Origin: an uncultured bacterium
GTDB lineage: Bacteria; Bacteroidota; Bacteroidia; Chitinophagales; Chitinophagaceae
Assembly: GCA_966112615.1 (NCBI GenBank)
Contig: CBHWDO010000012.1
Span: 22,004-86,003, forward strand
DNA length: 64,000 bases
Reading direction: 5' to 3'
Part shown: positions 1 through 64,000 of the stretch, piece by piece
Position numbering within the stretch: position 1 is the stretch's first letter
Layout: the number at the start of each line of letters is the position of its first letter
Notes under the pieces: model-generated
What the model was told of the DNA's origin: nothing
The model's input: the letters and a program-made list of their open reading frames with translations, nothing else
Databases searched by the model: none
Program-made: the position numbers and the translations under genes

Positions 1-412
1 TTTTTGTTTTCCCTGCGATCCCCATAGCGCCATAAGCACCTGCCCCTACAAAAAGTCTGCTCTCCTTTCCTAAAGGCAACCTGGTTACAAGGTTTACGGG
101 AACTTCGATGTAGTAAGGGTTTGTCGTGGCTTTGGAATAAAAGCTACTTCCTGATTTTCCAGACTCGGTCTTTGATCCCTTTCCTGTAAACAGAAATCCA
201 GATTGTAGTGAAAGAAATTTTCCGGCCAGTGGCATGTCACCTATAAAACCTACCTGAAAGGATGGAAGCATTTTTGATTTGTCAACAGAACCATCACCTG
301 ATATGGAAACATTCGCAAGGTTTAGTCCTACCCTTAATTGTCCGGAAGACTGTGCAGATAAATGTTTAACAGAAGCTAATAAGATAATAAGGCTTACAAT
401 TAGTTTTCTCAT
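1..412 (-). CDS. Outer-membrane beta-barrel (porin-family) protein, 5' part only. The gene continues past the window start.
   Basis: Manual reverse translation from the ATG at 412..410 gives MRKLIVSLIILLASVKHLSAQSSGQLRVGLNLANVSISGDGSVDKSK... This is a signal peptide followed by an alternating hydrophobic and Gly-rich strand pattern. The frame stays open to position 1. It is absent from the ORF track because it is truncated. Confidence 0.55.
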   Translation of the reverse strand, partial: MRKLIVSLIILLASVKHLSAQSSGQLRVGLNLANVSISGDGSVDKSKMLPSFQVGFIGDMPLAGKFLSLQSGFLFTGKGSKTESGKSGSSFYSKATTNPYYIEVPVNLVTRLPLGKESRLFVGAGAYGAMGIAGKTK

Positions 413-535
413 TTTCACAAGGTTTAGCGCATAGAACTGTTGTGACATAAAAAGTTTAACGGACTGAAAACTTTTTTTACGCTAACGGAAAACGATTGAA
501 TGGAGAAATTATTTTAATATGATAATTCCGGATTC

Positions 536-1300
536 TTACTTGTCCATCCATTTTTTAAAATCGGTCGACTTTTCCTTGCTAATAAAAACTTCTTCTTTAA
601 AGCTGGGATCAAGATCTACACGCAATTTTCCCGAAAAATCTTTATGGATCTGTTTTATTGCCTGTGCGTGTACCAGCACCGATCTGTTTGCACGGTAATA
701 GATGGCTTTATCCAGCATACCTTCAAGTTCTTCAAGGGTATGATCTACAATATATTTTTTCCCGCTCCAGGTCATTAGATAGGTATACCTGCCTTCAGAA
801 AAAAAATAAGCGATCTCTTTTACTTGGATAGGGATCAACTTACCTCCATGGTTGATTAGAAAGCGCGATCTTGTTTCTTTCTGAAAGTTTTCTTTTAAAT
901 TATTCATCAATGCATTTAGATCGAGCTTCCGGTGCAATACTTCTTTCTGAATGGATTCATATTTTTTCAAACAAGCTTTTAAATCCTCCTCTCTGACAGG
1001 CTTCAAAAGGTAGTCCAGGCAATTCACTTTTATAGCCTGCAGTGTATATTCATCATAAGAGGTTATAAAGACAACAGGACAATACACTTCAACAGACCGA
1101 AATACTTCAAACACCTGTCCATCCTTCAATTCAATATCAGCAAGAATCAGATCCACTGAAGGATTCGAACGAATCCAATGCGTTGCACCGGCAATACTGT
1201 CGGCTTCACCTGCAACAGTAATTGATGGATCGATATCCTTCAATAATCGACGGATTCTTTCCGCTGCAAGAGTTTCGTCTTCAATCAGCAACACGTTCAT
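536..1300 (-). CDS. LytR/AlgR-family response regulator (REC + LytTR DNA-binding domain)
   Basis: The N-terminus MNVLLIEDE...DLILADIELKDG is a REC domain. The C-terminal ~100 aa (IPIQVKEIAYFFSEGRYTYLMT...HRSVLV-like) is typical of LytTR. Its start lies 1 nt from the stop of the upstream kinase. Confidence 0.9.
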   Translation of the reverse strand: MNVLLIEDETLAAERIRRLLKDIDPSITVAGEADSIAGATHWIRSNPSVDLILADIELKDGQVFEVFRSVEVYCPVVFITSYDEYTLQAIKVNCLDYLLKPVREEDLKACLKKYESIQKEVLHRKLDLNALMNNLKENFQKETRSRFLINHGGKLIPIQVKEIAYFFSEGRYTYLMTWSGKKYIVDHTLEELEGMLDKAIYYRANRSVLVHAQAIKQIHKDFSGKLRVDLDPSFKEEVFISKEKSTDFKKWMDK

Positions 1301-1301
1301 G

Positions 1302-2315
1302 CTATATTAACTTTAGGGTTACTACAAATTTATCATCATCATTCTTCACCGTTATGGGTTCCTGCCGCAACAATTCATAACGCATTTGCAGACTACTTAA
1401 CCCGGTTCCCGACTCATCAGAAGCTTTCTGTTTCAGATTAACGGAATTGGTAACCTGGATATGCTCCTGATCAATGGTCTGAATCTTAATGTACAATGGA
1501 TCTTCCCTGGAAACCATATTATGTTTGATGGCATTTTCCACTAACAATTGAAGAGACAAAGGAGGAAGTTTCATACTCAGCAGATCACTGTTGATGTCCA
1601 GGTCAACCACTATTTCATCTTCAAACCTCACTTTCATAAGGTGTATATAGGATCTTGTAAAATCAAGTTCTTTTTGAAGTGTAACCAAGGGTGCATCGAT
1701 GTTCTGCAACATATACCTGTATACATAGGCCATTTCAACAGAAAAATTTTCTGCCTTAACGGGGTCTTTAATGATCAAAGAACTTAATGTATTTAATGTG
1801 TTGAAAAGAAAATGGGGATTCATTTTAGCTTGTAACGCTTCGAATCTTGCTTCAAGCGCGCCTTTTTCTAATTCGTTACGTTGCTTTTCATTTTGAAATG
1901 ATAGTTCATAAGCATACAACATTTCGCATGACGATGCAATCAGAAATCCGAACCAAAGACTTTGAACAAAATTCAACAGGGATTCATATCCAAAGCTGAA
2001 GAATTTTGGACTGATCCATCTTGAAATCAAGGTAGAAATAGTTATTATGGTAAAAGCGACTAAGACACCCGATAAGTAAGAATAAAACAGTCTTGCTCTT
2101 GTTTGTGATAAGGCAGGATAACGCTCCTGGACTTTCTTAACTACCAGGCTACCAAGCTCAAAAGTCAACACAATAAAAAATATGCTTCTTAGCAGTACCA
2201 GCAGTTTTGCGTAATCAAAAGGAGGCAGATAAAGTTCCTGGGCAAAAATCGTCATGACGACGAAAGTCAGTGGGAGAGCAAACCGAAAAATATTGGTGCG
2301 AAAAGAGTTTGTCAA
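1302..2315 (-). CDS. LytS/YehU-type sensor histidine kinase (membrane N-terminus, His_kinase + HATPase)
   Basis: There are about 4 N-terminal TM helices. The NPHFLFNTLNTL H-box is characteristic of the LytS-type His_kinase family. A GHKL-like C-terminus follows (LLVENAIKH). The gene is in an operon with the LytTR regulator. Confidence 0.88.
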   Translation of the reverse strand: MTNSFRTNIFRFALPLTFVVMTIFAQELYLPPFDYAKLLVLLRSIFFIVLTFELGSLVVKKVQERYPALSQTRARLFYSYLSGVLVAFTIITISTLISRWISPKFFSFGYESLLNFVQSLWFGFLIASSCEMLYAYELSFQNEKQRNELEKGALEARFEALQAKMNPHFLFNTLNTLSSLIIKDPVKAENFSVEMAYVYRYMLQNIDAPLVTLQKELDFTRSYIHLMKVRFEDEIVVDLDINSDLLSMKLPPLSLQLLVENAIKHNMVSREDPLYIKIQTIDQEHIQVTNSVNLKQKASDESGTGLSSLQMRYELLRQEPITVKNDDDKFVVTLKLI

Positions 2316-2511
2316 GTTATCAGGTTATTTGTTTAACGAAACTAGGATATTGGTAAGATCTCATCCCTGGATTTGAACGGTTTCATCAACATAAAATGCC
2401 GTTTTAGTTCATAAATGAACTGCTTCATGCAGTTAAAAAGTATCCTCATATCATTTGGCCGGATTCACTTTCGATTCTCAACCAACTTTGGGTTCTTAAT
2501 CATTAAACATC

Positions 2512-3609
2512 ATGTATCAGAATTTAAAATTATTACCATTAATCATTCTTTTGTGCTTCTATAAATTTTCTTTTGCGCAGAAGCCAAACGAAAAAGCCAG
2601 GCAATACCTTCAAAAGGTAATGAAAGATGAGCACATACCCGGGCTTGCATTTGCAGTTTTAAAGAATGGCGAAGTGATCAATTCAGGAACATTTGGCAAG
2701 GCAAGCATTCCATATAATAAAGAAGTAAAACCAACTACGGTTTTTCAATTAGCTTCCACTTCCAAGATCTTTTGTGCTTTATTATTAGGAAAATTGTTTG
2801 ATGATAACCTGTTGAAACCCGAACAAACATTATCATCGTTCCTTGATTCAATTCCTGATAGCTGGAAGAATATAACAATACTTCAATTGGCCGCACATCA
2901 ATCAGGTATCAGAATGATTGATATTTCAGGCAAGACCAGTGCAGAGATTGTGAAGGAAGCTGCTAAATATCCACTGGATTACGAACCAGGTACAAAATCA
3001 TTCTATGTAAGTTCAGATTACTGGGTCCTGTTGCATATCATTGAAAAGGTCACCGCGATGAATTATTATGATGCACTGAAAAAGTATGTACTGCAACCAT
3101 TGAAGTTAATGCACACTTTTGTGAGTAATCCTAAAAACGGAATGGTTACGTCAATGGATATCATTCCTTACCAGGCGCAGGAATATCACTGGCATAAAGA
3201 AGATTCAACTTTAAGGATCAGCCAGATGCTTTTTCCTTCGACAGCTTATGCAGCAGGAGGTATATACAGTTCGATCAATGACCTGGTAACTGTTGCGAAA
3301 TGTTTTGACAAAGGAAATTTTCTTTCAGCAAAAACAAAATCATTGATCAGTACTCCTGTTTTACTAAAGAATGGTAAGCCAGGATCATTTTCATTGAGCC
3401 TACAGTTAGAGCAGGATTACCAGGGACACAAACTTGTACAACACAGTGGCGGTCCGGCCTTGTCAGATTTTATCAGGTTTGAAAAAGAAGGATATACATT
3501 CATTGTGCTTACTAATAACCGGGGTGTGTATCCATATCTTGCAAAAGGACTGGCAACGTTTTATATACCTGGTTTGAAGTTTATGGAATTACCGAAGGGC
3601 TATAAATAA
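2512..3609 (+). CDS. Secreted serine hydrolase of the beta-lactamase / penicillin-binding family
   Basis: It has a signal peptide and an SxxK motif (ASTSKIF). Overall it resembles class C beta-lactamase-like esterases. Confidence 0.8.
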   Translation: MYQNLKLLPLIILLCFYKFSFAQKPNEKARQYLQKVMKDEHIPGLAFAVLKNGEVINSGTFGKASIPYNKEVKPTTVFQLASTSKIFCALLLGKLFDDNLLKPEQTLSSFLDSIPDSWKNITILQLAAHQSGIRMIDISGKTSAEIVKEAAKYPLDYEPGTKSFYVSSDYWVLLHIIEKVTAMNYYDALKKYVLQPLKLMHTFVSNPKNGMVTSMDIIPYQAQEYHWHKEDSTLRISQMLFPSTAYAAGGIYSSINDLVTVAKCFDKGNFLSAKTKSLISTPVLLKNGKPGSFSLSLQLEQDYQGHKLVQHSGGPALSDFIRFEKEGYTFIVLTNNRGVYPYLAKGLATFYIPGLKFMELPKGYK

Positions 3610-3683
3610 TTATTCTCCGCCAAAACTTACAAATCTCAAGGTGTTCTGGCTGAATATATTTCGGTATTCGTTACATTTATTTC

Positions 3684-5270
3684 ATGAGAAAAATATTAAC
3701 CCAATCTACCAGGGCAGTATTTAAAACTGCGATCGTATTAAGCCTTATGGCCATACATCAGAAGGATGTGGTGGCACAGGGAAAAGATTCAGTGTTTGTC
3801 AGCAAGGCAATGGCTGAAGTAAACGATGTTTCAAACCTCAAACAGCTTGCGCATGAATTGCTTGATGGAATAGGACCAAGGCTTGTAGGAACTCCACAGA
3901 TGCAAAAGGCGCATGACTGGGCGGTGGCTAAGTACAAAACTTATGGCATTGATGCGCGCAATGAGAAATGGGGCGAGTGGAAAGGTTGGGAAAGAGGTGT
4001 AACACATGTGGACCTGGTTCATCCGAGAGTTCGCTCATTGGAAGGAATGATGCTGGCATGGAGCCCGGGCACCAATGGAAAGACTGTAACTGGAGAAACC
4101 ATTCTTCTTCCTGAAGTAGAAGATTCGGCAGCTTTTCAAAAATGGCTTCCATCAGTAAAAGGAAAATTTGTATTGATGTCGGCCATGCAGCCTAGTGGCA
4201 GACCAGATTATAACTGGGAGCAATTTGGATTGAAAGAGTCCATTGAAAAAAATAAAGAGGACCGCAGGAATGCAATGATGTCGTGGAACAAGCGCATCAG
4301 CAAAACTGGCATGAATACCAGAAATCTTGCACTGGCATTAGAGAAAGCTGGTGCTGCGGGATTGATCCAGTCGAACTGGTCGCAGGGTTTTGGGGTGAAC
4401 AAGATCTTCGGAGCATCTACTAAAAAGATCCCGACAATAGATATTTCACTGGAAGATTACGGGCTGGTGTATCGATTAACTGAAAGTGGTCAGTCACCAA
4501 AGCTCAGTGTACGTTGCGATTCAAAGGATCTTGGAGTAGCACCAACATTCAATACGATTGCTGAGATCAAAGGAACAGAGAAGCCGAATGAGTACGTGAT
4601 CTTGTCTGCGCATTTTGATTCATGGGATGGTGCATCAGGTGCAACTGACAATGGAACAGGAACGATCACTATGATGGAAGCGATGCGTATATTGAAGAAA
4701 CTGTATCCAAATCCAAAGAGAACGATTCTTGTTGGACATTGGGGAAGTGAGGAGCAGGGATTGAATGGATCAAGAGCGTTTGTTGAAGATCATCCGGAGA
4801 TTGTGCAGAATCTGCAGGCAGCATTCAACCAGGACAATGGAACCGGTAGAGTGGTAAATATCAGTGGACAGGGATTCCTGCATGCATATGATTTCATCCA
4901 GAGATGGTTGGCAGTAGCACCCGATAGCGTGAAAGCAAGGATTCAGACTGTGTTTCCGGGTTCACCTGGTGGCGGAGGATCGGATCATGCATCCTTTGTA
5001 GCAGCAGGCGCACCGGGCTTTTCATTGAGTTCATTGAGCTGGAGCTATGGAAATTATACCTGGCATACCAACAGGGATACATATGATAAGATCGTATGGG
5101 ATGATGTACAAAACAATGTATTGCTGACTGTGATCCTGGCTTACATGGCGAGTGAAGATCCGCAAAGTTTGCCTAAGGACAAGAGCCTGTTGCCTGTGAA
5201 CAGCAGGACTGGCAAAAGAAGTGAGTGGCCGGCAGCAAGAAAAGCAACGAGAAGAGGTGGGTTGGATTAG
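3684..5270 (+). CDS. M28-family metallo-aminopeptidase with a PA domain
   Basis: It has a signal peptide. The Zn-ligand blocks HFDSWDGASGATDNGTG and GHWGSEEQGLNGSRAF are typical of M28 peptidases. Confidence 0.88.
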   Translation: MRKILTQSTRAVFKTAIVLSLMAIHQKDVVAQGKDSVFVSKAMAEVNDVSNLKQLAHELLDGIGPRLVGTPQMQKAHDWAVAKYKTYGIDARNEKWGEWKGWERGVTHVDLVHPRVRSLEGMMLAWSPGTNGKTVTGETILLPEVEDSAAFQKWLPSVKGKFVLMSAMQPSGRPDYNWEQFGLKESIEKNKEDRRNAMMSWNKRISKTGMNTRNLALALEKAGAAGLIQSNWSQGFGVNKIFGASTKKIPTIDISLEDYGLVYRLTESGQSPKLSVRCDSKDLGVAPTFNTIAEIKGTEKPNEYVILSAHFDSWDGASGATDNGTGTITMMEAMRILKKLYPNPKRTILVGHWGSEEQGLNGSRAFVEDHPEIVQNLQAAFNQDNGTGRVVNISGQGFLHAYDFIQRWLAVAPDSVKARIQTVFPGSPGGGGSDHASFVAAGAPGFSLSSLSWSYGNYTWHTNRDTYDKIVWDDVQNNVLLTVILAYMASEDPQSLPKDKSLLPVNSRTGKRSEWPAARKATRRGGLD

Positions 5271-5432
5271 GATATCCGCTTTTAGCTTCCTTGATTACAT
5301 TCATAGGCAAATTTCTAAAGGACCGGAATAAACTTAATTATGCATGAGATCAAATAAAAGGTCTGCATTTTTAAAAAAGTTTAATTGAATATTATGCTCT
5401 AAAATCACAAGAGAGTATTCAGCAAAACGATA

Positions 5433-5478
5433 AAATAAAGTGGGGTTGGTTAAACAGCCCCACTTTATTTATTTATTT
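5433..5478 (+). terminator. Strong intrinsic-terminator-like hairpin
   Basis: A perfect 13-bp stem, aaataaagtgggg (5433-5445) paired with ccccactttattt (5458-5470), encloses a 12-nt loop and is followed by a T-rich tract. It lies about 160 nt downstream of the peptidase stop. Confidence 0.6.
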
Positions 5479-5498
5479 CCATATTGTAGTTTTGCCTT

Positions 5499-5786
5499 AT
5501 GAACCGCGACTATAAAGAAACTATCCTCCACGCTATCACCACCATCCACAATTCAGAGAACGAAATATTCACTGCCATGGTAAATATGGGCATGCAGGGA
5601 GTTTATAAAGACATCACCAGGGTTCATGAAGTAGGCGATGTGATCAATTTCGAATTATCGATGTTTGAAGATACCGATGATCAAAACCTGGATACGCTGG
5701 TAGAAGCAATCAAGGCACTTGCTTTAGCAAAGCACCGTTTGGCTAATTTGAATAATATTGATCTTGATGACATGGAGTTGGAATAA
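5499..5786 (+). CDS. Small acidic hypothetical protein (95 aa)
   Basis: This is ORF evidence only. I recognised no motif. Its stop lies 2 nt from the stop of the convergent ATPase gene. Confidence 0.4.
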   Translation: MNRDYKETILHAITTIHNSENEIFTAMVNMGMQGVYKDITRVHEVGDVINFELSMFEDTDDQNLDTLVEAIKALALAKHRLANLNNIDLDDMELE

Positions 5787-5788
5787 GA

Positions 5789-7225
5789 TCATTCAAATAA
5801 GTCTTCCATTTTCACTTCTGCCACAATTCTTCCTGTATAATAAACATTTTGCTTAGTTCCATACGTGGTGACCATTGTAGGGAAAATCGTCTTCCTGGTT
5901 TTTGTTTTCTCCTGAAAAATTTTAGTCTTATTGTCTAGCTCATTTGCATATTTTTTATCAATACTGAATTCGCCGCTGGAAAATTTGATTTCACATAGAT
6001 TGATGCAATGATCGGCCCGGTCAAGCAGAAGATCCACCTGTGCACCTTTATCACCATCTTTCGGAGAATATCGCCATGCTGATGCTTCAGTATATACGCC
6101 TGCAATACCCAGGGCTTTTTTTATTTGATGTACATGTTTTAAACAAACTGCTTCAAAAGCATAGCCGCTCCAACTATTATATGACTGACCTTCGGCAATC
6201 TTATGCCAGGTTCCTGTTCCTGTAGCACGCACCCGATCAACAAACTTCAGGTAGAAAAGTGAGTATTCGTCGGAGAGTTTATAAATACTGTCTCTGGCTG
6301 TCTTTTCAAAGGGAATGTATTGCGTAATGAAACCCGACTGTTCAAGTTCCTCGAACAGGCGAGTTGTAGTGCCACCGGTAGTAAGCCCGCACATTTCCAG
6401 TAGTTCAGCCCGTGTCATTCCACCGGGTTTTTTAGCAAGTGCACGTACTATTGCCTCGTGATGACTGGCATTATCGAATAAGGATCGGTAAAGAATTCTA
6501 AACTCTGTTTTAAGCATCCCATTCTTTTCAAAGAATAGTTTATCAATGATCTGATTAGCGCTTTGTCCTTTCTCTACCTGCTTTAAATATTGTGGAATGC
6601 CGCCCATGGCCATATAGAGCTGGAGGAGTTGGTAATGATCTAGTTTAATTCCCCTGCTTATAAGATAATCTTTCGACTCCTTCAAGGTAAAAGGAAATAA
6701 TTGAATAGTTCGCGTTACGCGATTATGCAAGCCCCCCTTATTATGAAGAATATTCTCAATCATCCAGGAGGCAGCAGAACCACAGATCACTACTTTCAGT
6801 TGTGGCTGACGTGATGCCCAGGTGTTCCACCAATGGCCGAATGCTGTTAAGAATCCGGATTTAGGTGTATGTATCCATGGGAATTCATCAAACAACACAA
6901 CTGCATGCTGATTGGCTAATTTTGAAGTGAGAAAGTCACTGAGAAATGAAAAAGCCTGTATCCAGTTTTCAGGGACTGCCAACGGGATCGTTGATTGCAT
7001 AGCTTGCTGCAAGGAGCGACTGAAATTGGAAAGTTGTTCTGACAACCCTGATTCATGAATTCCGGTGCATTCAAATACAAGATTCTTTTGATAATAATTG
7101 CGGACCAGGAAAGTCTTTCCCACACGACGACGTCCCAATATTGCAATCAGCTCTGCTTCCCTGGAACTTAATGCATCCTTAAGGATCTTCTTTTCTGTCT
7201 CCCTGCCTATAATGTTTTCAGACAT
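5789..7225 (-). CDS. AAA-type ATP-binding protein (Arch_ATPase N-terminus + DUF234-like C-terminus)
   Basis: It has a Walker A motif (GRRRVGKTF), a Walker B-like motif (VVLFDEF), and a C-terminal winged-helix/DUF234-like region. I prefer the internal start MSENIIGRETEKK (7225) over the ORF-track start at 7291. Confidence 0.8.
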   Translation of the reverse strand: MSENIIGRETEKKILKDALSSREAELIAILGRRRVGKTFLVRNYYQKNLVFECTGIHESGLSEQLSNFSRSLQQAMQSTIPLAVPENWIQAFSFLSDFLTSKLANQHAVVLFDEFPWIHTPKSGFLTAFGHWWNTWASRQPQLKVVICGSAASWMIENILHNKGGLHNRVTRTIQLFPFTLKESKDYLISRGIKLDHYQLLQLYMAMGGIPQYLKQVEKGQSANQIIDKLFFEKNGMLKTEFRILYRSLFDNASHHEAIVRALAKKPGGMTRAELLEMCGLTTGGTTTRLFEELEQSGFITQYIPFEKTARDSIYKLSDEYSLFYLKFVDRVRATGTGTWHKIAEGQSYNSWSGYAFEAVCLKHVHQIKKALGIAGVYTEASAWRYSPKDGDKGAQVDLLLDRADHCINLCEIKFSSGEFSIDKKYANELDNKTKIFQEKTKTRKTIFPTMVTTYGTKQNVYYTGRIVAEVKMEDLFE

Positions 7226-7340
7226 ATTTATGGACAAGTATAATTTTCTATAATCGTCCACAAATATATTAAATATGACAGTTATGGACAATTATAAAAT
7301 TTCAAAGCTGTCCACAACTTATTTAAATTGGCACATTACC

Positions 7341-7994
7341 CTACCGCTTAATAACCCTTCCACTACCCTGCTGAACCACTTCAAGCATTGGATTACCAAC
7401 ATAGTAAACATTCCCACTGCCATATATATCAGCCTTAATCCGGTCAGAAACATCAATACTTATATCACCACTTCCGTGAATACTTGCATTAACCTGTGAT
7501 GCAGGAGAACTTAATGTATTAATATTTCCACTACCATAAATGTCAAGTGCCAAAGTTTGAAAGGCACAATTTTCAATCTTTATATTACCGCTTCCATGAA
7601 TTCCAGCAAATAGAGCATTTCCTTCAAAACCATCAATAACAAGATTTTTACTTCCATGAATTGTTGCCTTATTGATAGAAGGAATAGAAATGGTTGCAAT
7701 CACATTTCCATTTCTTACACTTTCATACTTCGAATCAAATTTCATTTTTAAAACGCCATTCACAACCTGGAAATCAAGCGCATTCAACAGGTTTTCATAT
7801 CCTGATACCGAAACAGAGGGTGTAGTTCCATAAGTGATGGTTGCTCCAATATCATAGTGACTTTCAACAGCAGAAAATTCAGGCAAATTCAATGTTCGTG
7901 TGCCAGTACTTCCTCCACCACGTAATACATCTTTCGTACAGGAAGCAAATACAATAACAAAGGCAAGGAGACCCGACATGATAACTTTTTGCAT
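7341..7994 (-). CDS. DUF2807 / head-GIN-domain lipoprotein (putative adhesin-like beta-helix)
   Basis: The lipoprotein signal is MQKVIMSGLLAFVIVFASC. Repeated GSGN/GSGD motifs (HGSGNI, YGSGNI, HGSGDI, YGSGNV) are typical of DUF2807. I chose the start at 7994. Confidence 0.75.
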   Translation of the reverse strand: MQKVIMSGLLAFVIVFASCTKDVLRGGGSTGTRTLNLPEFSAVESHYDIGATITYGTTPSVSVSGYENLLNALDFQVVNGVLKMKFDSKYESVRNGNVIATISIPSINKATIHGSKNLVIDGFEGNALFAGIHGSGNIKIENCAFQTLALDIYGSGNINTLSSPASQVNASIHGSGDISIDVSDRIKADIYGSGNVYYVGNPMLEVVQQGSGRVIKR

Positions 7995-8097
7995 GAGATA
8001 AGGTTTCAGCAAAACTATTCCATGCAACAAATTTTACATTACCGTACAATGATGCAAATTTCCGGATATCAATATTTACAAATCATTTAGAATGTTA

Positions 8098-8128
8098 TAA
8101 AAAAAGAAAGCGGCTCATAGGCCGCTTC
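8098..8128 (-). terminator. Intrinsic terminator downstream of the T9SS cargo gene
   Basis: The stem 8108-8114 / 8121-8127 (aagcggc / gccgctt) has a 6-nt loop. An A-run at 8098-8105 on the plus strand gives a U-tail on the minus strand. Confidence 0.65.
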
Positions 8129-8135
8129 CTCATTA

Positions 8136-10211
8136 CTATTTTACAAACCGCTTATTGATAATTGATGGTCCATTAATTTGCACATTGTATACACCAGGAT
8201 TCAAATTACCTATATCGATCCTGATCTGTGTTTGACTACTACTCAATTTCCTTGAAGTTATCAGTTGTCCATTCATTGAATAAATGGTCAATAATGATGC
8301 ATTCTTTGGAAGATTATCGACGGAAAGTATATTACCCCTTATAATCATTTTCAAAATATTTGCCGAAGTAATCTTCTTAATAGTACTGTATTGAATTTTG
8401 CCATCCACATCAACTGACCTGATCCTGACGTATACAATATTATCATTGACAACTTTTTTTGAGTAATCATTCTGACCTGCCGCATTCATTGCCGGAACCG
8501 TTCCTGCTGCCTCCCATGTCTGCTGATCAATGCTTTTCTCAATGATATATTTGTCAACCTGCTTTTCATCAGCAGTTGTCCATAATACTGTAAGGAGGTT
8601 ATCTTCTTCTTTCAGGTTGAATGAAATAAATCTCACCGGAAGACCAGAACAGGTAGTAAGTGGAGCTGCTACAAAAGCTTCTGAACTTCTATATGAACCA
8701 TCACCTCCCCGGGTGGCGCCATTTGGAGGAAATTCAGTGAGTGATGAAGAACTTGTTGTTCCATTATTTCCTCCGGTAATTGCATTAGAGACAGATCCCG
8801 ATGAAGGAGCCGAAATACTTCCACCACCTCCTCCACCTCCGGGACCTTCAGCTTCTGCTGAGGTGATTGGCTGATTACCTCCGGCACCACCGGTTGCGGA
8901 TACAGTTACTCCTGTGATAGCACCAGAAATGTTCAGCCGGATGGCACCACCACCTCCGCCTCCACCCGGAGCGTCATTTAGGGTGTTATTTGAATTGACC
9001 CCAGCAGAACCATTGGCCTGTATGGAGCCGGATCCGCTTAGGGTACCAGTCCCTAATATATAAATAATTCCACCACCATTTCCTCCTGCACCTCCCGAGC
9101 TGTTGTTGGCATCTCCGGCACCACCACCGCCTCCAAGAAATAATGTATTGCTTGAGTAAGCCAGGGGTCTGCCACCTTTACCACCCACGTTCTGCCGGTT
9201 ATCACCTCCCCAAGTGGTATTTCCAGGAGCTACAGTTCCTGCATTTTGATTATTAGCACTATAGGTGTACCCACCCCTTCCACCACCTGTAGAAGTTGAA
9301 GTTGAGAAACTGCCTCCTTCAAGATTCCATGTGGTAGCATAGCCTGCTACCGGATTACCGTTTCCGGTCCATGATGCAACATTTCCAAAATTTGCACCTC
9401 CTCCTCCACCAGCATTATGACCATTTCCACCGCCACCGCCATTGGCCGCAGCACCACGATTATATCTTCCACCAAGCGCATCATACCTGACCTGGTCGCC
9501 TGCAATTCCTTCTCCTTTCTCTGCGCCGGTTGAACTGTTATTGGAAACATATGCTGTAACAACAGCACCTCCTGCGGTCGAAGTGTTATTATCAATAGCT
9601 CCACCCCTGAATCCTCTTCCGGTAACCACCATGGATCCGTTATTGACAACATTACCATTGACTTCAATGGCCAGTACACCACCAATGGTTCCATTCCATG
9701 GAGAACAGGTAAGTGAAGCACCGCTGTTTGTGGTTAGCGCATTAAGCCTGGGAATTCTGATTACCTGGACCTTTTCGTTTGCTGTTACTGAATAGGAGTT
9801 TGCGAATGAATTACAAATACTGATGGTATTTCCTGAAACGCCGCTTACTACTGCAATTTCATAAGTACCTACTCCATTAAGGTTTGTTATTGCACCATAC
9901 GAAGCATCATTGGTTGTAGTAATGCTTGCCCCCTGCATTTTTATGACCATGATGAGATCACCGTAGGCAATTGTACTGGTCGCATAAGGATTGTTTGCTC
10001 CGGCAGCACCTCCATTCAGATCTGCAATGTTCGTTACAGTGGCCATATTGGTTCCTGAAGTAATAGATGAAGCCAGTGAAGTATACCGGTTCCAGATAAT
10101 ATTGGTCCCTGTAACAGTTTCAGCACCATCTTTTCCAGGTTGTGAAAATACCAGGCAGGGTGCAAGGATCAACAAAAATAGCAGTGACCTTACGCGTGAA
10201 GGATAAATCAT
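8136..10211 (-). CDS. Glycine-rich secreted protein with a T9SS type-A C-terminal sorting domain
   Basis: It has a signal peptide and poly-Gly runs (GGGGGNGHNAGGGGGANFG, PGGGGGGGAIRL, GPGGGGGGGSIS). The C-terminal ~80 aa (LLTIYSMNGQLI...GVYNVQING...) matches the Por/T9SS CTD pattern. Confidence 0.8.
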   Translation of the reverse strand: MIYPSRVRSLLFLLILAPCLVFSQPGKDGAETVTGTNIIWNRYTSLASSITSGTNMATVTNIADLNGGAAGANNPYATSTIAYGDLIMVIKMQGASITTTNDASYGAITNLNGVGTYEIAVVSGVSGNTISICNSFANSYSVTANEKVQVIRIPRLNALTTNSGASLTCSPWNGTIGGVLAIEVNGNVVNNGSMVVTGRGFRGGAIDNNTSTAGGAVVTAYVSNNSSTGAEKGEGIAGDQVRYDALGGRYNRGAAANGGGGGNGHNAGGGGGANFGNVASWTGNGNPVAGYATTWNLEGGSFSTSTSTGGGRGGYTYSANNQNAGTVAPGNTTWGGDNRQNVGGKGGRPLAYSSNTLFLGGGGGAGDANNSSGGAGGNGGGIIYILGTGTLSGSGSIQANGSAGVNSNNTLNDAPGGGGGGGAIRLNISGAITGVTVSATGGAGGNQPITSAEAEGPGGGGGGGSISAPSSGSVSNAITGGNNGTTSSSSLTEFPPNGATRGGDGSYRSSEAFVAAPLTTCSGLPVRFISFNLKEEDNLLTVLWTTADEKQVDKYIIEKSIDQQTWEAAGTVPAMNAAGQNDYSKKVVNDNIVYVRIRSVDVDGKIQYSTIKKITSANILKMIIRGNILSVDNLPKNASLLTIYSMNGQLITSRKLSSSQTQIRIDIGNLNPGVYNVQINGPSIINKRFVK

Positions 10212-10345
10212 GTGTGATGGGTTTACTCAAAATTAATGGTATACCCCTAGAAGGATCTAAGCGTTTAACAGATAAATTATTTTATTATATAGAGTGAATA
10301 CTTTTTAAAATGCACAACTCTCTCAAGCATCTCTTGCTTTTTTAG

Positions 10346-13300
10346 TTATTTATTAAATGGCTGATCTAAGGAATGCCAGCCTAATTTTCGATAAGATTCA
10401 AATTGTGCTTCATCATAGAACTGGTCGGCTGTTGATTGGTGGGGGAAAAAAGCATTCTTCTTTTTATACTCACGAAGGTCAGTGGATTCATCACCTGTAA
10501 GACAGGCTTTTACATAAATTAAAATTCCTGAAGGTTGCATTTCCCCGCCGTATCTTATAGTACCATATATAACATGGACTTTTTTATCATGAAGAATTTT
10601 ATCCATGGGAATATTAATGACTGCTCCAAAATCAATATAGCAACGCCTGATGGCATTAGCCAGCCCCTCACATATCTCATTTGGATCCTCCTCTGCATCA
10701 CTTAATAAAATGTATTTGCATCTTCTGCGTATCAATTCATAAATACCCATGTTGTCAAAATGTCCACCATCAGAAAGACATACATATTCTGAATTGGTGT
10801 TTGATTTTCCAAGTAAATCCTGAATGAGATAGGCGATACCAAAATAAGGATCACTACTCCTCCATTTATCAAGCCTGGGATTCCCAATCCACCACCCAAG
10901 TCTGACATTAAATATGGTAAGCAGAAATGCAGTACCCGGAGATGAATGATAACCCATATTTGGATTGACGGCTGCACCTGAAATTGCCATGGCAGTCCCT
11001 AAGGTTGGTCCTTCTTCATAGGCATAACTTTCTGTAGGTCGGTACCCATAATCAAATGAATTATTTTTATTAAAGGCTGCAGACCTGGTAGGACTAACAT
11101 CAAACCCGCAAAATAGAGGACTGAAGATAAACGATTCAGCTTTTCTATCCTGACGATCCAGATCAGAAACCACCGAACAATTCAACGATGTATTGATAAG
11201 AGGATAAGGTCCATAATATTTTTGCATTGGCCGGAACAATTTCAAATGATGGTCATCCAGGTCATCAAACCCTGTAAACGGGTTCGCAGACCTGCTTCTT
11301 TCAGGCCTTCTTCTAACTGCTCCAAGAAAAGCTCTTATCAATCTGTTACGATAAAAATAATGGAGTGAGAATTCGTTTACTCCAATCCTGCATCCAAGAA
11401 AAATTATGACTCCGCAAAGCAGCAACCAAACAAGGAATTCTTTCAAGAGGTTTGGTCCGCTAAACAAACTTTCTTTAACAGGGCCGGTAATTATCGAACA
11501 CAGGATAATGAATCCACCCATAAATAAATAGGGTGCAAACCGTATGAATATTTCCTTGACAGGAACTCCCTTAACAGGATTGGAAGAGGAAGAATTGTAT
11601 GCCATCTTAACTGCAAGGCCCACTATGGTAATCCATGTGATGCCGGAAGGTATCAGGATCTCATTGTTAATATGGATGATCCATTTATGCAAAACAAAGA
11701 CAGCAAGATTGATGATGATCCAGTTCAACGACAATCGATGAAAAATACCTCCCATTTTACCCCACCACTCCCGTCTTCCATCTGGAAAATAATTGCCCAT
11801 AACAGCCATCCTGCTTACAATTACAATGGCATAAATTTCAAGGATAGCCGGAGGTCCGAAAATGAACCAGAAGTAACAATTCAGCAATTGATAAATTGTT
11901 TCGTAGTGCTCATATAAATAGATAACAAGTGCCAACAACGCATGTCCTATTAAAGCGGCTATAATCGATGAAATGAATAATAATACAAATCCCTTTAAAC
12001 GTAAGGATGCGGAATTCCAATGTTCATAATATTTTCCAATCATCGCAGTGAAAAACAAACAACAAAAGCCAGCAATTCCTATAATCCTGGTTGATTGAAA
12101 TATATCCCAGTATGATTGACGATCATCCTCCACAATAGTGATCATTAATGAAATAACCATTGCGCTTAGGAAGCAGTAGGAAAGGAAAATAGAAGTAAAG
12201 AATTTGCTCCTTCCAAAATTTAAAAAGTACAGGGCTGAGCTGTTTTGATTAAACATATGCATTCCTATCCCAGCTACAATGCTGGCAGGGATCTGTAGCA
12301 ACACTGAAGTCCAAATCACCTGTGATAAACCAGCGTGGATCTCGAGATACTCAGACCATTGTTCCCAACTTTTATTGAATAAAAAAAGAAATACCAGGCC
12401 AATAGATGCCAGTAGAATCAGGATTATAAGGTTGATGATCGTATTTCTTAACCAGGTCATTCCCATTGTCCAGGCATCAGCAGACATAATGGAAACATTT
12501 GGAGTAAGGTAGTTGCTATACATCCGAAGCCAGCGTACGGGCCTGACTTCTTCACCCATTGGATCGGCGGATTTAGTTATATTAAGTCTTTTCGTTACTT
12601 TATCAACTGACCCCGACTCTTTGATCCAGGAAATAAACCACGAACCGATGTATCCACCACCTGATACAGTTGACAGGTAATCTACGTATCTCAGAATATC
12701 ATATTCTGCAAGTTTTTGAAGTACTCCCAGGTTAAAGGTAGCCGAACGGATTCCTCCCCCGGAAAAGGCGACTCCAAAAAGATTCATGGATGCTGATTTT
12801 TCATAAGGAGATTCGAACTGGCCCATTTTACCATTAGTAACATCATTTTTTATGGTAGATATAAGGTTATTGAACGACTGGCTATTACCCTGAAGACTCA
12901 TTACATTATTGCTGTGAACTCTTTTCCCGGGCTCTTCTTTTTGAATTGTTTTTACCCGAATCATTCGGCTCTCACTAATATCTTTCAATTCATCTTCAAA
13001 AAAAGATTCAAATGGAATAGCATTACTATTGGAAATCAAACCAGGTACCCATGAACTCCTATTAACAAGCATTTCTTTTGCAATTTCAGATCGCATTTTA
13101 TTATGGATAGTGCTCTTCCACCATCTTTCATTAAACTTCTTATCTACTTTATTCAGCATATTATCCTCACTCAGTATATTCCAAACCTGGATAACTCTTT
13201 GCTTCCTCAATGACAATTTATTAGCGCCAAGACAATAGATGATCTGAACAGGCATATAAAATAATGCATCGCATAACGGAAGGCAACTGGAAGAATTATG

Positions 13301-13693
13301 ATATAATTCACGGCTGATCAATAACCTCCAGTAGTTAGGAGCATAATTAAGGCTGGAAGATTCGTAGGGAAATTTTTCAAAAAGTATATCCCGATTAGAA
13401 GAAATATTCTTTTCCAGCCAATTCATTAAAGAACTGGATATACTGGTAAATAGGGATTGAAATGTATTAGAATATATTTGAGGTTGTGTAGCGAATACCA
13501 GGTCTTTTAACCTTGTTTCAAGTACCGAATCCAACTCATACTGATGTTTAATAATGCGATAAGCGTCCCACAATTCAATATGCTCCTCATTAAGTTTACC
13601 GGAATCTTCCAACCCAAGGTGATACTTCACATAATCCTGGATAAAACTTATATAAGATACTGCATGAGCAGTAAGGTCTAATACCAAGTCCAT
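10346..13693 (-). CDS. Large cPLA2/patatin-like phospholipase with an inserted polytopic membrane domain
   Basis: The oxyanion motif is FSGGGIRS. The nucleophile elbow TVSGGG lies about 32 aa later, which is cPLA2-like spacing. About 10 hydrophobic helices follow over roughly aa 415-770. The catalytic Asp motif SDGGHFDNMG lies near aa 985. The N-terminal ~300 aa match no motif I recognise. Confidence 0.8.
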   Translation of the reverse strand: MDLVLDLTAHAVSYISFIQDYVKYHLGLEDSGKLNEEHIELWDAYRIIKHQYELDSVLETRLKDLVFATQPQIYSNTFQSLFTSISSSLMNWLEKNISSNRDILFEKFPYESSSLNYAPNYWRLLISRELYHNSSSCLPLCDALFYMPVQIIYCLGANKLSLRKQRVIQVWNILSEDNMLNKVDKKFNERWWKSTIHNKMRSEIAKEMLVNRSSWVPGLISNSNAIPFESFFEDELKDISESRMIRVKTIQKEEPGKRVHSNNVMSLQGNSQSFNNLISTIKNDVTNGKMGQFESPYEKSASMNLFGVAFSGGGIRSATFNLGVLQKLAEYDILRYVDYLSTVSGGGYIGSWFISWIKESGSVDKVTKRLNITKSADPMGEEVRPVRWLRMYSNYLTPNVSIMSADAWTMGMTWLRNTIINLIILILLASIGLVFLFLFNKSWEQWSEYLEIHAGLSQVIWTSVLLQIPASIVAGIGMHMFNQNSSALYFLNFGRSKFFTSIFLSYCFLSAMVISLMITIVEDDRQSYWDIFQSTRIIGIAGFCCLFFTAMIGKYYEHWNSASLRLKGFVLLFISSIIAALIGHALLALVIYLYEHYETIYQLLNCYFWFIFGPPAILEIYAIVIVSRMAVMGNYFPDGRREWWGKMGGIFHRLSLNWIIINLAVFVLHKWIIHINNEILIPSGITWITIVGLAVKMAYNSSSSNPVKGVPVKEIFIRFAPYLFMGGFIILCSIITGPVKESLFSGPNLLKEFLVWLLLCGVIIFLGCRIGVNEFSLHYFYRNRLIRAFLGAVRRRPERSRSANPFTGFDDLDDHHLKLFRPMQKYYGPYPLINTSLNCSVVSDLDRQDRKAESFIFSPLFCGFDVSPTRSAAFNKNNSFDYGYRPTESYAYEEGPTLGTAMAISGAAVNPNMGYHSSPGTAFLLTIFNVRLGWWIGNPRLDKWRSSDPYFGIAYLIQDLLGKSNTNSEYVCLSDGGHFDNMGIYELIRRRCKYILLSDAEEDPNEICEGLANAIRRCYIDFGAVINIPMDKILHDKKVHVIYGTIRYGGEMQPSGILIYVKACLTGDESTDLREYKKKNAFFPHQSTADQFYDEAQFESYRKLGWHSLDQPFNK

Positions 13694-13704
13694 AATTATG
13701 ATGT

Positions 13705-15048
13705 TTATCTTTTATTGAATTCAATGAACTTCGTGAGATCAAATTTTTTAGACAGTGCAAGAGATACATATGGTCTATTGTCTTTTTTAAGTAGTCCTCT
13801 GACTTCTCCCGTAAAGGCAATTCCATAGTTTTCTTCGTTTAAACGGAATTGAATTACATAAAACGGGGACCATTTTCTAATGGGAAGTTCATACTTTAAA
13901 GGATTGAGATCGTATACAGACTTAGCACGTAAATATTGCTCGGTAGGTTGTGAAGTAATTCCTGCAACAGTATTGATAAATAAATGAACAATATTACCAT
14001 TAACTGTTTCCTTGAAGAAAATAGGTAATCCAGCACCAAAGTAATGTGACCGAATATCAGTCTCTCTTTTTACAGTTTTATTGAAATATTGATCATTCCC
14101 TAAAACATCGTTAATAGGCAAGGTATCTGTTCTTAGAATGGAAATGTTTTCAAAATCCAGTTCTTCATTGACTCTTTGCCATTGCAATTCCGCCCATCCT
14201 GAAACAAATACATGTAATCCATCCTGGTTTGCAGACCGTCCGGTAATTCGGAATTGAGGAGAAAAAAACAATCCAACATTTCTAACAGTTATTCTTTTTA
14301 TTCGAGACCCAATCGCTTTATACACTTTTAAAAATTCCTGGTCAGGAATAACTGATGTGGTGTCATAGTATGTTCTTAGCGCCAATGGTTCTTCAACCTG
14401 ATCTGTCAAAGTTTTTGATTCAAAAACACCAGCAAATACACCCAATCGATTGGAACCTGAATTACTTTTTATTTTTTCGATATCCCGCTTATAAAAGAAA
14501 ACTCCTGAGAAAAAATTATTTGGTTGTAGCCCATCTACAAGATCAAAGTTAGAACCCACTTCAATCCAAAACGATTTATTACGGTCGTACGCTCCAATGG
14601 TAGTGACCCGAATTTCAATGTTTCCATCTTTCTCTACTGTATAATTAGAATCATCCGGCTGCTTCAAGGATAGATAAATAATTTCATCAAACCCAAATGA
14701 ATCAACAGACTTGTACTCAATATTAACAGGAATTTCCACGGTAATTTCCATTCCATCAGCAGGCCATTGATTTCCGTTCAATATTATTCTATCCATTGTT
14801 AATTTAAGACCAATAGCAGAGGGCCGGGGCATTTCCAGAACAGGCTGAAGAATAATATCCTGAGCTGGTTTTGCACCACTAAGCTTTAATGTTAGCTTTA
14901 CCTGTTCTTTGGATTGTATGGAAAGGCTATTAAGAGAGGGCCTGATTAAATGTCGATCGTTAACAATGCTAATTTTTTGTCCTTCTGCGAACTTAAAGAT
15001 CAATAAAAATAAAATGGTCATTTTGACCTGAGTTACAATATGCTTCAT
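13705..15048 (-). CDS. Secreted hypothetical protein, predicted outer-membrane beta-barrel with an N-terminal beta-sandwich-like region
   Basis: The signal peptide is MKHIVTQVKMTILFLLIFKFAEGQ, so I chose the start at 15048. The C-terminal ~300 aa show repeated amphipathic strand patterns (LGVFAGVFES, VGLFFSPQFRIT, YGIAFTGEVRG, YVSLALSKKF). The stop lies 11 nt upstream of the patatin gene start, which suggests an operon. Confidence 0.55.
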   Translation of the reverse strand: MKHIVTQVKMTILFLLIFKFAEGQKISIVNDRHLIRPSLNSLSIQSKEQVKLTLKLSGAKPAQDIILQPVLEMPRPSAIGLKLTMDRIILNGNQWPADGMEITVEIPVNIEYKSVDSFGFDEIIYLSLKQPDDSNYTVEKDGNIEIRVTTIGAYDRNKSFWIEVGSNFDLVDGLQPNNFFSGVFFYKRDIEKIKSNSGSNRLGVFAGVFESKTLTDQVEEPLALRTYYDTTSVIPDQEFLKVYKAIGSRIKRITVRNVGLFFSPQFRITGRSANQDGLHVFVSGWAELQWQRVNEELDFENISILRTDTLPINDVLGNDQYFNKTVKRETDIRSHYFGAGLPIFFKETVNGNIVHLFINTVAGITSQPTEQYLRAKSVYDLNPLKYELPIRKWSPFYVIQFRLNEENYGIAFTGEVRGLLKKDNRPYVSLALSKKFDLTKFIEFNKR

Positions 15049-15250
15049 AAAAGTTGGTTTGCGCCTACTCTGAAATGGTTTTCGGCATTCCCCATAACTG
15101 TAAATTTTCAGTTTTGAAAGCAACGGGTAAAGAGGAAAAGGAAGGATTCAAAAAGGGTGTTTTTCCTGTTTTTGATGAGGTTTATCCTGAAAGCGACGTG
15201 AACTATTGCAAAAGAATACCAGGATAAATAGTTTAGGGGAAAACCATTTT

Positions 15251-16090
15251 ATGAAGAAGTCATTTTCAGTAATTTTTATTCTGCTACAATTTGTTTTCCC
15301 GGGAAATGGACAAAATCTGCAACAAGATCTTGAGTCAATTTTAAAGCATTCATGCCTACATTATGTAGAACCTACAGACAGGGAGAAATACCTTAAAAAT
15401 TATAATAACCTTTACCGTACAATTGACTCTTCCGTTCACACCAGCCATATAGATTTTCCTGTGAGTTATATTAAATTCATGGCGAAGTTTTATGAAGACA
15501 ATCAAGATTACGATGGACTAAGAATAAACATGGGTAATTTCTATCGTAATCCCCATGATCAGGATAAAAAACAGATCATGTTGATGTTTTCACCTACAAG
15601 AGATAAGATTGCAGATTCTACAGCATTCAAACATTACAGAAAACAAAAACTAAATAAACAGGAGTTTAGAAAAATTGATATAAATCCATTGTATGAAGGA
15701 AATAAGAAAAAGAACAGGCATTTCATAACACATGGTGCGTACAAGTTTAATAAATATAAAAAAGCATATAGAAAAAACTATCTCAATTCATGTCTCTATA
15801 CAACTTCAATGTTTATTTGTAAGGATAATATTTTTCTACTAAACAAATTGTTCCTGGACAAACCCGAATATGATAAAATAAGATTTGAATTCATTTCTTA
15901 TAACGAAATTAAGGTTGATAGTCAATGCAGTCCATATCAGATATCCTTATTACTTACTCCTGTAAAAAACGGAAATCCAGATCCTGCAGTTTTAAAAACA
16001 TATGTATCAGATGCATCAAAAAATAAGGTGCAGGATATCAGCATTTTAAGTATCAACCATGGAGAATTATGTCCTTTTAAATGTAATTGA
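15251..16090 (+). CDS. Secreted Lys/Asn-rich, Cys-containing hypothetical protein
   Basis: The signal peptide is MKKSFSVIFILLQFVFPGNGQ. I recognised no family. It is the first gene of a tightly packed four-gene plus-strand cluster. Confidence 0.5.
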   Translation: MKKSFSVIFILLQFVFPGNGQNLQQDLESILKHSCLHYVEPTDREKYLKNYNNLYRTIDSSVHTSHIDFPVSYIKFMAKFYEDNQDYDGLRINMGNFYRNPHDQDKKQIMLMFSPTRDKIADSTAFKHYRKQKLNKQEFRKIDINPLYEGNKKKNRHFITHGAYKFNKYKKAYRKNYLNSCLYTTSMFICKDNIFLLNKLFLDKPEYDKIRFEFISYNEIKVDSQCSPYQISLLLTPVKNGNPDPAVLKTYVSDASKNKVQDISILSINHGELCPFKCN

Positions 16091-16093
16091 CAC

Positions 16094-16741
16094 ATGATTC
16101 AGCTAACACCTACATTAATTATAGAATTTGCAGCATTAATATTTGCATGGAGCAATTATGGGCGATTAAAAAAGGGTCGATTAAGAACACTACCATATTT
16201 TTTATTATTTATATGCATGGTAGAGGTCACAGGAAATATCATAAAAAATTCTAATTCTCAAAATGCCCTATTGTATAATATCAGTACGCCAATAGAATAT
16301 TCATTTTACCAATTGCTTTTTTTCCTTCATTTAAATAATAAATTTTTTCCCAGAATTTTTATTTTATTTCTGTGGTTGATTAGTGTTGTAAATTTTTTTC
16401 TTCAACCAGCACATGATGTTCATTTTTATGTTCTATGGGTTGGCAGTATTGAAGTAATATTTTTGTGCTGCTATTATATATATGAACAATTTATTGATGA
16501 AGAAAGCGATAAAGTATTGTACAAAAATTATTTCTTCTGGATAGTAGCAGGATTACTTCTTTTCAATTTAGGGGAGGCAATTTTCTTTGGATTTTATAAA
16601 TTCATGGACAATGGTCAAAGGGAGATATTTGGTCCTTTGTTTTCTGCTATAAACAATAACCTGCTACTGGTACTTTATTTCTGTTTTATCATTAGTATCC
16701 TTACGTATTCCAAATTCAACAAGCCGGTTTATGCCCAATGA
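16094..16741 (+). CDS. Polytopic (about 6 TM) membrane protein of unknown family
   Basis: The sequence is dominated by hydrophobic helices. It starts 3 nt after the previous gene, and its last 11 nt overlap the start of the kinase gene. Confidence 0.55.
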   Translation: MIQLTPTLIIEFAALIFAWSNYGRLKKGRLRTLPYFLLFICMVEVTGNIIKNSNSQNALLYNISTPIEYSFYQLLFFLHLNNKFFPRIFILFLWLISVVNFFLQPAHDVHFYVLWVGSIEVIFLCCYYIYEQFIDEESDKVLYKNYFFWIVAGLLLFNLGEAIFFGFYKFMDNGQREIFGPLFSAINNNLLLVLYFCFIISILTYSKFNKPVYAQ

Positions 16742-17501
16742 ACTAAAGCTTTATATTATTCTGTTTGTCATTGCATTCCTTCTGCTGGGGTTATTCATTT
16801 TATCCTTATCTATTCTTCATTCAAAAAAAGCATTATCACACAAAAAAGAAAGAGAACTTTTGCAACAACAATATGAATCTCTTTTACTCCAAAGCCAGAT
16901 AGAGATCCAGGAGCAAACCATGCAACAGATCAGCCGTGAGCTTCATGATAATTTGGGACAGATAGCAAGCCTGGTTAAAATCCATCTTAATACCATAGAA
17001 CCCAGTAATCCCAAGCAGGTTGAATATAAAGTATCAGAAGCGAAAGGTCTTTTAATTAGCCTTATACAGGATCTAAAAAATTTATCCCGTGCTTTAAATG
17101 GACATCATCTTCATCAATACGGATTTGAATCGGCCTTGAGGGAAGAAATTGAAAAAATCAACAAAACAGGTGTATTTAATGCTGTTTTTAAAAGCTCAGG
17201 AGAATCTAACGATATTGAAAAAGATAAGGCCATCATACTTTTCAGAATGGTCCAGGAAATCCTGAATAATACAATAAAGCATAGCATGGCGGAAAATATT
17301 GTTCTTTCCTTTTCATCCAATAAAAATTTTATTACATTAGATATAAGTGACGATGGTATTGGATTTGACAAGATTTTGGTTAAGGGGAATGGGTCGGGCT
17401 TAAATAATCTTTATAGCAGGGCCGAACAAATAAATGCAGTCCTTACCATTGATTCACACCCTGGAAACGGAACAGCAATATGCATCAAACTACCACTTTA
17501 A
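16731..17501 (+). CDS. NarL-type (HisKA_3) sensor histidine kinase with one TM helix and no evident sensor domain
   Basis: It has a single N-terminal TM helix, the H-box RELHDNLGQ, and HATPase motifs (NNTIKHS, DDGIGF, GSGLNNL). Confidence 0.85.
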   Translation: MPNELKLYIILFVIAFLLLGLFILSLSILHSKKALSHKKERELLQQQYESLLLQSQIEIQEQTMQQISRELHDNLGQIASLVKIHLNTIEPSNPKQVEYKVSEAKGLLISLIQDLKNLSRALNGHHLHQYGFESALREEIEKINKTGVFNAVFKSSGESNDIEKDKAIILFRMVQEILNNTIKHSMAENIVLSFSSNKNFITLDISDDGIGFDKILVKGNGSGLNNLYSRAEQINAVLTIDSHPGNGTAICIKLPL

Positions 17502-17507
17502 CTGCCT

Positions 17508-18176
17508 ATGCCAGCGCCGGGGAAAACAATCAAACTTGCTTTGGTTGATGATCATAAATTATTTCGAAAAGGAATGATCAGCCTTATTAATTCCGTTGGA
17601 AATGAATTTGAAATTTTATTTGAAGTAGATAATGGCATCCAACTAAAAAATATTCTTTCAAAAGATAATTCTCCCGATATTATTTTGATGGATGTGAATA
17701 TGCCATTCATGAATGGTGTTGAGTGTGTTGAATGGTTAAGCCAGAACCATCCTCTTGTAAAAGTGCTCATTGTCAGTATGATTGAAAAAGAAGAAACAAT
17801 TGTTCAAATGCTGAAATTGGGTGTCAAAGGGTATATTAGCAAGGATGTTGAACCTCATGAACTGGCAGAGGCGCTTCACTCCATTGTAAATAAAGGATAT
17901 TATTTTACAGACTTTATCACCGGAAAACTGGTTCACTCTCTTCAACTTGAGAATCAAAATGGCAAGTCAAATGGTTCAGTACCATTTACAGACAGGGAAT
18001 TAAGTTTTCTGAAACTGGCCTGCACAGAAATGACTTACAACGAAATTGCCAGTTCTATGTATTTAAGTCCTAAAACCATAGACGGTTATCGTGATGCCTT
18101 ATTTGAAAAATTAAAGGTCAAAAGCAGAATAGGTCTGGTACTTTATGCAATTAAAAATGGAATAGTTCAAGTTTGA
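17508..18176 (+). CDS. NarL/LuxR-family response regulator
   Basis: It has a REC domain (LVDDH...DIILMDVNMPFMNG) and a C-terminal GerE/LuxR HTH (LSPKTIDGYRDALFEKLKV). It starts 6 nt after the kinase gene. Confidence 0.9.
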   Translation: MPAPGKTIKLALVDDHKLFRKGMISLINSVGNEFEILFEVDNGIQLKNILSKDNSPDIILMDVNMPFMNGVECVEWLSQNHPLVKVLIVSMIEKEETIVQMLKLGVKGYISKDVEPHELAEALHSIVNKGYYFTDFITGKLVHSLQLENQNGKSNGSVPFTDRELSFLKLACTEMTYNEIASSMYLSPKTIDGYRDALFEKLKVKSRIGLVLYAIKNGIVQV

Positions 18177-18511
18177 TTTGAATTACCACTCCAACCACCC
18201 AAACCCTCATTTCAATTACCTTTCATCACACTTTCACTTTCCTCATCGTACTATTTCTGCTAAAATCGCAGGATGAGAACTAGAATCATAGGCAACATCG
18301 CACTTGCCTGTTCACCTACATTGGTCTTTGGTAGCTGGTTTCCAATCTCAATGCTGATGATGACACTTGGTGGCCGACAACCCATCGTATTTTACAGCAT
18401 GGAAATATTCAACATGATCGGTTTTGCTTTAATGGCATTACTTGTACGGAGCATTCCTGATTCATTATTGATGAGCAGGACTGTCTTTGTAAGATCCAAT
18501 AATTAATAAGA

Positions 18512-19366
18512 TCAATTCTCCCACAAAGCTGCAGCTCCCACCAGTGCTGCACTTTCACCGATCTCGGCGATCTTTACAGGAATGGAAAACCCATTCTTTT
18601 CTAATGTTTCATTGAGCGATGGATTAAAGTAATTATGCGCCTTTGCAATATTTCCACCAAGCACGATCAGTTCGGCCGGATATTGTTTCAAAGTATTTGA
18701 TAAGAATTCACCAAGATCTTCACCAAATACGGCGAACACAGGCATTGCACATTGTGTGTATTTGGTCATTTGTCGAACATTCGCAAATCGTACTCGACAT
18801 AATTCTCTTGCCGTCGCCAACAGCCTTTTTGCATTGAGATATTCTTCTGCAATTCCATCCTTAAAAGGTGAATGCCAGAGATCGGCATCGATGGTTTCAC
18901 CATTATTGTAATAAGCAGAACCTAATCCTGTTCCTAATGTCAATCCAAGCACTTTATTATAACCTCTTGCAGCACCAATAAATGATTCACCAAATAAAAA
19001 TCCTGCGGCATCATTGATCATCCTGATATCTTCTGCATGCAGATCCAGTGATGATGATAACAGGTCTTTCAAATTAGCACCGTACAGGTGCTCAAATTTA
19101 TTCTGTCCTTTGATATAACAAATTCCTTCTTCATAATCCACCGGACCTGGCATTGCAAGCCCAATCTTTCCTGGCTGCAGATCTGCTCTCTTAAAGCTTT
19201 CACGGATCACAGAACTCCACTCTTCTACAATGGTTTCGGTACTTGCACCACCATCAACATCTTTTCTTACCAGGGTTCCTTCGATAATTTTTCTCTCAGA
19301 TACATCAATCAATGAAGCTGTTATATGCGATCCACCAATATCTGCTCCCAACACTATATTCGACAT
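18512..19366 (-). CDS. ROK-family sugar kinase (possible hexokinase for PUL products)
   Basis: The N-terminal ATP motif is GADIGGSHI and ROK-like glycine blocks follow (LGLTLGTGLGSA). It lies 5 nt downstream of the LacI gene. Confidence 0.7.
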   Translation of the reverse strand: MSNIVLGADIGGSHITASLIDVSERKIIEGTLVRKDVDGGASTETIVEEWSSVIRESFKRADLQPGKIGLAMPGPVDYEEGICYIKGQNKFEHLYGANLKDLLSSSLDLHAEDIRMINDAAGFLFGESFIGAARGYNKVLGLTLGTGLGSAYYNNGETIDADLWHSPFKDGIAEEYLNAKRLLATARELCRVRFANVRQMTKYTQCAMPVFAVFGEDLGEFLSNTLKQYPAELIVLGGNIAKAHNYFNPSLNETLEKNGFSIPVKIAEIGESAALVGAAALWEN

Positions 19367-19371
19367 GATTC

Positions 19372-20412
19372 TTAGCTTAATGACTTTGTTGAATTTCTTA
19401 TTATGAGCCTTGCTTCCAAAACTTCTTCCACAGGCGCTTTTTCGGTATAAGGAACCGCAATCCTTTCTAATAATATCGTGATCAACTGCTCCGCAATTCT
19501 ACTCATCGGCTGTTCAATAGCCGTGATCGAAGGTGAATTCAATTGAAACACATCATGATCATCAAAAGATATGACTGCAATATCTTTTGCTATCTTCAAT
19601 CCCATACTCCTGATCGCTTTCAATCCGCTTACACCAATATAGTTTGTTCCGAAAATGACTGCATCCAGTGAAGGCTTGCGTTTGAGATAAGCAGTGATAT
19701 GCTTCTCTATCTCCGATCCCTCTGTTGAAGCCACATAGGTTAGCTCTTTTAATTGCGTATTCAATCCGGCTTCTTTCATCGCTCTTTCATATCCATTCAA
19801 ACGCTCCTGCATCTGCCATTGCAATGAATTCAATGTTATAAAAGCGATCTCTTTATAACCCGCATCAATCAAATGTTTGGTGGCATTGTAAGTGCTCTGC
19901 TCATTGTCTATCACCACAACATCACAATCTACCCCACTCAGCTTCCTGTCGAATAATACAACCGGGTTTCCTTCGCTGATCAACGCATTGACTTCCTCTT
20001 CCATTCCCTCTGAAGGTGTAATGATATAGCCATCAACATGTCGCTCGCGATACATATTGATCAGCTCTTTGGATTTTTCCGCATCATTATCATTACTGGA
20101 ATAGATGATCTTGTAGCCACTCCGATATGCTTTGTCTTCGATCATTCTTGCAATGTTTGCAAAGAATGGATTCGAAATATCTTCGATCATCAGTGCGAGG
20201 ATATTCGTTTTACCCGTGCGCAGACTTCTTGCAAGAGAATTTGGTTTGTAACCTGTTTGCTGGATGAACTTCTCCACTTTCTTCACCACTTCTTCACTCA
20301 CACGCATTTCCTTGGCCTTTCCATTCAACACAAACGATACAGCTGTGGCAGAAATGTTCAGTTTCTGAGCAATATCTTTAATGGACATTTTCTTAGCCAC
20401 AGCTGTAATCAA
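19372..20412 (-). CDS. LacI-family transcriptional regulator
   Basis: The N-terminal HTH is MSIKDIAQKLNISATAVSFVLNG, followed by a periplasmic-binding-protein-like sugar-binding core. The true start may be the internal Met at 20388. Confidence 0.9.
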   Translation of the reverse strand: MITAVAKKMSIKDIAQKLNISATAVSFVLNGKAKEMRVSEEVVKKVEKFIQQTGYKPNSLARSLRTGKTNILALMIEDISNPFFANIARMIEDKAYRSGYKIIYSSNDNDAEKSKELINMYRERHVDGYIITPSEGMEEEVNALISEGNPVVLFDRKLSGVDCDVVVIDNEQSTYNATKHLIDAGYKEIAFITLNSLQWQMQERLNGYERAMKEAGLNTQLKELTYVASTEGSEIEKHITAYLKRKPSLDAVIFGTNYIGVSGLKAIRSMGLKIAKDIAVISFDDHDVFQLNSPSITAIEQPMSRIAEQLITILLERIAVPYTEKAPVEEVLEARLIIRNSTKSLS

Positions 20413-20424
20413 TTTGGGTTTGAA

Positions 20425-22713
20425 TTATTTCGACTCGTTGGTTAGTGAATATGGAACATCGGATGAGTTCACACCGCGATTTTTATTTGGCTGGGCCGAC
20501 ATATTGAAAAGTATCGTTCCACCTTTCAACATCTCCGGATGACTCAGCCAGTTTTTCGTCAATGGTTTTCCATTGAAACTTACGCTAATGATATACCTGT
20601 TCTTATCACTGTTCTGCGGAGCCTTAATGGATAATTTATTTCCATTTTCGAGCTGCAAGGTAATACTTTTAAACAGCGGTGCACCCATAACATATTGATT
20701 AACTCCGGGTGTTACCGGGTAGAATCCCATAGCCGAAAACACGTACCAGGCCGATGTTTGACCATTATCCTCATCCCCGCAATATCCATCCGGAGTGGCC
20801 ATATACATCCGGTTCATGGTTTCCCTTACCCAATACTGTGTTTTCCAAGGCTCCCCTGCATAATTGTACAGATAGATCATATGCTGGATCGGCTGGTTTC
20901 CATGGGCATACTGTCCCATATTCGCGATCTGCATTTCACGGATCTCATGGATCACACCACCATAATAACTGTCGTCAAATACCGGCGGAAGTTCGAAAAC
21001 TGAATCCAGCTTCTTTACAAAGTTTTGCTTGCCACCCATCAGGTTGATCAGTCCCTGCACATCATGAAACACAGACCATGAATAATGCCAGCTGTTTCCT
21101 TCGGTGAAAGCATCGCCCCATTTGAATGGATTGAATGGCGACTGGAAACTTCCATCCTTATTCTTTCCTCTCATCAATCCTGTTGAAGGATCGAAAAGAT
21201 TTTTATAATTCAAACTTCTTTTGCGATACAATTCCACTTCTTCTTTCGGCCTGTTCAATGCTTTTGCCAACTGGTAGATCGTGAAATCATCGTAAGCATA
21301 TTCCAGCGTGCGCGCCGCATTTTCATTCAAACCAATATCATAAGGAACATACCCTAATTCATTATAGTACTTCACTCCTGCCCTACCGGTTGCGGTATTC
21401 GGACCTGAATTATTTGCACCATGAAGCAATGCTTCATACAAGGTATTGATATCATATCCACGAATACCTTTGATATAAGCATCACTCACTACAGAAGCGG
21501 AGTTATTACCCACCATGATATCTGCATAACCCGGGCTCGACCATTCAGGCAACCATCCACCTTCTTTATAATCACTGATCAGTCCCTGCTGCATTTCCTT
21601 GTTGATACCGGGATAAACAAGGTTCAGGAATGGATACAATGCACGGAAAGTATCCCAAAAGCCTGTGCCCGCAAACTTGTATCCAGGCTCGGTTTTACCG
21701 GTATGCGGACTGTAATGCACGATCTTGTTGTTGGCATCCAGTTCATATAATTTATTCGGGAAGAAAAGCATGCGATACAGACAGGAATAGAATGTGCGCA
21801 TCTGGTCGATGGTACCACCTTCAGCCTTTACCTTACCCAACTCCTGGTTCCATCTTTTCTTTGCAGCATCACGTGTCTGGTCGAAACTCTGATTAGCCAG
21901 TTCACGGCTCAGGTTCAATTCAGCCTGCTCAAAACTGATGAAAGAAGTGGCAACACGCAGGTTCACTTTCTCATCTTCATTCGTTTTGAATCCAACGATC
22001 GCTCCGCTGTGATCAGCGGTCATTTCAAGCTTATCCTTCGCTGCAGTATTTCCACTCCAGGTGTATCCAACAGTGAATGGTTTATCGAAATAAATAACGA
22101 AGTAATTCTTGAAATTAGGTAATGGACCACGTGCATACTTGGTAGAGTATCCAATGATCTTTTTCTCTTCAGGGATTACTTTGATATAAGAACCTTTATC
22201 AAATGCATCTACCACAACAAATGAACTATCATTCTTCGGATAAGTGATCCTGAATTGAGCAGCTCTTTCTGTTGGTGTAATCTCAGTTGTTACATCATGA
22301 TCGGCGAGATACACACTATAATAATAAGGCTTCGAAACTTCAGCCTTGTGTGAGAACCAGCTCGCACGCTCATCCTGGTTAAATCTTGCTTTACCAGTAA
22401 GTGGCATAATAGCAAATTGTCCATAATCATTCATCCATGGAGAAGGCTGGTGTGTTTGCTTGAAACCCCTGATCTTATCAGCATCATAACGGTACATCCA
22501 TCCATCACCCATGTTTCCGGTTTGCGGACTCCAGAGATTCATACCCCAGGGCACTCCGATGGCAGGATAGGTATTACCGTTAGATAGACTTGGCTTGGAA
22601 GCCGTACCCATTAAAGGATTCACCCACTCCACAGGATCTGATACGGTATTCACCATTTGTGTGAATGCACTTTGTGCAAGCAACACGAGTAAGCCGGTCA
22701 TTAATTTTTTCAT
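20425..22713 (-). CDS. GH92 alpha-mannosidase
   Basis: It has a signal peptide and GH92 blocks (NGNTYP, SHEQA-like FISFEQA, GDEDNGQTSAWYV, GNQPIQHMIYLYNY). Confidence 0.9.
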   Translation of the reverse strand: MKKLMTGLLVLLAQSAFTQMVNTVSDPVEWVNPLMGTASKPSLSNGNTYPAIGVPWGMNLWSPQTGNMGDGWMYRYDADKIRGFKQTHQPSPWMNDYGQFAIMPLTGKARFNQDERASWFSHKAEVSKPYYYSVYLADHDVTTEITPTERAAQFRITYPKNDSSFVVVDAFDKGSYIKVIPEEKKIIGYSTKYARGPLPNFKNYFVIYFDKPFTVGYTWSGNTAAKDKLEMTADHSGAIVGFKTNEDEKVNLRVATSFISFEQAELNLSRELANQSFDQTRDAAKKRWNQELGKVKAEGGTIDQMRTFYSCLYRMLFFPNKLYELDANNKIVHYSPHTGKTEPGYKFAGTGFWDTFRALYPFLNLVYPGINKEMQQGLISDYKEGGWLPEWSSPGYADIMVGNNSASVVSDAYIKGIRGYDINTLYEALLHGANNSGPNTATGRAGVKYYNELGYVPYDIGLNENAARTLEYAYDDFTIYQLAKALNRPKEEVELYRKRSLNYKNLFDPSTGLMRGKNKDGSFQSPFNPFKWGDAFTEGNSWHYSWSVFHDVQGLINLMGGKQNFVKKLDSVFELPPVFDDSYYGGVIHEIREMQIANMGQYAHGNQPIQHMIYLYNYAGEPWKTQYWVRETMNRMYMATPDGYCGDEDNGQTSAWYVFSAMGFYPVTPGVNQYVMGAPLFKSITLQLENGNKLSIKAPQNSDKNRYIISVSFNGKPLTKNWLSHPEMLKGGTILFNMSAQPNKNRGVNSSDVPYSLTNESK

Positions 22714-22733
22714 CCTTGATTGACTTATGTTGA

Positions 22734-24995
22734 TTATAATTTTGAAACAGAAAAAGGCCTGTCTTCTTTTGAAGTGCCACGATCCTTCACAGGTGTTGCA
22801 CTCATATTCAATTTTAACGTACCCCCGTTTGTAATATCTGAATACTTCAGATAGTTTTTCGTGAAAGGATTTCCATTCAATGTGGCAGACTCAATGTACA
22901 CGTGCTTTTCATCATTCTTCGGAGCTTCGATCACGAACTTCTTTCCATCTTCCATTGTAATGGTTGTCTTCTTAAATAGTGGACTTCCCATTACGTATTC
23001 ATCAGTGCCCGGACAAACAGAATAAAATCCCAATGCACTCAAAACATACCAGGATGATGTTTGCCCCTGGTCTTCATCACCGGGATATCCATTTTCGGTG
23101 GCATTGTACAAACGCTTCATTACATTTCGTGCATGGAACTGCGCCTTCCATGGTTCACCTGCATAGTTATACAAATAAACCATATGTTGTATCGGTTGAT
23201 TTCCGTGAGCATATTGCCCCAGGTTAGCGATCTCCATTTCGGTCATCTCATGGATCCTTCCACCATAAGTTCCGACCTTAAATGTATTTGGTTCTGTGAA
23301 AACGGAATCAAGTTTTGCAGTGAATTGTTTGTCGCCACCTACAAGACCGATCAATCCATTCACATCATGGAAAACCGACCAAACCCAGTGCCATGGACTA
23401 CCTTCCGTGAAAGGACCGCCCCATTCAGTTGGATCGAAATTCTCCAGCCAGCTTCCATCGGGCTTTCGGCCGCGCATGAATCCTGTTGCAGGATCGTACA
23501 CATTCTTGTAATTGAACATCTGCTTCGCAAAAACATCTTCAAAGAATTTATTGCCGGTTGATTTTGCCAATGCATACCCGCAGAAATCATCGTAAGCATA
23601 TTCAAGTGTTTTCGCAGTGGCTTCGCGGTATTGAGGATATGGCACATAACCCAAAACATAATATTCTTTCCAGCCCTCGCGGCCATTGGCTGGCCCCCAT
23701 GGACCTTTATTGGTTGCTTCGTGGTAATATGCTTCCAGTGCTCTTTTCGGATCAAATGTGCGAATGCCTTTTGCCCATGCATCAGCAAGCAGTGAGATGG
23801 CATGGTTCCCGATCATACTTCCTGCTTCACCCGGGAATGACCAGGATGGTAGCCATCCGCATTGATCTTTGGCATCGAGCAATGCATTCATGTATTGTCC
23901 GTGCATTGTAGGATACATCAACGCATTCAATGGAAACTGCGCACGGAAAGTATCCCAGAATCCTGTGTCGGTGTACATATGGCCTTTGTAGATCTTGCCA
24001 TCGTATGGACTGCGGTAATAAGGATTACCATCAGCATCTATTTCGAAAAATTTTCTTGAGAATAAACTTGCACGGAAGAAGCAGGAATAGAATGTTGCAA
24101 GATCTTCCTGTGATCCGCCTTCCACCAATATTCTACCGAGTTGTTTGTTCCAGGTATCTGCTGCAATATCTCTTGTTTGCTCTAATGTTTTTTGTTTGCC
24201 TAACTCACGATCAAGATTTAGTTGCGCCTGTTCATGACTGATATAGGATGAAGCAACTTTTGCCTGTACTTTCACACCAGGCTTAAATTCTACATAAGCG
24301 CCAACGCCTTTCCCATCTGCTTCTGCATCACCGTTTTCAATTGAGTTCTTTCTATTCTCCCATGTACCATAACTAATGATCGGCTGATCGAACTGTATCA
24401 CGAAGTAATTCCTGATATCATTCCTCAGTTGTCTACCGTTATGTATATACCCGATGATCTTTCTTTCTGAAGGAATGACCTTCACCATACTGATTCCTGT
24501 GTATCCATCAAGCACCAGGAAATTCTTTTTTGACTTTGGATAGCTGAAACGCAGGTGTGCTCCGCGTTCTGTAGGACTGATCTCTGTCGTGATATTATTA
24601 TCGAGCTTAACCTTATAGTAATGAGGCTTTGCAATTTCGTTTGCATGAGTAAAGCCGGTTGCTCTCTTATCTTCATCCACCTGCAATGAATCAAGTACAG
24701 GCATGAGTGAAAAAACTGCATAATCATTGCTCCAGGAACTACACTGGTGCGCCTGTTGAAATCCACGGATCGTTTTTTTGAAATACTGGTATTTCCATCC
24801 GTCACCATTCTTACCGGTTTGCGGTGTCCAGGTATTCATACCAAAAGGCAATGCAGTAGTAGGATAAGTATTTCCGTATGTGATCTCGTGTTTGGAATTG
24901 GTACCCTGAAGTGTATTGACGTATTGAACCAGGTTCTGAGCATTGCTGCTATTGGCCAACAGTGTTAATCCAATTGCGATAGAAGAAATTCTCAT
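22734..24995 (-). CDS. GH92 alpha-mannosidase (paralog)
   Basis: It carries the same GH92 blocks (YGNTYP, YISHEQA, PGDEDQGQTSSWYV, GNQPIQHMVYLYNY). I chose the start at MRISSIAIG (24995). Confidence 0.9.
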   Translation of the reverse strand: MRISSIAIGLTLLANSSNAQNLVQYVNTLQGTNSKHEITYGNTYPTTALPFGMNTWTPQTGKNGDGWKYQYFKKTIRGFQQAHQCSSWSNDYAVFSLMPVLDSLQVDEDKRATGFTHANEIAKPHYYKVKLDNNITTEISPTERGAHLRFSYPKSKKNFLVLDGYTGISMVKVIPSERKIIGYIHNGRQLRNDIRNYFVIQFDQPIISYGTWENRKNSIENGDAEADGKGVGAYVEFKPGVKVQAKVASSYISHEQAQLNLDRELGKQKTLEQTRDIAADTWNKQLGRILVEGGSQEDLATFYSCFFRASLFSRKFFEIDADGNPYYRSPYDGKIYKGHMYTDTGFWDTFRAQFPLNALMYPTMHGQYMNALLDAKDQCGWLPSWSFPGEAGSMIGNHAISLLADAWAKGIRTFDPKRALEAYYHEATNKGPWGPANGREGWKEYYVLGYVPYPQYREATAKTLEYAYDDFCGYALAKSTGNKFFEDVFAKQMFNYKNVYDPATGFMRGRKPDGSWLENFDPTEWGGPFTEGSPWHWVWSVFHDVNGLIGLVGGDKQFTAKLDSVFTEPNTFKVGTYGGRIHEMTEMEIANLGQYAHGNQPIQHMVYLYNYAGEPWKAQFHARNVMKRLYNATENGYPGDEDQGQTSSWYVLSALGFYSVCPGTDEYVMGSPLFKKTTITMEDGKKFVIEAPKNDEKHVYIESATLNGNPFTKNYLKYSDITNGGTLKLNMSATPVKDRGTSKEDRPFSVSKL

Positions 24996-25053
24996 GAGCA
25001 AAAAATTTAAAAAAGCTACCTGCACTGCTGCAGGTAGCTATCACCCACAATCA

Positions 25054-26859
25054 TTACCAGCCAGTGTTCTGGACAAGCAATGGATTATTGTTTACATCTT
25101 CTTCAGGAATCGGGAAGAAGTAATGTCTTTTATTAAATACTCTTGTTTCAAATGCTTTCTTGTTATAGAAACCAGGAAGCGGGGAATCGATATCGAGTGC
25201 CATTGCAGGACCGTTATCAGTCACTTCAGCGATCTTCCATCTTCTTGTATCAAAATAACGAACGTTCTCAAAGCTAAGCTCCACCTGCCTTTCATGACGA
25301 ATAGCTTCACGCATTTCATCCTTTCCTGCAGGAATTTCCAATCCGTTTTCTCCATACTTTGAAATGCCTGCTCTTTCACGGATCATGTTCAGGTAAACAA
25401 GAATATCAGCATGCGTTGGGTTGTATTCGTTCAATGCTTCTATATAATCTAAATAAAGATTAGCGAGACGATAATGAACTTGTACACCCAGGCCAGCTCT
25501 CCAGTCGGAAGTCTTTGCACCTTTTCTTACTACATAACCGGTAGGACTGAAATCATTACTGATACCTTTTCCTGAGTTACCACGATAGTAAAGGCGAGTT
25601 ACAACTTCACCTGAGTTTGTATTGAGCCATTTGCGGTTATCGTAAGTAATGTTAGCATAGAAACGTGGCTCACGATTTACCCACTGGTTAAACACTTCTC
25701 TTTCCTGGTCATCTTCAGGAGCACGGAATTGTGAGGTACCGGTTTCAACATAACCAGAAGCAGGATCGTTGATCGCACGGCCATTGGCCATGAAGTATGC
25801 ATCAACGATACTTTGAGTAGCACCCAGTCCACCACTACCACGAACTTCAGAAGCATATCCATCATGATATGGGGTTACTTCATATCCGCGGGCATTCTCA
25901 TCATCTGTTCTTGCGAAGATCACTTCTGAATTCCATGGATCCAGAATTACATCACGAACAGAAAGGAATGGACTGAAATTACCATTACCATCATTCTTGC
26001 GATAGAGTTGATAAGTACCTGGCACGAATTCATCAATGAAAGCTTTGTATGCATCAGCTGCGCGCTTCCACTTGTTTTCATCATAAGCCTGGCTGATCAA
26101 TTGCTTACCATCAGCATTCTTCAATGCAGCATAATCTGTATTGCCATTGTACAATGGACTTGCAGCCTGCAAAAGTGCCCTGGCTTTGAACGACAGCGCA
26201 ACACCTTTTGTAATGCGTGCAATATTGTTATCATTGGATGAGCGAACAGGAAGATCAGCAGCTGCGAGTTCCAGTTCAGATACAATGAATTCAACGCACT
26301 CATCCATTGAGCTTCTTGGAAGATTGATCTCGGATGCAGGAGCATCCACAGGGATCACTGCATCACCCAATAATACTACCGGTCCATAAATACGTGTCAG
26401 GTAGAAATAATACATTGCACGCAATGCTCTTGCTTCAGCCTTGTATCTTTTCTTCTGCTCTTCATTGATATCAATATTTACTTTATCAATGTTTGCAATA
26501 AAGATGGTTGCAGAACGGATACCACGATAGTAATCTCTCCAGAATGCTTTGGTGAAGCCACTTCCGGCATCCCATGATCCAATGTTCATCGGGTTTGATT
26601 CAACGAATCCCCAGAGGTATTCTGCTTCATCAGCAGCACCAGTCCATGGACCCGAATTAGAGTTACCAACAAAACGCTGCGACCATTCTCTTGGAATGAA
26701 TGAATAAACGTTCGACAGATATTTCTCAGCGGTTGACCTGTTACGGAATGTTTCTTCCAGTGTAAGACGATCATCCGGAACCTGGTCAAGAAATTTCTTA
26801 CACCCTGCAAAGAATGCGCTGAGTGCAATTAATATGATAGGAATATGTTTCAGTTTCAT
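25054..26859 (-). CDS. SusD/RagB-family nutrient-binding outer-membrane lipoprotein
   Basis: It has a lipoprotein signal (LSAFFAGC) and SusD-like TPR-type helices. It lies immediately downstream of a SusC gene. Confidence 0.9.
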   Translation of the reverse strand: MKLKHIPIILIALSAFFAGCKKFLDQVPDDRLTLEETFRNRSTAEKYLSNVYSFIPREWSQRFVGNSNSGPWTGAADEAEYLWGFVESNPMNIGSWDAGSGFTKAFWRDYYRGIRSATIFIANIDKVNIDINEEQKKRYKAEARALRAMYYFYLTRIYGPVVLLGDAVIPVDAPASEINLPRSSMDECVEFIVSELELAAADLPVRSSNDNNIARITKGVALSFKARALLQAASPLYNGNTDYAALKNADGKQLISQAYDENKWKRAADAYKAFIDEFVPGTYQLYRKNDGNGNFSPFLSVRDVILDPWNSEVIFARTDDENARGYEVTPYHDGYASEVRGSGGLGATQSIVDAYFMANGRAINDPASGYVETGTSQFRAPEDDQEREVFNQWVNREPRFYANITYDNRKWLNTNSGEVVTRLYYRGNSGKGISNDFSPTGYVVRKGAKTSDWRAGLGVQVHYRLANLYLDYIEALNEYNPTHADILVYLNMIRERAGISKYGENGLEIPAGKDEMREAIRHERQVELSFENVRYFDTRRWKIAEVTDNGPAMALDIDSPLPGFYNKKAFETRVFNKRHYFFPIPEEDVNNNPLLVQNTGW

Positions 26860-26877
26860 AATAAGATTGTTGTTCGA

Positions 26878-29800
26878 TTAGAAATCAAGCGTTAAGCCCA
26901 GTGAGAATGATTTGGTGTTAGGATAGCGACTTCCGTTTCCAGAACCAATAGTGGTTTCAACATCCCAGAGATCAAACTTTGAGAAAGTCAATGGGTTGAT
27001 TGCCTGGATGTACACAGTAGCATTATTCAACACATTGCGATATACTTTCTTTGGAATGTTATAGCTGAGTTCCAGGGTTTTCATCCTGATAAAATCTGCC
27101 TTCTTCAGCCACCAGGTACTTTCCTGTGTATTGTTCAGGTTGCGGTCTTCACCGTTTGCAAGTCTTGGATAGAAAACATTCTGATTGTCAGCCTTTCCTT
27201 CCTGCCACCTGTCGGTGATATTGCTATACACATTCGACAAACCTGCACCATTTGCAAACGGATGAATTGCTTCACCACGCAGCATGATATCAGCGCCTCT
27301 TTGTCCTGCGAACAATGCACCCAGGTTGAATCCTTTGTATCCAACATTGAATCCAAAACCGAATACGAGGTAAGGAACATCACCACGACCGATATAGGTT
27401 TTATCATAGTTATTGATCAGACCATCACCATTCAGGTCACGATACTTGATATCACCGGGAAGGATCCTTGATTTATCACCAGGAACCGGGCTTGCATCGA
27501 TCTCTGCCTGGTCGTTGAACAAACCTTCAGCAACATAACCCCATCTTCCGAGGATGTTGTGACCGGTTCTATCCATCCAGTCATACAATTGTTTAGGTTG
27601 ATCGTTATCAAGCAATTTGTCTTTATTGTAGGTAACATTTCCGCGCAGACTCAACGCTACGTTACCGATCTGTCCATTGTATTCAAGTGTTGCATCGATA
27701 CCCTTGTTCTCAACAACACCGAGGTTACCCCATGGAGAATTGGTAAGTCCCATGAAGATTGGCAGTGATTGTCTTTGCAGGAAGATACCAGTACGCTTTT
27801 CTTTGAAAAGGTCAACGATCAAAGAGAGTTTATCATTCAGAGTTTTGATCTCCACACCGAAATCCTGTTTGCGGGATTCAGCCCATGTAACATTGGAACC
27901 ATATTCAGTGATGTTGATACCACTCATATAGTTCAGGTTACGATCGAAACGGTAACCGTTTACATCATCTGCAAGTGTAGTGAGATAGGCGAATCTTCTT
28001 CCGCCAATTCTTCCGATACCGGTCAAACCATCAGAGTACCTGAATTTCAGGTAAGTGATCGCGTTGTTCAGTGGCTCGAAGAATTTTTCGTTTGATACCA
28101 CCCATCCGAAACCGAATGCAGGGAAGGTACCATAGCGATTGTCAGGTGCGAAAGTTTCTGACCCGTTATAACCAAGGTTTGCTTCAACGAAGTAACGATC
28201 ATCGTATGAGTAGGTAGCTCTTGTTGCAAGACCAAGATAACGTTCAGGGATAGACGCAGTAAAGTTTCCTGCAAATTGGTTCATGTAATCGTCAGTATAG
28301 AAAAGTGCGAGACCGCCTACACGATGTTTACCAAACCTGTTATCATAGTTGAGTGATGATTCAGTATAGAATCTCCTGTTACCTGAGTTGCTCCTGTTAT
28401 AACGCAGGTAGTTACCGCTTCCAACATAAGTTCTCTTCAGGTTCAGAGAACCATCAGGATTACGTGGCTGGTTGGCATCAGGTGCATAGGTATCTTCTCT
28501 TTTTTCTCTCCAGATACGAACACCGTTAGCAGCATCGAAAGAGAACATTACGCTGGCTGTAAGACCTTTTACCAATGAGGTAAGATCCTGTGTCAGGCGA
28601 AGATTTGAATTGATAGCATTGTTGAATTCAGTTGCATACCCTCTGCGTGTAAGATCTGCCCATGGATTTCTAAAACCACCGTTGGGGTTTTTACCAGGAA
28701 CGAATCCACCGGTGTATTCCAAAGGATATTCAGTGGCAGGAGTGGTCATGGCAGAGTTGAAAATATCTTCGGTAGAAATTACCGGCTCATTCATGTTAGA
28801 GAAGTTTCCGCGGATACCGATATCTAACTTGGTTGATTTGGTAACATTCATGTTCACATTAGTAGTTACTGTGAACCTGCGATAACGGAGATCGGAATTG
28901 TATTGCTGAAGTTTATCAGTTTTTAAAAGACCTGTCTCATCGAAATAACCGATCGATCCATAGTAACGAAGGAAATCAGATCCACCATTCACGCTAACAT
29001 TGGTACGGCGAACCTTACCCCAGCTGCGATAGAGTGCATCGAACCAGTCTACATTAGGATAAAGCTCAGGGTCTTCTCCAGAAAGCGTGCGCTGGATATA
29101 TTCATCAGAATATTTAGCGGTTTGTCCACGGGTGGTTAATGATTCATTTGCCGCTTCCATATAAGTTTTAGCATCAGCCATTTCCGGGATCTTCGTGAAG
29201 GTCACGATACCTTCGCTGTAATCAACGGACACTTTTGGCTTACCAACCTTACCGGTTTTTGTGGTGATGATCACTACACCGTTTGCACCACGCACACCAT
29301 ACACAGCAGTACCGGCAGCGTCTTTAAGAACGGTAAAGGATGCGATATCCTGCGGATCGATATTGTTGATGGAACGTTCTACACCATCCACGAGGATCAG
29401 CGGAGAAGAAGAACCACCACCAAAAGTAGAGATACCACGGATCCAGATATCGGCACTGCTACGGCCAGGCTGACCGGAACGCTGAACACCCACCACACCC
29501 GAGATACGACCTGCAAGCAGGGTATTGATGTTGGCAACGGGGAGTTTCAGTTCTTCAGGATTGATGGTCGACTGGGCGCCGATCACACTGATCTTACGCT
29601 GGCGGCCGAAACCTACTACAACCACATCGTTGAGGGAGCCCGCATTGGCTTCCATTACCACGTTGAAATAGCGGTTATTCAGTACCGGGTAAAGCTGGGA
29701 AACATAACCTACTGATGTGAAGGCCAGTGAATCCAGTTTACTGGCGGTTAGGGTAAATTCTCCTTTTGCGTCGGTCACGGTACCACGGTTGGTTCCATTG

Positions 29801-29982
29801 ATCGAAACTGAAATGTTGGAAAGGAAAGTACCCGCGCGATCCCGGACTACGCCGTTAACTACCACCTGCTCGTTGGCGTTCGACTGGCTCCAGGAGAGGA
29901 AGGGTAGCATTAAGAGAAATGAAAAGAGAAGTGGCGGCAAGAGGCTGTTCCTGCCTTTGCCGGGCAGTTTGATGACTTGCAT
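26878..29982 (-). CDS. SusC/RagA-family TonB-dependent transporter
   Basis: It has a signal peptide, a carboxypeptidase-regulatory-like domain (VNGVVRDRAGTFLSNISVSINGT), a plug domain, a large barrel and a C-terminal ...LGLTLDF. Confidence 0.92.
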   Translation of the reverse strand: MQVIKLPGKGRNSLLPPLLFSFLLMLPFLSWSQSNANEQVVVNGVVRDRAGTFLSNISVSINGTNRGTVTDAKGEFTLTASKLDSLAFTSVGYVSQLYPVLNNRYFNVVMEANAGSLNDVVVVGFGRQRKISVIGAQSTINPEELKLPVANINTLLAGRISGVVGVQRSGQPGRSSADIWIRGISTFGGGSSSPLILVDGVERSINNIDPQDIASFTVLKDAAGTAVYGVRGANGVVIITTKTGKVGKPKVSVDYSEGIVTFTKIPEMADAKTYMEAANESLTTRGQTAKYSDEYIQRTLSGEDPELYPNVDWFDALYRSWGKVRRTNVSVNGGSDFLRYYGSIGYFDETGLLKTDKLQQYNSDLRYRRFTVTTNVNMNVTKSTKLDIGIRGNFSNMNEPVISTEDIFNSAMTTPATEYPLEYTGGFVPGKNPNGGFRNPWADLTRRGYATEFNNAINSNLRLTQDLTSLVKGLTASVMFSFDAANGVRIWREKREDTYAPDANQPRNPDGSLNLKRTYVGSGNYLRYNRSNSGNRRFYTESSLNYDNRFGKHRVGGLALFYTDDYMNQFAGNFTASIPERYLGLATRATYSYDDRYFVEANLGYNGSETFAPDNRYGTFPAFGFGWVVSNEKFFEPLNNAITYLKFRYSDGLTGIGRIGGRRFAYLTTLADDVNGYRFDRNLNYMSGINITEYGSNVTWAESRKQDFGVEIKTLNDKLSLIVDLFKEKRTGIFLQRQSLPIFMGLTNSPWGNLGVVENKGIDATLEYNGQIGNVALSLRGNVTYNKDKLLDNDQPKQLYDWMDRTGHNILGRWGYVAEGLFNDQAEIDASPVPGDKSRILPGDIKYRDLNGDGLINNYDKTYIGRGDVPYLVFGFGFNVGYKGFNLGALFAGQRGADIMLRGEAIHPFANGAGLSNVYSNITDRWQEGKADNQNVFYPRLANGEDRNLNNTQESTWWLKKADFIRMKTLELSYNIPKKVYRNVLNNATVYIQAINPLTFSKFDLWDVETTIGSGNGSRYPNTKSFSLGLTLDF

Positions 29983-30079
29983 AAACGTTAGTTTGGTTGG
30001 TTAATAGTGCTCACCAACAGGATGGCTTCATACTAAGCATTCGATTACACCTTCCCTGATGTGCAAACTAAAAATAAAA

Positions 30080-30095
30080 GCTAAATCGTTTTAGC
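30080..30095. promoter_or_regulatory. Candidate LacI-type operator (near-palindrome GCTAAATCGTTTTAGC)
   Basis: This is a 16-bp palindrome with one mismatch and a central CG. It lies about 98 bp upstream of the SusC start. Confidence 0.45.
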
Positions 30096-30167
30096 AATAA
30101 TATTTCTTTATTTCATCCGTAACTTATTGTAAATCAATTAAATCGAAATGTGTAAGATTTGACTTAA

Positions 30168-30183
30168 GTTAAATCGATTTAAC
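30168..30183. promoter_or_regulatory. Candidate LacI-type operator (perfect palindrome GTTAAATCGATTTAAC)
   Basis: This is a perfect 16-bp palindrome with a central CG that shares the AAATCG half-site with the 30080 site. It lies about 186 bp upstream of the SusC start. A weaker third copy (ttaaatcgaaat) lies at about 30138-30149. Confidence 0.45.
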
Positions 30184-30322
30184 AATTAATTGATTTTATT
30201 ATAATCATCAAATAATAGTTTGATTCCTTTCCATTAAAAATGTTTTATCCAATTTTCATCCAGCTTTTTTTATTGATTGATTAATATTACATTCAGTAAA
30301 AGCTCCACCAAGCCACACTTAC

Positions 30323-31258
30323 ATGAATGAAACCAACAAAAAACTTTCCCCGGTAATAAAAATTCCATTGTATTACCTGGCCTTTAGTACTATTTATATT
30401 TTGTTGAGTGATAAGTTGGTTGCAGATATATCCAAACAGAATGCTGAGCTAAACCAGCAATTACAATCTTTAAAAGGTATTTGCTTTGTTATATTATCAG
30501 CCTTATTCATATTCATCTTATCCAGGAAATACTTCAAACAGTTAAAAGAAAGCTTTTCCCGCAAGGAAGACCTTTTAAATAACCTCAATTCAACCCGGGA
30601 GGAATTTTTCAAACAACAGCTGAACTTCAGGAAAACACTTGCGCTTTCAGTAATTGATGCCCAGGAATCTGAAAGGAACAGGTGGGCAGAAGAACTTCAT
30701 GACAATGCATTGCAGTTGCTCACTGTGGCCAAGCTATATATTGATATGGTAATGACCAACAAAGAAAAGATGAATATGCTTGCAGAAAGCAGGTCGCTGC
30801 TGTTGTCGGCTATCGAAGAGATCCGCACCATATCTCACAATATCAAACCTCCGCATTTTGAGACCATGTCATTACCTGAATCGATCAATGTATTGATCGA
30901 TAATATCAGGAGGTTCAAACATTACCAGGTCGATCTGCATATTTCCGAACTTGCTGATCAGCGATTGAGTCGTGACCAAAAGATCATGGTATACAGGATC
31001 ATACAGGAACAGCTCAACAATATTTTGAAGTATGCCGAAGCTGACGCTATCAGGATCCATCTCGATGTAAAGGATAATAAAGCAGAGCTTGTGATCAGTG
31101 ATAATGGTAAGGGTTATGATCCCAACAGTATTCGCCATGGCATCGGCATCTCCAACATGCACAGCAGGCTTGAACCATATTCAGGAACACTGGATATTAT
31201 TTCTGCACCCGGACAAGGCTTTGAAATCCGGGCCAACTTCAATATTATCTGGGAATAG
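30323..31258 (+). CDS. Orphan NarL-type (HisKA_3) sensor histidine kinase
   Basis: It has two TM helices, the H-box EELHDNALQ and HATPase motifs (DNGKGYD, GIGISNM). No adjacent response regulator is present. Confidence 0.85.
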   Translation: MNETNKKLSPVIKIPLYYLAFSTIYILLSDKLVADISKQNAELNQQLQSLKGICFVILSALFIFILSRKYFKQLKESFSRKEDLLNNLNSTREEFFKQQLNFRKTLALSVIDAQESERNRWAEELHDNALQLLTVAKLYIDMVMTNKEKMNMLAESRSLLLSAIEEIRTISHNIKPPHFETMSLPESINVLIDNIRRFKHYQVDLHISELADQRLSRDQKIMVYRIIQEQLNNILKYAEADAIRIHLDVKDNKAELVISDNGKGYDPNSIRHGIGISNMHSRLEPYSGTLDIISAPGQGFEIRANFNIIWE

Positions 31259-31295
31259 CTGGCAGGTTTTTTTATTACATCATACCAAAAAAGGT

Positions 31296-32441
31296 ATGGC
31301 ATCTTCTAATTTTTCAACAGCAATCATCTCTGCAGTTCTTGCTGCAGCTGCTATTGCTTCTTCCTGTAATAATTCTTCTAACGGACCATCAGATCGTATC
31401 GACAGTTCAAAGGTTCAGAAAGATAAAAATGCACCTTCATCCCTTGAGCTGGTGTTTTCCGATAATACTTACCAGCTAACCGGTGTGGCAAAAGAACCTG
31501 GAGGAAAACTGCTTGTAAACTATCCATTATGGAGTGATGTATATCGATATGCAGTGGTGCAGGCAACAGGAGATACTGCGGTACAACCATTTCCAAATCT
31601 TTCCTGGAATCAATGGAAACCGGGACAGTCGGGCAAAGACAAATGGGTATGCGTTCAATCTGTTTACTATGACGACAGCAGCAACCTCTATATACTTGAT
31701 CCTGCAGCTCCAAAATTAAAAACCATCCAGGGAGGTGGTGCAAAGTTGGTTAGGATGAAAAAAGACGGTACCACTGTTGACAGGGTCTATTCGTTCAACG
31801 GTATCATACCGGATACTGCATACATGAATGATGTCAGAGTTGATGTGCCGAGGCAGTTTGCTTATTTAACCGAATCAAAAGGAGGCGGCATTGTTGTGGT
31901 GAATCTTGAAACCGGCAAGATGCGCCGGGTACTAAGTAAACATCCATCTGTGAAATCGGATCCCAATTTCAAATTTATCATTGATGGAAAAGAATTGATG
32001 AAAGATGGAAGGCCTGCAAAATTCAACAGTGATGGTATTGCGCTGACTCCCGATGGAAACTGGTTATACTACAAGCCACTTACGGATGATAAGTTATACC
32101 GGATCAAAACTGAATTTCTTCGTGACTGGAATACCAGTGATACAATGCTGCATAGCAAAGTGGAAGACCTTGGACATTTTACTACAACGGATGGAATGAT
32201 ATTCGACCAGGCAGGATACTTATATTTCGGAGACCTGATCAACTACAGGATCATCCGGATCTCACCCGATCATAAGATGACCACATTGATTGAAGATAAG
32301 CGACTGATCTGGCCTGACAGTTATTCCATCGCGGATGGTTATCTATATATTTCCTGCTCCCATATCCAGAAGCAACCGGAATATAACGAGGGAAAAAATT
32401 TGAGAGAAAGCCCGTATACTGTTTACAGGTTGAAGTTATAG
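31296..32441 (+). CDS. Major royal jelly protein / yellow-family (MRJP) beta-propeller protein
   Basis: I chose the start at MASSNFSTAIIS (31296), which avoids overlap with the kinase gene. A lipoprotein-like signal ends in SSC. The sequence resembles bacterial MRJP-family proteins (SVYYDDSSNLYILD, DGIALTPDGNWLYY). Confidence 0.7.
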   Translation: MASSNFSTAIISAVLAAAAIASSCNNSSNGPSDRIDSSKVQKDKNAPSSLELVFSDNTYQLTGVAKEPGGKLLVNYPLWSDVYRYAVVQATGDTAVQPFPNLSWNQWKPGQSGKDKWVCVQSVYYDDSSNLYILDPAAPKLKTIQGGGAKLVRMKKDGTTVDRVYSFNGIIPDTAYMNDVRVDVPRQFAYLTESKGGGIVVVNLETGKMRRVLSKHPSVKSDPNFKFIIDGKELMKDGRPAKFNSDGIALTPDGNWLYYKPLTDDKLYRIKTEFLRDWNTSDTMLHSKVEDLGHFTTTDGMIFDQAGYLYFGDLINYRIIRISPDHKMTTLIEDKRLIWPDSYSIADGYLYISCSHIQKQPEYNEGKNLRESPYTVYRLKL

Positions 32442-32444
32442 CTT

Positions 32445-32528
32445 CGGGCAGAACCGAGCGCAGCGAAGGGGCTGAACGTTGGGTATATATTACCCGGCGT
32501 TCAGCCCGCCCTTCGGGCGTTCTGCCCG
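32445..32528. repeat. 84-bp imperfect palindrome, a short variant of the GGCTGAAC-box repeat family
   Basis: cgggcagaac (32445-32454) pairs with gttctgcccg (32519-32528). The inner arms are ggctgaacg / cgttcagcc, and cGAAg mini-hairpins are present (gcccttcgggc). It fills the entire gap between two convergent genes. Confidence 0.8.
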
Positions 32529-32529
32529 G

Positions 32530-33096
32530 TTAAAGTCCGCGTGGCTCCGGAGCAATATTCTTTACAGGATTCGTTGTTTTCAGAAATGAATAGATCGATT
32601 TCAGATCTTCATCGGTCAGCTTGCTAAAATTCTGCCAGGGCATTGGAGGAAGAAGGTCACGACCGGTATCCAGGCCTTTATACTTACCCTTACGCATTGC
32701 ATTGATGAACTGGGCTTCGGTCCAGCTTCCAATACCGGTTTCATCACTGGTAATGTTTGAAGCAAATGATACTCCCCAGGGACCAACTGCTGCAGTAAGA
32801 TCAGCAAACATAAGGGCCCACCCTTTTCCTAAATGCGCTGTATCAATTGGAGGTAAAGGCCTGTCGGAAGGATATCCCGACAATCTTTTGTCGGCCACCA
32901 GTTGAGGTCCCTGTGGTCCCATTTCTTTTGGTGAATGACAATCATCGCAACCAATGGTGGTCACGAGGTATTCACCCCTCTTTACCATAGCGGCTGAATC
33001 CAGTGTGCCGGCAGTATTGTTTTCAGAGCCTTGTGTAGATTGACAGGCTGTAGCGATTGCTGCAATTGTAACTGCAAATAAGAATGACTTCATCAT
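32530..33096 (-). CDS. Mono-haem c-type cytochrome (lipoprotein-like)
   Basis: It has a CxxCH motif (CDDCH), a distal Met region (PPMPW) and the signal MMKSFLFAVTIAAIATAC. I chose the start at 33096. Confidence 0.8.
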   Translation of the reverse strand: MMKSFLFAVTIAAIATACQSTQGSENNTAGTLDSAAMVKRGEYLVTTIGCDDCHSPKEMGPQGPQLVADKRLSGYPSDRPLPPIDTAHLGKGWALMFADLTAAVGPWGVSFASNITSDETGIGSWTEAQFINAMRKGKYKGLDTGRDLLPPMPWQNFSKLTDEDLKSIYSFLKTTNPVKNIAPEPRGL

Positions 33097-33198
33097 ATTG
33101 ATCAGGTTAATGGTTAAACTGACCGCAAGAAAACCCGAATCCATAACATCTTTACTTCAAAGATGTATGAACCGGATAATATGATGAATGAATTGTAG

Positions 33199-33645
33199 TT
33201 ATTTGATCTTTTCGATATTGATAGCGGTCATTCCTTTCGGACTCCTTTCTGTATCGAATTTTACCTTATCATTTTCCTTAACCTGTTCGGTAAGGTTATT
33301 TACGTGGAAAAAGAATTTTTCCTGGGTAAGTTTATTGAGGATGAATCCATATCCTTTGGACTCATTAAAGAAGTTGATCACTCCTTCCTGCTTTTCTTCA
33401 GGGCCTTCCACATGTTTGGGAACACCAAGCTCTATCTCTTCTGCATTGATGAGCTTTCTCATACTTGGGTCTGGAGGAGTCGAAGTAAAGTTTCCGTTCT
33501 CATCCACATAGGCAATCATGTCTTCAAAACTCTTGTTGCCTGCATTTGCGCGACGTTCTTCCAGTCGCTCTTTCTTGTCTTGTTTTTGCTTAAGACGTTT
33601 TTTTTCTTTGTCTCTTTTGTTGAAAGTTTCTTTCGATCTAGCCAT
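33199..33645 (-). CDS. Cold-shock-domain protein with a long Lys/Glu/Arg-rich N-terminal extension
   Basis: The C-terminal CSD has RNP1-like KGYGFI and RNP2-like FFFHV motifs. The N-terminal ~45 aa are highly charged (KRDKEKKRLKQKQDKKERLEERR). Confidence 0.8.
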   Translation of the reverse strand: MARSKETFNKRDKEKKRLKQKQDKKERLEERRANAGNKSFEDMIAYVDENGNFTSTPPDPSMRKLINAEEIELGVPKHVEGPEEKQEGVINFFNESKGYGFILNKLTQEKFFFHVNNLTEQVKENDKVKFDTERSPKGMTAINIEKIK

Positions 33646-33715
33646 AGATTAATTAATTAATGAAGAATGATGGTAAGAAAAAAAAGACCTCCAGGCTGTG
33701 GAGGTCTGAATTAGA

Positions 33716-34030
33716 TTACCATTTATTTTTTCTGTAGCCACCGCCATTATCACTTCTGAATGGGCTGTTGCTGCGTGCTGGTCTTTCTTCTTTTGGTCTT
33801 GCTTCAGAAACCTTGATGTTTCTTCCGTCAACAACGCTGTTATCAAGTTCAGAGATAGCTTTAGATGCACCTTCTGCGTCAGCAATCTCTACAAAACCGA
33901 AACCGCGTGATCTGCCTGTAACTTTATCAGTGATGATCTTTGCAGATGTTACTTCACCATAAGGAGTGAAGAATGACTGAAGATCTTCATCTGTTGTGTT
34001 AAAGCTAAGATTTGAAACGTAAATGTTCAT
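33716..34030 (-). CDS. RRM-type (RNP-1) RNA-binding protein with a Gly/Arg tail
   Basis: RNP2 is IYVSNL and RNP1 is RGFGFVEI. The length is about 100 aa, typical of bacterial Rbp proteins. Confidence 0.9.
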   Translation of the reverse strand: MNIYVSNLSFNTTDEDLQSFFTPYGEVTSAKIITDKVTGRSRGFGFVEIADAEGASKAISELDNSVVDGRNIKVSEARPKEERPARSNSPFRSDNGGGYRKNKW

Positions 34031-34201
34031 TTGAAAATTTTTAAACTAAATATTGATCTGAAAAGGCAGTAAGTAAGAAACAACTAAAGTGCTAAAGCAG
34101 AATAGAATTGCAATTACTGAAAGCGAAGTTCAAATTGTCTGCTCGAAGGTAGGTTTATTATTTGAACTGGAAAGATATTTAACAACTAAAGCCGGTTCCC
34201 A

Positions 34202-35053
34202 TCACTTCAGATATTTTGAAAAGAAGTCCAAACTCCGCTTCCACGCCAGTTTTGCTGCTGTTTCATTGTATCTCGCTTCGGAAGTATCATTATGAAAAGC
34301 ATGCTGCGCTCCTTCATATACGTATTGCTCGTAAGGAATTCCGGCTTTCTTTAAAGCTTCCTCATATGCCTGCATACCTGCATTCACTCTTTCATCCAAT
34401 CCTGCATAATGCAGTTGCACAGCTGATTTGATCTTTGGTACTTCAGTCAGTTCGGGCTGCCGCCCATAAAATGCAACTGCAGCTTTTAACTGCGGTACAT
34501 TGACTGCCAGGTTATTAGCCATTGCTCCACCCCAACAAAAACCAACACATCCTGCATGTCCGTTGAAATCTTTTCTTGTCTTCAGGTAATCAAATACATT
34601 GATAAAGTTTTGCAGGTTATCCTCCGCCTTAAGCGTTGTAAAGAGCTGCCTGGCTTCATCCTCATTTGCAGGATTTTTTCCCAATGCTGACAAAGCGTTG
34701 GGTGCAATGGCAAGATATCCTGCCTGCGCAGCTCTTCTTGCCACATCTTCAATATGTGCATTCAATCCCCGGTTTTCATGGATCACAACCACTGCTGCAT
34801 AAGGCTTAACAGCTTTAGGCCTCGCCACATAAGCGGTCATTTCCTGTGGTACTCCGGGGTATTTGATGTATTCTGTAAAAAGATCCTCCGTATTGGTTTG
34901 TGAAGCTTTGGCATAATTTCCTTCCAGCATGGGAAGTAAGGTGAGTGCTGCAGTAGTGCTTCCAACAAGCTTTGTAAGTCGTTTCAAAAATTCTCCGCGT
35001 GGAAGTGGCTTATGCGTGTACTCGTCGTAGAGATCAATGATTTCCTGGTTCAT
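34202..35053 (-). CDS. Dienelactone hydrolase family protein
   Basis: It shows an alpha/beta-hydrolase pattern with a nucleophile Cys in GFCWGG and a C-terminal His (GAQHAF). The N-terminal region is Tat-like (RGEFLKRLTKLVGSTTAA). Confidence 0.8.
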   Translation of the reverse strand: MNQEIIDLYDEYTHKPLPRGEFLKRLTKLVGSTTAALTLLPMLEGNYAKASQTNTEDLFTEYIKYPGVPQEMTAYVARPKAVKPYAAVVVIHENRGLNAHIEDVARRAAQAGYLAIAPNALSALGKNPANEDEARQLFTTLKAEDNLQNFINVFDYLKTRKDFNGHAGCVGFCWGGAMANNLAVNVPQLKAAVAFYGRQPELTEVPKIKSAVQLHYAGLDERVNAGMQAYEEALKKAGIPYEQYVYEGAQHAFHNDTSEARYNETAAKLAWKRSLDFFSKYLK

Positions 35054-35089
35054 GCATGTAAATTGAGTAGATCAATTTACTGAATTTAA

Positions 35090-36877
35090 TCAAATGGTGA
35101 TCACCAGTTTACAACCTGCACCAGGTTCAGTGATCAGCTGGAACTTACCATCAATTGACTTGATTCTTTCTGCAATATTCTTCAAGCCAATCCCATTTCT
35201 TTTAGCCCTTGGATCAAATCCTACTCCATTATCACTGATGATAAGAACAAGTTTATCATCCTTATCTACCAGGCTTAACAACAATTCCGTAGCCTGTGAA
35301 TACTTGCAGATATTGGTGATCTGTTCCTGCACAACACGGTAAATAGTAAACTTTACTACATCCTGTAATTTGGTTTCATCAAACGCAAAGCGCGTATAAC
35401 AACGGATCTCCTTTAGTGTTTCAATGGTTTCCAGTAATCCATTCAATGATTGTTCAAGACTAACATCATTCAATGATGGAGGAACCAGTGCCTTTGATAA
35501 TTTTCGGATCTCCTGGATAGCCATCATGATGAGTTCGCGGCTTTGCTTTACATGATCAAGAATAAGTTGTGGCTGGTTCTTTGTCATGTCAAGAAAGAGT
35601 TTTGCCGATGTGAGGATCTGGTTTACATTGTCGTGCAGTTCCTTTCCTATCACTTCACGCTCATTTTCCTGCATCCTGATCGATGCCATGGTAATGGCTT
35701 TCTGCGCATTCACCTTCTCCTTCATCAGCATCTCTTCCAATTCAACACGCTCCGTGATGTCGCGGAAGTTCACCACGATACCCTTTATGTATTTATCAGA
35801 AACAAGATTGCGTGCATGTACATCACAAATTCTGTAATCACCGGATTTATTCCTGATCCTTAGAATAATATGGTTGGTCTGTCCTGGCTCATCAAGCACT
35901 TTTCCAAACATCATATAGGCTACTTCCAGATCATCGGGATGGATGAAAGTCAGGGAATCCTTATTGATCAGCTCTTCCGGTTTAAAACCCATTACCCTTT
36001 CAATGGCGGGACTTACAAAAGTGAAGTTCCCTGCGATATCAACAATTTCCATCACATCAAAAGTGTTGAGAATTAAAGCATTAAGCTTTTGCTCGTGGAA
36101 TCTTGCCAGTTCGCGGATCTCTTTTTCCTTTGTAATATCTGTCTGTAGTGCAAAGTATTGATACAGCTTTCCCTTAGAGTCAAATATGGGCTGGCCCTGC
36201 ACGCGCATCCACATCTGCTCACCATTTTTCCGATAATTAAGGATCTCGCAATCAAATGGAAGGCGCCCATTGACCTGGTCATTTATAAATTTAGTGACCC
36301 GTTCTGAAGATTCAGCACCACGCAAAATTTCTCCAGGATAATGCCCCTGCATTTCTTCTAATGTATATCCGGTTATCCTGGTAAATGCCTTATTAACCCA
36401 AACAACTTTCCCTTCTTTATTGGTGATGGTTACCCCGTTGACCGTTTCTTTGGCAACCAGCGAAAGCCTGTGAATCTCTTCTTCAGCAATCTTCTTTTCA
36501 GTAATATCTTTTGAATTGACAATGATACCGTTGATCACAGGGTCATGCAAAAGATTGGTCAGCCTGGATTGTATCCAACGATACTCATTATTTGCAGCAA
36601 GGATCCTGTAGTGAGGTAATTCTAATTCTGAAATATTCGGAATATCAGCAAGAATGGCTAATAATGGTTCAATATCTTCAGGATGGATGAATTCAAAAGC
36701 ATTGCGACCATTGAAAAAACTTGCATCATATCCTAATTCAAGTAAACAGGAGGGACTGACATATGTATAATTTCCCTGGGCATCAATAATTGCAATGATA
36801 TCGGTACTATTCCTTATGACAGAATGGAACCAATGTTCAGTTGAAGACGCGCTACTAATTTGCATACTTGTATTCAC
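35090..36877 (-). CDS. Cytoplasmic multi-PAS HisKA_3 sensor histidine kinase (orphan)
   Basis: It has three PAS-like modules, the H-box KELHDNVNQ and HATPase motifs (DNGVGFD, GIGLKNI). It has no TM helix and no adjacent regulator. Confidence 0.88.
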   Translation of the reverse strand: MNTSMQISSASSTEHWFHSVIRNSTDIIAIIDAQGNYTYVSPSCLLELGYDASFFNGRNAFEFIHPEDIEPLLAILADIPNISELELPHYRILAANNEYRWIQSRLTNLLHDPVINGIIVNSKDITEKKIAEEEIHRLSLVAKETVNGVTITNKEGKVVWVNKAFTRITGYTLEEMQGHYPGEILRGAESSERVTKFINDQVNGRLPFDCEILNYRKNGEQMWMRVQGQPIFDSKGKLYQYFALQTDITKEKEIRELARFHEQKLNALILNTFDVMEIVDIAGNFTFVSPAIERVMGFKPEELINKDSLTFIHPDDLEVAYMMFGKVLDEPGQTNHIILRIRNKSGDYRICDVHARNLVSDKYIKGIVVNFRDITERVELEEMLMKEKVNAQKAITMASIRMQENEREVIGKELHDNVNQILTSAKLFLDMTKNQPQLILDHVKQSRELIMMAIQEIRKLSKALVPPSLNDVSLEQSLNGLLETIETLKEIRCYTRFAFDETKLQDVVKFTIYRVVQEQITNICKYSQATELLLSLVDKDDKLVLIISDNGVGFDPRAKRNGIGLKNIAERIKSIDGKFQLITEPGAGCKLVITI

Positions 36878-36995
36878 TTAGGATACGGAGGAATAAAAGT
36901 ATTACTATCGACTCTAATATAAACTGCTGTTTTGCCAGTTACACGTCAAATGAACAATTAATTTATAACCTATAAGTGTTTTTATTTATGTACTG

Positions 36996-37223
36996 TTAAG
37001 GTCGGGCAGAAGAAGGATGCAAAATTTCGGCTATAAAGTAATCTGTATTGAAATCATAGAATTTTATAATGCCTTTCCGGTCCATTTCCCTGATCTTTTC
37101 TTTGATGGCTTCTTCACCACAATGGCAAAATCTTGCTAAGGCCTTCAGGCTTCCTATATATTTATTTTCATCAGACTTCTTTAAAAAGATCTGGAACAGA
37201 TCAGTGTTTGCTTGGCTACTCAT
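36996..37223 (-). CDS. Small hypothetical protein (75 aa)
   Basis: This is ORF evidence only. It lies 55 nt downstream of the 390-aa gene on the same strand. Confidence 0.35.
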   Translation of the reverse strand: MSSQANTDLFQIFLKKSDENKYIGSLKALARFCHCGEEAIKEKIREMDRKGIIKFYDFNTDYFIAEILHPSSARP

Positions 37224-37278
37224 CAGATTTACATTTGTCGCTCACTTTTAATCAAGTTTAATGCCACCACTGCCAAAT

Positions 37279-38451
37279 TTATTCAAACCGATTGTAGAGC
37301 GCGTTTTTTCCTAATCCCCAATTTAAACCAATCAAACTAACAAGGTTATTGAAATCCCCAAAATTCTTCCCAAATGTTCCCAATAAAAAAAGCTGGTCAT
37401 TGATCTTATATTGAATGATCCCAACCGTCCGGTTTGTATTGAAATCTTTATTATCGTTGTTGATACGCCGGATGGATTCAATTCCTAATGATAATTTATT
37501 GAACTCAAATTCAATCCTTCCACCCAGATCTGTGACATTGTATTCCGTAAAATTCTCAAAATCCAATGTGGTATTATCTTTCAGTGTTCTTATCATGATC
37601 ACTGCATTGACGTAGTTCTTACATTCCAACAGGTTCTTTATATCTTCCTCCACTTTTGATCTTGCGATCAATGGCTGATTATATCCCATCGTGATCCAGG
37701 CTCCTGTTCTGTAGCGGTTGTGCTCATTCCAGTTATTTCTGCGGAATACTGTGGAAGATGCCAGTGCAATATCCACACTGAATAAGGGCCGAACATTCAG
37801 CAGGTTAAAGAAATTTTCCCTATTGCTGTTCAATAAAGAATCCTTTGCAGTTGAAATGAATTCACCAATGCAATCGATCCGCTCCTGCCCTTCCTTATCA
37901 CCACAAGCGGCAATTGCCTGGAGAAGCGTTCGCTGAAGCGCAGCATTCACGGACGTCACGGAATTATACAAGGCTTTATTGACCAGGGCACTTCTTACAT
38001 TGATAATGTTTGACCGAAGTGAGTAACCGATATAATTCAGGTTGAAAGGATTCATCTCGCTGCTGTCTTTGAATACCGAGCCCAGCGAAAGACTGGTAGA
38101 TCTGAGTCCATAAAAAATATCAGGTTTAAACTTTATAGAGAAGTCCCCTTCCCTATCATTACCCTTACTCAACCCAAAGTATTTAAAGACATTCATTTTA
38201 GGATGACGGAAGAACCAGTATGGTGCAAATTCAAAGGCAAAATTTCGCGGGAGACCATTTGATTCTGCAGTATTTGATAAAAGACTTAAAGTAAAAGCCT
38301 TAATATTTCCGGGAGACTCTATGACCTGCGGTGAAAAATCGAGCAGGCTGAAAGCCGGTGATGACGGCACTTTCAGATCTTTCAATTCAACTTCCTGAGA
38401 CCTGGTTACAACAGCAGTTAATATGAATACCAAGAATTTAAAATACTTCAT
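37279..38451 (-). CDS. Secreted hypothetical protein, predicted outer-membrane beta-barrel
   Basis: The signal peptide is MKYFKFLVFILTAVVTRSQE. Many amphipathic strand-like segments follow (FAFEFAPYWFF, FSVDIALASSTVF, LGGRIEFEFNKLSLGIES, LVSLIGLNWGLG). I recognised no family. Confidence 0.5.
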   Translation of the reverse strand: MKYFKFLVFILTAVVTRSQEVELKDLKVPSSPAFSLLDFSPQVIESPGNIKAFTLSLLSNTAESNGLPRNFAFEFAPYWFFRHPKMNVFKYFGLSKGNDREGDFSIKFKPDIFYGLRSTSLSLGSVFKDSSEMNPFNLNYIGYSLRSNIINVRSALVNKALYNSVTSVNAALQRTLLQAIAACGDKEGQERIDCIGEFISTAKDSLLNSNRENFFNLLNVRPLFSVDIALASSTVFRRNNWNEHNRYRTGAWITMGYNQPLIARSKVEEDIKNLLECKNYVNAVIMIRTLKDNTTLDFENFTEYNVTDLGGRIEFEFNKLSLGIESIRRINNDNKDFNTNRTVGIIQYKINDQLFLLGTFGKNFGDFNNLVSLIGLNWGLGKNALYNRFE

Positions 38452-38455
38452 TGTA

Positions 38456-38866
38456 TTAGAATTGAGTGGTCAGCTTAATTGCCATGGAAGCCACGATTAG
38501 AGTTTTGTCCATGAACTGTTTCTTTTCCGTTTCCTTTAGGTTGAATCGCTGATCTCCATCGATACCACCTTCCATGGTAACTTTGATCCGAAGGTCTTCG
38601 AATACTTTATCGAACTGCCCCGGCGGAATCCCGTCAAGTAATATTGCAGTATCCACAATGATCACAGATTGGATCAATTCATTGGATTGACCAATTTCGG
38701 TTTCAGGAATACTTCCCGAGGCATCCGGTTCTGATTCAGCAATTACCACATAACTGCCGCCGGTGCGCTTACGTGTTACAATAGTTGAAGCATTTCCAAT
38801 GGTTTCAACTTCAACCATAACGGAAATCTCACTGCTGTTTTCTTTCAAATAATAATAATTGCTCAT
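38456..38866 (-). CDS. Hypothetical protein (about 136 aa, no signal peptide)
   Basis: This is ORF evidence only. I prefer the start MSNYYYLKE (38866). The stop lies 4 nt upstream of the 390-aa gene start. Confidence 0.45.
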   Translation of the reverse strand: MSNYYYLKENSSEISVMVEVETIGNASTIVTRKRTGGSYVVIAESEPDASGSIPETEIGQSNELIQSVIIVDTAILLDGIPPGQFDKVFEDLRIKVTMEGGIDGDQRFNLKETEKKQFMDKTLIVASMAIKLTTQF

Positions 38867-38951
38867 GACGATAAGTTGAGGTAGAGAGAGGAGGTCGTCA
38901 GGCAGGGGGTTCAAATAAAAATAAAAACAAATATTTGATAAGGCAATACTA

Positions 38952-38990
38952 ATCTAAAAACAAAAAAGCCAGGCTGCTTGCCTGGCTTTG
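38952..38990 (-). terminator. Intrinsic terminator downstream of the GH127 gene
   Basis: A 10-bp stem (38965-38974 / 38980-38989, aaagccaggc / gcctggcttt) has a 5-nt loop. A plus-strand A-run at 38955-38967 gives a U-tail on the minus strand. Confidence 0.7.
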
Positions 38991-39009
38991 ATTTCGTGAG
39001 ATATTTATC

Positions 39010-40968
39010 TTAGTAATTGATCCTGATTTCTTTAACCGTTGTTGGAAGCCATACCTGCATTGGATTGGCACCACGGTTATTCCAGGCAAAGTATGGAATC
39101 GCCGTTACCGTCTTACTGATCGTGTTCACCGATTTTGAATCATTCGAAACTTCAGCAACCAGTGCATCAAACTCGATCGTATTCACTCCGCCGAGAAAAT
39201 CGCCTTTATGATTTACTTTGAAAACAGGATGATCAGGCAGAACCACATTCCATGCTTCACCGCCATTGTCCTTTCCTTCGATACAATACACTAATGGACC
39301 ATATTGCAAAGCGATGCGCTGTTCGTTTTGTTTCAACTCAGGCCTGCTTGCAAGCATCCTTACTTCCATCGGGAACTCAATGGATACTTTATCACCCTTC
39401 TTCCAGGTCCTGCTGATCTTCGCATACCCATGGTCGTTAGTATATTTAACTGGCTTTCCATTCACCTTTATTACGGGTTGAACATTTTTCTTATCAGCAT
39501 AATGGTATAACTCACCTGGAGCAGGTTCATTCAACCAGCCCGGAATGCGCAGGTTAACAGTAAATGCTCTGGACCTGGCAGGATCAACCGACAAAACAGC
39601 TTGGCCATTCCATGGATATCCAGACTCCATCTTCACTGCTACATCTGTTCCGTTCAATTTCAATTTTGTATTACTGCCAATGAAGAGATTTACATACATA
39701 CCATCGTTCGAAGTATTGTAGATATAGTTGCCGAGAGAAGCAACGAGTCGTGCAATATTGGAAGGACAACAAGCAGTTCCAAACCACTCTCTCCTGCTAT
39801 GAGTTCCTGTTGATGCAAGCGGATTACCATAGAAGAAACGATCACCGCTTAATGAAAGTCCATCCAGTGCTGCATTGTACAGGCTTCGTTCCAATACATC
39901 CACATACTTAGATTCGCCGCTCAGCATATTCATGCGCTGGTTCCAGAAGACCATTCCTACGGATGCACAGGTTTCGCTGTAAGCATCTTCATTTGGAAGA
40001 TCATAGTCAACACCAAATCCTTCATTCCTTGCCTGCGCACCAATACCGCCGGTGATATACATATTGCGGAACACAACATCTTCCCAAACTCTTTTCATCG
40101 CATTCACATAACCAACATCATTGGTGACTGCCGCCACATCTGCCGCACCGGTATACATATACATTGCTCGAACCGCATGCCCGGTGATCTCTTTCTGATC
40201 CTTTACGGGAATATCGTCCTGGCAATACTTTGGATCTTTCCACTGATCCCAGATCACACCCTTACCATAGCCATGTCCACGCTGATCAAGAAACCATTTT
40301 GCAAGCTCCATATAGCGCTTGTTGCTGGTCTCATGATAGAGTTTCATCAATGCTAGTTCAATTTCCTGGTGACCTGAAACCCAGTTCCTGTTTTGCATTC
40401 TGAACGTTTCATCAATATGATTAGCAAAACGAATGGCAACATCCAGCAGTTTTCTTTTTCCTGTAGTGTTGTAATAAGCAATACCTGCTTCAATGAGGTG
40501 ACCAGCACAATAATCTTCGTGCTTCTCCATATCGGTCCAGCGCTTATCAAGACCCATCAAGGTATAATAAGTATTCAGGTAGCCATCTTTCAATTGAGCA
40601 GCAGCGATCTTATCGATCCATTCATCAGCCACTTTTTCAATGGAAGGATTGGGATTATTTCTTAGTGAATAAGCCATTGCTTCCAGGGCTTTATACACAT
40701 CAGAATCATCGTAGTAAATTCCTTCGTGATTGCCTTTTTCACCACGGGCTACTTTTTCAAAGTTCCTGATACGACCGGTTTTATTTTCCGTGTAATCAAT
40801 ACATGCTTTCAGTGTTACATCAGAAACGGTACGAAGTTTCGGACTCCAGAATGCATCATTGATCGTAACCTGTGAAAATGAAACAGGATACAGTTTTTGA
40901 AGCGACTGGGAATTGGCAGTAACTACAACAAGCAATAGCAGTACGAGATAATAGCAACGATTGATCAT
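39010..40968 (-). CDS. GH127-family beta-L-arabinofuranosidase-like glycoside hydrolase (DUF1680)
   Basis: It has a signal peptide. The E-x-C motif (SETCAS) and the CC motif (GTACCPSNIARL) correspond to the Zn/cysteine-nucleophile site described for Bifidobacterium HypBA1. Confidence 0.85.
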   Translation of the reverse strand: MINRCYYLVLLLLVVVTANSQSLQKLYPVSFSQVTINDAFWSPKLRTVSDVTLKACIDYTENKTGRIRNFEKVARGEKGNHEGIYYDDSDVYKALEAMAYSLRNNPNPSIEKVADEWIDKIAAAQLKDGYLNTYYTLMGLDKRWTDMEKHEDYCAGHLIEAGIAYYNTTGKRKLLDVAIRFANHIDETFRMQNRNWVSGHQEIELALMKLYHETSNKRYMELAKWFLDQRGHGYGKGVIWDQWKDPKYCQDDIPVKDQKEITGHAVRAMYMYTGAADVAAVTNDVGYVNAMKRVWEDVVFRNMYITGGIGAQARNEGFGVDYDLPNEDAYSETCASVGMVFWNQRMNMLSGESKYVDVLERSLYNAALDGLSLSGDRFFYGNPLASTGTHSRREWFGTACCPSNIARLVASLGNYIYNTSNDGMYVNLFIGSNTKLKLNGTDVAVKMESGYPWNGQAVLSVDPARSRAFTVNLRIPGWLNEPAPGELYHYADKKNVQPVIKVNGKPVKYTNDHGYAKISRTWKKGDKVSIEFPMEVRMLASRPELKQNEQRIALQYGPLVYCIEGKDNGGEAWNVVLPDHPVFKVNHKGDFLGGVNTIEFDALVAEVSNDSKSVNTISKTVTAIPYFAWNNRGANPMQVWLPTTVKEIRINY

Positions 40969-40989
40969 GTTAGTATTCTTTGTAATATT

Positions 40990-43782
40990 CTATCGGGCAT
41001 CTTTCACGCATCGGAAACCGACGGTTGAATTTCGTTCAAATCCTTGTGAAACGCGCAATAAATATTGACGATAATGTAATTCTCTTGGACCGCTCTGTAC
41101 ATACCACCAGCTGCTGGATGGTTTGTAATAGCTTCCACCCTTCATCATGATATAACGATAACTGCCGCTTTCATACAAATCATTCGTGAGTTGCCATACA
41201 GATCCAACAAGATCCTGCAAGCCATATGGGTTTGCACCTTTCGGATAAGATCCCACACGATGCAACTTGCCATCTCCAAGGTTCACCAGCGTTGAATCAA
41301 TTCCATCCAATGCAGATGTGGAAAGGGTTTCATTGACATACTGGATCTTTCTTTTAACAGGTGTTTCCTGCTTCCATGGCCATTCATTTAATTCAGGAGT
41401 CTGTGCAGCATATTGCCATTCAATCTCAGTTGGCAATCTTTTGCCGGCCCATTTTGCATAGGCCTTCGCATCTTCATAGCTAACATATACAACAGGGAAG
41501 TTTCCTTCACCGGATTTGAAATTTCCTTTCACCCAATGCTTCAGAAAATTTGCTGTATCAGTCGGGCGATATTTTGTTGACTGCAAAAATTCTTTGAACT
41601 GCTCATTGGTTACAGGAAAAATATCCATGTAATAAGATGACATATCAAAAGTTTCACCGGTATCTTCTTTTGGATAAGAGATCGCTTCATCACCATTGGT
41701 CGCATGGAAAGAAAATTTTCCCGCAGGGATCTTTACCATTCCTTTTGGAGTGGATGATGCACCGGTGGTTTTAACTATATCAGAAATTTTTCGACTATCG
41801 CCTGGTTTGATCGTCACCAAAGTTTCATCCAATAAAATACCATCCTGCATTAACTGGATAATGAAATCACCTTCAAACCTTCCGAATTTTTCGTGGAGAT
41901 TCAGCGAATGTTTTCCGGGCTTTAGTTTCAATGGTGTTTTTTCATAGGAAGGATGCCCAGCCCAGATCAGCAACTCAGAGCCCTTATCAGCACTAAGTTC
42001 CAGGCGATCGCCTTTTAATTTCGCATTGATCAGTACAGGTAATTGTGCAATACAATCCACTTCACCTTCATTGTTTGTTCCAAGGTATGAAGCATTGAAT
42101 GCATCAGTTTCCACTTCAATCAATTGCTTACCATCTTTTAAAACAGGCTGCAATAATTTATGATGCCAGAGATCAACAAAATGGTATCCTTCTTTTGGCT
42201 GCACTTCAAAGAGTAATCCTTTATAACCCTGTGGATGCAGGCTATACACCGTATAAATGGTCTTCTGTTCATTGGGCCATTTGTTCACCCAGATATTATC
42301 TGAAGTGGTTTCAATCAATGGCACCCAATTTCTAGAAACAAAGTTGTGTGTGTTCTCACGAAGGATCCTGCTGGTTCTTCCGAGATAACGGTATTGATCG
42401 ATCACCCAATCAGGTTGTCCTGGCGACATGATATTCAATTCAGTTCCATAACCATTAAAGAAGGATGTTGCAAATTCACGTTGGATCTTTTCCTTCTTTA
42501 CTTCAGCCACCCTAAAAATCGCAAACTCTGGTTTGATGAGTTTGTTCAGGTTAAGCATCGGTGGATAATACAATGCATTGTGTACGCGACCAGATGGAAT
42601 ACCGCTCATATGCATGGGCACCGCCATACCTTCACTGTACATGATCACGCCTTTGCGTACTTTGTCGGCAGCATCCTGCAATTCCTTACTTGATTCACCT
42701 TTGGTATCGAGCACCACTCCGTCAGCAGCGGTCTCTTTGATCAGATCCGCGATTCCACCGAGGTGATTTTCGCTGCGTGTACTTTCATCCCATGGATTGT
42801 AACACACAAACAGTTTTGAATTCTGCTTGTGCAATTGCTCAGAAAGTCTGCGCATTTCTTTTGTTCCACCGGGAAGATCACGGAACAGGTCGAACTGGTT
42901 ACGCTGATCGAGTCCTAGTGTTGGCCAGGTTGGCCAGATGCTGATGATCTCATCTCCACCATATAATTTCTTACCACGCTCGAGGAAATCCATTACATGA
43001 AATTTCCCATCCTTATAATCATAATAGAATTTATCCCAGGCCATGAACAGATGCATCACATAAGAATGACGGATCCATTTCAGATCTTCGCGCTCGAATA
43101 AACTATTATCAAATTTCTCCACATCATAGATCATGCGGGATTGGAATGTTTGCGTGAGAGCGTCCCGCCAGTTATTTCCTGCAAGCTCTGCATAGAACAG
43201 ATATTGTACGGAGCCACCTGGATAAAGGATTGTTTCAAATCTTGTACGAGTTCCCTTATCAATGCTTGCGCGATTCCTTCTTACGATTGATGTAATGGAA
43301 ACCTTTTCATTCACAGGAACATTGCTGTAACCCAGGTCCCATGCGTTATCCGGAACGATCACATTCACAGGATTCTTTCCAGGAACGAACAGGTGAGTTC
43401 GGGAAAGGCCATGATCGCCTTTCCCGGTAATTACTACATGCTCACCTCCTAAACCAAACGGTACTACATTTTTAAGTTTGACAGTATCCTTTGATTCGTT
43501 CTTGAATACAATGTTTCCTTTAACGCCTGAAGCAAAGGGTTGGAAATTATTCCATGCGATCCTGATCGCTTTTGATCCATCAATGGATGAATGCTGCTGA
43601 TCATTCACGATATAACTTACAATGGGAAGCCTTGATTTCAATTTATATTGATTACTTCCTGCAGTGATATTTTCTGCAACAAGTGAATCCTTACTAAATC
43701 CAATACTCTTTAAGATATCCTGTGCAAATGATCCTATAGAAAGGCTCATTGCCAAAGAAAATAAACTGGCGAATCGTCTCAT
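40990..43782 (-). CDS. Secreted 930-aa fusion of an uncharacterised ~690-aa N-terminal region and a C-terminal FGE/SUMF1-like domain
   Basis: It has a signal peptide. The C-terminal ~240 aa carry FGE-sulfatase-family blocks (FPVTNEQFKEFL, RLPTEIEWQYAA, GSVWQLT, MKGGSYY, VGFRCVKD). I recognised no motif in the N-terminal region. Confidence 0.75.
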   Translation of the reverse strand: MRRFASLFSLAMSLSIGSFAQDILKSIGFSKDSLVAENITAGSNQYKLKSRLPIVSYIVNDQQHSSIDGSKAIRIAWNNFQPFASGVKGNIVFKNESKDTVKLKNVVPFGLGGEHVVITGKGDHGLSRTHLFVPGKNPVNVIVPDNAWDLGYSNVPVNEKVSITSIVRRNRASIDKGTRTRFETILYPGGSVQYLFYAELAGNNWRDALTQTFQSRMIYDVEKFDNSLFEREDLKWIRHSYVMHLFMAWDKFYYDYKDGKFHVMDFLERGKKLYGGDEIISIWPTWPTLGLDQRNQFDLFRDLPGGTKEMRRLSEQLHKQNSKLFVCYNPWDESTRSENHLGGIADLIKETAADGVVLDTKGESSKELQDAADKVRKGVIMYSEGMAVPMHMSGIPSGRVHNALYYPPMLNLNKLIKPEFAIFRVAEVKKEKIQREFATSFFNGYGTELNIMSPGQPDWVIDQYRYLGRTSRILRENTHNFVSRNWVPLIETTSDNIWVNKWPNEQKTIYTVYSLHPQGYKGLLFEVQPKEGYHFVDLWHHKLLQPVLKDGKQLIEVETDAFNASYLGTNNEGEVDCIAQLPVLINAKLKGDRLELSADKGSELLIWAGHPSYEKTPLKLKPGKHSLNLHEKFGRFEGDFIIQLMQDGILLDETLVTIKPGDSRKISDIVKTTGASSTPKGMVKIPAGKFSFHATNGDEAISYPKEDTGETFDMSSYYMDIFPVTNEQFKEFLQSTKYRPTDTANFLKHWVKGNFKSGEGNFPVVYVSYEDAKAYAKWAGKRLPTEIEWQYAAQTPELNEWPWKQETPVKRKIQYVNETLSTSALDGIDSTLVNLGDGKLHRVGSYPKGANPYGLQDLVGSVWQLTNDLYESGSYRYIMMKGGSYYKPSSSWWYVQSGPRELHYRQYLLRVSQGFERNSTVGFRCVKDAR

Positions 43783-43806
43783 GTTTTCTGGGTCTGTTGA
43801 AGATGC

Positions 43807-44190
43807 TTACTTAAGCACCACATTAAAATAAGTTTTACCGTCATTGAGGATGAGGTAAGGAGTGGTTGACTTAACCTTCATACCATCCTTCTGTGTGATA
43901 AGGTAAAATATTCCCGGGTCTTTCAATACTTCCTTTGAAAATACAAAAACTCCTTCGTTGGAAGTCTGTCCGGAAGAAAGCGGATCGCCTTCATTTTCCC
44001 AGGCAGTCTTATCACGATACAGGTTCACATTTGCACCGGCAACAGGGGCATTGGTTGCATCCTTTACCACCACCTGCAATGCAGGCGGCATGGAATTTAC
44101 AATGGGCATATCCAATTCCCTTTCACAGGATGTTGATCCCGCTGCAATCACGATCAAACAAAGGATCAGTATTTTATTGATGAATTTCAT
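43807..44190 (-). CDS. Small PUL-associated lipoprotein (carboxypeptidase-regulatory-like beta-sandwich?)
   Basis: The lipoprotein signal is ...AAGSTSC. The segment VVVKDATNAPVAGANVNLY resembles CarboxypepD_reg-like folds. Confidence 0.55.
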   Translation of the reverse strand: MKFINKILILCLIVIAAGSTSCERELDMPIVNSMPPALQVVVKDATNAPVAGANVNLYRDKTAWENEGDPLSSGQTSNEGVFVFSKEVLKDPGIFYLITQKDGMKVKSTTPYLILNDGKTYFNVVLK

Positions 44191-44208
44191 AATTAGTTTT
44201 TTAATGAT

Positions 44209-45684
44209 TTACATTTCATTTCCTACTCCACCGAAAGTGTAGAATGGCATTTTGTGCAGGATCAGTTCATTCGCTGGAACAGGGAAATGAAACAGTGTTC
44301 CTGGCCTTAGTTCTCCTCTTCTTCTGCGATCGAAATAACCCAAATGCGCATGAACGAAATCTGTTTCTACATAACGCTCATAGAAGATTGCATCAAGTAA
44401 TGCTTCTTTCGATTCATTACCTGTCAATGCAGCAAGATTTCCATTTGTAACCCTGGTCTTGTTCACCAATTCAGCTATTTCAGTTCCTGCTTTTCCTGAT
44501 CGCGCAGCAGCCTCCGCCATCAGCAGATCATTCTCAGCCTTTAGAAAATGCGGGAAGAACCCTGAATTGTTATTCGCAACATTTTCATACCGCACATACT
44601 TGTATTCACTCAGCATGTTGTATCCTCTCGTGTTTGGATTCCATCCTGTATGTCTTCCAACATATTGGAAGTAGGTTGTCAGTCTTTTATCAGGAGAAGT
44701 TACCGGACCTAAAGAAGCCACTCCATCAGGCCATGGATATTGTGCATTCGGATCATTCGGAGCCATCATATTGATCACGCGCTGGTGAACCCTCATCCAG
44801 TCCCAGGCCATTAATTGCAGGTGATTGAGAAAATCCCTGGAGATTACTTTTCCAACCCAACCATCTTTCCATTGGATTCCCCAATCTGACTGCAATCCTT
44901 CTTTTGTATAATCATACACCCGGTTCCAGTTAACCTGGTCGGACTGTGCAGGAGTTCTTGGTGAACATGCCAGGATCCTTGCTGCCATTGAGCTTGCGAA
45001 TGCTTTTAGTGTCTGGTTAGTAAACGTCATTCCAGGAACCATTTCAACAGGATCGGTGAACTGTGCATTGGATGCGATCGCAATGCCTTTATCGATTGAA
45101 CTCAAAGCAAACTCTACAATTTCATTGTATCCTTTCAATTCATAAGAATAGTTTTCGAAATTGGTATTCTCATCAACGATGAACGCCTTATCATAAAACA
45201 ATCCCAGGTGACCATACAGTATTCCCTGCAATACATAGGCATTTGCCAGTACGCTGTTGGTATGATCCGTATTTCCGATCACGACTTTCTTTCCATCGGT
45301 TGTCAGTGCTTTGATGATCCTGTTCACATTTGGAATGGCACTGTAGTATCCATACCATGCAGCTGCAGGGGGCGACAATACCACATCATCCATCAGATCA
45401 TTGGGTACTGATGCTCTTGGAACTTTGTAGTAATCAAAGGAGCTCCAGCTTCCATATCCTGAAGTGATCACTTCAGCATTGGTCAGTGCAAAGGTTGGAG
45501 ATGGCGATACACTTGTATTCCAGAAGCTATTGTATGCGCCACTTAATATTGAAGGATAGGTTTCTGTTGCTGCCATTACAGTCTCACTGTCGGGCGCATT
45601 CTCATTCACCACATCCAGGTCGCTGATCTTTTCGCATCCACTTAATGCGAAAAGAAATATCAAACTATATATTAATTTCTTCAT
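44209..45684 (-). CDS. SusD/RagB-family lipoprotein
   Basis: It has a lipoprotein signal (FALSGC) and lies directly downstream of a SusC gene (gap 9 nt). Confidence 0.88.
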   Translation of the reverse strand: MKKLIYSLIFLFALSGCEKISDLDVVNENAPDSETVMAATETYPSILSGAYNSFWNTSVSPSPTFALTNAEVITSGYGSWSSFDYYKVPRASVPNDLMDDVVLSPPAAAWYGYYSAIPNVNRIIKALTTDGKKVVIGNTDHTNSVLANAYVLQGILYGHLGLFYDKAFIVDENTNFENYSYELKGYNEIVEFALSSIDKGIAIASNAQFTDPVEMVPGMTFTNQTLKAFASSMAARILACSPRTPAQSDQVNWNRVYDYTKEGLQSDWGIQWKDGWVGKVISRDFLNHLQLMAWDWMRVHQRVINMMAPNDPNAQYPWPDGVASLGPVTSPDKRLTTYFQYVGRHTGWNPNTRGYNMLSEYKYVRYENVANNNSGFFPHFLKAENDLLMAEAAARSGKAGTEIAELVNKTRVTNGNLAALTGNESKEALLDAIFYERYVETDFVHAHLGYFDRRRRGELRPGTLFHFPVPANELILHKMPFYTFGGVGNEM

Positions 45685-45693
45685 GATGATTAA

Positions 45694-48600
45694 TTAAAAG
45701 GTGATCGCAATGTTTCCACTGAGTGTTCTGTAAACAGGATAAGTGTGCACGTCAAACTTCAGGATGTTTGAATCAACACCTTCCTGGTTGCTGCCGGTTT
45801 CAGGACTGTATCCTGTGTATTTTGTCAGCATGAAAAGATTTCTTCCCACGAAACCAATTCTTACATTGGTAAGATTGATATTTCCAAACTTCACATTCCT
45901 GAAATCATAGTTCAATCCCAATTCACGCAGTGAAAGGAAATCTGCATCTTCCACGAAAAATTCGTTGTTCCACTCTTTCAACTTCACATAGTAACGCTCA
46001 GGCTTTCTTTGCTCGTAAGGTTTACCTGACTGGTCAGTTTCCGCACTTGCAGTAGTATATCTTCTTGTATGATTATAGGTTTGACCTCCATTCTGCCATG
46101 CCAGCAGGAAATAAAGATTCAATCCCTTGATCGTAAAGTTTGATGTGAAGTTCAAGTTGAAATTAGGATTCACATTCCCGATATAACTGTTGAGTGGTTG
46201 TCCCTTTGAATCAGTGATATACACCGGCTCTTCCTGTGGAGTTCCGATCTGTGTAGTACGTACTACATATCCTTCATTGTTTACCACGAAAAGATCCTGG
46301 ACATTTTGTCCTGCAGGTACCTGGTTCATCACATCATCCAGGCTTCTTGCCCATTTGCGGCCATACAGTGTTCCGAAGTTCAGACCTTCTTCGATTCTGA
46401 AGATCCCTGCAGATACGATCGCGTAACCTGACCTGTTCAGCTTCGAAACTTTTTGCCTGCTCCTGTCGAAAGTGAATCCAACATCCCAGGTAAGATCTTT
46501 TTTCTCCAACACAGTACCTCTCAAGGTAAATTCAAGTGAATTTGTTTTGATCTCTGCAGCATTCTGGTACTGGTAAGCAGCACCCGTAATAGCAGAAACA
46601 GGAACCGGAAGGATCAGGTCTTTACTAACACCATTTGCATAGGTTGAAGTGAATGACCAGCGCTTTGCGAACTGGATATCCAATCCCACTTCAAATTCTT
46701 CATTTACTGAAGGCCTGAGTTTTTTATTACCCAAGGTAGATTGTGAACCAATGCTTCCATTCACAAGGGTGAAAGTTTCATATTGAGCTTCGAATGGCGG
46801 ACGAAGACCAGCAGTACCGTAAGCAGCACGCAGCTTCATATCGCTGATTCCAGGGATCTTGAAATCCTGTGTCATTCTCCATGCAGCAGCAACACGATAG
46901 AATGTGCTCCAGCGCGCATCGGATCCAAACAATGACACACCATCTCTTCTTACCAGGGCATCAACAATGTACTTGTCTTTATAATCTGTATTGATCGATG
47001 CAGAATAGTTATCCGCGATCACCTGTGATTTGTAAGAACTTCCATACTGCTTCTCAGCCTGCGAAATATTAGTGATGTTCATACCAAGCACTGCAAGATT
47101 CTGCCCGGTAGCACTTACATTCTCATATTCTGAGGCTTCATGCAAATATTGAACTTTGAACCTGGTATTGAAGTCACCGAAGTTTCTTGTATGTCCTGCA
47201 TCAAACTGGATTGTTTGTGCAGTGGTAGTGGATGCATTTTTCGAAATGGATCCATTGTCGGTAAGATTCGGATCACTCACTCTTAATTTTCCTTTTGGAG
47301 AAATAAATAATGAGTTACTGAAGATATTATCCAAACCATAAGACAAAGAAAGATTGGTATTCTTCACCGGCTCATACTGCAAACTGTAATTACCAAGAAA
47401 ACGCTGGCGTTCCAGTTCGCTTCTTGAGTTTGCAATATCATACAGCGGATTACCAATCAATGCATTGATCTTATTTGGATTTACTATATAGGGAGAGCCA
47501 TTAACATTTTTGGCAAGCAGATCTGCATTGGGATCGCTTTGCATTAGATTGCTCCAAACACCTGAACCCCTGTTATCGATCTTTGTTTTTGCATAAAGAT
47601 TGGAGGTGGAGAATTTCAGGTTATTCGTGATCTTGTAATCGAGGTTCACTTTTACGTTGGTACGCTGTTGACCGTTGGTCATTTCAACGACACCAGCTTC
47701 TTTGGTTGTTTGAACCGAACTGTACATCGAAGCTTTTCCATCTGCACTCTTACCTGCAAAGGATAAATAGTTAGTGAAGTATTGTCCGGGCCTGAAGAAT
47801 TGCTTCGCCTGGTCGCGAACCACCGGGAATTTATTATCAATTAAACCATCCGGTGCGGGCTTTGAATAATCCACTTCACCATTTTCCACCAGGTAATTTG
47901 TTGCAGTAGATCTTTCCGGAACATAACCAACAAAGCTTCTTCCATATTCAGAACGGAAGTTTACTACAGTTTTTCCTGATGCAAGTTGCTGTCCTCTTTT
48001 AGTGATGATATTGATTACACCGTTTGCAGCTCTTGATCCATACAAGGAAGAACCCGCAGCACCTTTTACTACTTCAATTGATGCAATATCTTCCGCATTA
48101 AGATCCTGTAGGTTTCCTTCAGTCAATACTCCATCAATAATGATCAATGGATTGTTTGATCCGAAGATCTGTTTGGCTGCCCTTAACTGAATATTGGTAC
48201 CCGATCCAGGATCGCCCGACCTGTTCAATCTTAATCCTGAAACCTTACCCTGCAATACTCCTGCTGCATCCGTTGCCGGAACATTCTTAAATGCTTTCTC
48301 ATTGATCTTCTCTACAGAGAAAGGAACTTTCTTTTGAGATGTTGCGGAAGAAACACCGGTTACCACAACATCTTCCATTACTCTCACATCATTCTCAAGC
48401 TGAATGGCAGTGGTCGTTCCGGGTTGTGCAGTAATTTCTACTGAACGAAAACCAACAGAGCTGACCTCCAAGGTAACAGGTACGGAAGAAGAAGTATTGA
48501 GCTGGAAATTTCCCTGCTCATCAGATACAGTACTGTTGTTACTGTTCTTAATGGTGATGGTTGCACCCTGCACAGGATTATTGTTACTCCTGTCAGTAAT

Positions 48601-48699
48601 TTTTCCTTTGATCACTCCCTGCTGCGCCATCAATAAGGAAGATGACAATAGCATTATAATGACCATCGTAAGCAATCGAATAGTTGTTTTGTACCTCAT
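45694..48699 (-). CDS. SusC/RagA-family TonB-dependent transporter
   Basis: It has a signal peptide, a CarboxypepD_reg-like domain (IKGKITDRSNNNPVQGATITIKNS), a plug domain, a barrel and a C-terminal ...NIAITF. Confidence 0.92.
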   Translation of the reverse strand: MRYKTTIRLLTMVIIMLLSSSLLMAQQGVIKGKITDRSNNNPVQGATITIKNSNNSTVSDEQGNFQLNTSSSVPVTLEVSSVGFRSVEITAQPGTTTAIQLENDVRVMEDVVVTGVSSATSQKKVPFSVEKINEKAFKNVPATDAAGVLQGKVSGLRLNRSGDPGSGTNIQLRAAKQIFGSNNPLIIIDGVLTEGNLQDLNAEDIASIEVVKGAAGSSLYGSRAANGVINIITKRGQQLASGKTVVNFRSEYGRSFVGYVPERSTATNYLVENGEVDYSKPAPDGLIDNKFPVVRDQAKQFFRPGQYFTNYLSFAGKSADGKASMYSSVQTTKEAGVVEMTNGQQRTNVKVNLDYKITNNLKFSTSNLYAKTKIDNRGSGVWSNLMQSDPNADLLAKNVNGSPYIVNPNKINALIGNPLYDIANSRSELERQRFLGNYSLQYEPVKNTNLSLSYGLDNIFSNSLFISPKGKLRVSDPNLTDNGSISKNASTTTAQTIQFDAGHTRNFGDFNTRFKVQYLHEASEYENVSATGQNLAVLGMNITNISQAEKQYGSSYKSQVIADNYSASINTDYKDKYIVDALVRRDGVSLFGSDARWSTFYRVAAAWRMTQDFKIPGISDMKLRAAYGTAGLRPPFEAQYETFTLVNGSIGSQSTLGNKKLRPSVNEEFEVGLDIQFAKRWSFTSTYANGVSKDLILPVPVSAITGAAYQYQNAAEIKTNSLEFTLRGTVLEKKDLTWDVGFTFDRSRQKVSKLNRSGYAIVSAGIFRIEEGLNFGTLYGRKWARSLDDVMNQVPAGQNVQDLFVVNNEGYVVRTTQIGTPQEEPVYITDSKGQPLNSYIGNVNPNFNLNFTSNFTIKGLNLYFLLAWQNGGQTYNHTRRYTTASAETDQSGKPYEQRKPERYYVKLKEWNNEFFVEDADFLSLRELGLNYDFRNVKFGNINLTNVRIGFVGRNLFMLTKYTGYSPETGSNQEGVDSNILKFDVHTYPVYRTLSGNIAITF

Positions 48700-48805
48700 A
48701 AAGAAGTTTTGGTTTGATAGTCCTATGAATAATAGATGGCGATTAAAAGTAATTAGCTCCTGCGTTCAAATGCAGTATTTACGAGGATTTCAGGCCATAT
48801 CAAAC

Positions 48806-48831
48806 CGATAACGTTACCGGAAACGTTATCG
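48806..48831. promoter_or_regulatory. Candidate LacI operator (CGATAACGTTACCGGAAACGTTATCG)
   Basis: This is a 26-bp palindrome with two symmetric mismatches and a central CCGG. It lies about 107 bp upstream of the SusC start at 48699. The same core recurs at 49916-49941. Confidence 0.55.
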
Positions 48832-48887
48832 AAAAAAACAATATGATAAGATGAAGAGAATAAACAGGTTTAATGTGTATCAACTAC

Positions 48888-49898
48888 CTATTTGCTGGAA
48901 TTTCTTTTGATAAGTTTAGTGCGCAGTTTATATGTCTGCAAGGAAGATTTTTGCGAATTGATCTCATCGATCAAAATACCCATAGCGAGTTTACCGACTT
49001 CATATCCTGGTTGCATCACGGTACTCAATGTTGGTTCAACATAACGGCTGACAGGATCATCATTGAAGCCAACCACTTTCACCTGCTCAGGGACTTTAAT
49101 ATTTTTTCCCTGTAAAAATTTTATAGCGATGATAGCAGAAAGGTCATTGATACAAAAGATGCCATCAATGTTTTCATTGGTCGACCAGATCTTTTTCACA
49201 GCCCTTAATGCATCGTCCTCAAATGCATTGCTTGGAACGATAAGAGATGGATCGATATCAAGATTATATTTCTTCAATGCATCATTATAACCATTCAGGC
49301 GGTTAACAGATACGGAAAGATCCGCTGGCCCGGCAAGATGCGCGATCTTTTTACATCCTTTCTTAATAAGATGTTCCACTGCATTGAAAGCACCTTCATA
49401 TTCATCAACGATCACTTTGGTGCAGGAGAATTCAGGAATGATCCTGTCGTACATCACAATAGGGACGCCCTTTTCACGGATCTTATCGAGCTCTTCAAGG
49501 TTTGCAGAACCTTTAGAAACAGAGATCAGTAATCCATCAACATTTGTTGAGATAAGTTTCTTGATGCCGGCCATTTCTTCCTTTGCATTTTCATTGCTTT
49601 GGCAGAACATCACATGGTATTTATGTTGATTGGCAGCATCGGTCATGCCGCTGAGTGCCTGTGAAAAATAATTGGAATGAATGGCAGGAACGATCACACC
49701 GATTACTTTGGTTTGTTTCCTGACAAGACTTTGCGCGATGTAGTTAGGTTCATAATTAAGTTCTGCTGCAAGCTTCAATACTGCTTCTCTTGTTTCGGGG
49801 TTTATATCCGGAGCATTGCGTAATGCTCTTGAGACTGTAGATACAGAAACGTTTAGTGCCTTAGCCAGATCCTTAATGGTTACCTGTTCGATTCGCAT
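48888..49898 (-). CDS. LacI-family transcriptional regulator
   Basis: The N-terminal HTH is VTIKDLAKALNVSVSTVSRALRN, followed by a sugar-binding core. Confidence 0.9.
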   Translation of the reverse strand: MRIEQVTIKDLAKALNVSVSTVSRALRNAPDINPETREAVLKLAAELNYEPNYIAQSLVRKQTKVIGVIVPAIHSNYFSQALSGMTDAANQHKYHVMFCQSNENAKEEMAGIKKLISTNVDGLLISVSKGSANLEELDKIREKGVPIVMYDRIIPEFSCTKVIVDEYEGAFNAVEHLIKKGCKKIAHLAGPADLSVSVNRLNGYNDALKKYNLDIDPSLIVPSNAFEDDALRAVKKIWSTNENIDGIFCINDLSAIIAIKFLQGKNIKVPEQVKVVGFNDDPVSRYVEPTLSTVMQPGYEVGKLAMGILIDEINSQKSSLQTYKLRTKLIKRNSSK

Positions 49899-49915
49899 AT
49901 CCGTTTATTTACTTC

Positions 49916-49941
49916 GAGAACGTTTCCGGTAACGTTATTTT
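49916..49941. promoter_or_regulatory. Second copy of the AACGTT-N6-AACGTT operator
   Basis: gagAACGTTTCCGGTAACGTTAtttt is the reverse-complement core of the 48806 site. It lies about 20 bp upstream of the LacI start and about 120 bp upstream of the divergent gene at 50060. Confidence 0.55.
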
Positions 49942-50059
49942 GAAATTATCCCTGTCAAAATGCAAGTGCTATATCTAATGTTATAGCTTAGAACGGCAAT
50001 ATACAAATTCACCTAACCTTTCGGGCAGAATACCTCTTCCTGAAATCAATTTCTTTTTT

Positions 50060-52078
50060 ATGGTTCGAGCGAAAAAAATGCTGCTGGGAATCTCCCTGTC
50101 GCTAATGTCACTTGCAGCTGTTGCACACAATTCTGCAGATACTACCAAAACTAATTACCTGCAAAACAGAATGCCGCTAATTTCCAAGCCTTACCTGGAA
50201 CTTCCTATTGGAGCCATCAAGCCAAAAGGATGGATGCTGGAACAGCTGTTAAGGATGAAGAAAGGTATGGCAGGACAGCTTGATCAGCTCTATCCTTCAG
50301 TTCTTGGAAAAAGAAACGGATGGCTTGGCGGTGATGGTGATGTTTGGGAAAGAGGTCCATACTGGTTAGATGGACTGGTTCCGTTAGCATATATCCTTGA
50401 TGATAAAGAATTGCAGGCAAAGGCTCAGACCTGGATTGAATGGTCGCTCAACAACCAGATGGCCGATGGATATTTCGGTCCAATTCCTCCTGAAAAAGAA
50501 CCTTCTCCTGAACCCGGTTTGCAGCGTGACCGTGCGCGCGACTGGTGGCCAAAGATGGTGATGCTGAAAGTACTTCAACAGTATTATAATGCAACACAGG
50601 ATAAGCGCGTGATCGATTTGATGTTGAAATATTCAAGGTACCAGTTAAAGACATTGCCAAACACTCCCCTTGGACATTACTCCTGGTGGGGATCGCAGAG
50701 AGGTGGTGATAACCTGCTGGTGGTGTACTGGCTCTATAACCTTACAGGAGAAAGATTCTTACTTGATCTTGCAAATACCATTCATAAACAATCTTACGAT
50801 TGGACAGGAACATTTTTATACACTGATCTATTGCAGGGTGATTATAAATTTCATGGTGTGAACCTCGCGCAGGGAATAAAGGAACCGGTGATTTATTACC
50901 AGCAAAATAAGGATCAGAAGCAGGTGGATGCAGTGAAGAGAGCATTCCAGATGATACAGGCTTACCAGGGACAGGCACAGGGAATGTATGGAGCAGATGA
51001 ACTTACAAGAGGTAATGATCCGGTGCAGGGTTCAGAATTATGTTCTGCAACGGAATTGATGTATTCGATTGAAAACATGATGGCGATCACAGGTGATGTT
51101 GCGATGATGGATCATTTGGAGAAGATAGCATACAATGCATTGCCAACACAGATCGATGATGAATACATGAACAGGCAGTATTACCAGCAGGCAAACCAGG
51201 TGATGGTATCAAGACATCATAGGAATTTTGTTACAGCCTATGATGGAACAGATCAGTGTTTTGGTTTACTGACTGGCTTCCCATGTTGTACAACCAATAT
51301 GCACCAGGGCTGGCCGAAATATGTTCAGAGTTTATGGTTTGCTACAGAAGACAATGGGGTGGCGGCTTTGATGTATTCATCATCTGAAGTAAATGTAAAA
51401 GTTGCGAATGGAACAGAAGTGAAATTCATTGAAGAAACAGAGTATCCATTTGAAGACAATATTAAGTTTACGTATAAAGGAAAGAACAACATGGTGTTTC
51501 CTTTTCATGTAAGAATACCTGCATGGTGTGAGCAGGGGATCATTAAAGTCAATGGAGAAGAATGGATGAAACCAAAGGGCAACCAGGTCGTGAAGATGAA
51601 TCGCAAGTGGACTAACAATGATGTAATTGAACTCGTGTTACCAATGAAGGTATCATTGAGCAGGTGGTTCAATAATTCTGTGGCGGTAGACAGAGGTCCA
51701 CTGGTGTATGCGCTTCAAATCAAAGAAGATTGGAAGAACGTTCCTGCAACAGATCGATATGGAAGTTACAAGGAAGTAAGGCCGTTGACTCCATGGAATT
51801 ATGGTCTTGCGGAATCAACCTTGAAGAATATCGATAGTTCTTTTGTTGTGAAGAAGAAAAAGATCAATTCAAATTATCCATGGAACCCGGAGAGTAACCC
51901 GATCGAGATTCATACCCGCGGAAAAGTGATTCCAGAATGGACGCTGTACAATGAAACTGCAGGACCGATACCATACAGTACAATCAATTATTTGAAAGAT
52001 GCACCGGAAGTGAATATTGTGCTGGTGCCTTATGGAACTTCGACGCTGAGGATAGCGCAGTTCCCGGTGGTGAAATAG
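50060..52078 (+). CDS. GH127-like (DUF1680) beta-L-arabinofuranosidase-family protein, divergent paralog
   Basis: It has a signal peptide. E-x-C (SELCSA) and CC (GFPCCTTNMHQGWPK) motifs sit in positions equivalent to those of the 39010 gene. Confidence 0.75.
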   Translation: MVRAKKMLLGISLSLMSLAAVAHNSADTTKTNYLQNRMPLISKPYLELPIGAIKPKGWMLEQLLRMKKGMAGQLDQLYPSVLGKRNGWLGGDGDVWERGPYWLDGLVPLAYILDDKELQAKAQTWIEWSLNNQMADGYFGPIPPEKEPSPEPGLQRDRARDWWPKMVMLKVLQQYYNATQDKRVIDLMLKYSRYQLKTLPNTPLGHYSWWGSQRGGDNLLVVYWLYNLTGERFLLDLANTIHKQSYDWTGTFLYTDLLQGDYKFHGVNLAQGIKEPVIYYQQNKDQKQVDAVKRAFQMIQAYQGQAQGMYGADELTRGNDPVQGSELCSATELMYSIENMMAITGDVAMMDHLEKIAYNALPTQIDDEYMNRQYYQQANQVMVSRHHRNFVTAYDGTDQCFGLLTGFPCCTTNMHQGWPKYVQSLWFATEDNGVAALMYSSSEVNVKVANGTEVKFIEETEYPFEDNIKFTYKGKNNMVFPFHVRIPAWCEQGIIKVNGEEWMKPKGNQVVKMNRKWTNNDVIELVLPMKVSLSRWFNNSVAVDRGPLVYALQIKEDWKNVPATDRYGSYKEVRPLTPWNYGLAESTLKNIDSSFVVKKKKINSNYPWNPESNPIEIHTRGKVIPEWTLYNETAGPIPYSTINYLKDAPEVNIVLVPYGTSTLRIAQFPVVK

Positions 52079-52237
52079 CGGGCTGACAAAACGCTGAAGG
52101 CGGTTTGGCTGAACGCACCAGGCTGAACAGATGCCGAAGGCAGCTGGGCTGACTGGAGGTCCAGTCAGCCCAACCAGCTTCGCTGATTGTTCAGCCTAGT
52201 GCGTTCAGCCCAATTGCTTCGCAATCGGTCAGCCCGC
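52078..52237. repeat. 160-bp composite palindrome made of two inverted ~78-bp repeat units (GGCTGAAC-box family)
   Basis: The left arm reads gcgggctgac..ggctgaacgcac..ggctgaaca..gggctgactgg. The right arm is its reverse complement (ccagtcagccc..tgttcagcc..gtgcgttcagcc..gtcagcccgc). The boxes are separated by cGAAg mini-hairpins. It fills the gap between convergent genes. Confidence 0.9.
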
Positions 52238-53536
52238 ATCTCCCTTCCCTGGCCTGTCTTCACGGTCCTCCTTCCCTACTCCCGGCCGGATGATCAGCCT
52301 CAGCGTTGGGTCATTGGTGATAAAAGAGAAGAACCAGCTAAATGCAAGCTCTACTTTGCTTCTGAAACCAATCAGCGGAATTACGTGAATGAACAGCCAG
52401 ATGAACCACGCGATAAATCCTTTCAATGAGAATTTCGGAAGATCCGCTACTGCATTGTATTTCGAGATGATCGCCATGCTTCCTTTATCGTTGTAAACAA
52501 AAGGCTTCATGGTACCACCTCCTGCCAATGATTTAAAATTCTTTGATAAGAGAGCACCCTGCTGAATCGCCACCTGTGCTACCTGCGGATGCCCGTTAGG
52601 GAATTTTGAATCAGTTGTTTGCAAACAGAGATCTCCTAATGCGTATATATTTTGATAACCTTGCACACGGTTAACTTCATCTACCAATACCCTTCTGCCT
52701 CGGCCAATCACCTCTTTCGGTAACCCAGGAACTTCGCGGGCAATTACCCCGGAAGCCCAGATCAGTGAACAGGTTTCAATCGTATTTCCATCAGCCATCA
52801 TCACTTTCCCATCAACATAATCTTTCACGGCAGTATTGAGAATGATCTTGACGCCAAGCTTTGTCAACACTTCTGTTGCTTCCTGTTGCGCCTTCTTACT
52901 CATCGGTGCAAGCAATACCGGCCCCGCATCGATCAGGTAAATATGCGATCCGAAATCCGGGATCTCAGGGTACTCTTTTCTTGCAATGTTATGACCCAGC
53001 TCTGCAAGCATACCGGCCAGTTCAACGCCTGTTGGACCACCTCCGGCAATCACAATATTCAGCAACCTGTCGCGCTCTGCCTTATCTTTTGCGCGTGTTG
53101 CCTTCTCCATATTCATCAATAAATTATTCCGAAGATTGAGCGCTTCATCTATGGTCTTCATCGGCCAGGAACGCTCTTTCACGTTCTGCATACCGAAGAA
53201 ATTTGATTCAGTTCCCAACCCCAATACAAGATGATCATATTGCAAAACACCGGTATCAGTCTCGATTGTATTGGATTCTGGATTTACCTTCAACAGTGTG
53301 CCCATATGAAACCTGAGGTTATCTTTCTCCTGGAATAATCTCCTGAAAGGATAGCTGATACTGGATGGTTCAATGAATGCTGTTGAAACCTGGTATAACA
53401 ATGGCGGAAAAAAGTGATAGTTGTTTTTATCAACCATCGTGATATGAAAGCGTTTGTCTTTTGCTAACGACTTAACTAAATTGATCCCTGCAAAACCTCC
53501 CCCAACAACTACGATCCTGATTGCATTATTTGCCAT
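52229..53536 (-). CDS. ndh: Type II NADH:quinone oxidoreductase (NDH-2)
   Basis: It has two dinucleotide-binding motifs (VVVGGGFAGI, IAGGGPTGVELAG) and typical NDH-2 length and blocks. Its last codons and stop lie inside the repeat element. Confidence 0.88.
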   Translation of the reverse strand: MANNAIRIVVVGGGFAGINLVKSLAKDKRFHITMVDKNNYHFFPPLLYQVSTAFIEPSSISYPFRRLFQEKDNLRFHMGTLLKVNPESNTIETDTGVLQYDHLVLGLGTESNFFGMQNVKERSWPMKTIDEALNLRNNLLMNMEKATRAKDKAERDRLLNIVIAGGGPTGVELAGMLAELGHNIARKEYPEIPDFGSHIYLIDAGPVLLAPMSKKAQQEATEVLTKLGVKIILNTAVKDYVDGKVMMADGNTIETCSLIWASGVIAREVPGLPKEVIGRGRRVLVDEVNRVQGYQNIYALGDLCLQTTDSKFPNGHPQVAQVAIQQGALLSKNFKSLAGGGTMKPFVYNDKGSMAIISKYNAVADLPKFSLKGFIAWFIWLFIHVIPLIGFRSKVELAFSWFFSFITNDPTLRLIIRPGVGKEDREDRPGKGDAG

Positions 53537-53578
53537 AGTAGTTATTTAATTACTTTAAGTTACCATACAATGGAAATA

Positions 53579-54466
53579 TTACACCATGAATTCTAATAAA
53601 GCATGTTGCAATTTAATGTCAACCTGTGCCCCGGCTTTCAATTTCACTGTCTGGTCATCTATATGTACGTGTGTACCTTCCCAACAAATTGAAATATCCC
53701 TTCCTTTAATAATCTGGAAGTTGTAGTGATCATCATTTCCCTCCAATCTTGATTGCACATATTTCCTGAAACGATCCTTATCCTTTCCCGGAACCAATAC
53801 CAGTTCAAACATACCGTCACCAGGATCGGAATATGGAGACAATTTTAAATTAGGTCCGATAGAGGGTGTATTCATTACCTCAGCAAGAATAAATTTCCCC
53901 GAATGATCAATACCATCCACATGTAAACTGCATGCTTTAGCTTCATATTTATCAATGATCTCCAGCAACAGCTTAAGTGCACGTTCTAACTTTTCTTTGG
54001 GATCATCATCTTCAACATCATCCTGCTTATCCATTTCCATCATCAGGTAGGGGAATACTCCATATCCAAAACTCTCAAGAAAAAAATTTGAACCGGGAAT
54101 ATTATTAACCTTACCAACATCAAATGGCTTCACTTCAGCAAGAGAACCAATAATTTCCTTTTCATCACCAACAAGATTCAATGCCTTTGAAATATTGTTA
54201 GCAGTACCCATGGGGATCAGTGCAAGCTTAACAGCTTTACCAGGAAATTCTTTCTTCAATAGCTGTTTAACAACTGTCCGGACAGTTCCATCTCCTCCTG
54301 CGATCAGCAATATATCATGCTGATCATCAAACTTCTTCCAATTGTCATCATCGGTTGACCGGTATTCTGATGCATATCCATGCTCTTGTAATGCTGCCAG
54401 TATCTGCTCCTTGCCATGCGTTTCATCACCTGCCGAAGGATTATGGATCACTAAAATTTTATTCAT
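53579..54466 (-). CDS. Diacylglycerol/lipid kinase family protein (YegS/BmrU-like)
   Basis: It has the N-terminal DAGK catalytic-domain pattern with a GGDGT motif (IAGGDGTVRT). Confidence 0.85.
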   Translation of the reverse strand: MNKILVIHNPSAGDETHGKEQILAALQEHGYASEYRSTDDDNWKKFDDQHDILLIAGGDGTVRTVVKQLLKKEFPGKAVKLALIPMGTANNISKALNLVGDEKEIIGSLAEVKPFDVGKVNNIPGSNFFLESFGYGVFPYLMMEMDKQDDVEDDDPKEKLERALKLLLEIIDKYEAKACSLHVDGIDHSGKFILAEVMNTPSIGPNLKLSPYSDPGDGMFELVLVPGKDKDRFRKYVQSRLEGNDDHYNFQIIKGRDISICWEGTHVHIDDQTVKLKAGAQVDIKLQHALLEFMV

Positions 54467-54538
54467 ATTGCTGTATGTACATCAATGCTGTATAAAACTG
54501 TACCACCCTTTGGCATGATGTTGTTGAATGATTTCATC

Positions 54539-55270
54539 ATGAAAATCCTGATCACAAACGACGACGGAATTTATAGTCCTGGCATTGCAGCACTGGCTAA
54601 GATCGCATCTAAATTTGGTGAAGTAACTGTAATGGCGCCTGATGTTGAAAGGTCTGCAGCATCACATTCAATCACAGCTCATCTTCCCATTTCTTATAAA
54701 AAAGCAGTAATTCCTGTTGATGGAGTTCAGGCTTTTAAAGTGAATGGAACTCCAGCTGATTGTGCTGCCCTGGGTACACATTTATCCAAAATAGATGTAG
54801 TGCTTTCAGGCATCAATATGGGTCCGAATCTTGGTAATGCGATGTGGCATTCCGGAACGCTGGCAGCGGCCAAACAGGCTGTATTACTGGGTGTTCGGGG
54901 CATTGCTTTAAGTACACCGGTGGGAAAAGAAGATCCCGACTTCGATGGCTTCAGCAATTATGTTGAACAAACACTTGAATTGCTGTTGAAAGAAACCAGT
55001 CTTGCTTTGTACAATGTAAACTTTCCTCATAAACCAAAAGGCATTATGTGGACAAGGCAATCAGTTAGATTATACGATAATGAAATAGTACCTGCAATGG
55101 ACCCGATGGGTAGGAAACACTACTGGTTTACTGTTGTACCGCTTGGGCCTGCAGAAGAAGGAACAGACCGTTGGGCTGTTGAAAACGATTATGTTTCAAT
55201 TACCCCGTTAAGACTTGATCTTACCAATGAACATGAATTGAAAAAACATATCAATGGCACAGATTTTTAG
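54539..55270 (+). CDS. surE: 5'/3'-nucleotidase SurE
   Basis: The start MKILITNDDGIYSPGI carries the SurE N-D-D-G signature. The length of about 243 aa is typical. I prefer the start at 54539 over 54485. Confidence 0.92.
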   Translation: MKILITNDDGIYSPGIAALAKIASKFGEVTVMAPDVERSAASHSITAHLPISYKKAVIPVDGVQAFKVNGTPADCAALGTHLSKIDVVLSGINMGPNLGNAMWHSGTLAAAKQAVLLGVRGIALSTPVGKEDPDFDGFSNYVEQTLELLLKETSLALYNVNFPHKPKGIMWTRQSVRLYDNEIVPAMDPMGRKHYWFTVVPLGPAEEGTDRWAVENDYVSITPLRLDLTNEHELKKHINGTDF

Positions 55271-55313
55271 GTTTTGGTGCGACAATATTTTATAACATCT
55301 AAATACATTTCTT

Positions 55314-56192
55314 ATGGCAAAACAAAATAGAAACTGGAATCAGCAGAGAGAAGATAATTGGTCATGGGATAACAACCGCGACAGGGATCAGCGATATGAT
55401 GATTCACGAAACCGCGAACAATATGGCAACTACGGTAATGTAGGCTATGGCTATAACAGCAATAATTTCGACAACAACAGGAACGACAGGAGAAATAACG
55501 AATGGCGTTCCAATGACTGGCGTGATAATGACTGGAGAAATAATAATGACAGGATGAACAGCGGTTATGGTTCCAATAACCAGAATTATGGATCCAGCCA
55601 GTATCGTTCTGCATGGGACCGCGGTGATGAGATTGGTGAAGGTAAATTCGGAATGAATTATGGTCGTGAAGATTTTGGAAGAAGAGATGCAGGATACATG
55701 AATGATTACGGAAACCGTGGAGGATATAGAAATGATTCTTCCAATTCTCGTCCAAGAAGAGACTGGTGGGACAAAACAGTTGATGAAGTATCATCCTGGT
55801 TTGGTGATGATGAAGCAAGGCGGAGAAGAGAAAGAGATGAACGCAGCATGGGAGGACATAGAGGAAAGGGTCCGAAAGAATACAAGCGTTCACAGGAAAG
55901 GATCCAGGAAGATGTAAACGACAGGCTAAGTGATGATGATTATGTAGATGCTTCTGACATCCAGGTGCAGGTACTGAATAATGAAGTGATCCTGACCGGT
56001 AGTGTAAAAACAAGAGAGCAGAAGCGCAGGGCGGAAGACCTGGTGGAATCAGTTTCCGGCGTGCACAATGTTGAGAACCGCATCAAGGTTTCTAGAGATG
56101 AAAACAACACGGTGAATGATGTTTATTCTCACCAGAGAACTACCACGATCAGTGATGATGTAGCGGATAGTGAGAGGAACAGGATCGTTTAG
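55314..56192 (+). CDS. BON-domain protein with a long Asn/Arg/Asp/Trp-rich disordered N-terminus and a SWFGDDEA motif
   Basis: The C-terminal BON domain reads DVNDRLSDDDYVDASDIQVQVLNNEVILTGSVKTREQKRRAEDLVESVSGVHNVENRIKV. The SWFGDDEARRRRERDE motif is present. The N-terminal ~150 aa are low-complexity (NDWRDNDWRNNNDR...). Confidence 0.8.
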   Translation: MAKQNRNWNQQREDNWSWDNNRDRDQRYDDSRNREQYGNYGNVGYGYNSNNFDNNRNDRRNNEWRSNDWRDNDWRNNNDRMNSGYGSNNQNYGSSQYRSAWDRGDEIGEGKFGMNYGREDFGRRDAGYMNDYGNRGGYRNDSSNSRPRRDWWDKTVDEVSSWFGDDEARRRRERDERSMGGHRGKGPKEYKRSQERIQEDVNDRLSDDDYVDASDIQVQVLNNEVILTGSVKTREQKRRAEDLVESVSGVHNVENRIKVSRDENNTVNDVYSHQRTTTISDDVADSERNRIV

Positions 56193-56268
56193 CGGGCTGA
56201 CCAATTGCGAAGCAATGGGGCTGAACGCACCCGGCTGAACAAAAAGCGCAGCTTTTAGGGCTGACGGG
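56192..56268. repeat. Single ~77-bp unit of the GGCTGAAC-box repeat family
   Basis: The sequence is gcgggctgacc-aattgcgaagcaatg-gggctgaacgcac-cc-ggctgaaca-aaaagcgcagctttta-gggctgacggg. It is collinear with each arm of the 52078-52237 palindrome. Confidence 0.85.
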
Positions 56269-56274
56269 AGTGGA

Positions 56275-56306
56275 GAAGTGAAGAAGTGACGAAGTGAAGA
56301 AGTGAC
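56275..56306. repeat. Tandem direct repeat, 2 x 16 bp (GAAGTGAAGAAGTGAC)
   Basis: Two exact adjacent copies lie at 56275-56290 and 56291-56306. A degenerate partial copy precedes them (ggagtggagaagtg). Confidence 0.85.
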
Positions 56307-56307
56307 G

Positions 56308-56334
56308 AAAAAGGCGCCTTACCGGCGCTTTTTT
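56308..56334. terminator. Bidirectional intrinsic terminator between the BON gene and the GT2 gene
   Basis: The stem aaaaaggcgcc (56308-56318) / ggcgctttttt (56324-56334) has a 5-nt loop. An A-run on one side and a T-run on the other give a U-tail on either strand. It overlaps the GT2 stop codon. Confidence 0.75.
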
Positions 56335-57752
56335 CATGCCCCCGCCGGAGCACTGAATCCCTTCCTGGTCATATCACCCCAGGATTTCTTCTTTCTTAAA
56401 AGATCTATGATCCCGCGAATAGAAGACCATACAACGAACGGATGAAAGATCAATGGTTCAAGCAATGCTGCGACCATTAACCGGGGAACCGCCTTATCTT
56501 TTTTATACTCGTTATATGTTGCCACTTCCATCAATATTGCAAACAGAGAATACAGAAAACCAAAACTCAGGATGAACAACAGCAACAGGAAAAAGAATGT
56601 CCAGTTCATCAATCCCAGTATTGCAAGCACCAGGAAGAACACTAACCCGATGGTCTCCACAACAGGTGCCATCAATTCAAAGAAGAACCAGTACGGGTAA
56701 CTCAACATGCCAAGGATACCATACTTCGGATTGAAGAACATTCTCTTATGCAACTGAAGTGTTTCAATAGTTCCACGCATCCACCTGTTGCGCTGCCTTC
56801 CCAATATTTTAAAATCAGAAGGAACTTCGGTCCAGCATAAGGGGTCAGGAATATAACTTACAGTATAAGGCAGTTTGTTTTCATGCATATACCTTCTCAT
56901 GCGTACGACCAGTTCCATATCTTCTCCAACTGTTGCATGATTGTATCCGCCTGCCTTGATAACTATTTCGCGGTCAAATGCACCGAATGCACCGGAGATC
57001 AGCAAAAGCCCATCCATCCTGGCCCAGGCCATCCTGGCCAGCAGAAATGAACGGATATATTCCAGCGTTTGCATTCTTGCGATCATATTCTTTGGAAGTC
57101 TAACTTCTTCCAGCATACCATTTCTGATCACGCAGGAATTTGCGATCCTGATCACTCCACCGGTTGCAATAACTCGCTTCTTTCCCGGTTCTAGGAAGGG
57201 CTTCATCAGTTTAATGATCGCATCCTGTTCCAGTATACAATCCACATCTATACAAACAATATATCTTCCTTTTGATACATTGATCCCAACATTCAGTGCA
57301 TCAGCCTTTCCACCATTGATCTTATCAACAACAACCAACCTTGAAAAAACAGGCATGGTACTCCTGTAAACTCCACGGATCTGCTTCGTATCAATTTCAC
57401 AATTGATTTTTTCATCGGAAAGCACCATGGCATATTGATCCACTACTTTCTTTAAAGTATTATCCTTACTTCCATCATTGATGATAATGATCTCCAGTTT
57501 ATCGTAATGGATATTCAATAGTGATCTGACATTCTCAACAATCGTAGCTTCTTCATTGTATGCAGGTGCGAGAAGACTTACGGTCGGCGAAAACTCGGTA
57601 ACAAGCAGGTTATTATAGTTAGTGAAACTTGCCTTACGCAAATGGTTCCTTGTTTCACCCACAGAATACAAAGCAATGAAAATGTAAAAACTTAATAAAA
57701 CAATTGAATACAGCAGAATGGAGTATACAAGGATCTCCGTAATTAATTCCAT
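56334..57752 (-). CDS. Membrane-embedded processive family-2 glycosyltransferase (PgaC/IcaA/YaiP-like synthase)
   Basis: It has an N-terminal TM helix, GT2 motifs (INDGSKD, GGKADALN, DVDC, VGEDMEL, GRQRNRWMRG = QxxRW) and about 4 C-terminal TM helices. Confidence 0.88.
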   Translation of the reverse strand: MELITEILVYSILLYSIVLLSFYIFIALYSVGETRNHLRKASFTNYNNLLVTEFSPTVSLLAPAYNEEATIVENVRSLLNIHYDKLEIIIINDGSKDNTLKKVVDQYAMVLSDEKINCEIDTKQIRGVYRSTMPVFSRLVVVDKINGGKADALNVGINVSKGRYIVCIDVDCILEQDAIIKLMKPFLEPGKKRVIATGGVIRIANSCVIRNGMLEEVRLPKNMIARMQTLEYIRSFLLARMAWARMDGLLLISGAFGAFDREIVIKAGGYNHATVGEDMELVVRMRRYMHENKLPYTVSYIPDPLCWTEVPSDFKILGRQRNRWMRGTIETLQLHKRMFFNPKYGILGMLSYPYWFFFELMAPVVETIGLVFFLVLAILGLMNWTFFFLLLLFILSFGFLYSLFAILMEVATYNEYKKDKAVPRLMVAALLEPLIFHPFVVWSSIRGIIDLLRKKKSWGDMTRKGFSAPAGA

Positions 57753-58588
57753 ACAACCTCCTCTTCAGATAATTCTTTAAATACCTCTAATGCATACGCA
57801 CGAACATGTTGTGATGGATGTGATCTTAAGACATCAATCTCCTCCACCAATTCAAAACATGAATGTATGAACGCGATCTTCAATCCAAGTATGATAATGC
57901 AATCATTATGAACCTGCATCATCCTGCTGACAAGCCATGAATGTGAGAACTGGTGATAACTCAATTCATCGATCAGGCAGATATGCTGCCATTCACTGAT
58001 GGTATGTGGCATGTAAAGCAGCTCGCTTAATCCATCAAATCCTTTTAGTCTTACTAAGCCAATTTGCGCTTCGGTTCGCACATGAATATTTCTATCATTG
58101 ATATAAGTCAGCAGGATCTCCACTGCACAGCTATCTTCAAATCTTGCGATAGCCTGTACAGCGTGAGCACGACGATGCCAATGCCAGTTTTTCAATTCTT
58201 TATAAATCACAGTTTTCAAACCAAGCTTCCGGTATAGCATCTGAATATGTTCTAACGCAATTCCTTTTAATGAAATCGAGGCCTGTGTTAACTTTCTAAC
58301 GACTACCAGGCTGTCCTTCCGGCTGGAACAAATTTCCAATAATGTTTGCTTTACATCCTGCTGTGCAAGAAATATTTCAAATTCATCATGATCCTCACAG
58401 ATCGATAACTTGCTGATAATATCATCCAGCTTTTCATTCAGCATATTTTCATGTCGCTGCCTGAACTGTGCAACGATCATCAAAACTATAATGAGGAACA
58501 CCAGTAAAATAATAATGGCAACAAAGAATATCATCGCCATCACCAGCTGGTGAGAATTGAAAAAATTCTGGATATCGCAGGTATACAT
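57743..58588 (-). CDS. Single-pass membrane protein with HEAT-like repeats
   Basis: The N-terminal TM helix is MAMIFFVAIIILLVFLIIVLMIVAQF. Repeated helical-pair motifs contain HVR/RRAHA (NIHVRTEAQIGLVRL, SQHVRAYALEVFKEL). The stop overlaps the GT2 start by 10 nt. Confidence 0.65.
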   Translation of the reverse strand: MYTCDIQNFFNSHQLVMAMIFFVAIIILLVFLIIVLMIVAQFRQRHENMLNEKLDDIISKLSICEDHDEFEIFLAQQDVKQTLLEICSSRKDSLVVVRKLTQASISLKGIALEHIQMLYRKLGLKTVIYKELKNWHWHRRAHAVQAIARFEDSCAVEILLTYINDRNIHVRTEAQIGLVRLKGFDGLSELLYMPHTISEWQHICLIDELSYHQFSHSWLVSRMMQVHNDCIIILGLKIAFIHSCFELVEEIDVLRSHPSQHVRAYALEVFKELSEEEVVWN

Positions 58589-58593
58589 TCCGC

Positions 58594-58947
58594 TTAGGAT
58601 GTTAGTTTTTTTACTCGGATAGTCAGTTCATTCGGACTAAAAGGCTTGGTCATATAATCATCTGCTCCAAGATTGAAAGCTTCCAGTACGGTTTTTTCCT
58701 GTCCCATTGCAGATAAAACGATGATCGGGACTTTGCGCTCACTGTTCTTGACGAACGAAACGATCTCCAGGCCTGAAACATAGGGCATCATGATATCTGT
58801 GATCACCAGTTCAGGTGATTCATTCTTTATCAGGTCAATGGCAGAGCGTCCATCCTCTGCAGTCAACACTTCATAGCCATCCTTTTTCAACTTAAGCGCA
58901 ATTGTTTTCAACATCAATGGTTCGTCTTCTGCAACCAGTATTCTCAT
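58594..58947 (-). CDS. Single-domain (CheY-like) response regulator
   Basis: The 117-aa protein is REC only (MRILVAEDE...LVITDIMMPYVSG...KPF). It has no output domain. Confidence 0.9.
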   Translation of the reverse strand: MRILVAEDEPLMLKTIALKLKKDGYEVLTAEDGRSAIDLIKNESPELVITDIMMPYVSGLEIVSFVKNSERKVPIIVLSAMGQEKTVLEAFNLGADDYMTKPFSPNELTIRVKKLTS

Positions 58948-58958
58948 AGTTTGGATAT

Positions 58959-61535
58959 TTATATGATCGCTAATCTTTTTGATAATTCATCTTCAATCAA
59001 AGGGCTCACTTCACTGAACTGCACCATAAGATCATTCAACAATGTATCTACCTGTTTCCATTCGTTTTCGCCCAGGTGAGCTTTATCTCTTGTCAGGGAT
59101 TCCACCACATGGCATGTATTCAACATACCATTGATCTTCAGTAATCCCAATGCAGATTTTAATTTATGTACGGTAAAGAAAACCGACTCAGGGTTCCGGT
59201 TTGAATAAGCATCCTGTATGCTCTGAAGTGCATCCGGCGTGGTTTGCAGGAAATGAGCCAATACTTCTCCTGTATATTTATCATCCCCCAGTTCATTCAG
59301 AAATTGAAGATCAAAAACTGCGTTGTCTTCTTTCTTTTCCCAGATCACCGGAACAGTCTTTTCACCGAGCAATCTTGAAATGGAAGCAAATAATTCAGCC
59401 TGGTCAAATGGTTTGGCGATATAATCATTCATGCCAAGCTTCAAGCATTTATTTCTTTCATCCTGGAGTACGCTTGCCGTCATCGCAATGATAGGCGTGT
59501 GAATTTTGAGATCATTCCTGATTACTGTAGTGGTTCTGTATCCATCCAGCTCAGGCATGTGAAGATCCATGATGATCAGGTCAAACTGCTGACCCTTATC
59601 AAGTATTTCAACAGCTTCCTTTCCATGATTGGCAATGGTGTATTCAATTCCAACCTTTCTCAGTGTCTGTGATATTACCATCTGGTTGATCTCATTGTCT
59701 TCAACGATGAGCACTTTTCTTCCTTTCAACAAGGTAAAATCAACCGGTTCATGCCTGATGGCAACTGGCTTAACTTTTGTCTGCGCAAGATCATAAGGAA
59801 TGGTAAACCTGAATGTGGTACCCTTACCATGAACGCTTTCAACGCTGATCGTTCCATCCTGTAATTCTATCAGTTTTTTGGTAATGGACAGACCAAGTCC
59901 TGTTCCACCAAATTCACGTGTGATACTGTTGGTGCCCTGTTCAAAACTTTTGAAGATCGATTCAAGCTTATCCTGTTCTATTCCAATTCCAGTATCAGCT
60001 ACCGAAAAATGAAGCTCAACTTTTCCCGAAGAAACCCGCTTCTCTTCAATGGTCAGGATAACACTGCCTTCTTTAGTAAATTTGATCGCATTTCCCAACA
60101 GGTTGTTCAGGATCTGTATCAACCTGAATTGGTCTCCCACAATATGCAATGGGAAATCAATATTACTGTTGACCTCAAAATTTATATTGTTGAATTTGGC
60201 CTTGATATCAAACGGTGTAGCCACCGAATCAAGCACTTCATTCAATTCAAATGGAACTTTCTCAATGTTCAGTTTACCCGCTTTGATCTTCGACAAATCA
60301 AGAATATCATTGATCAGGAATAACAATGTATCGGAAGATTTCTTGATGGTTTTTACAATACTTCTTTGCTCACTGGTCAATACAGTACTGGAAAGGATAT
60401 CGGTCATTCCCACAATACCATTCATTGGTGTACGTATCTCATGGCTCATATTTGCAAGGAAGGTTTCCTGTAGTCTTTCTGCAGATTCAGCCTTCTTTTT
60501 AGCGGCTAACAATTCCTCCTGGTATTTGATCCGCTCAGTAACTTCCCGGGTCGAGATACAAATGTTCTCTACAATTCCTTTTTCATTTTTTACAGGATAG
60601 AAAACTGTTTCATACCATCTTGGACCCATCGGTGAATTAAGCTTCACATCACCGATCTGCATTTCACCCTGGATCACTTTTTCAAAAATTGCCTGGTAGT
60701 ATGGAATTCTTTCAGGAGGAAAGAAATCAAAGAACTTCATTCCTTCCTTCAGTTCCTTACCCGAATGCTGGACGCTCATTTCGTTTGCATGCTCATTGAT
60801 CAGTACAAGCGTTGAATCTTTCTTGATCAGTATGACTGCTTCTTTAGCACTGTTCAGGACAGCACTCATCCTTTGTTGAGATTCCGCAAGCCTGGATTCC
60901 GCTTCTTTCCTGTTATTCATTCCCCTGTTAAGTATCTGGAGAATTCCAATGATGATAATGAATGCAATGATGGATGATATAAACTGAAGTGAATAATTAG
61001 CTTCAAGCGACTCTACATTTTCAGAAAAATTGGAAGTAAGAATCTTTCCTTCTCTTTGTTTGATAGAATGAATACTGGTAAGGATCTCTTCCATCAACTC
61101 TTTGCCCTTCATGGTTTTGATCAGATTCTTTCCACCTTCCTGTTTATCCTGGAAATGTTCCCTGATAATCTGGTCATTGAAGTTGACTTTCTGGTTTACA
61201 AAGGAATCCAGCCTTAGAATATCTGCATACTGAACGGGATTATGACTATTCCAGACTTTAAGTTTCGCAATACTGCTCTTGATGGAATCCTTTCTTCTTG
61301 AAAGATCATTGATGAATTCCTTGCGGTCAGAAATTACAAAGCCCCTGGTATTTGATTCAATATTGGAGGTAAGTGCTTCAACATTATCCAGTTCAGTAAT
61401 GACTTTCCCGGTGTGTGTTACCCACTCCTGGTTCTTCAACACCTGGCGGTGGTTGATATTGATAAGTGTAAGGAAGACAACTACAAACAGGGTGGTAAAG
61501 ATGCCAAAGGCCAGTATCTGCTTCTGAACTTTCAT
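58959..61535 (-). CDS. Hybrid sensor histidine kinase (CHASE3-TM-PAS-HisKA-HATPase-REC-HPt)
   Basis: It has an N-terminal TM helix plus a CHASE3-like region, a second TM helix and a PAS domain. The H-box is FLANMSHEIRTPMNGI and the HATPase motif is GTGLGLSI. The REC domain reads DLIIMDLHMPELDG and the C-terminal HPt reads HKLKSALGLL. Confidence 0.88.
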   Translation of the reverse strand: MKVQKQILAFGIFTTLFVVVFLTLININHRQVLKNQEWVTHTGKVITELDNVEALTSNIESNTRGFVISDRKEFINDLSRRKDSIKSSIAKLKVWNSHNPVQYADILRLDSFVNQKVNFNDQIIREHFQDKQEGGKNLIKTMKGKELMEEILTSIHSIKQREGKILTSNFSENVESLEANYSLQFISSIIAFIIIIGILQILNRGMNNRKEAESRLAESQQRMSAVLNSAKEAVILIKKDSTLVLINEHANEMSVQHSGKELKEGMKFFDFFPPERIPYYQAIFEKVIQGEMQIGDVKLNSPMGPRWYETVFYPVKNEKGIVENICISTREVTERIKYQEELLAAKKKAESAERLQETFLANMSHEIRTPMNGIVGMTDILSSTVLTSEQRSIVKTIKKSSDTLLFLINDILDLSKIKAGKLNIEKVPFELNEVLDSVATPFDIKAKFNNINFEVNSNIDFPLHIVGDQFRLIQILNNLLGNAIKFTKEGSVILTIEEKRVSSGKVELHFSVADTGIGIEQDKLESIFKSFEQGTNSITREFGGTGLGLSITKKLIELQDGTISVESVHGKGTTFRFTIPYDLAQTKVKPVAIRHEPVDFTLLKGRKVLIVEDNEINQMVISQTLRKVGIEYTIANHGKEAVEILDKGQQFDLIIMDLHMPELDGYRTTTVIRNDLKIHTPIIAMTASVLQDERNKCLKLGMNDYIAKPFDQAELFASISRLLGEKTVPVIWEKKEDNAVFDLQFLNELGDDKYTGEVLAHFLQTTPDALQSIQDAYSNRNPESVFFTVHKLKSALGLLKINGMLNTCHVVESLTRDKAHLGENEWKQVDTLLNDLMVQFSEVSPLIEDELSKRLAII

Positions 61536-61736
61536 GGAATAATGGATCTGGATTACTAATCAATGTAAAATAACCGCTTAGAAGCCTTTTCATTATGTTT
61601 ATACCATCCTATGTTTAGGACAGTAATAGAAAACCCTTATTGTATTTAGGAATTTTACATATAAACCAAAATTGTATTCCCTCCCGAAAAATGCAATCGA
61701 TTCATATATATCTACTTTGCAGAAGATTTAAATCCT

Positions 61737-62525
61737 ATGTTATACCGAATTTCCATTCTTTCCCTGGTGCTACTAACAGTGATGGGTAACCGAAGTTTTG
61801 CCCAGCAGAAAGATTCCCTGCTGAACGAGGTTAAACTGAATTATGGATTGATCAATAACAATAATCCTTCTTCTTCAAACTGGCAGTTAACTTCCCTTGA
61901 ATACAAACGTAATACTTCATTTGGACCGCTCATTGCAAGAATGAATTATGGAAACTGGCTTGGTAAAGATGGACTGCAGTTTGAAGCCGAAGCATATCCT
62001 TCCTTTTCCAAAAAGGTCTATAGCTATGCCGGTATCGGGTATTCCAATGCCATGCCGATATTCCCGAAATTCCGTGCAGGGTACTCGCTGTTCGTTAATC
62101 TACCAAAGGCCTTTGAAGTTGAAGGAGGATTCAGGTATCTGAAATTTGATAAAGACATTTTCATCTATACCATCGGTGCCAGTAAGTACCTTGGAAACTG
62201 GCTGATCAATGCAAGATCCTTCCTAACGCCCATGGATAACCGAATTGAACAGTCCTACCTATTTACAACCAGGAAATATTTCGGGGAAAATAATCAATAT
62301 GCTTTTCTGCAGGGAGGCTACGGAATATCACCGGATGAGAACCGGAATATTCAACTGATCACCAATACCCGGTTGAAAACTTACCGCATCTCTGCAGGAT
62401 CCTGGCTCAACATCACCAGGACCCTGCAGGCGCAGTTTGAATTCGGTTACTCTCAAAATGAACTATCAGAAACAGTCAACAATAACCAGTTCTTCGGAAC
62501 TGTTGGTCTCGCTAAAAAATTCTAA
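61737..62525 (+). CDS. YaiO-family outer-membrane beta-barrel protein
   Basis: It has a signal peptide (...GNRSFAQQ). The ~240-aa barrel-like sequence, rich in aromatic/Gly strand ends and ending in ...VGLAKKF, resembles the YaiO family as I recall it. The call needs HMM confirmation. Confidence 0.6.
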   Translation: MLYRISILSLVLLTVMGNRSFAQQKDSLLNEVKLNYGLINNNNPSSSNWQLTSLEYKRNTSFGPLIARMNYGNWLGKDGLQFEAEAYPSFSKKVYSYAGIGYSNAMPIFPKFRAGYSLFVNLPKAFEVEGGFRYLKFDKDIFIYTIGASKYLGNWLINARSFLTPMDNRIEQSYLFTTRKYFGENNQYAFLQGGYGISPDENRNIQLITNTRLKTYRISAGSWLNITRTLQAQFEFGYSQNELSETVNNNQFFGTVGLAKKF

Positions 62526-64000
62526 TCGATCAACCTGATCACATAACTATAAGAATATTTTTTATCCAGTAACCTGTAATCCTGGTGTGGTAATGCACCC
62601 CAGCTGTTATCACCCCCCAATCCTCTTTGCTTATAATCAATCTGTAGATACACTTCCTGTCTAGGTTTGATATCAGTCGGATGCTGTTGCTTCTTTGTTA
62701 GTCCCGGATCCAGGTCCTCCGTTTTTACATTCAATGCACTGAAACAGATCGGCTGCACGCCTTCTACATGCAGCCCTTTCCCATTCTTATCAGTTAAGGA
62801 AATCCAGCGTACATCAGTCTTGTAGCCCGCTTCCTGCGGACGAATATAATTCCATGTCATCTGGTTCTTTACCTCATCTTTATACAATCCCACAAAAGAA
62901 GCAGATTTACGATCGCTGTAATTTTCCCATGGACCTCTTCCATAATATGCCAGGTTAGTATACGATGAAGGCAGCTCCATGCGCATTCCAAATCTTGGCA
63001 ATTCCGGAAGATCGCGACCGGTCATATCCATCGAGGCAGTCACTTTGATAGAACCATCATTATTAATGAAATATTCTATCACATATGGAACATTGATGCC
63101 TGTTAATTCATACTCAAGCTTAACATTCACTCCATCTGCAGTCTGATCACCGATGGTGCCATTCTTTAATTTCCTGTCGACATGCGCATTTCTCCAGATC
63201 CCCATTGTAACAGGCATATAACTTCCGAAATCATTATCAGTAGGAGCTCTCCAGAAATATGGTTCAGGATACACATTCATTTTGGTATTGCCATTCACAT
63301 ACTCTGCAATTCTTCCTGAACGGGTATCAATTCTTCCTTTCACTGTACCCGATGTAAAGCTGATGGTATTTCCCTGTTTGTTGATCTTCAGCTCACCTGC
63401 CGGAGCATCTTTGGCAAACCAGTCGCCCGCAAATTTGAATTGATCTCTTGCAATTTCATGATCAACAGGAACCAGCGCTGTTGCAGTTTTTGTTGTCGCA
63501 TACAGGTTGATAAAATACTCTGAACCCGCAACATCCTTGCGCATCGGGATATTCAGTGTGATGTCTTTTGATGTATGCGGTGCCAATGAAACTGTGAACG
63601 GTCCTTCATTTACCTTCTCTCCATTGCGATACAATTCCCACCTGAAATTAAATTGATCAAGATTGGTGAAATCATAAATATTCTCCACAGTAAATACTCC
63701 TCTTGCTGCATCCTTATTTTTGAAAAGGATCTTTGCATAAACTTTCTTCACTTCATATAATCCCGGATGTGGTGTACGGTCTGCAGCAACCAATCCATTC
63801 GCGCAGAAGTTCTCATCATTCTGCAAATGATAAGCACCAAGATCACCGCCATAGGCATAGAAAGGCCTCCCATCGCTGGTTTGCGTCAGCATGCCCTGGT
63901 CAACCCAATCCCAGATAAACCCGCCCTGCATATGTTTGCTTTTCCTGATGATATCAAAATACTCCTGGAAATTTCCGTTACTATTTCCCATAGCATGTGA
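62522..64000 (-). CDS. GH2 beta-galactosidase (LacZ-like), C-terminal ~490 aa. The N-terminus lies beyond the window end.
   Basis: The frame is open to position 64000. The sequence ...HAMGNSNGNFQEYFD...MQGGFIWDWVDQG matches the LacZ region AHAMGNSLGGF...LQGGFVWDWVDQS. The C-terminal beta-galactosidase small-chain domain is present. Confidence 0.88.
   Translation of the reverse strand, partial: SHAMGNSNGNFQEYFDIIRKSKHMQGGFIWDWVDQGMLTQTSDGRPFYAYGGDLGAYHLQNDENFCANGLVAADRTPHPGLYEVKKVYAKILFKNKDAARGVFTVENIYDFTNLDQFNFRWELYRNGEKVNEGPFTVSLAPHTSKDITLNIPMRKDVAGSEYFINLYATTKTATALVPVDHEIARDQFKFAGDWFAKDAPAGELKINKQGNTISFTSGTVKGRIDTRSGRIAEYVNGNTKMNVYPEPYFWRAPTDNDFGSYMPVTMGIWRNAHVDRKLKNGTIGDQTADGVNVKLEYELTGINVPYVIEYFINNDGSIKVTASMDMTGRDLPELPRFGMRMELPSSYTNLAYYGRGPWENYSDRKSASFVGLYKDEVKNQMTWNYIRPQEAGYKTDVRWISLTDKNGKGLHVEGVQPICFSALNVKTEDLDPGLTKKQQHPTDIKPRQEVYLQIDYKQRGLGGDNSWGALPHQDYRLLDKKYSYSYVIRLID

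Follow-up and report, generated by a model that had tools for sequence, protein, structure and literature searches.

The 64,000-nucleotide stretch of DNA from an uncultured bacterium analysed here (hereafter the window) contains a gene, lipA, whose product is predicted to be an integral inner-membrane Ser-Asp acyl hydrolase with the cPLA2/patatin fold, encoded in two pieces that are separated by ten transmembrane helices. It lies next to a gene for what the structural models suggest is a Sec-exported, outer-membrane-type β-barrel of a previously undescribed family (hereafter the partner). The patatin and cPLA2 enzymes known so far are soluble and attach to membranes by docking; a ten-helix bundle inside the catalytic domain would be a different answer to the problems of substrate access and regulation. 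The features of both genes are collected in Table 1.

Table 1. Features of the lipase and partner genes (nucleotide positions counted from the start of the window)
Feature	Position	Strand	Description or basis
lipA, lipase gene	10346..13693	-	ATG start, stop codon included; 1115-aa integral-membrane cPLA2/patatin-like hydrolase (predicted)
lipA N-terminal all-α domain, residues 1-303	12785..13693	-	AlphaFold2 helices 3-303
lipA catalytic half 1, residues 304-404	12482..12784	-	Oxyanion motif and nucleophile elbow; Pfam Patatin match
lipA oxyanion GGGIR, residues 312-316	12746..12760	-	Motif
lipA Ser344 in nucleophile elbow TVSGG	12662..12664	-	Motif
lipA ten-helix transmembrane insertion, residues 405-772	11378..12481	-	Hydropathy and AlphaFold2
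lipA catalytic half 2, residues 773-1115	10349..11377	-	FYRNRL block and SDGGHFDN; invariant columns
lipA Asp975 in SDGGHFDN (974-981)	10769..10771	-	Motif
Partner gene	13705..15048	-	447 aa; signal peptide, β-sandwich and long-stranded β-barrel (predicted)
Partner signal peptide, predicted (MKHIVTQVKMTILFLLIFKFAEG / QK)	14980..15048	-	Hydrophobic segment
Partner N-terminal β-sandwich, residues 15-139 (numbering of the partner protein P0121)	14605..14979	-	DSSP: strands only
Partner β-barrel, residues 151-428 (P0121 numbering)	13738..14571	-	Conserved family core

A patatin-like catalytic domain divided by a membrane bundle

A preliminary description of this DNA, made from the sequence alone, had proposed a lipase of this length with the motifs SGGGIR, TVSGGG and SDGG, about ten transmembrane helices between the catalytic serine and aspartate, and some 300 N-terminal residues without a recognised motif, and each of these elements is borne out. 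In lipA, SGGG begins at residue 311, TVSGGG occupies residues 342-347 and SDGG residues 974-977, with Ser344 placed 33 residues past Ser311, and SGGGIR, TVSGGG and SDGG are unchanged across an alignment of 58 homologs. Among 238 family members from several phyla, GGGIR is retained in 236, TVSGG in 227 and SDGGHF(D/E)N in 223. The serine and second glycine of the nucleophile elbow are invariant and the first glycine is replaced by threonine; given the prevalence of TVSGG, this departure from the canonical GxSxG, which had been noticed earlier, is a real signature of the family. The Pfam Patatin profile (PF01734) matches lipA with 29.2 bits (cutoff 27.7; E = 1.3e-6), the match being confined to residues 309-368, i.e., profile positions 2-59 of 191. 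That half 1 alone is matched follows from the domain being split, and is the outcome expected of the divided patatin domain that had been suggested.

The N-terminal region of about 300 residues has no match in Pfam or NCBIfam, and is modelled as a helical block with pLDDT mostly between 80 and 94. This domain, detected in 128 of the 253 family members examined for it (the remainder bear other N- or C-terminal extensions), is specific to the Bacteroidota members and presumably has a regulatory role. A PFExxxxxELxxIxxSR motif within it (lipA residues 226-243) is kept more widely than the rest of the domain.

The AlphaFold2 model of lipA (pLDDT 81.2) has a pTM of 0.82, on account of which its domains are confidently placed relative to one another. 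Kyte-Doolittle hydropathy delineates 10 segments between residues 419 and 772, and the model contains ten long helices in the insertion (405-453, 456-481, 497-518, 536-552, 562-600, 605-635, 638-675, 677-700, 712-742 and 748-769). The loops display a positive-inside bias (mean K+R 21.5 versus 7.6 across the 58 homologs), and the even number of helices together with the Lys/Arg-rich loops on the catalytic side argues that both catalytic halves lie on the cytoplasmic face, which agrees with the active site at the inner membrane envisaged previously. The predicted periplasmic loops are short (8-17 residues), and therefore offer little surface for touching a periplasmic domain.

In Foldseek searches lipA finds its best matches among solved structures in human cPLA2 alpha (1cjy) and delta (5iz5), each at probability 1.00, with alignments of 421-560 columns that must reach beyond half 1, as they exceed what this half alone could supply; further matches include ExoU, patatin and VipD. 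A profile alignment with cPLA2 sets Ser344 opposite Ser228 of 1cjy, at a marginal E of 0.0066 with the full profile, and VipD aligns weakly at both motifs, with the pairing of the Asp segment to ADGGILDNM falling below threshold. Like cPLA2 alpha and delta, lipA combines a Ser-Asp dyad with an SGGGxR oxyanion/phosphate-binding motif, including its conserved arginine, and has a large insertion between the two catalytic residues. This insertion is a membrane bundle of about 370 residues and ten helices in lipA, whereas in cPLA2 it is a soluble cap with a lid. What is shown is the position of the bundle between serine and aspartate; it may also stand in for the lid, as had been proposed. Further, the nucleophile elbow reads TVSGG in place of GLSGS, lipA is devoid of a C2 domain (there is no C2 match and the N-terminus is all-α), and the bacterial protein would be permanently embedded in the membrane as opposed to being recruited by Ca2+. 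Membership of lipA in cPLA2 group IV was thus rejected: the catalytic core is alike, but the C2 domain and soluble cap are absent. With the PF01734 proteins (CapV, ExoU, VipD and RssA-type enzymes) lipA shares the GGGxR/K, xxSxG and DGG motifs; in these soluble enzymes serine and aspartate lie about 150-200 residues apart, in contrast to a median of 665 across the 238 lipA family members, ten transmembrane helices included.

Distribution of the lipase family

One search recovered > 7,700 homologs of lipA and a second 17,531 representative clusters at 50% identity, numbers on account of which the architecture is no chance product. The family extends over several phyla and onto megaplasmids, is patchily distributed even among close relatives, can be present in more than one copy (two loci in one MAG) and has highly variable N- and C-terminal extensions. 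Its members, which number in the tens of thousands and come from soil and plant-associated bacteria, make up a large blind spot: none carries an annotation more specific than "patatin-like phospholipase" or "hypothetical", and no description of the family was found in the literature searched. Neither the annotation nor the literature searches pointed to a characterised housekeeping family, in keeping with the earlier view of this lipase. The neighbourhoods of the acidobacterial and proteobacterial members are mostly metabolic-looking or unrelated. At one locus (L008) an ABHD18-like hydrolase abuts lipA.

The partner and its family

The partner ORF spans 13705..15123 on the minus strand, and translation probably begins with the ATG at 15048 (MKHIV...); an alternative start at 15021 would yield 438 aa. 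The junction reads ...AGA TAA acatcataatt ATG, with the partner upstream, and agrees with the 11-nt gap reported earlier. The predicted signal peptide is probably cleaved before Gln, as the sequence and the usual form of signal peptides in Bacteroidota suggest.

The succession of leader, β-sandwich and barrel that had been surmised for this protein is recovered in its AlphaFold2 model (pLDDT 87.6), in which the β-sandwich is followed by an all-β barrel with strands of up to 35 residues. Its structural matches are to outer-membrane barrels only and are all weak: among solved structures they comprise OmpT/Pla, autotransporter β-domains and porins (best E 3.8e-3, TM <= 0.43), and phage-encoded "outer membrane protein beta-barrel" models are matched as well. 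The omptins OmpT/Pla, as the best solved fold matches (E 3.8e-3 to 5.5e-3 at probability 1.00), are related to the partner by TM-scores within that same limit and by only 7-8% sequence identity; the long strands of the model would extend past the membrane as they do in omptins. However, the partner has an additional N-terminal β-sandwich, and an omptin catalytic motif was not identified in it. The C-terminus reads ...KFIEFNKR, with the aromatic residue not at the very end.

The partner family comprises 81 homologs of 247-774 aa. The partner itself has no match in Pfam or NCBIfam, and Pfam models including DUF5723 failed to match any of 36 family members even at E values up to 1; one homolog carries the UniRef label "DUF5723 domain-containing", and DUF5723 proteins have been reported as outer-membrane barrels. 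An alignment of the 36 sequences has 32 invariant columns, all at residue 151 or beyond, among them E154, N158, D160, D163, H270, D322, H326, R393, E396 and E406, while the β-sandwich domain varies in both length and sequence. One homolog bears an N-terminal PG_binding_1 domain, a fusion which fits a periplasmic N-terminus.

Genomic association of lipase and partner

The expectation that the partner would be conserved beside lipase homologs failed: it is found beside lipA at none of 24 representative genome loci and is absent beside the closest lipA relatives (P0002, P0003, P0004 and P0104). As it is missing beside most family members, lipA can evidently act alone. These absences, together with the divergent upstream gene at the Bacteroidota loci L001-L006 and the five of 21 non-redundant partner loci at which an adjacent hydrolase was not found, might be taken to mean that lipA forms a complete system by itself and that the barrel gene, though often nearby in variable islands, has no mechanistic connection with it. 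We consider this rather improbable on account of the pairs that do exist. Four non-redundant lipA-partner pairs were recovered (the window, L025, L052/53 and L054), with spacings that range between an overlap of 8 nt and a gap of 19 nt; they occur in both gene orders, the three pairs outside the window having the order opposite to that in the window, and are spread over three distinct branches of the lipA tree.

Seen from the partner side, the link to hydrolases is strong, and broader than the preliminary description had supposed. A serine hydrolase directly adjoins the partner on the same strand at 16 of the 21 loci, far above what would be expected of random neighbours, and is drawn from at least four architectures: lipA itself (four loci), a patatin with an N-terminal transmembrane segment (three), a GHSLG α/β-hydrolase (seven), a hydrolase-caspase fusion (one) and a Tle1-like lipase (one). 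Ten of these 16 neighbours overlap the partner or lie no more than 26 nt away from it. Because members of the partner family recur in operons with membrane-anchored lipases of unrelated folds, lipA and the partner probably work together, a joint function that is shown by association in these gene neighbourhoods. The same survey brought to light two more unannotated families of membrane hydrolases.

PlpD, a type Vd autotransporter, consists of a patatin, a POTRA domain and a 16-strand barrel, and has in common with the lipA-partner pair the genetic coupling of a patatin-type lipase to a β-barrel envelope protein. This resemblance, and the Tle1-like lipase at one partner locus, whose family is known from T6SS effectors, could suggest that the barrel exports or displays lipA as a toxin against other cells, in the manner of PlpD or of two-partner secretion. 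We regard such a role as very improbable, since lipA lacks a signal peptide, has ten transmembrane helices and bears a charge bias that puts catalysis in the cytoplasm, and since the other hydrolases associated with the partner are likewise without signal peptides. Moreover, unlike in PlpD, the polytopic, cytoplasm-facing lipase and the barrel are separate polypeptides encoded by two genes, the all-β N-terminal domain of the partner is a β-sandwich and not a POTRA, and the barrel is missing from most lipA family members. An assignment to the type Vd autotransporters was rejected for the separate genes, the missing lipase signal peptide and the missing POTRA.

Functional implications

The reading that best accommodates the whole, which we hold tentatively and at slightly under an even chance, is that a regulated inner-membrane lipase and an envelope barrel form a self-inflicted, membrane-disrupting module. 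The two halves of lipA would assemble on the cytoplasmic face with the active site against the inner leaflet, where the helix bundle probably gates the access of phospholipid substrates and the lineage-specific N-terminal α-helical domain probably keeps the enzyme inactive as long as no signal is received. Once released, lipA would breach the inner membrane, and the barrel in the outer envelope could serve as a trigger, an anchor or the component that breaches the outer membrane. Such a module would probably serve phage defence or programmed lysis, and may correspond to the abortive-infection-like role suggested earlier. Like CapV, lipA would probably act from the cytoplasm on the inner membrane of the cell that makes it. 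An identification as a CapV-type effector of CBASS was rejected, given the lack of an NCBIfam or PADLOC match and of a nucleotidyltransferase among the neighbours: the PADLOC-DB 2.0 models match neither lipA nor the partner, the NCBIfam CBASS lipase model does not match lipA, and no cyclic-nucleotide synthase/CD-NTase or secretion system is present among the window neighbours.

A somewhat unlikely alternative places the pair in envelope lipid homeostasis or remodelling, with lipA as an inner-membrane phospholipase or lysophospholipase, either constitutive or induced by stress, that turns phospholipids over or remodels them, the barrel handling outer-membrane lipids or fatty acids as a channel or as a lipid-modifying enzyme like PagP, PagL, LpxR or OMPLA, and expression being controlled by an adjacent membrane-sensing two-component system. 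A HisKA_3/LuxR system with a polytopic sensor does occur near the partner in the window and at four further loci (L026, L035, L037 and L046), and the invariant His, Asp, Glu and Asn residues of the barrel could make up an active site; on the other hand, no likeness to PagP, PagL, LpxR or OMPLA was detected past the generic barrel fold. The very large, cross-phylum lipA family with its many metabolic neighbourhoods, as well as the ABHD18-like hydrolase abutting one of its members, is what a physiological enzyme might exhibit, but the patchiness of lipA, its occasional multi-copy or plasmid-borne occurrence and the variability of its terminal domains fit such an enzyme less well, and a phospholipase fixed in the inner membrane and facing the cytoplasm is intrinsically dangerous. 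Similarly, the partner adjoins overwhelmingly lipases rather than nucleases or further effectors of the kinds usual in defence, yet caspase, TIR, PNP-type and Tle1-like proteins also occur among its neighbours.

The reading as a self-inflicted, membrane-disrupting module could be extended to the barrel family at large, which might constitute a new two-membrane conflict or lysis system with exchangeable, inner-membrane-anchored hydrolase effectors that destroy the cell's own cytoplasmic membrane, a generalisation we consider doubtful. In such a system the conserved barrel and its fast-evolving periplasmic domain would sense or execute damage to the outer envelope, and the effectors would include the split transmembrane patatin, the patatin with an N-terminal transmembrane segment, the GHSLG hydrolase with a two-TM helper and the hydrolase-caspase protein. 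If this holds, the transmembrane-inserted cPLA2-like enzyme, with its 17,531 clusters, would rank among the most widespread unrecognised suicide effectors. More generally, a barrel family that stands beside lipases of four unrelated architectures could reveal how lipases acting on the cell's own membranes are controlled, a question of relevance to abortive infection and programmed lysis as well as to vesicle formation and the homeostasis of envelope lipids.

A conflict or lysis role is favoured by the patchy, at times multi-copy or megaplasmid-borne occurrence of lipA and by its variable terminal extensions, and also by defence-gene neighbours of the lipA and partner loci, which are anecdotal: Septu PtuA/PtuB and another patatin occur at L052, a TIR (ThsB-like) protein at L034 and a caspase at L040, and a PDC-S27 candidate lies about 3 kb off in the window. 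Against such a role, the region of the window is an ordinary chromosomal stretch that adjoins a polysaccharide-utilisation locus, and the lack of PADLOC matches, the frequent absence of the partner, the short periplasmic loops of lipA, the weak matches of the barrel and the metabolic-looking neighbourhoods speak the same way. In its favour, peptidoglycan-hydrolase-like genes adjoin lipA or lipB in three loci.

A membrane insertion within a cPLA2-like lipase family

The lipase encoded by lipA, a Ser-Asp hydrolase of the cPLA2/patatin type, is an integral protein of the inner membrane whose active site is predicted to face the cytoplasm. The open reading frames, catalytic motifs and roughly ten transmembrane helices between Ser and Asp reported in a preliminary description of this DNA were all recovered: SGGGIR lies at residues 311-316, TVSGGG (with Ser344) at 342-347 and SDGG (with Asp975) at 974-977, and ten strongly hydrophobic 19-residue windows fall between residues 419 and 772. 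The split of the domain, for which comparison with a Patatin HMM had been proposed, is borne out by the Pfam match, which spans residues 309-368 and only the first 58 of 191 model positions, exactly as expected if the domain breaks soon after the nucleophile; its 29.2 bits barely exceed the curated cutoff of 27.7. The catalytic core probably works like that of known cPLA2/patatin enzymes. Searches of the lipase against NCBIfam and PADLOC gave no match.

An AlphaFold2 model made from a 58-sequence alignment (mean pLDDT 81.2, pTM 0.82) resolves the protein into an N-terminal helical domain and two catalytic pieces separated by a helical bundle (see the table). The top PDB matches recovered by Foldseek are human cPLA2 alpha (1cjy) and cPLA2 delta (5iz5), with probability 1.00 over 421-560 aligned columns, and ExoU, patatin and VipD rank lower; the E-values are modest (best 7.6e-3), which is to be expected when two-thirds of the 1115-residue query is non-homologous. 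The sequence profile of the lipase matches cPLA2 weakly (E 0.0066), placing Ser344 opposite Ser228, and a profile stitched from the catalytic halves yields only weak matches, to the solved structures of VipD and cPLA2; with VipD the GGGxK/GxSxG segment aligns, as does the catalytic DGG, the latter below threshold. The model, with indirect support, would join the Ser344 and Asp975 halves in one fold. Unlike group IV cPLA2, the lipase has no C2 domain and carries a membrane bundle where cPLA2 has its cap. It is not a CapV either, having no model match and no CD-NTase.

Over 58 homologs, the loops of the ten-helix bundle contain on average 21.5 Lys and Arg residues on the catalytic-domain side versus 7.6 on the opposite side. 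This charge bias, by the positive-inside rule, together with the lack of a signal peptide, places both catalytic halves in the cytoplasm, in keeping with the earlier proposal of an active site at the inner membrane. The predicted periplasmic loops are short, at 8-17 residues.

Residues S311-G314, R316, S341-G347 and S974-G977 are invariant in the 58-sequence alignment. Further, GGGIR / TVSGG / SDGGHF(D/E)N is the signature of the 238 family members compared, whose Ser and Asp lie a median of 665 residues apart (minimum 556), indicating that the membrane insertion and the Thr-for-Gly substitution in the nucleophile elbow are family traits rather than peculiarities of this gene. A word-indexed search recovered more than 7,700 homologs, and an exhaustive search of 50%-identity representatives found 17,531 clusters at E <= 1e-3, of which 6,658 reach E <= 1e-30, with a conserved core at query residues ~295-1110. 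These homologs are named in databases only as "patatin-like phospholipase family protein", "PNPLA domain-containing protein" or "hypothetical", and the full-text literature searched contained no description of either the lipase or the partner family; the former is a very large family of cPLA2-like enzymes integrated into the membrane that had gone unrecognised.

Full-length relatives, with the N-terminal ~300 residues, occur in Mucilaginibacter, Pedobacter, Dyadobacter, Flavobacterium, Chitinophaga and Pontibacter, and the core without this domain in Acidobacteriota, Variovorax, Acidiferrobacteraceae and Phycisphaeraceae; by local phmmer, the all-alpha domain is present in 128 of 253 members. 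Outside Bacteroidota, many members carry a conserved C-terminal extension of ~300-400 residues (RWYPxS...LMENVYLDL...GWMNLFxHW...), exemplified by the C-terminal ~330-400 residues of the homologs P0265, P0296, P0232, P0334 and P0314, and others have polytopic N-terminal extensions; Pfam recognized no families in the all-alpha domain or in the alternative extensions of distant members. The core is also found on 44 plasmids or megaplasmids (Rhizobium, Sinorhizobium, Cupriavidus, Methylobacterium and others), and no relative was found among 50,697 phage records. A full-length homolog on the Hymenobacter volaticus plasmid NZ_CP095064.1 (locus L058) appears in the annotation as a pair of consecutive hypothetical CDS (7656-10004 and 10109-11287) and is possibly a frameshifted or split copy.

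Coordinates of the features discussed (L0xx, fetched loci of lipase or partner homologs; protein domains from AlphaFold2 models)
Locus	Position	Strand	Feature
Window	10346..13693	-	Lipase ORF (lipA), 1115 aa by translation
Window	13705..15123	-	Partner ORF, product start at ATG 15048
Lipase	residues 3-303		All-alpha N-terminal domain
Lipase	residues 306-400		Beta-alpha catalytic piece
Lipase	residues 405-769		Ten long helices
Lipase	residues 778-1108		Alpha/beta catalytic piece
Partner	residues ~15-139		Beta-sandwich, all-beta
Partner	residues 151-428		Barrel, strands up to 35 residues
Window	5789-7291	-	ATPase_2 + winged-helix protein, 500 aa
Window	7341-8030	-	DUF2807 protein
Window	8136-10211	-	691-aa protein, AgmC_N-like N-terminal region, T9SS C-terminal sorting domain
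Window	12001-18000		Low-G+C stretch
Window	15206-18176	+	Divergent four-gene cluster
Window	19372-29982	-	Polysaccharide-utilisation locus
L026	7371-9875		lipB
L027	7596-10076		lipB
L032	1784-4177		lipB
L030	3296-4594		~450-aa HGIGNQ/AGHSLGS hydrolase
L036	2969-4312		~450-aa HGIGNQ/AGHSLGS hydrolase
L037	5815-7239		~450-aa HGIGNQ/AGHSLGS hydrolase
L041	2109-3491		~450-aa HGIGNQ/AGHSLGS hydrolase
L044	6918-8345		~450-aa HGIGNQ/AGHSLGS hydrolase
L045	2062-3462		~450-aa HGIGNQ/AGHSLGS hydrolase
L052	5782-10656		Complete Septu system, then 588-aa patatin protein
L034	2158-3552	-	ThsB-like TIR protein
L040	6836-8626	+	Alpha/beta-hydrolase-caspase fusion
L030	844-1905	+	PNP_UDP_1 phosphorylase-superfamily protein
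L058	6721-7425		N-acetylmuramidase family protein
L057	8469-9128		Rv2525c-like glycoside-hydrolase-like protein
L026	5157-5972		PG_binding_1 protein
L058	7656-11287		Full-length lipase homolog

A new family of exported barrel proteins

The lipase is coupled at the window locus to an exported barrel protein, the partner, whose gene ends 11 nt before the lipase start (TAA acatcataatt ATG), the gap noted earlier. Its N-terminus reads MKHIVTQVKMTILFLLIFKFAEG/QK, a typical leader, and the AlphaFold2 model (pLDDT 87.6) agrees with the initial description of a signal-peptide protein with a beta-sandwich followed by a barrel. The partner can reasonably be predicted to form an outer-membrane barrel. 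In the PDB the partner most resembles OmpT/Pla, autotransporter beta-domains and porins, with no match better than E 3.8e-3 or TM 0.43, and the likeness to omptin-like long-stranded barrels is one of general shape only. In a viral structure library an unnamed 1010-residue model ranks first (E 3.3e-4), with TM-scores of only 0.20/0.10; the interpretable matches, next in rank, are generic barrels that phages encode, labelled "outer membrane protein beta-barrel".

The partner family is new and small, with only 81 homologs of 247-774 residues, whose invariant columns are confined to the barrel while the N-terminal sequence varies. No relatives were found in 50,697 phage records or in plasmids. Pfam recognizes no domain in the family save PG_binding_1 at the N-terminus of one member; for 36 aligned homologs, E-values up to 1 returned only stray matches besides that one, and the UniRef label DUF5723 was not confirmed by HMM. 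The pair differs from type Vd autotransporters in that lipase and barrel are separate genes, the lipase has no signal peptide and there is no POTRA, the N-terminal domain of the partner being all-beta; a PlpD-like secretion device is a highly improbable reading.

The partner accompanies serine hydrolases

Conservation of the partner beside lipase homologs, which the preliminary interpretation would require, was not observed: no partner homolog lies close to the lipase in any of 24 representative genomes, and the partner is absent next to the nearest lipase relatives (P0002, P0003 and P0004) and next to P0104, the sister of a partner-linked member. The gene upstream of the lipase is usually divergent in Bacteroidota loci. 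The notion of a conserved operon was dropped, and the survey was then begun from the partner side, with 21 non-redundant partner loci that have usable flanks.

In 16 of these 21 the directly adjacent same-strand gene encodes a serine hydrolase: lipA (the window, L025, L052/53 and L054), a second membrane patatin termed lipB (L026, L027/28, L032/33), a ~450-residue hydrolase (L030/31, L036, L037, L041, L044, L045 and, distantly, L035), a hydrolase of the latter kind fused to a caspase domain (L040), or a Tle1-like DUF2235 lipase, flanked on the other side by a CapV-like patatin (L046). Gaps are at most 26 nt, or the genes overlap, in 10 of the 16. The partner precedes lipA in the window and follows it in the other three lipA loci, and partner-linked lipA members fall in three separate branches of a 118-sequence tree. 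Such recurrent, order-independent association with one enzyme class is good evidence that the partner is functionally linked to serine hydrolases/lipases, and coincidental proximity of lipase and partner is improbable. The preliminary interpretation is right in part: it stands as to the split, membrane-integrated lipase, and the link is borne out from the partner side, but conservation from the lipase side is not supported. What emerges is a small barrel family that specifically accompanies membrane-anchored lipases. Five partner loci (L034, L038, L039, L042/43, L051) have no recognizable adjacent hydrolase. A further candidate lipA-partner pair, L049, was discarded, as no ORF underlies its weak partner match.

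In lipB, encoded directly after the barrel, 6-10 helices make up an N-terminal polytopic domain, and the C-terminal patatin domain (EGGALRTG...GVSGG...DGG) scores 24 bits with Pfam Patatin, under the cutoff; lipB shows no BLAST similarity to lipA. The unannotated ~450-residue family, likewise always encoded directly after the barrel gene, combines HGIGNQ and AGHSLGS, a lipase-type alpha/beta-hydrolase signature, with a central hydrophobic segment; five members examined gave no credible Pfam match, and searches with the L030 member found nothing in Pfam, NCBIfam or PADLOC. A small 2-TM protein follows the hydrolase at four loci (L030, L036, L041, L045).

Functional implications

As to the function of the pair, membrane disruption or otherwise, we infer. 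Without regulation, a lipase of this kind positioned at the inner leaflet would kill the cell, and the lineage-specific terminal domains, i.e., the all-alpha domain here and the polytopic N-extensions or C-extension in other phyla, would be its obvious regulators. We tentatively favor lipase and partner as a regulated membrane-disruption module. A role in conflict or lysis is favored by the patchy, multi-copy and plasmid-borne distribution of the lipase, the exchangeability of the hydrolase beside the partner, and a candidate defense gene (PDC-S27) ~3 kb away in the window. Additionally, in L052 a complete Septu system (PtuA E 1.5e-204, PtuB E 1.1e-78) lies directly downstream of the lipase-partner pair, followed by a further patatin protein of 588 residues. 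TIR, caspase and PNP_UDP_1 domains are common as effectors of prokaryotic conflict systems, and all three occur near partner genes (L034, L040 and L030, respectively).

Peptidoglycan-related genes that directly adjoin lipA or lipB at three loci (L058, L057, L026) were also counted in favor. However, these neighbors are unrelated to each other and, used as queries against all fetched loci, returned self-matches only, so that a recurrent lysis cassette of peptidoglycan hydrolase and lipA rests on three unrelated anecdotes. Against a conflict or lysis role are the absence of any PADLOC match for lipase or partner, the many lipase neighborhoods that are metabolic, and the short periplasmic loops, which leave little surface for the partner. 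Beside these points, a role of the pair in lipid homeostasis or remodeling has to be weighed, which we consider rather unlikely.

Surroundings of the pair in the window

The 500-residue ATPase_2 protein, ~3 kb downstream of the lipase, matches the PADLOC candidate defense model PDC-S27 over nearly the full length (E 1.2e-204). Between it and the lipase lie the 691-residue T9SS protein, on the same strand as the lipase after a 134-nt gap, and the DUF2807 protein, neither of which recurs in related loci. When scanned for sigma-70 promoters and for terminators, the operon yielded no more candidates than shuffled sequence did, Bacteroidota promoters being outside the models of the scan.

The divergent cluster encodes a secreted 294-residue protein of unrecognized function, a 215-residue six-TM protein overlapping the start of a 256-residue HisKA_3 kinase without a sensor domain, and a LuxR-type response regulator; the six-TM protein and the kinase apparently form a split membrane sensor kinase. 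The HisKA_3/LuxR system of the cluster lies at 16094-18176. Similar HisKA_3/LuxR pairs occur near the partner gene in L026, L035, L037 and L046. The G+C content is 0.33-0.37 in the stretch covering the lipase 5' half, the partner and this two-component cluster versus 0.40-0.45 in most of the window, consistent with an acquired or variable island. The polysaccharide-utilisation locus (a LacI-type regulator, two GH92 mannosidase-family genes, SusD and a SusC-like TonB-dependent receptor), together with the T9SS signal, identifies the window as chromosomal Bacteroidota DNA.

Follow-up and report, generated by a model that had tools for sequence, protein, structure and literature searches.

The locus described here raises the question of how a bacterium might control a machine for exopolysaccharide synthesis and export without c-di-GMP. 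To our knowledge, the well-studied synthase-dependent systems (cellulose, PNAG, alginate, Pel and Nfr) are all switched on by c-di-GMP. Bacteroidota have been reported to be without c-di-GMP synthesis (PMC10745434). The window, i.e., the whole stretch of 64,000 nucleotides that was analyzed, comes from an uncultured member of the Chitinophagaceae and encodes, side by side, a hybrid histidine kinase, a protein consisting of a receiver domain only (REC), a membrane-anchored HEAT protein (TM-HEAT), a membrane glycosyltransferase (GT2) and a YaiO-type barrel. We consider it probable, although by no means settled, that the locus encodes a synthase-dependent exopolysaccharide system which is specific to Bacteroidota and coupled to a phosphorelay of its own. 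The system is well supported; the mechanism of gating by phosphorylation is plausible and inferred.

The five open reading frames of the original prediction were all reproduced as intact genes (Table 1), and so were their spacings, with 11 nt between the kinase and REC genes, 5 nt between REC and HEAT, and a 10-nt overlap of HEAT and GT2. The YaiO gene is, as had been proposed, divergent from the kinase. The hairpin behind the GT2 gene is the likely end of the operon. Scanning the locus for sigma-70 promoters returned fewer matches than shuffled sequence and was uninformative; Bacteroidota promoters deviate from the sigma-70 consensus. All five genes are under strong purifying selection (pN/pS 0.04 to 0.23, against a relative that is 71-97% identical). 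They are flanked by BON, SurE, DAGK and NDH-2 genes on one side and by a GH2 beta-galactosidase gene on the other, and SusC/SusD loci were also seen, in line with Bacteroidota. A domain search of the five proteins and the flanking genes found no PilZ, GGDEF, PgaD or deacetylase genes, whose absence had been claimed before, and no c-di-GMP receptor (PilZ, PgaCD interface, PelD, Alg44 or MshEN) either. The regulatory position at the locus is taken by the REC-only protein.

Table 1. Features of the locus, with positions in the window
Feature	Coordinates	Strand	Length	Basis or remark
Terminator-like GC hairpin GCGCC-GGTAA-GGCGC, then CTTTTTCGTC	56314..56328	(-)		Few bases past GT2 stop codon
GT2 gene	56334..57752	(-)	472 aa	ORF coordinates, Pfam/NCBIfam, motifs, model
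TM-HEAT gene	57743..58588	(-)	281 aa	ORF coordinates, Pfam, topology, model
REC-only gene	58594..58947	(-)	117 aa	ORF coordinates, Pfam, residues
Hybrid sensor histidine kinase gene	58959..61535	(-)	858 aa	ORF coordinates, Pfam, NCBIfam, motifs
Divergent intergenic region, kinase operon/YaiO gene	61536..61736	(.)	201 nt	Promoters for both presumed, none identified
YaiO barrel gene	61737..62525	(+)	262 aa	ORF coordinates, Pfam, NCBIfam, amphipathicity scan

Pfam confirmed both signaling proteins of the original prediction, a CHASE3/PAS hybrid kinase with REC and HPt domains and a REC-only regulator. The kinase contains CHASE3, PAS_4, HisKA, HATPase_c, Response_reg and Hpt domains, arranged as TM, periplasmic CHASE3, TM, PAS, HisKA, HATPase, REC and HPt, with an H-box SHEIRTP at 364, a receiver motif MDLHMP at 656 and an HPt motif HKLK at 790. 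The small regulator has Response_reg as its sole Pfam domain and an intact acceptor pocket (phospho-acceptor D51, S79 and K101). The residues for a multi-step two-component phosphorelay are complete in these two proteins; phosphotransfer itself is inferred. Since the REC protein carries no output domain, it must work via protein contact.

The GT2 matches the Pfam families Glycos_transf_2, Glyco_tranf_2_3, Glyco_trans_2_3 and Chitin_synth_2. The D, DxD, GED and QRNRW motifs and flanking TM helices attributed to it were all located: NDGS at 92-95 (D93), DVD at 169-171, GED at 276-278 and QRNRW at 320-324, with one N-terminal helix (7-25) and a C-terminal cluster (about 342-453). Its best NCBIfam matches are the PgaC_IcaA and XrtG-associated GT profiles (about 131-133 bits), and it shares 27% identity (108 bits) with E. 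coli PgaC. The best fold matches of its structural model are Chlorella-virus hyaluronan synthase, BcsA and Chs1, the hyaluronan and chitin synthase matches having TM-scores of 0.5-0.57 at about 15% sequence identity. With too little diversity in the alignment, the model did not exceed a pLDDT of 66, which makes the fold matches no more than indicative. Profiles and fold matches agree in placing the GT2 among processive membrane synthases, as foreseen, and not among non-processive GT2s; they suggest a putative PgaC-like processive synthase, with its activity inferred. In its cytosolic tail, SWGDMTRKG (458-465), the residues W458, G459, M461, R463 and G465 are invariant in 45 homologues. A gating loop with the sequence WGTRG is essential in CvHAS (PMC11750622). 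The substrate would be a UDP-sugar, most likely UDP-GlcNAc, which is a guess from weak cues, namely the similarity to PgaC, the HAS/CHS-like tail and the LysM domain in some partners.

The predicted single-pass membrane protein with HEAT-like repeats was borne out by a HEAT_2 match (30.7 bits; Pfam cut-off 27.7) and by an all-helical AF2 model (pLDDT 93.4) of one long helix and a solenoid. The protein is oriented N-out/C-in; the TM segment lies within the long helix (12-63), after which comes a HEAT/ARM-type alpha-solenoid. The HEAT domain is placed in the cytoplasm on account of the positive-inside rule and because, in long-form homologues, the TM helix is preceded by a signal peptide and then a LysM-like domain. 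This N-terminal extension contains a weak LysM domain (18-21 bits) in some partners, and the C-terminal extension of the long forms consists of acidic low-complexity sequence. Profile and structure searches of the PDB with the HEAT partner returned just generic designed ARM/alphaRep matches, with a TM-score of at most 0.42.

Membership of the 262-aa protein in the YaiO family, as originally assigned, is supported by scores far over the cut-offs for Pfam PF19413 (198.9 bits; cut-off 23.9) and TIGR04390 (153 bits; cut-off 32), by a signal peptide ending SFA|QQ, by a C-terminal Phe and by about 14-16 amphipathic beta segments, a crude strand count. The assessment as a barrel rests on the profiles and the amphipathicity scan alone; a PDB profile search for a solved relative of the YaiO barrel found none, with TPR matches only. 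TPR repeats are absent from the window protein. We know of no function for the YaiO family, and the role of polymer exporter is inferred here, for a pore without a TPR scaffold.

The REC-HEAT-GT2 module was found in the same order in about 35 loci from the Chitinophagaceae, Sphingobacteriaceae and Flavobacteriaceae (31 genome loci from these three families plus metagenome loci), and the arrangement is not due to chance. The expected co-occurrence of HEAT and REC with the GT2 held for all loci found via the HEAT protein, with two exceptions in arrangement, one in which REC lies on the far side of YaiO (L033) and one in which it is divergent and 149 aa long (L011/L018); sampling from the GT2 end recovered the module in 3/3 loci. 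In relatives, HEAT and GT2 overlap mostly by 4 nt. A histidine kinase is nearly always encoded in the cluster; in at least 14 loci its gene lies directly upstream of REC, and in most of the remaining ones it sits at another position. The sensor domains of the kinase vary, but the acceptor is a REC-only protein throughout. No complete locus is without a YaiO barrel, in most relatives as a TPR fusion of about 410 aa, of which the PgaA profile matches the TPR part only (22 bits). Most relatives have two extra genes. One encodes an LtaS/OpgB-like transferase, which in some cases forms a single protein with the GT2; the other encodes an unknown 390-aa protein for which a PDB profile search found no solved relative. 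The transferase is polytopic, belongs to the alkaline-phosphatase/sulfatase superfamily and has phosphoglycerol transferase I (OpgB) as its nearest match. The window locus is a reduced form, without the TPR repeats of the barrel, the transferase and the 390-aa protein. The module is widespread among Bacteroidota from soil and the sea, with carriers in Pedobacter, Mucilaginibacter, Chitinophaga and Robiginitalea.

Several known systems resemble this locus in part. As in E. coli PgaABCD, there is a processive inner-membrane GT2 (the identity to PgaC extends over the catalytic domain), a small membrane partner from an overlapping gene and an outer-membrane barrel, which in relatives has TPR repeats as PgaA does. 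However, the partner here is a TM-HEAT protein encoded upstream, whereas PgaD, with its two TM helices, is the product of a downstream gene; a PgaB deacetylase is missing, and the barrel belongs to the YaiO and not the PgaA family. In Pga, c-di-GMP binds at the PgaC-PgaD interface, in contrast to the phosphorelay and REC-only protein of this locus. With Bcs it shares a channel-forming GT2 with QxxRW (BcsA is a top fold match), a cytosolic element close to the C-terminus with a gating role (putative here) and, in relatives, a TPR-barrel exporter of the BcsC type and the pairing or fusion of the synthase with an alkaline-phosphatase/sulfatase-superfamily transferase, recalling the BcsA-BcsG complex (PDB 9fmv). 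Unlike Bcs, the locus lacks a PilZ domain and BcsB, and the relatives' transferase is nearer to OpgB/LtaS than to BcsG and missing from the window. The tail motif is of the HAS/CHS type, WG..TR.G, in place of the FxVTxK of BcsA. E. coli NfrBA is likewise a minimal pair of a membrane GT2 and an outer-membrane protein and receives its signal from a dedicated local source, NfrB being gated by c-di-GMP via an MshEN domain and the specific cyclase DgcJ (PMC8669469). Here the input is REC-only plus HEAT, and the outer-membrane component is of another family.

The hyaluronan synthases (Chlorella-virus, vertebrate) and chitin synthases that the GT2 resembles most in structure share a WGTRG-like gating loop with it, but are eukaryotic or viral and have neither an outer-membrane step nor two-component control. 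Yeast Chs3 requires the membrane-tethered alpha-solenoid activator Chs4 (Chs4/Skt5), an arrangement comparable in principle to a HEAT partner anchored by a TM helix, although Chs4 is built of Sel1 repeats and unrelated to the HEAT protein. In E. coli K-12, the gene order yaiS-yaiP-yaiX-yaiO confirmed the neighborhood of yaiO and the GT2 gene yaiP to which the original prediction had pointed. This cluster, of undefined function, also encodes a YaiO-family barrel with a membrane GT2, and yaiS encodes a PIG-L-type GlcNAc de-N-acetylase, likewise a hint of a GlcNAc glycan. In contrast to our locus, it has no kinase, REC or HEAT genes, all its genes lie on one strand, the barrels align weakly and YaiP has WRRWRRW instead of QxxRW. 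At 24% identity (51 bits, gapped alignment), the GT2 was rejected as a YaiP orthologue.

We propose that the hybrid kinase would sense a periplasmic signal through its CHASE3 domain and that phosphate would pass from His to Asp of the internal REC, to His of the HPt and to Asp51 of the stand-alone REC. The latter would most likely target the cytoplasmic HEAT solenoid, which may be held beside the synthase by its single TM helix and, through the overlapping genes, in a fixed stoichiometry with it. The pair of HEAT and phosphorylated REC (REC~P) could then switch the GT2 on or off, possibly through its invariant cytosolic WG..TR.G tail, similar to the gating loop of hyaluronan synthase. The GT2 would polymerize a UDP-sugar and pass the chain through a channel formed by its own TM helices, and the YaiO barrel would carry it over the outer membrane. 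The contacts among REC, HEAT and GT2 and the direction of regulation are inferred, as is export through YaiO. That REC~P replaces c-di-GMP gating via HEAT is an inference that fits all data; there is no evidence of contact, and c-di-GMP signaling in the host genome is unchecked. The further proposal that this is the first phosphorylation-gated synthase machine, in which REC~P docks on the HEAT adaptor and opens the gating loop, YaiO forms a new class of export porin and the E. coli yaiO function is assigned, remains tentative, and we lean slightly against it.

Alternatively, the REC protein could drain phosphate as a sink or have a target encoded elsewhere. In one rival reading, synthesis and export use the machine described above but without phospho-gating, with HEAT as a merely structural co-subunit like PgaD/IcaD and the two-component genes acting on transcription, or with REC serving to drain phosphate or to provide feedback. 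Single-domain receivers are often phosphate sinks or kinase modulators, no REC-HEAT or HEAT-GT2 fusions were found among long-form HEAT homologues as Rosetta-stone evidence, and conservation of the alpha4-beta5-alpha5 face of REC is not clearly above that in OmpR-type receivers. We nevertheless regard this explanation as unlikely, though it cannot be dismissed: the inspected clusters encode no DNA-binding regulator, REC remains immediately upstream of HEAT-GT2 even where the kinase has moved off or changed type, and its conservation matches that of the enzyme, with a median identity of 61% versus 62% for the GT2 (the most conserved parts; 27% for the HEAT partner).

It appears quite improbable that the product stays periplasmic or membrane-bound, as an osmoregulated-glucan-like polymer or glycolipid, and that YaiO has another role. 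YaiO occurs with the GT2 throughout the complete loci, mostly in the TPR-fused form that is a hallmark of synthase-dependent export porins; QRNRW, the TM bundle and the fold matches of the GT2 point to channel-forming synthases, and OPG systems do without an outer-membrane barrel of their own. Yet OpgB, the closest match of the relatives' transferase, decorates periplasmic glucans, the window YaiO has no TPR domain, and the adjoining BON-domain protein is of a stress type. A last possibility is that the locus is merely a diverged version of the classical Pga (PNAG) system. In its favor, PgaC_IcaA is one of the two top NCBIfam profiles for the GT2, and homologues are labelled 'PgaC' or 'PNAG synthase-like' in several sources. 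However, the GT2 scored 131.3 bits against the PgaC equivalog TIGR03937, far below its cut-off of 422.3, on which grounds the locus was rejected as a classical Pga system; PgaD, PgaB and PgaA are missing from the locus and the adjoining genes, the barrel is of another family and control is two-component and not by c-di-GMP, which leaves this origin very hard to defend.

We retain the reading as a synthase-dependent system with its own phosphorelay. None of the refuting conditions listed in the original prediction that are open to computation went against it. Our literature search found no paper on a REC-HEAT-GT2-YaiO system, in keeping with the earlier impression that this architecture is not described as a system. 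The module offers a concrete alternative to c-di-GMP, a dedicated phosphorelay whose last member, a REC-only protein, is encoded beside a HEAT adaptor and synthase. It also provides the first genomic context that hints at what YaiO barrels do. If the proposal is true, this would be the first phosphorylation-gated synthase-dependent exopolysaccharide machine and would provide a function for the orphan E. coli yaiO cluster. The suggested polymer may matter in biofilm formation, soil aggregation or plant colonization by these Bacteroidota.

The four minus-strand genes of the module, from the hybrid kinase to the GT2, are separated by 11 nt and 5 nt and then overlap by 10 nt, and a GC-rich hairpin followed by a T-run is located after the last stop codon, that of the GT2 gene. 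ORF calls matched exactly the coordinates of all five reading frames in the original prediction, and Pfam and NCBIfam searches bore out each of its domain assignments: the kinase contains CHASE3, PAS, HisKA, HATPase, REC and Hpt domains, and the receiver protein consists of a REC domain alone. The phosphorylation residues are present in both proteins, as revealed by a motif check. The module is flanked on one side by genes for a BON-domain protein, SurE, a DAG-kinase-like protein and NDH-2, and on the other side by a GH2 beta-galactosidase gene; none of these flanking genes is related to polysaccharide synthesis or c-di-GMP. The BON-domain gene converges on the GT2 gene and has a conserved counterpart in L004, a syntenic relative; the first ~190 residues of its product form a low-complexity region rich in N/D/R/G/Y/W, with repeats such as NDWR/NNDR. 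The GH2 gene converges on the YaiO gene, and its 5' (N-terminal) part continues beyond the window end. Elsewhere in the window, the regions with SusC/SusD and GH127-like genes are polysaccharide-utilisation loci that have no relation to the synthase module; the SusC/SusD genes mark the DNA as that of a Bacteroidota.

Positions of the module genes, of features discussed in the text and of counterparts in related loci (L handles)
Feature	Locus	Position	Strand	Basis or remark
Hybrid kinase, 858 aa	window	58959-61535	-	ORF call
Receiver (REC) protein, 117 aa	window	58594-58947	-	ORF call
HEAT partner, 281 aa	window	57743-58588	-	ORF call
Glycosyltransferase GT2, 472 aa	window	56334-57752	-	ORF call
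YaiO barrel, 262 aa	window	61737-62525	+	ORF call; 201 nt upstream of kinase start
GT2 tail, residues 458-465	window	56361-56384		
BON-domain gene	window	55314-56192	+	
Overlap of YaiO stop with end of GH2 gene	window	62522-62525		4 nt
Two SusC/SusD pairs, GH127-like beta-L-arabinofuranosidases, 930-aa FGE-sulfatase-domain protein	window	25054-29982, 44209-48699, 39010-43782, 50060-52078	-, -, -, +	
~390-aa single-TM protein	L010	12521-13681	-	
~390-aa single-TM protein	L040	12447-13613	-	
~390-aa single-TM protein	L041	13864-15027	+	
~390-aa single-TM protein	L009, L012, L014, L026, L028, L029, L033			
GT2-sulfatase-family fusion, 1160-1197 aa	L011	8925-12518	+	
GT2-sulfatase-family fusion, 1160-1197 aa	L014	8125-11613	+	
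GT2-sulfatase-family fusion, 1160-1197 aa	L018	8921-12505	+	
HEAT partner with C-terminal extension	L031	7656-9719	+	
yaiS-yaiP-yaiX-yaiO cluster	E. coli K-12 (L038)	NC_000913 380069-384616		

The module is best recognised by its HEAT partner, the most specific of its markers. Among 5.8 billion proteins, word-based searching returned only six relatives; with a profile, 1.84 billion cluster representatives gave 225 matches at E<=1e-30 and 1082 at E<=1e-10, mostly of 350-390 aa. A scan with the HEAT alignment, restricted to a single genome for each species, yielded 31 loci, every one from Bacteroidota, among them Chitinophaga, Paracnuella, Hydrotalea, Segetibacter, Pedobacter, Mucilaginibacter, Maribacter and Robiginitalea. 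When the five window proteins were mapped onto these loci, the order REC-HEAT-GT2 was repeated wherever the contig permits, in agreement with the proposal that the HEAT and REC genes belong with the GT2; the exceptions in arrangement are L033, in which REC lies beyond the barrel gene, and L011 and L018, which have a divergent REC protein of 149 aa. The HEAT and GT2 genes overlap by 4 nt in the majority of loci, a YaiO-family gene is found at most about 4 kb away in every complete locus, and a kinase gene directly precedes REC in at least 14 loci; most others have one at another place in the cluster. To counter the ascertainment bias of a search starting from the HEAT partner, three loci were sampled from GT2 homologues, and all three contained the same module. 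In median identity to their window counterparts, GT2 (62%) and REC (61%) rank highest, followed by YaiO (39%) and the kinase (33%), and HEAT (27%) ranks lowest. Comparison of the window with L004 shows a strong deficit of non-synonymous relative to synonymous change in each of the five genes.

The GT2 carries the catalytic motifs NDGS, DVD, GED and QRNRW and matches Glyco_tranf_2_3, Glyco_trans_2_3 and Chitin_synth_2 in Pfam, the signature of membrane synthases. AF2 modelled it with moderate confidence (pLDDT 66). The top fold matches are Chlorella-virus hyaluronan synthase, BcsA and yeast Chs1, each of which couples polymerisation to translocation in a single step; within the limits of the model, this supports the assignment as a processive synthase. 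The predicted likeness to YaiP is only distant, the match amounting to 24% identity and 51 bits. In the cytosolic tail SWGDMTRKG, the residues W, G, M, R and G are invariant in 45 homologues, and this segment resembles the gating loop WGTRG, which hyaluronan synthase requires (PMC11750622). The 262-aa protein proved to be a very strong member of the YaiO family, as anticipated (198.9 bits in Pfam, 153 bits in NCBIfam), and it combines a signal peptide and a C-terminal Phe with some 14-16 amphipathic beta segments. A PDB profile search found no YaiO-family member with a solved structure; E. coli YaiO is listed in a curated outer-membrane proteome, and its homology modelling was not possible (PMC7383365).

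The HEAT partner matches HEAT_2 slightly above the Pfam cut-off, and its high-confidence model (pLDDT 93.4) comprises a single long helix followed by an alpha-solenoid, for which structure searches returned generic repeat-protein matches only. Charge distribution indicates an N-out/C-in topology; the long-form homologues P0121, P0143 and P0071 have a signal peptide, a weak LysM match (18-21 bits) and ~250 periplasmic residues before the TM helix. Both lines of evidence place the solenoid in the cytoplasm with REC and the GT2 catalytic domain, and the weak LysM matches hint at binding of a GlcNAc glycan or peptidoglycan. In the Flavobacteriaceae loci L030-L037 the HEAT partner reaches 690-840 aa, with a further HEAT segment and a long acidic low-complexity C-terminal extension.

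In gene content, the window contains a reduced form of the module, as most relatives carry more. In most of them the barrel is about 410 aa long, with TPR repeats N-terminal to the YaiO domain, and two extra proteins are encoded: a polytopic protein of ~680 aa with a sulfatase-superfamily domain, most similar among named proteins to phosphoglycerol transferase I (OpgB) and LtaS, and a ~390-aa protein with one TM segment, which is strongly conserved (mean column identity 64%) and for which no Pfam, NCBIfam or PDB relative was found. The latter is accompanied by the TPR-YaiO barrel wherever the contig is complete and usually, not always (e.g., L033), by the LtaS/OpgB-like transferase. No homologue of these extras was detected anywhere within the 64-kb window. 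Because the minimal layout also occurs in Paracnuella (L007), L023 and L042, it is a recurrent variant and not decay. A single polypeptide combines the GT2 with the sulfatase-family protein in L011 and L018, both from Hydrotalea sp. MAGs, and in L014, from an unclassified Bacteroidetes MAG; this argues for cooperation between the two proteins, and the fusions imply a synthase-modifier complex comparable to BcsA-BcsG.

The module shares with synthase-dependent secretion the logic of a synthase combined with a partner in the inner membrane and a barrel in the outer membrane; however, its partner family, barrel family and regulatory input are all distinct, and the c-di-GMP feature that defines such secretion is absent. 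A divergent Pga system, to which we give hardly any weight, was rejected after membership tests: the nearest NCBIfam profiles of the GT2 are indeed PgaC/IcaA and an XrtG-associated GT family (about 131-133 bits), but the scores are far below both equivalog cut-offs, and identity to E. coli PgaC is 27%. A distant second pairing of membrane GT2 and YaiO barrel exists in another phylum, in the E. coli yaiS-yaiP-yaiX-yaiO cluster, where yaiS encodes a PIG-L GlcNAc deacetylase, YaiP is a membrane GT2 with WRRWRRW instead of QxxRW, and yaiX is interrupted by IS2. In the literature searched we found no description of the module; YaiO is mentioned in these papers essentially for its use as a PCR marker. 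A periplasmic or membrane glycan as the product, with YaiO not being an exporter, is also conceivable, yet the universal presence of the barrel and its TPR fusion argue against it, and we regard it as very unlikely.

The terminal acceptor of the relay, the REC protein, is without an output domain, no DNA-binding regulator gene was found in any locus inspected, and the REC gene keeps its position directly upstream of HEAT and GT2 also in loci with a relocated kinase gene or one of another type. These three observations are most simply read as phosphorylated REC acting by protein contact with the HEAT adaptor or the synthase; in this way it would fill the role of the c-di-GMP receptors of the Pga, Bcs, Pel, alginate and Nfr systems. 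This specific gating by phosphorylation is tentative, the case for it being at best evenly balanced. Alternatively, the HEAT protein may be merely a structural co-subunit, with the relay acting on transcription or as a phosphate sink, which we consider unlikely.

The sugar of the polymer is undetermined; a GlcNAc-containing polymer is suggested only by three weak cues, i.e., the PgaC similarity, the tail resembling those of HAS and chitin synthase, and LysM in some partners. The locus very probably represents a dedicated synthase and export module with its own two-component input. Taken as a whole, our best explanation, a Bacteroidota synthase-dependent exopolysaccharide system with its own phosphorelay, in which phosphorylated REC would act via HEAT or GT2, is reasonably probable.
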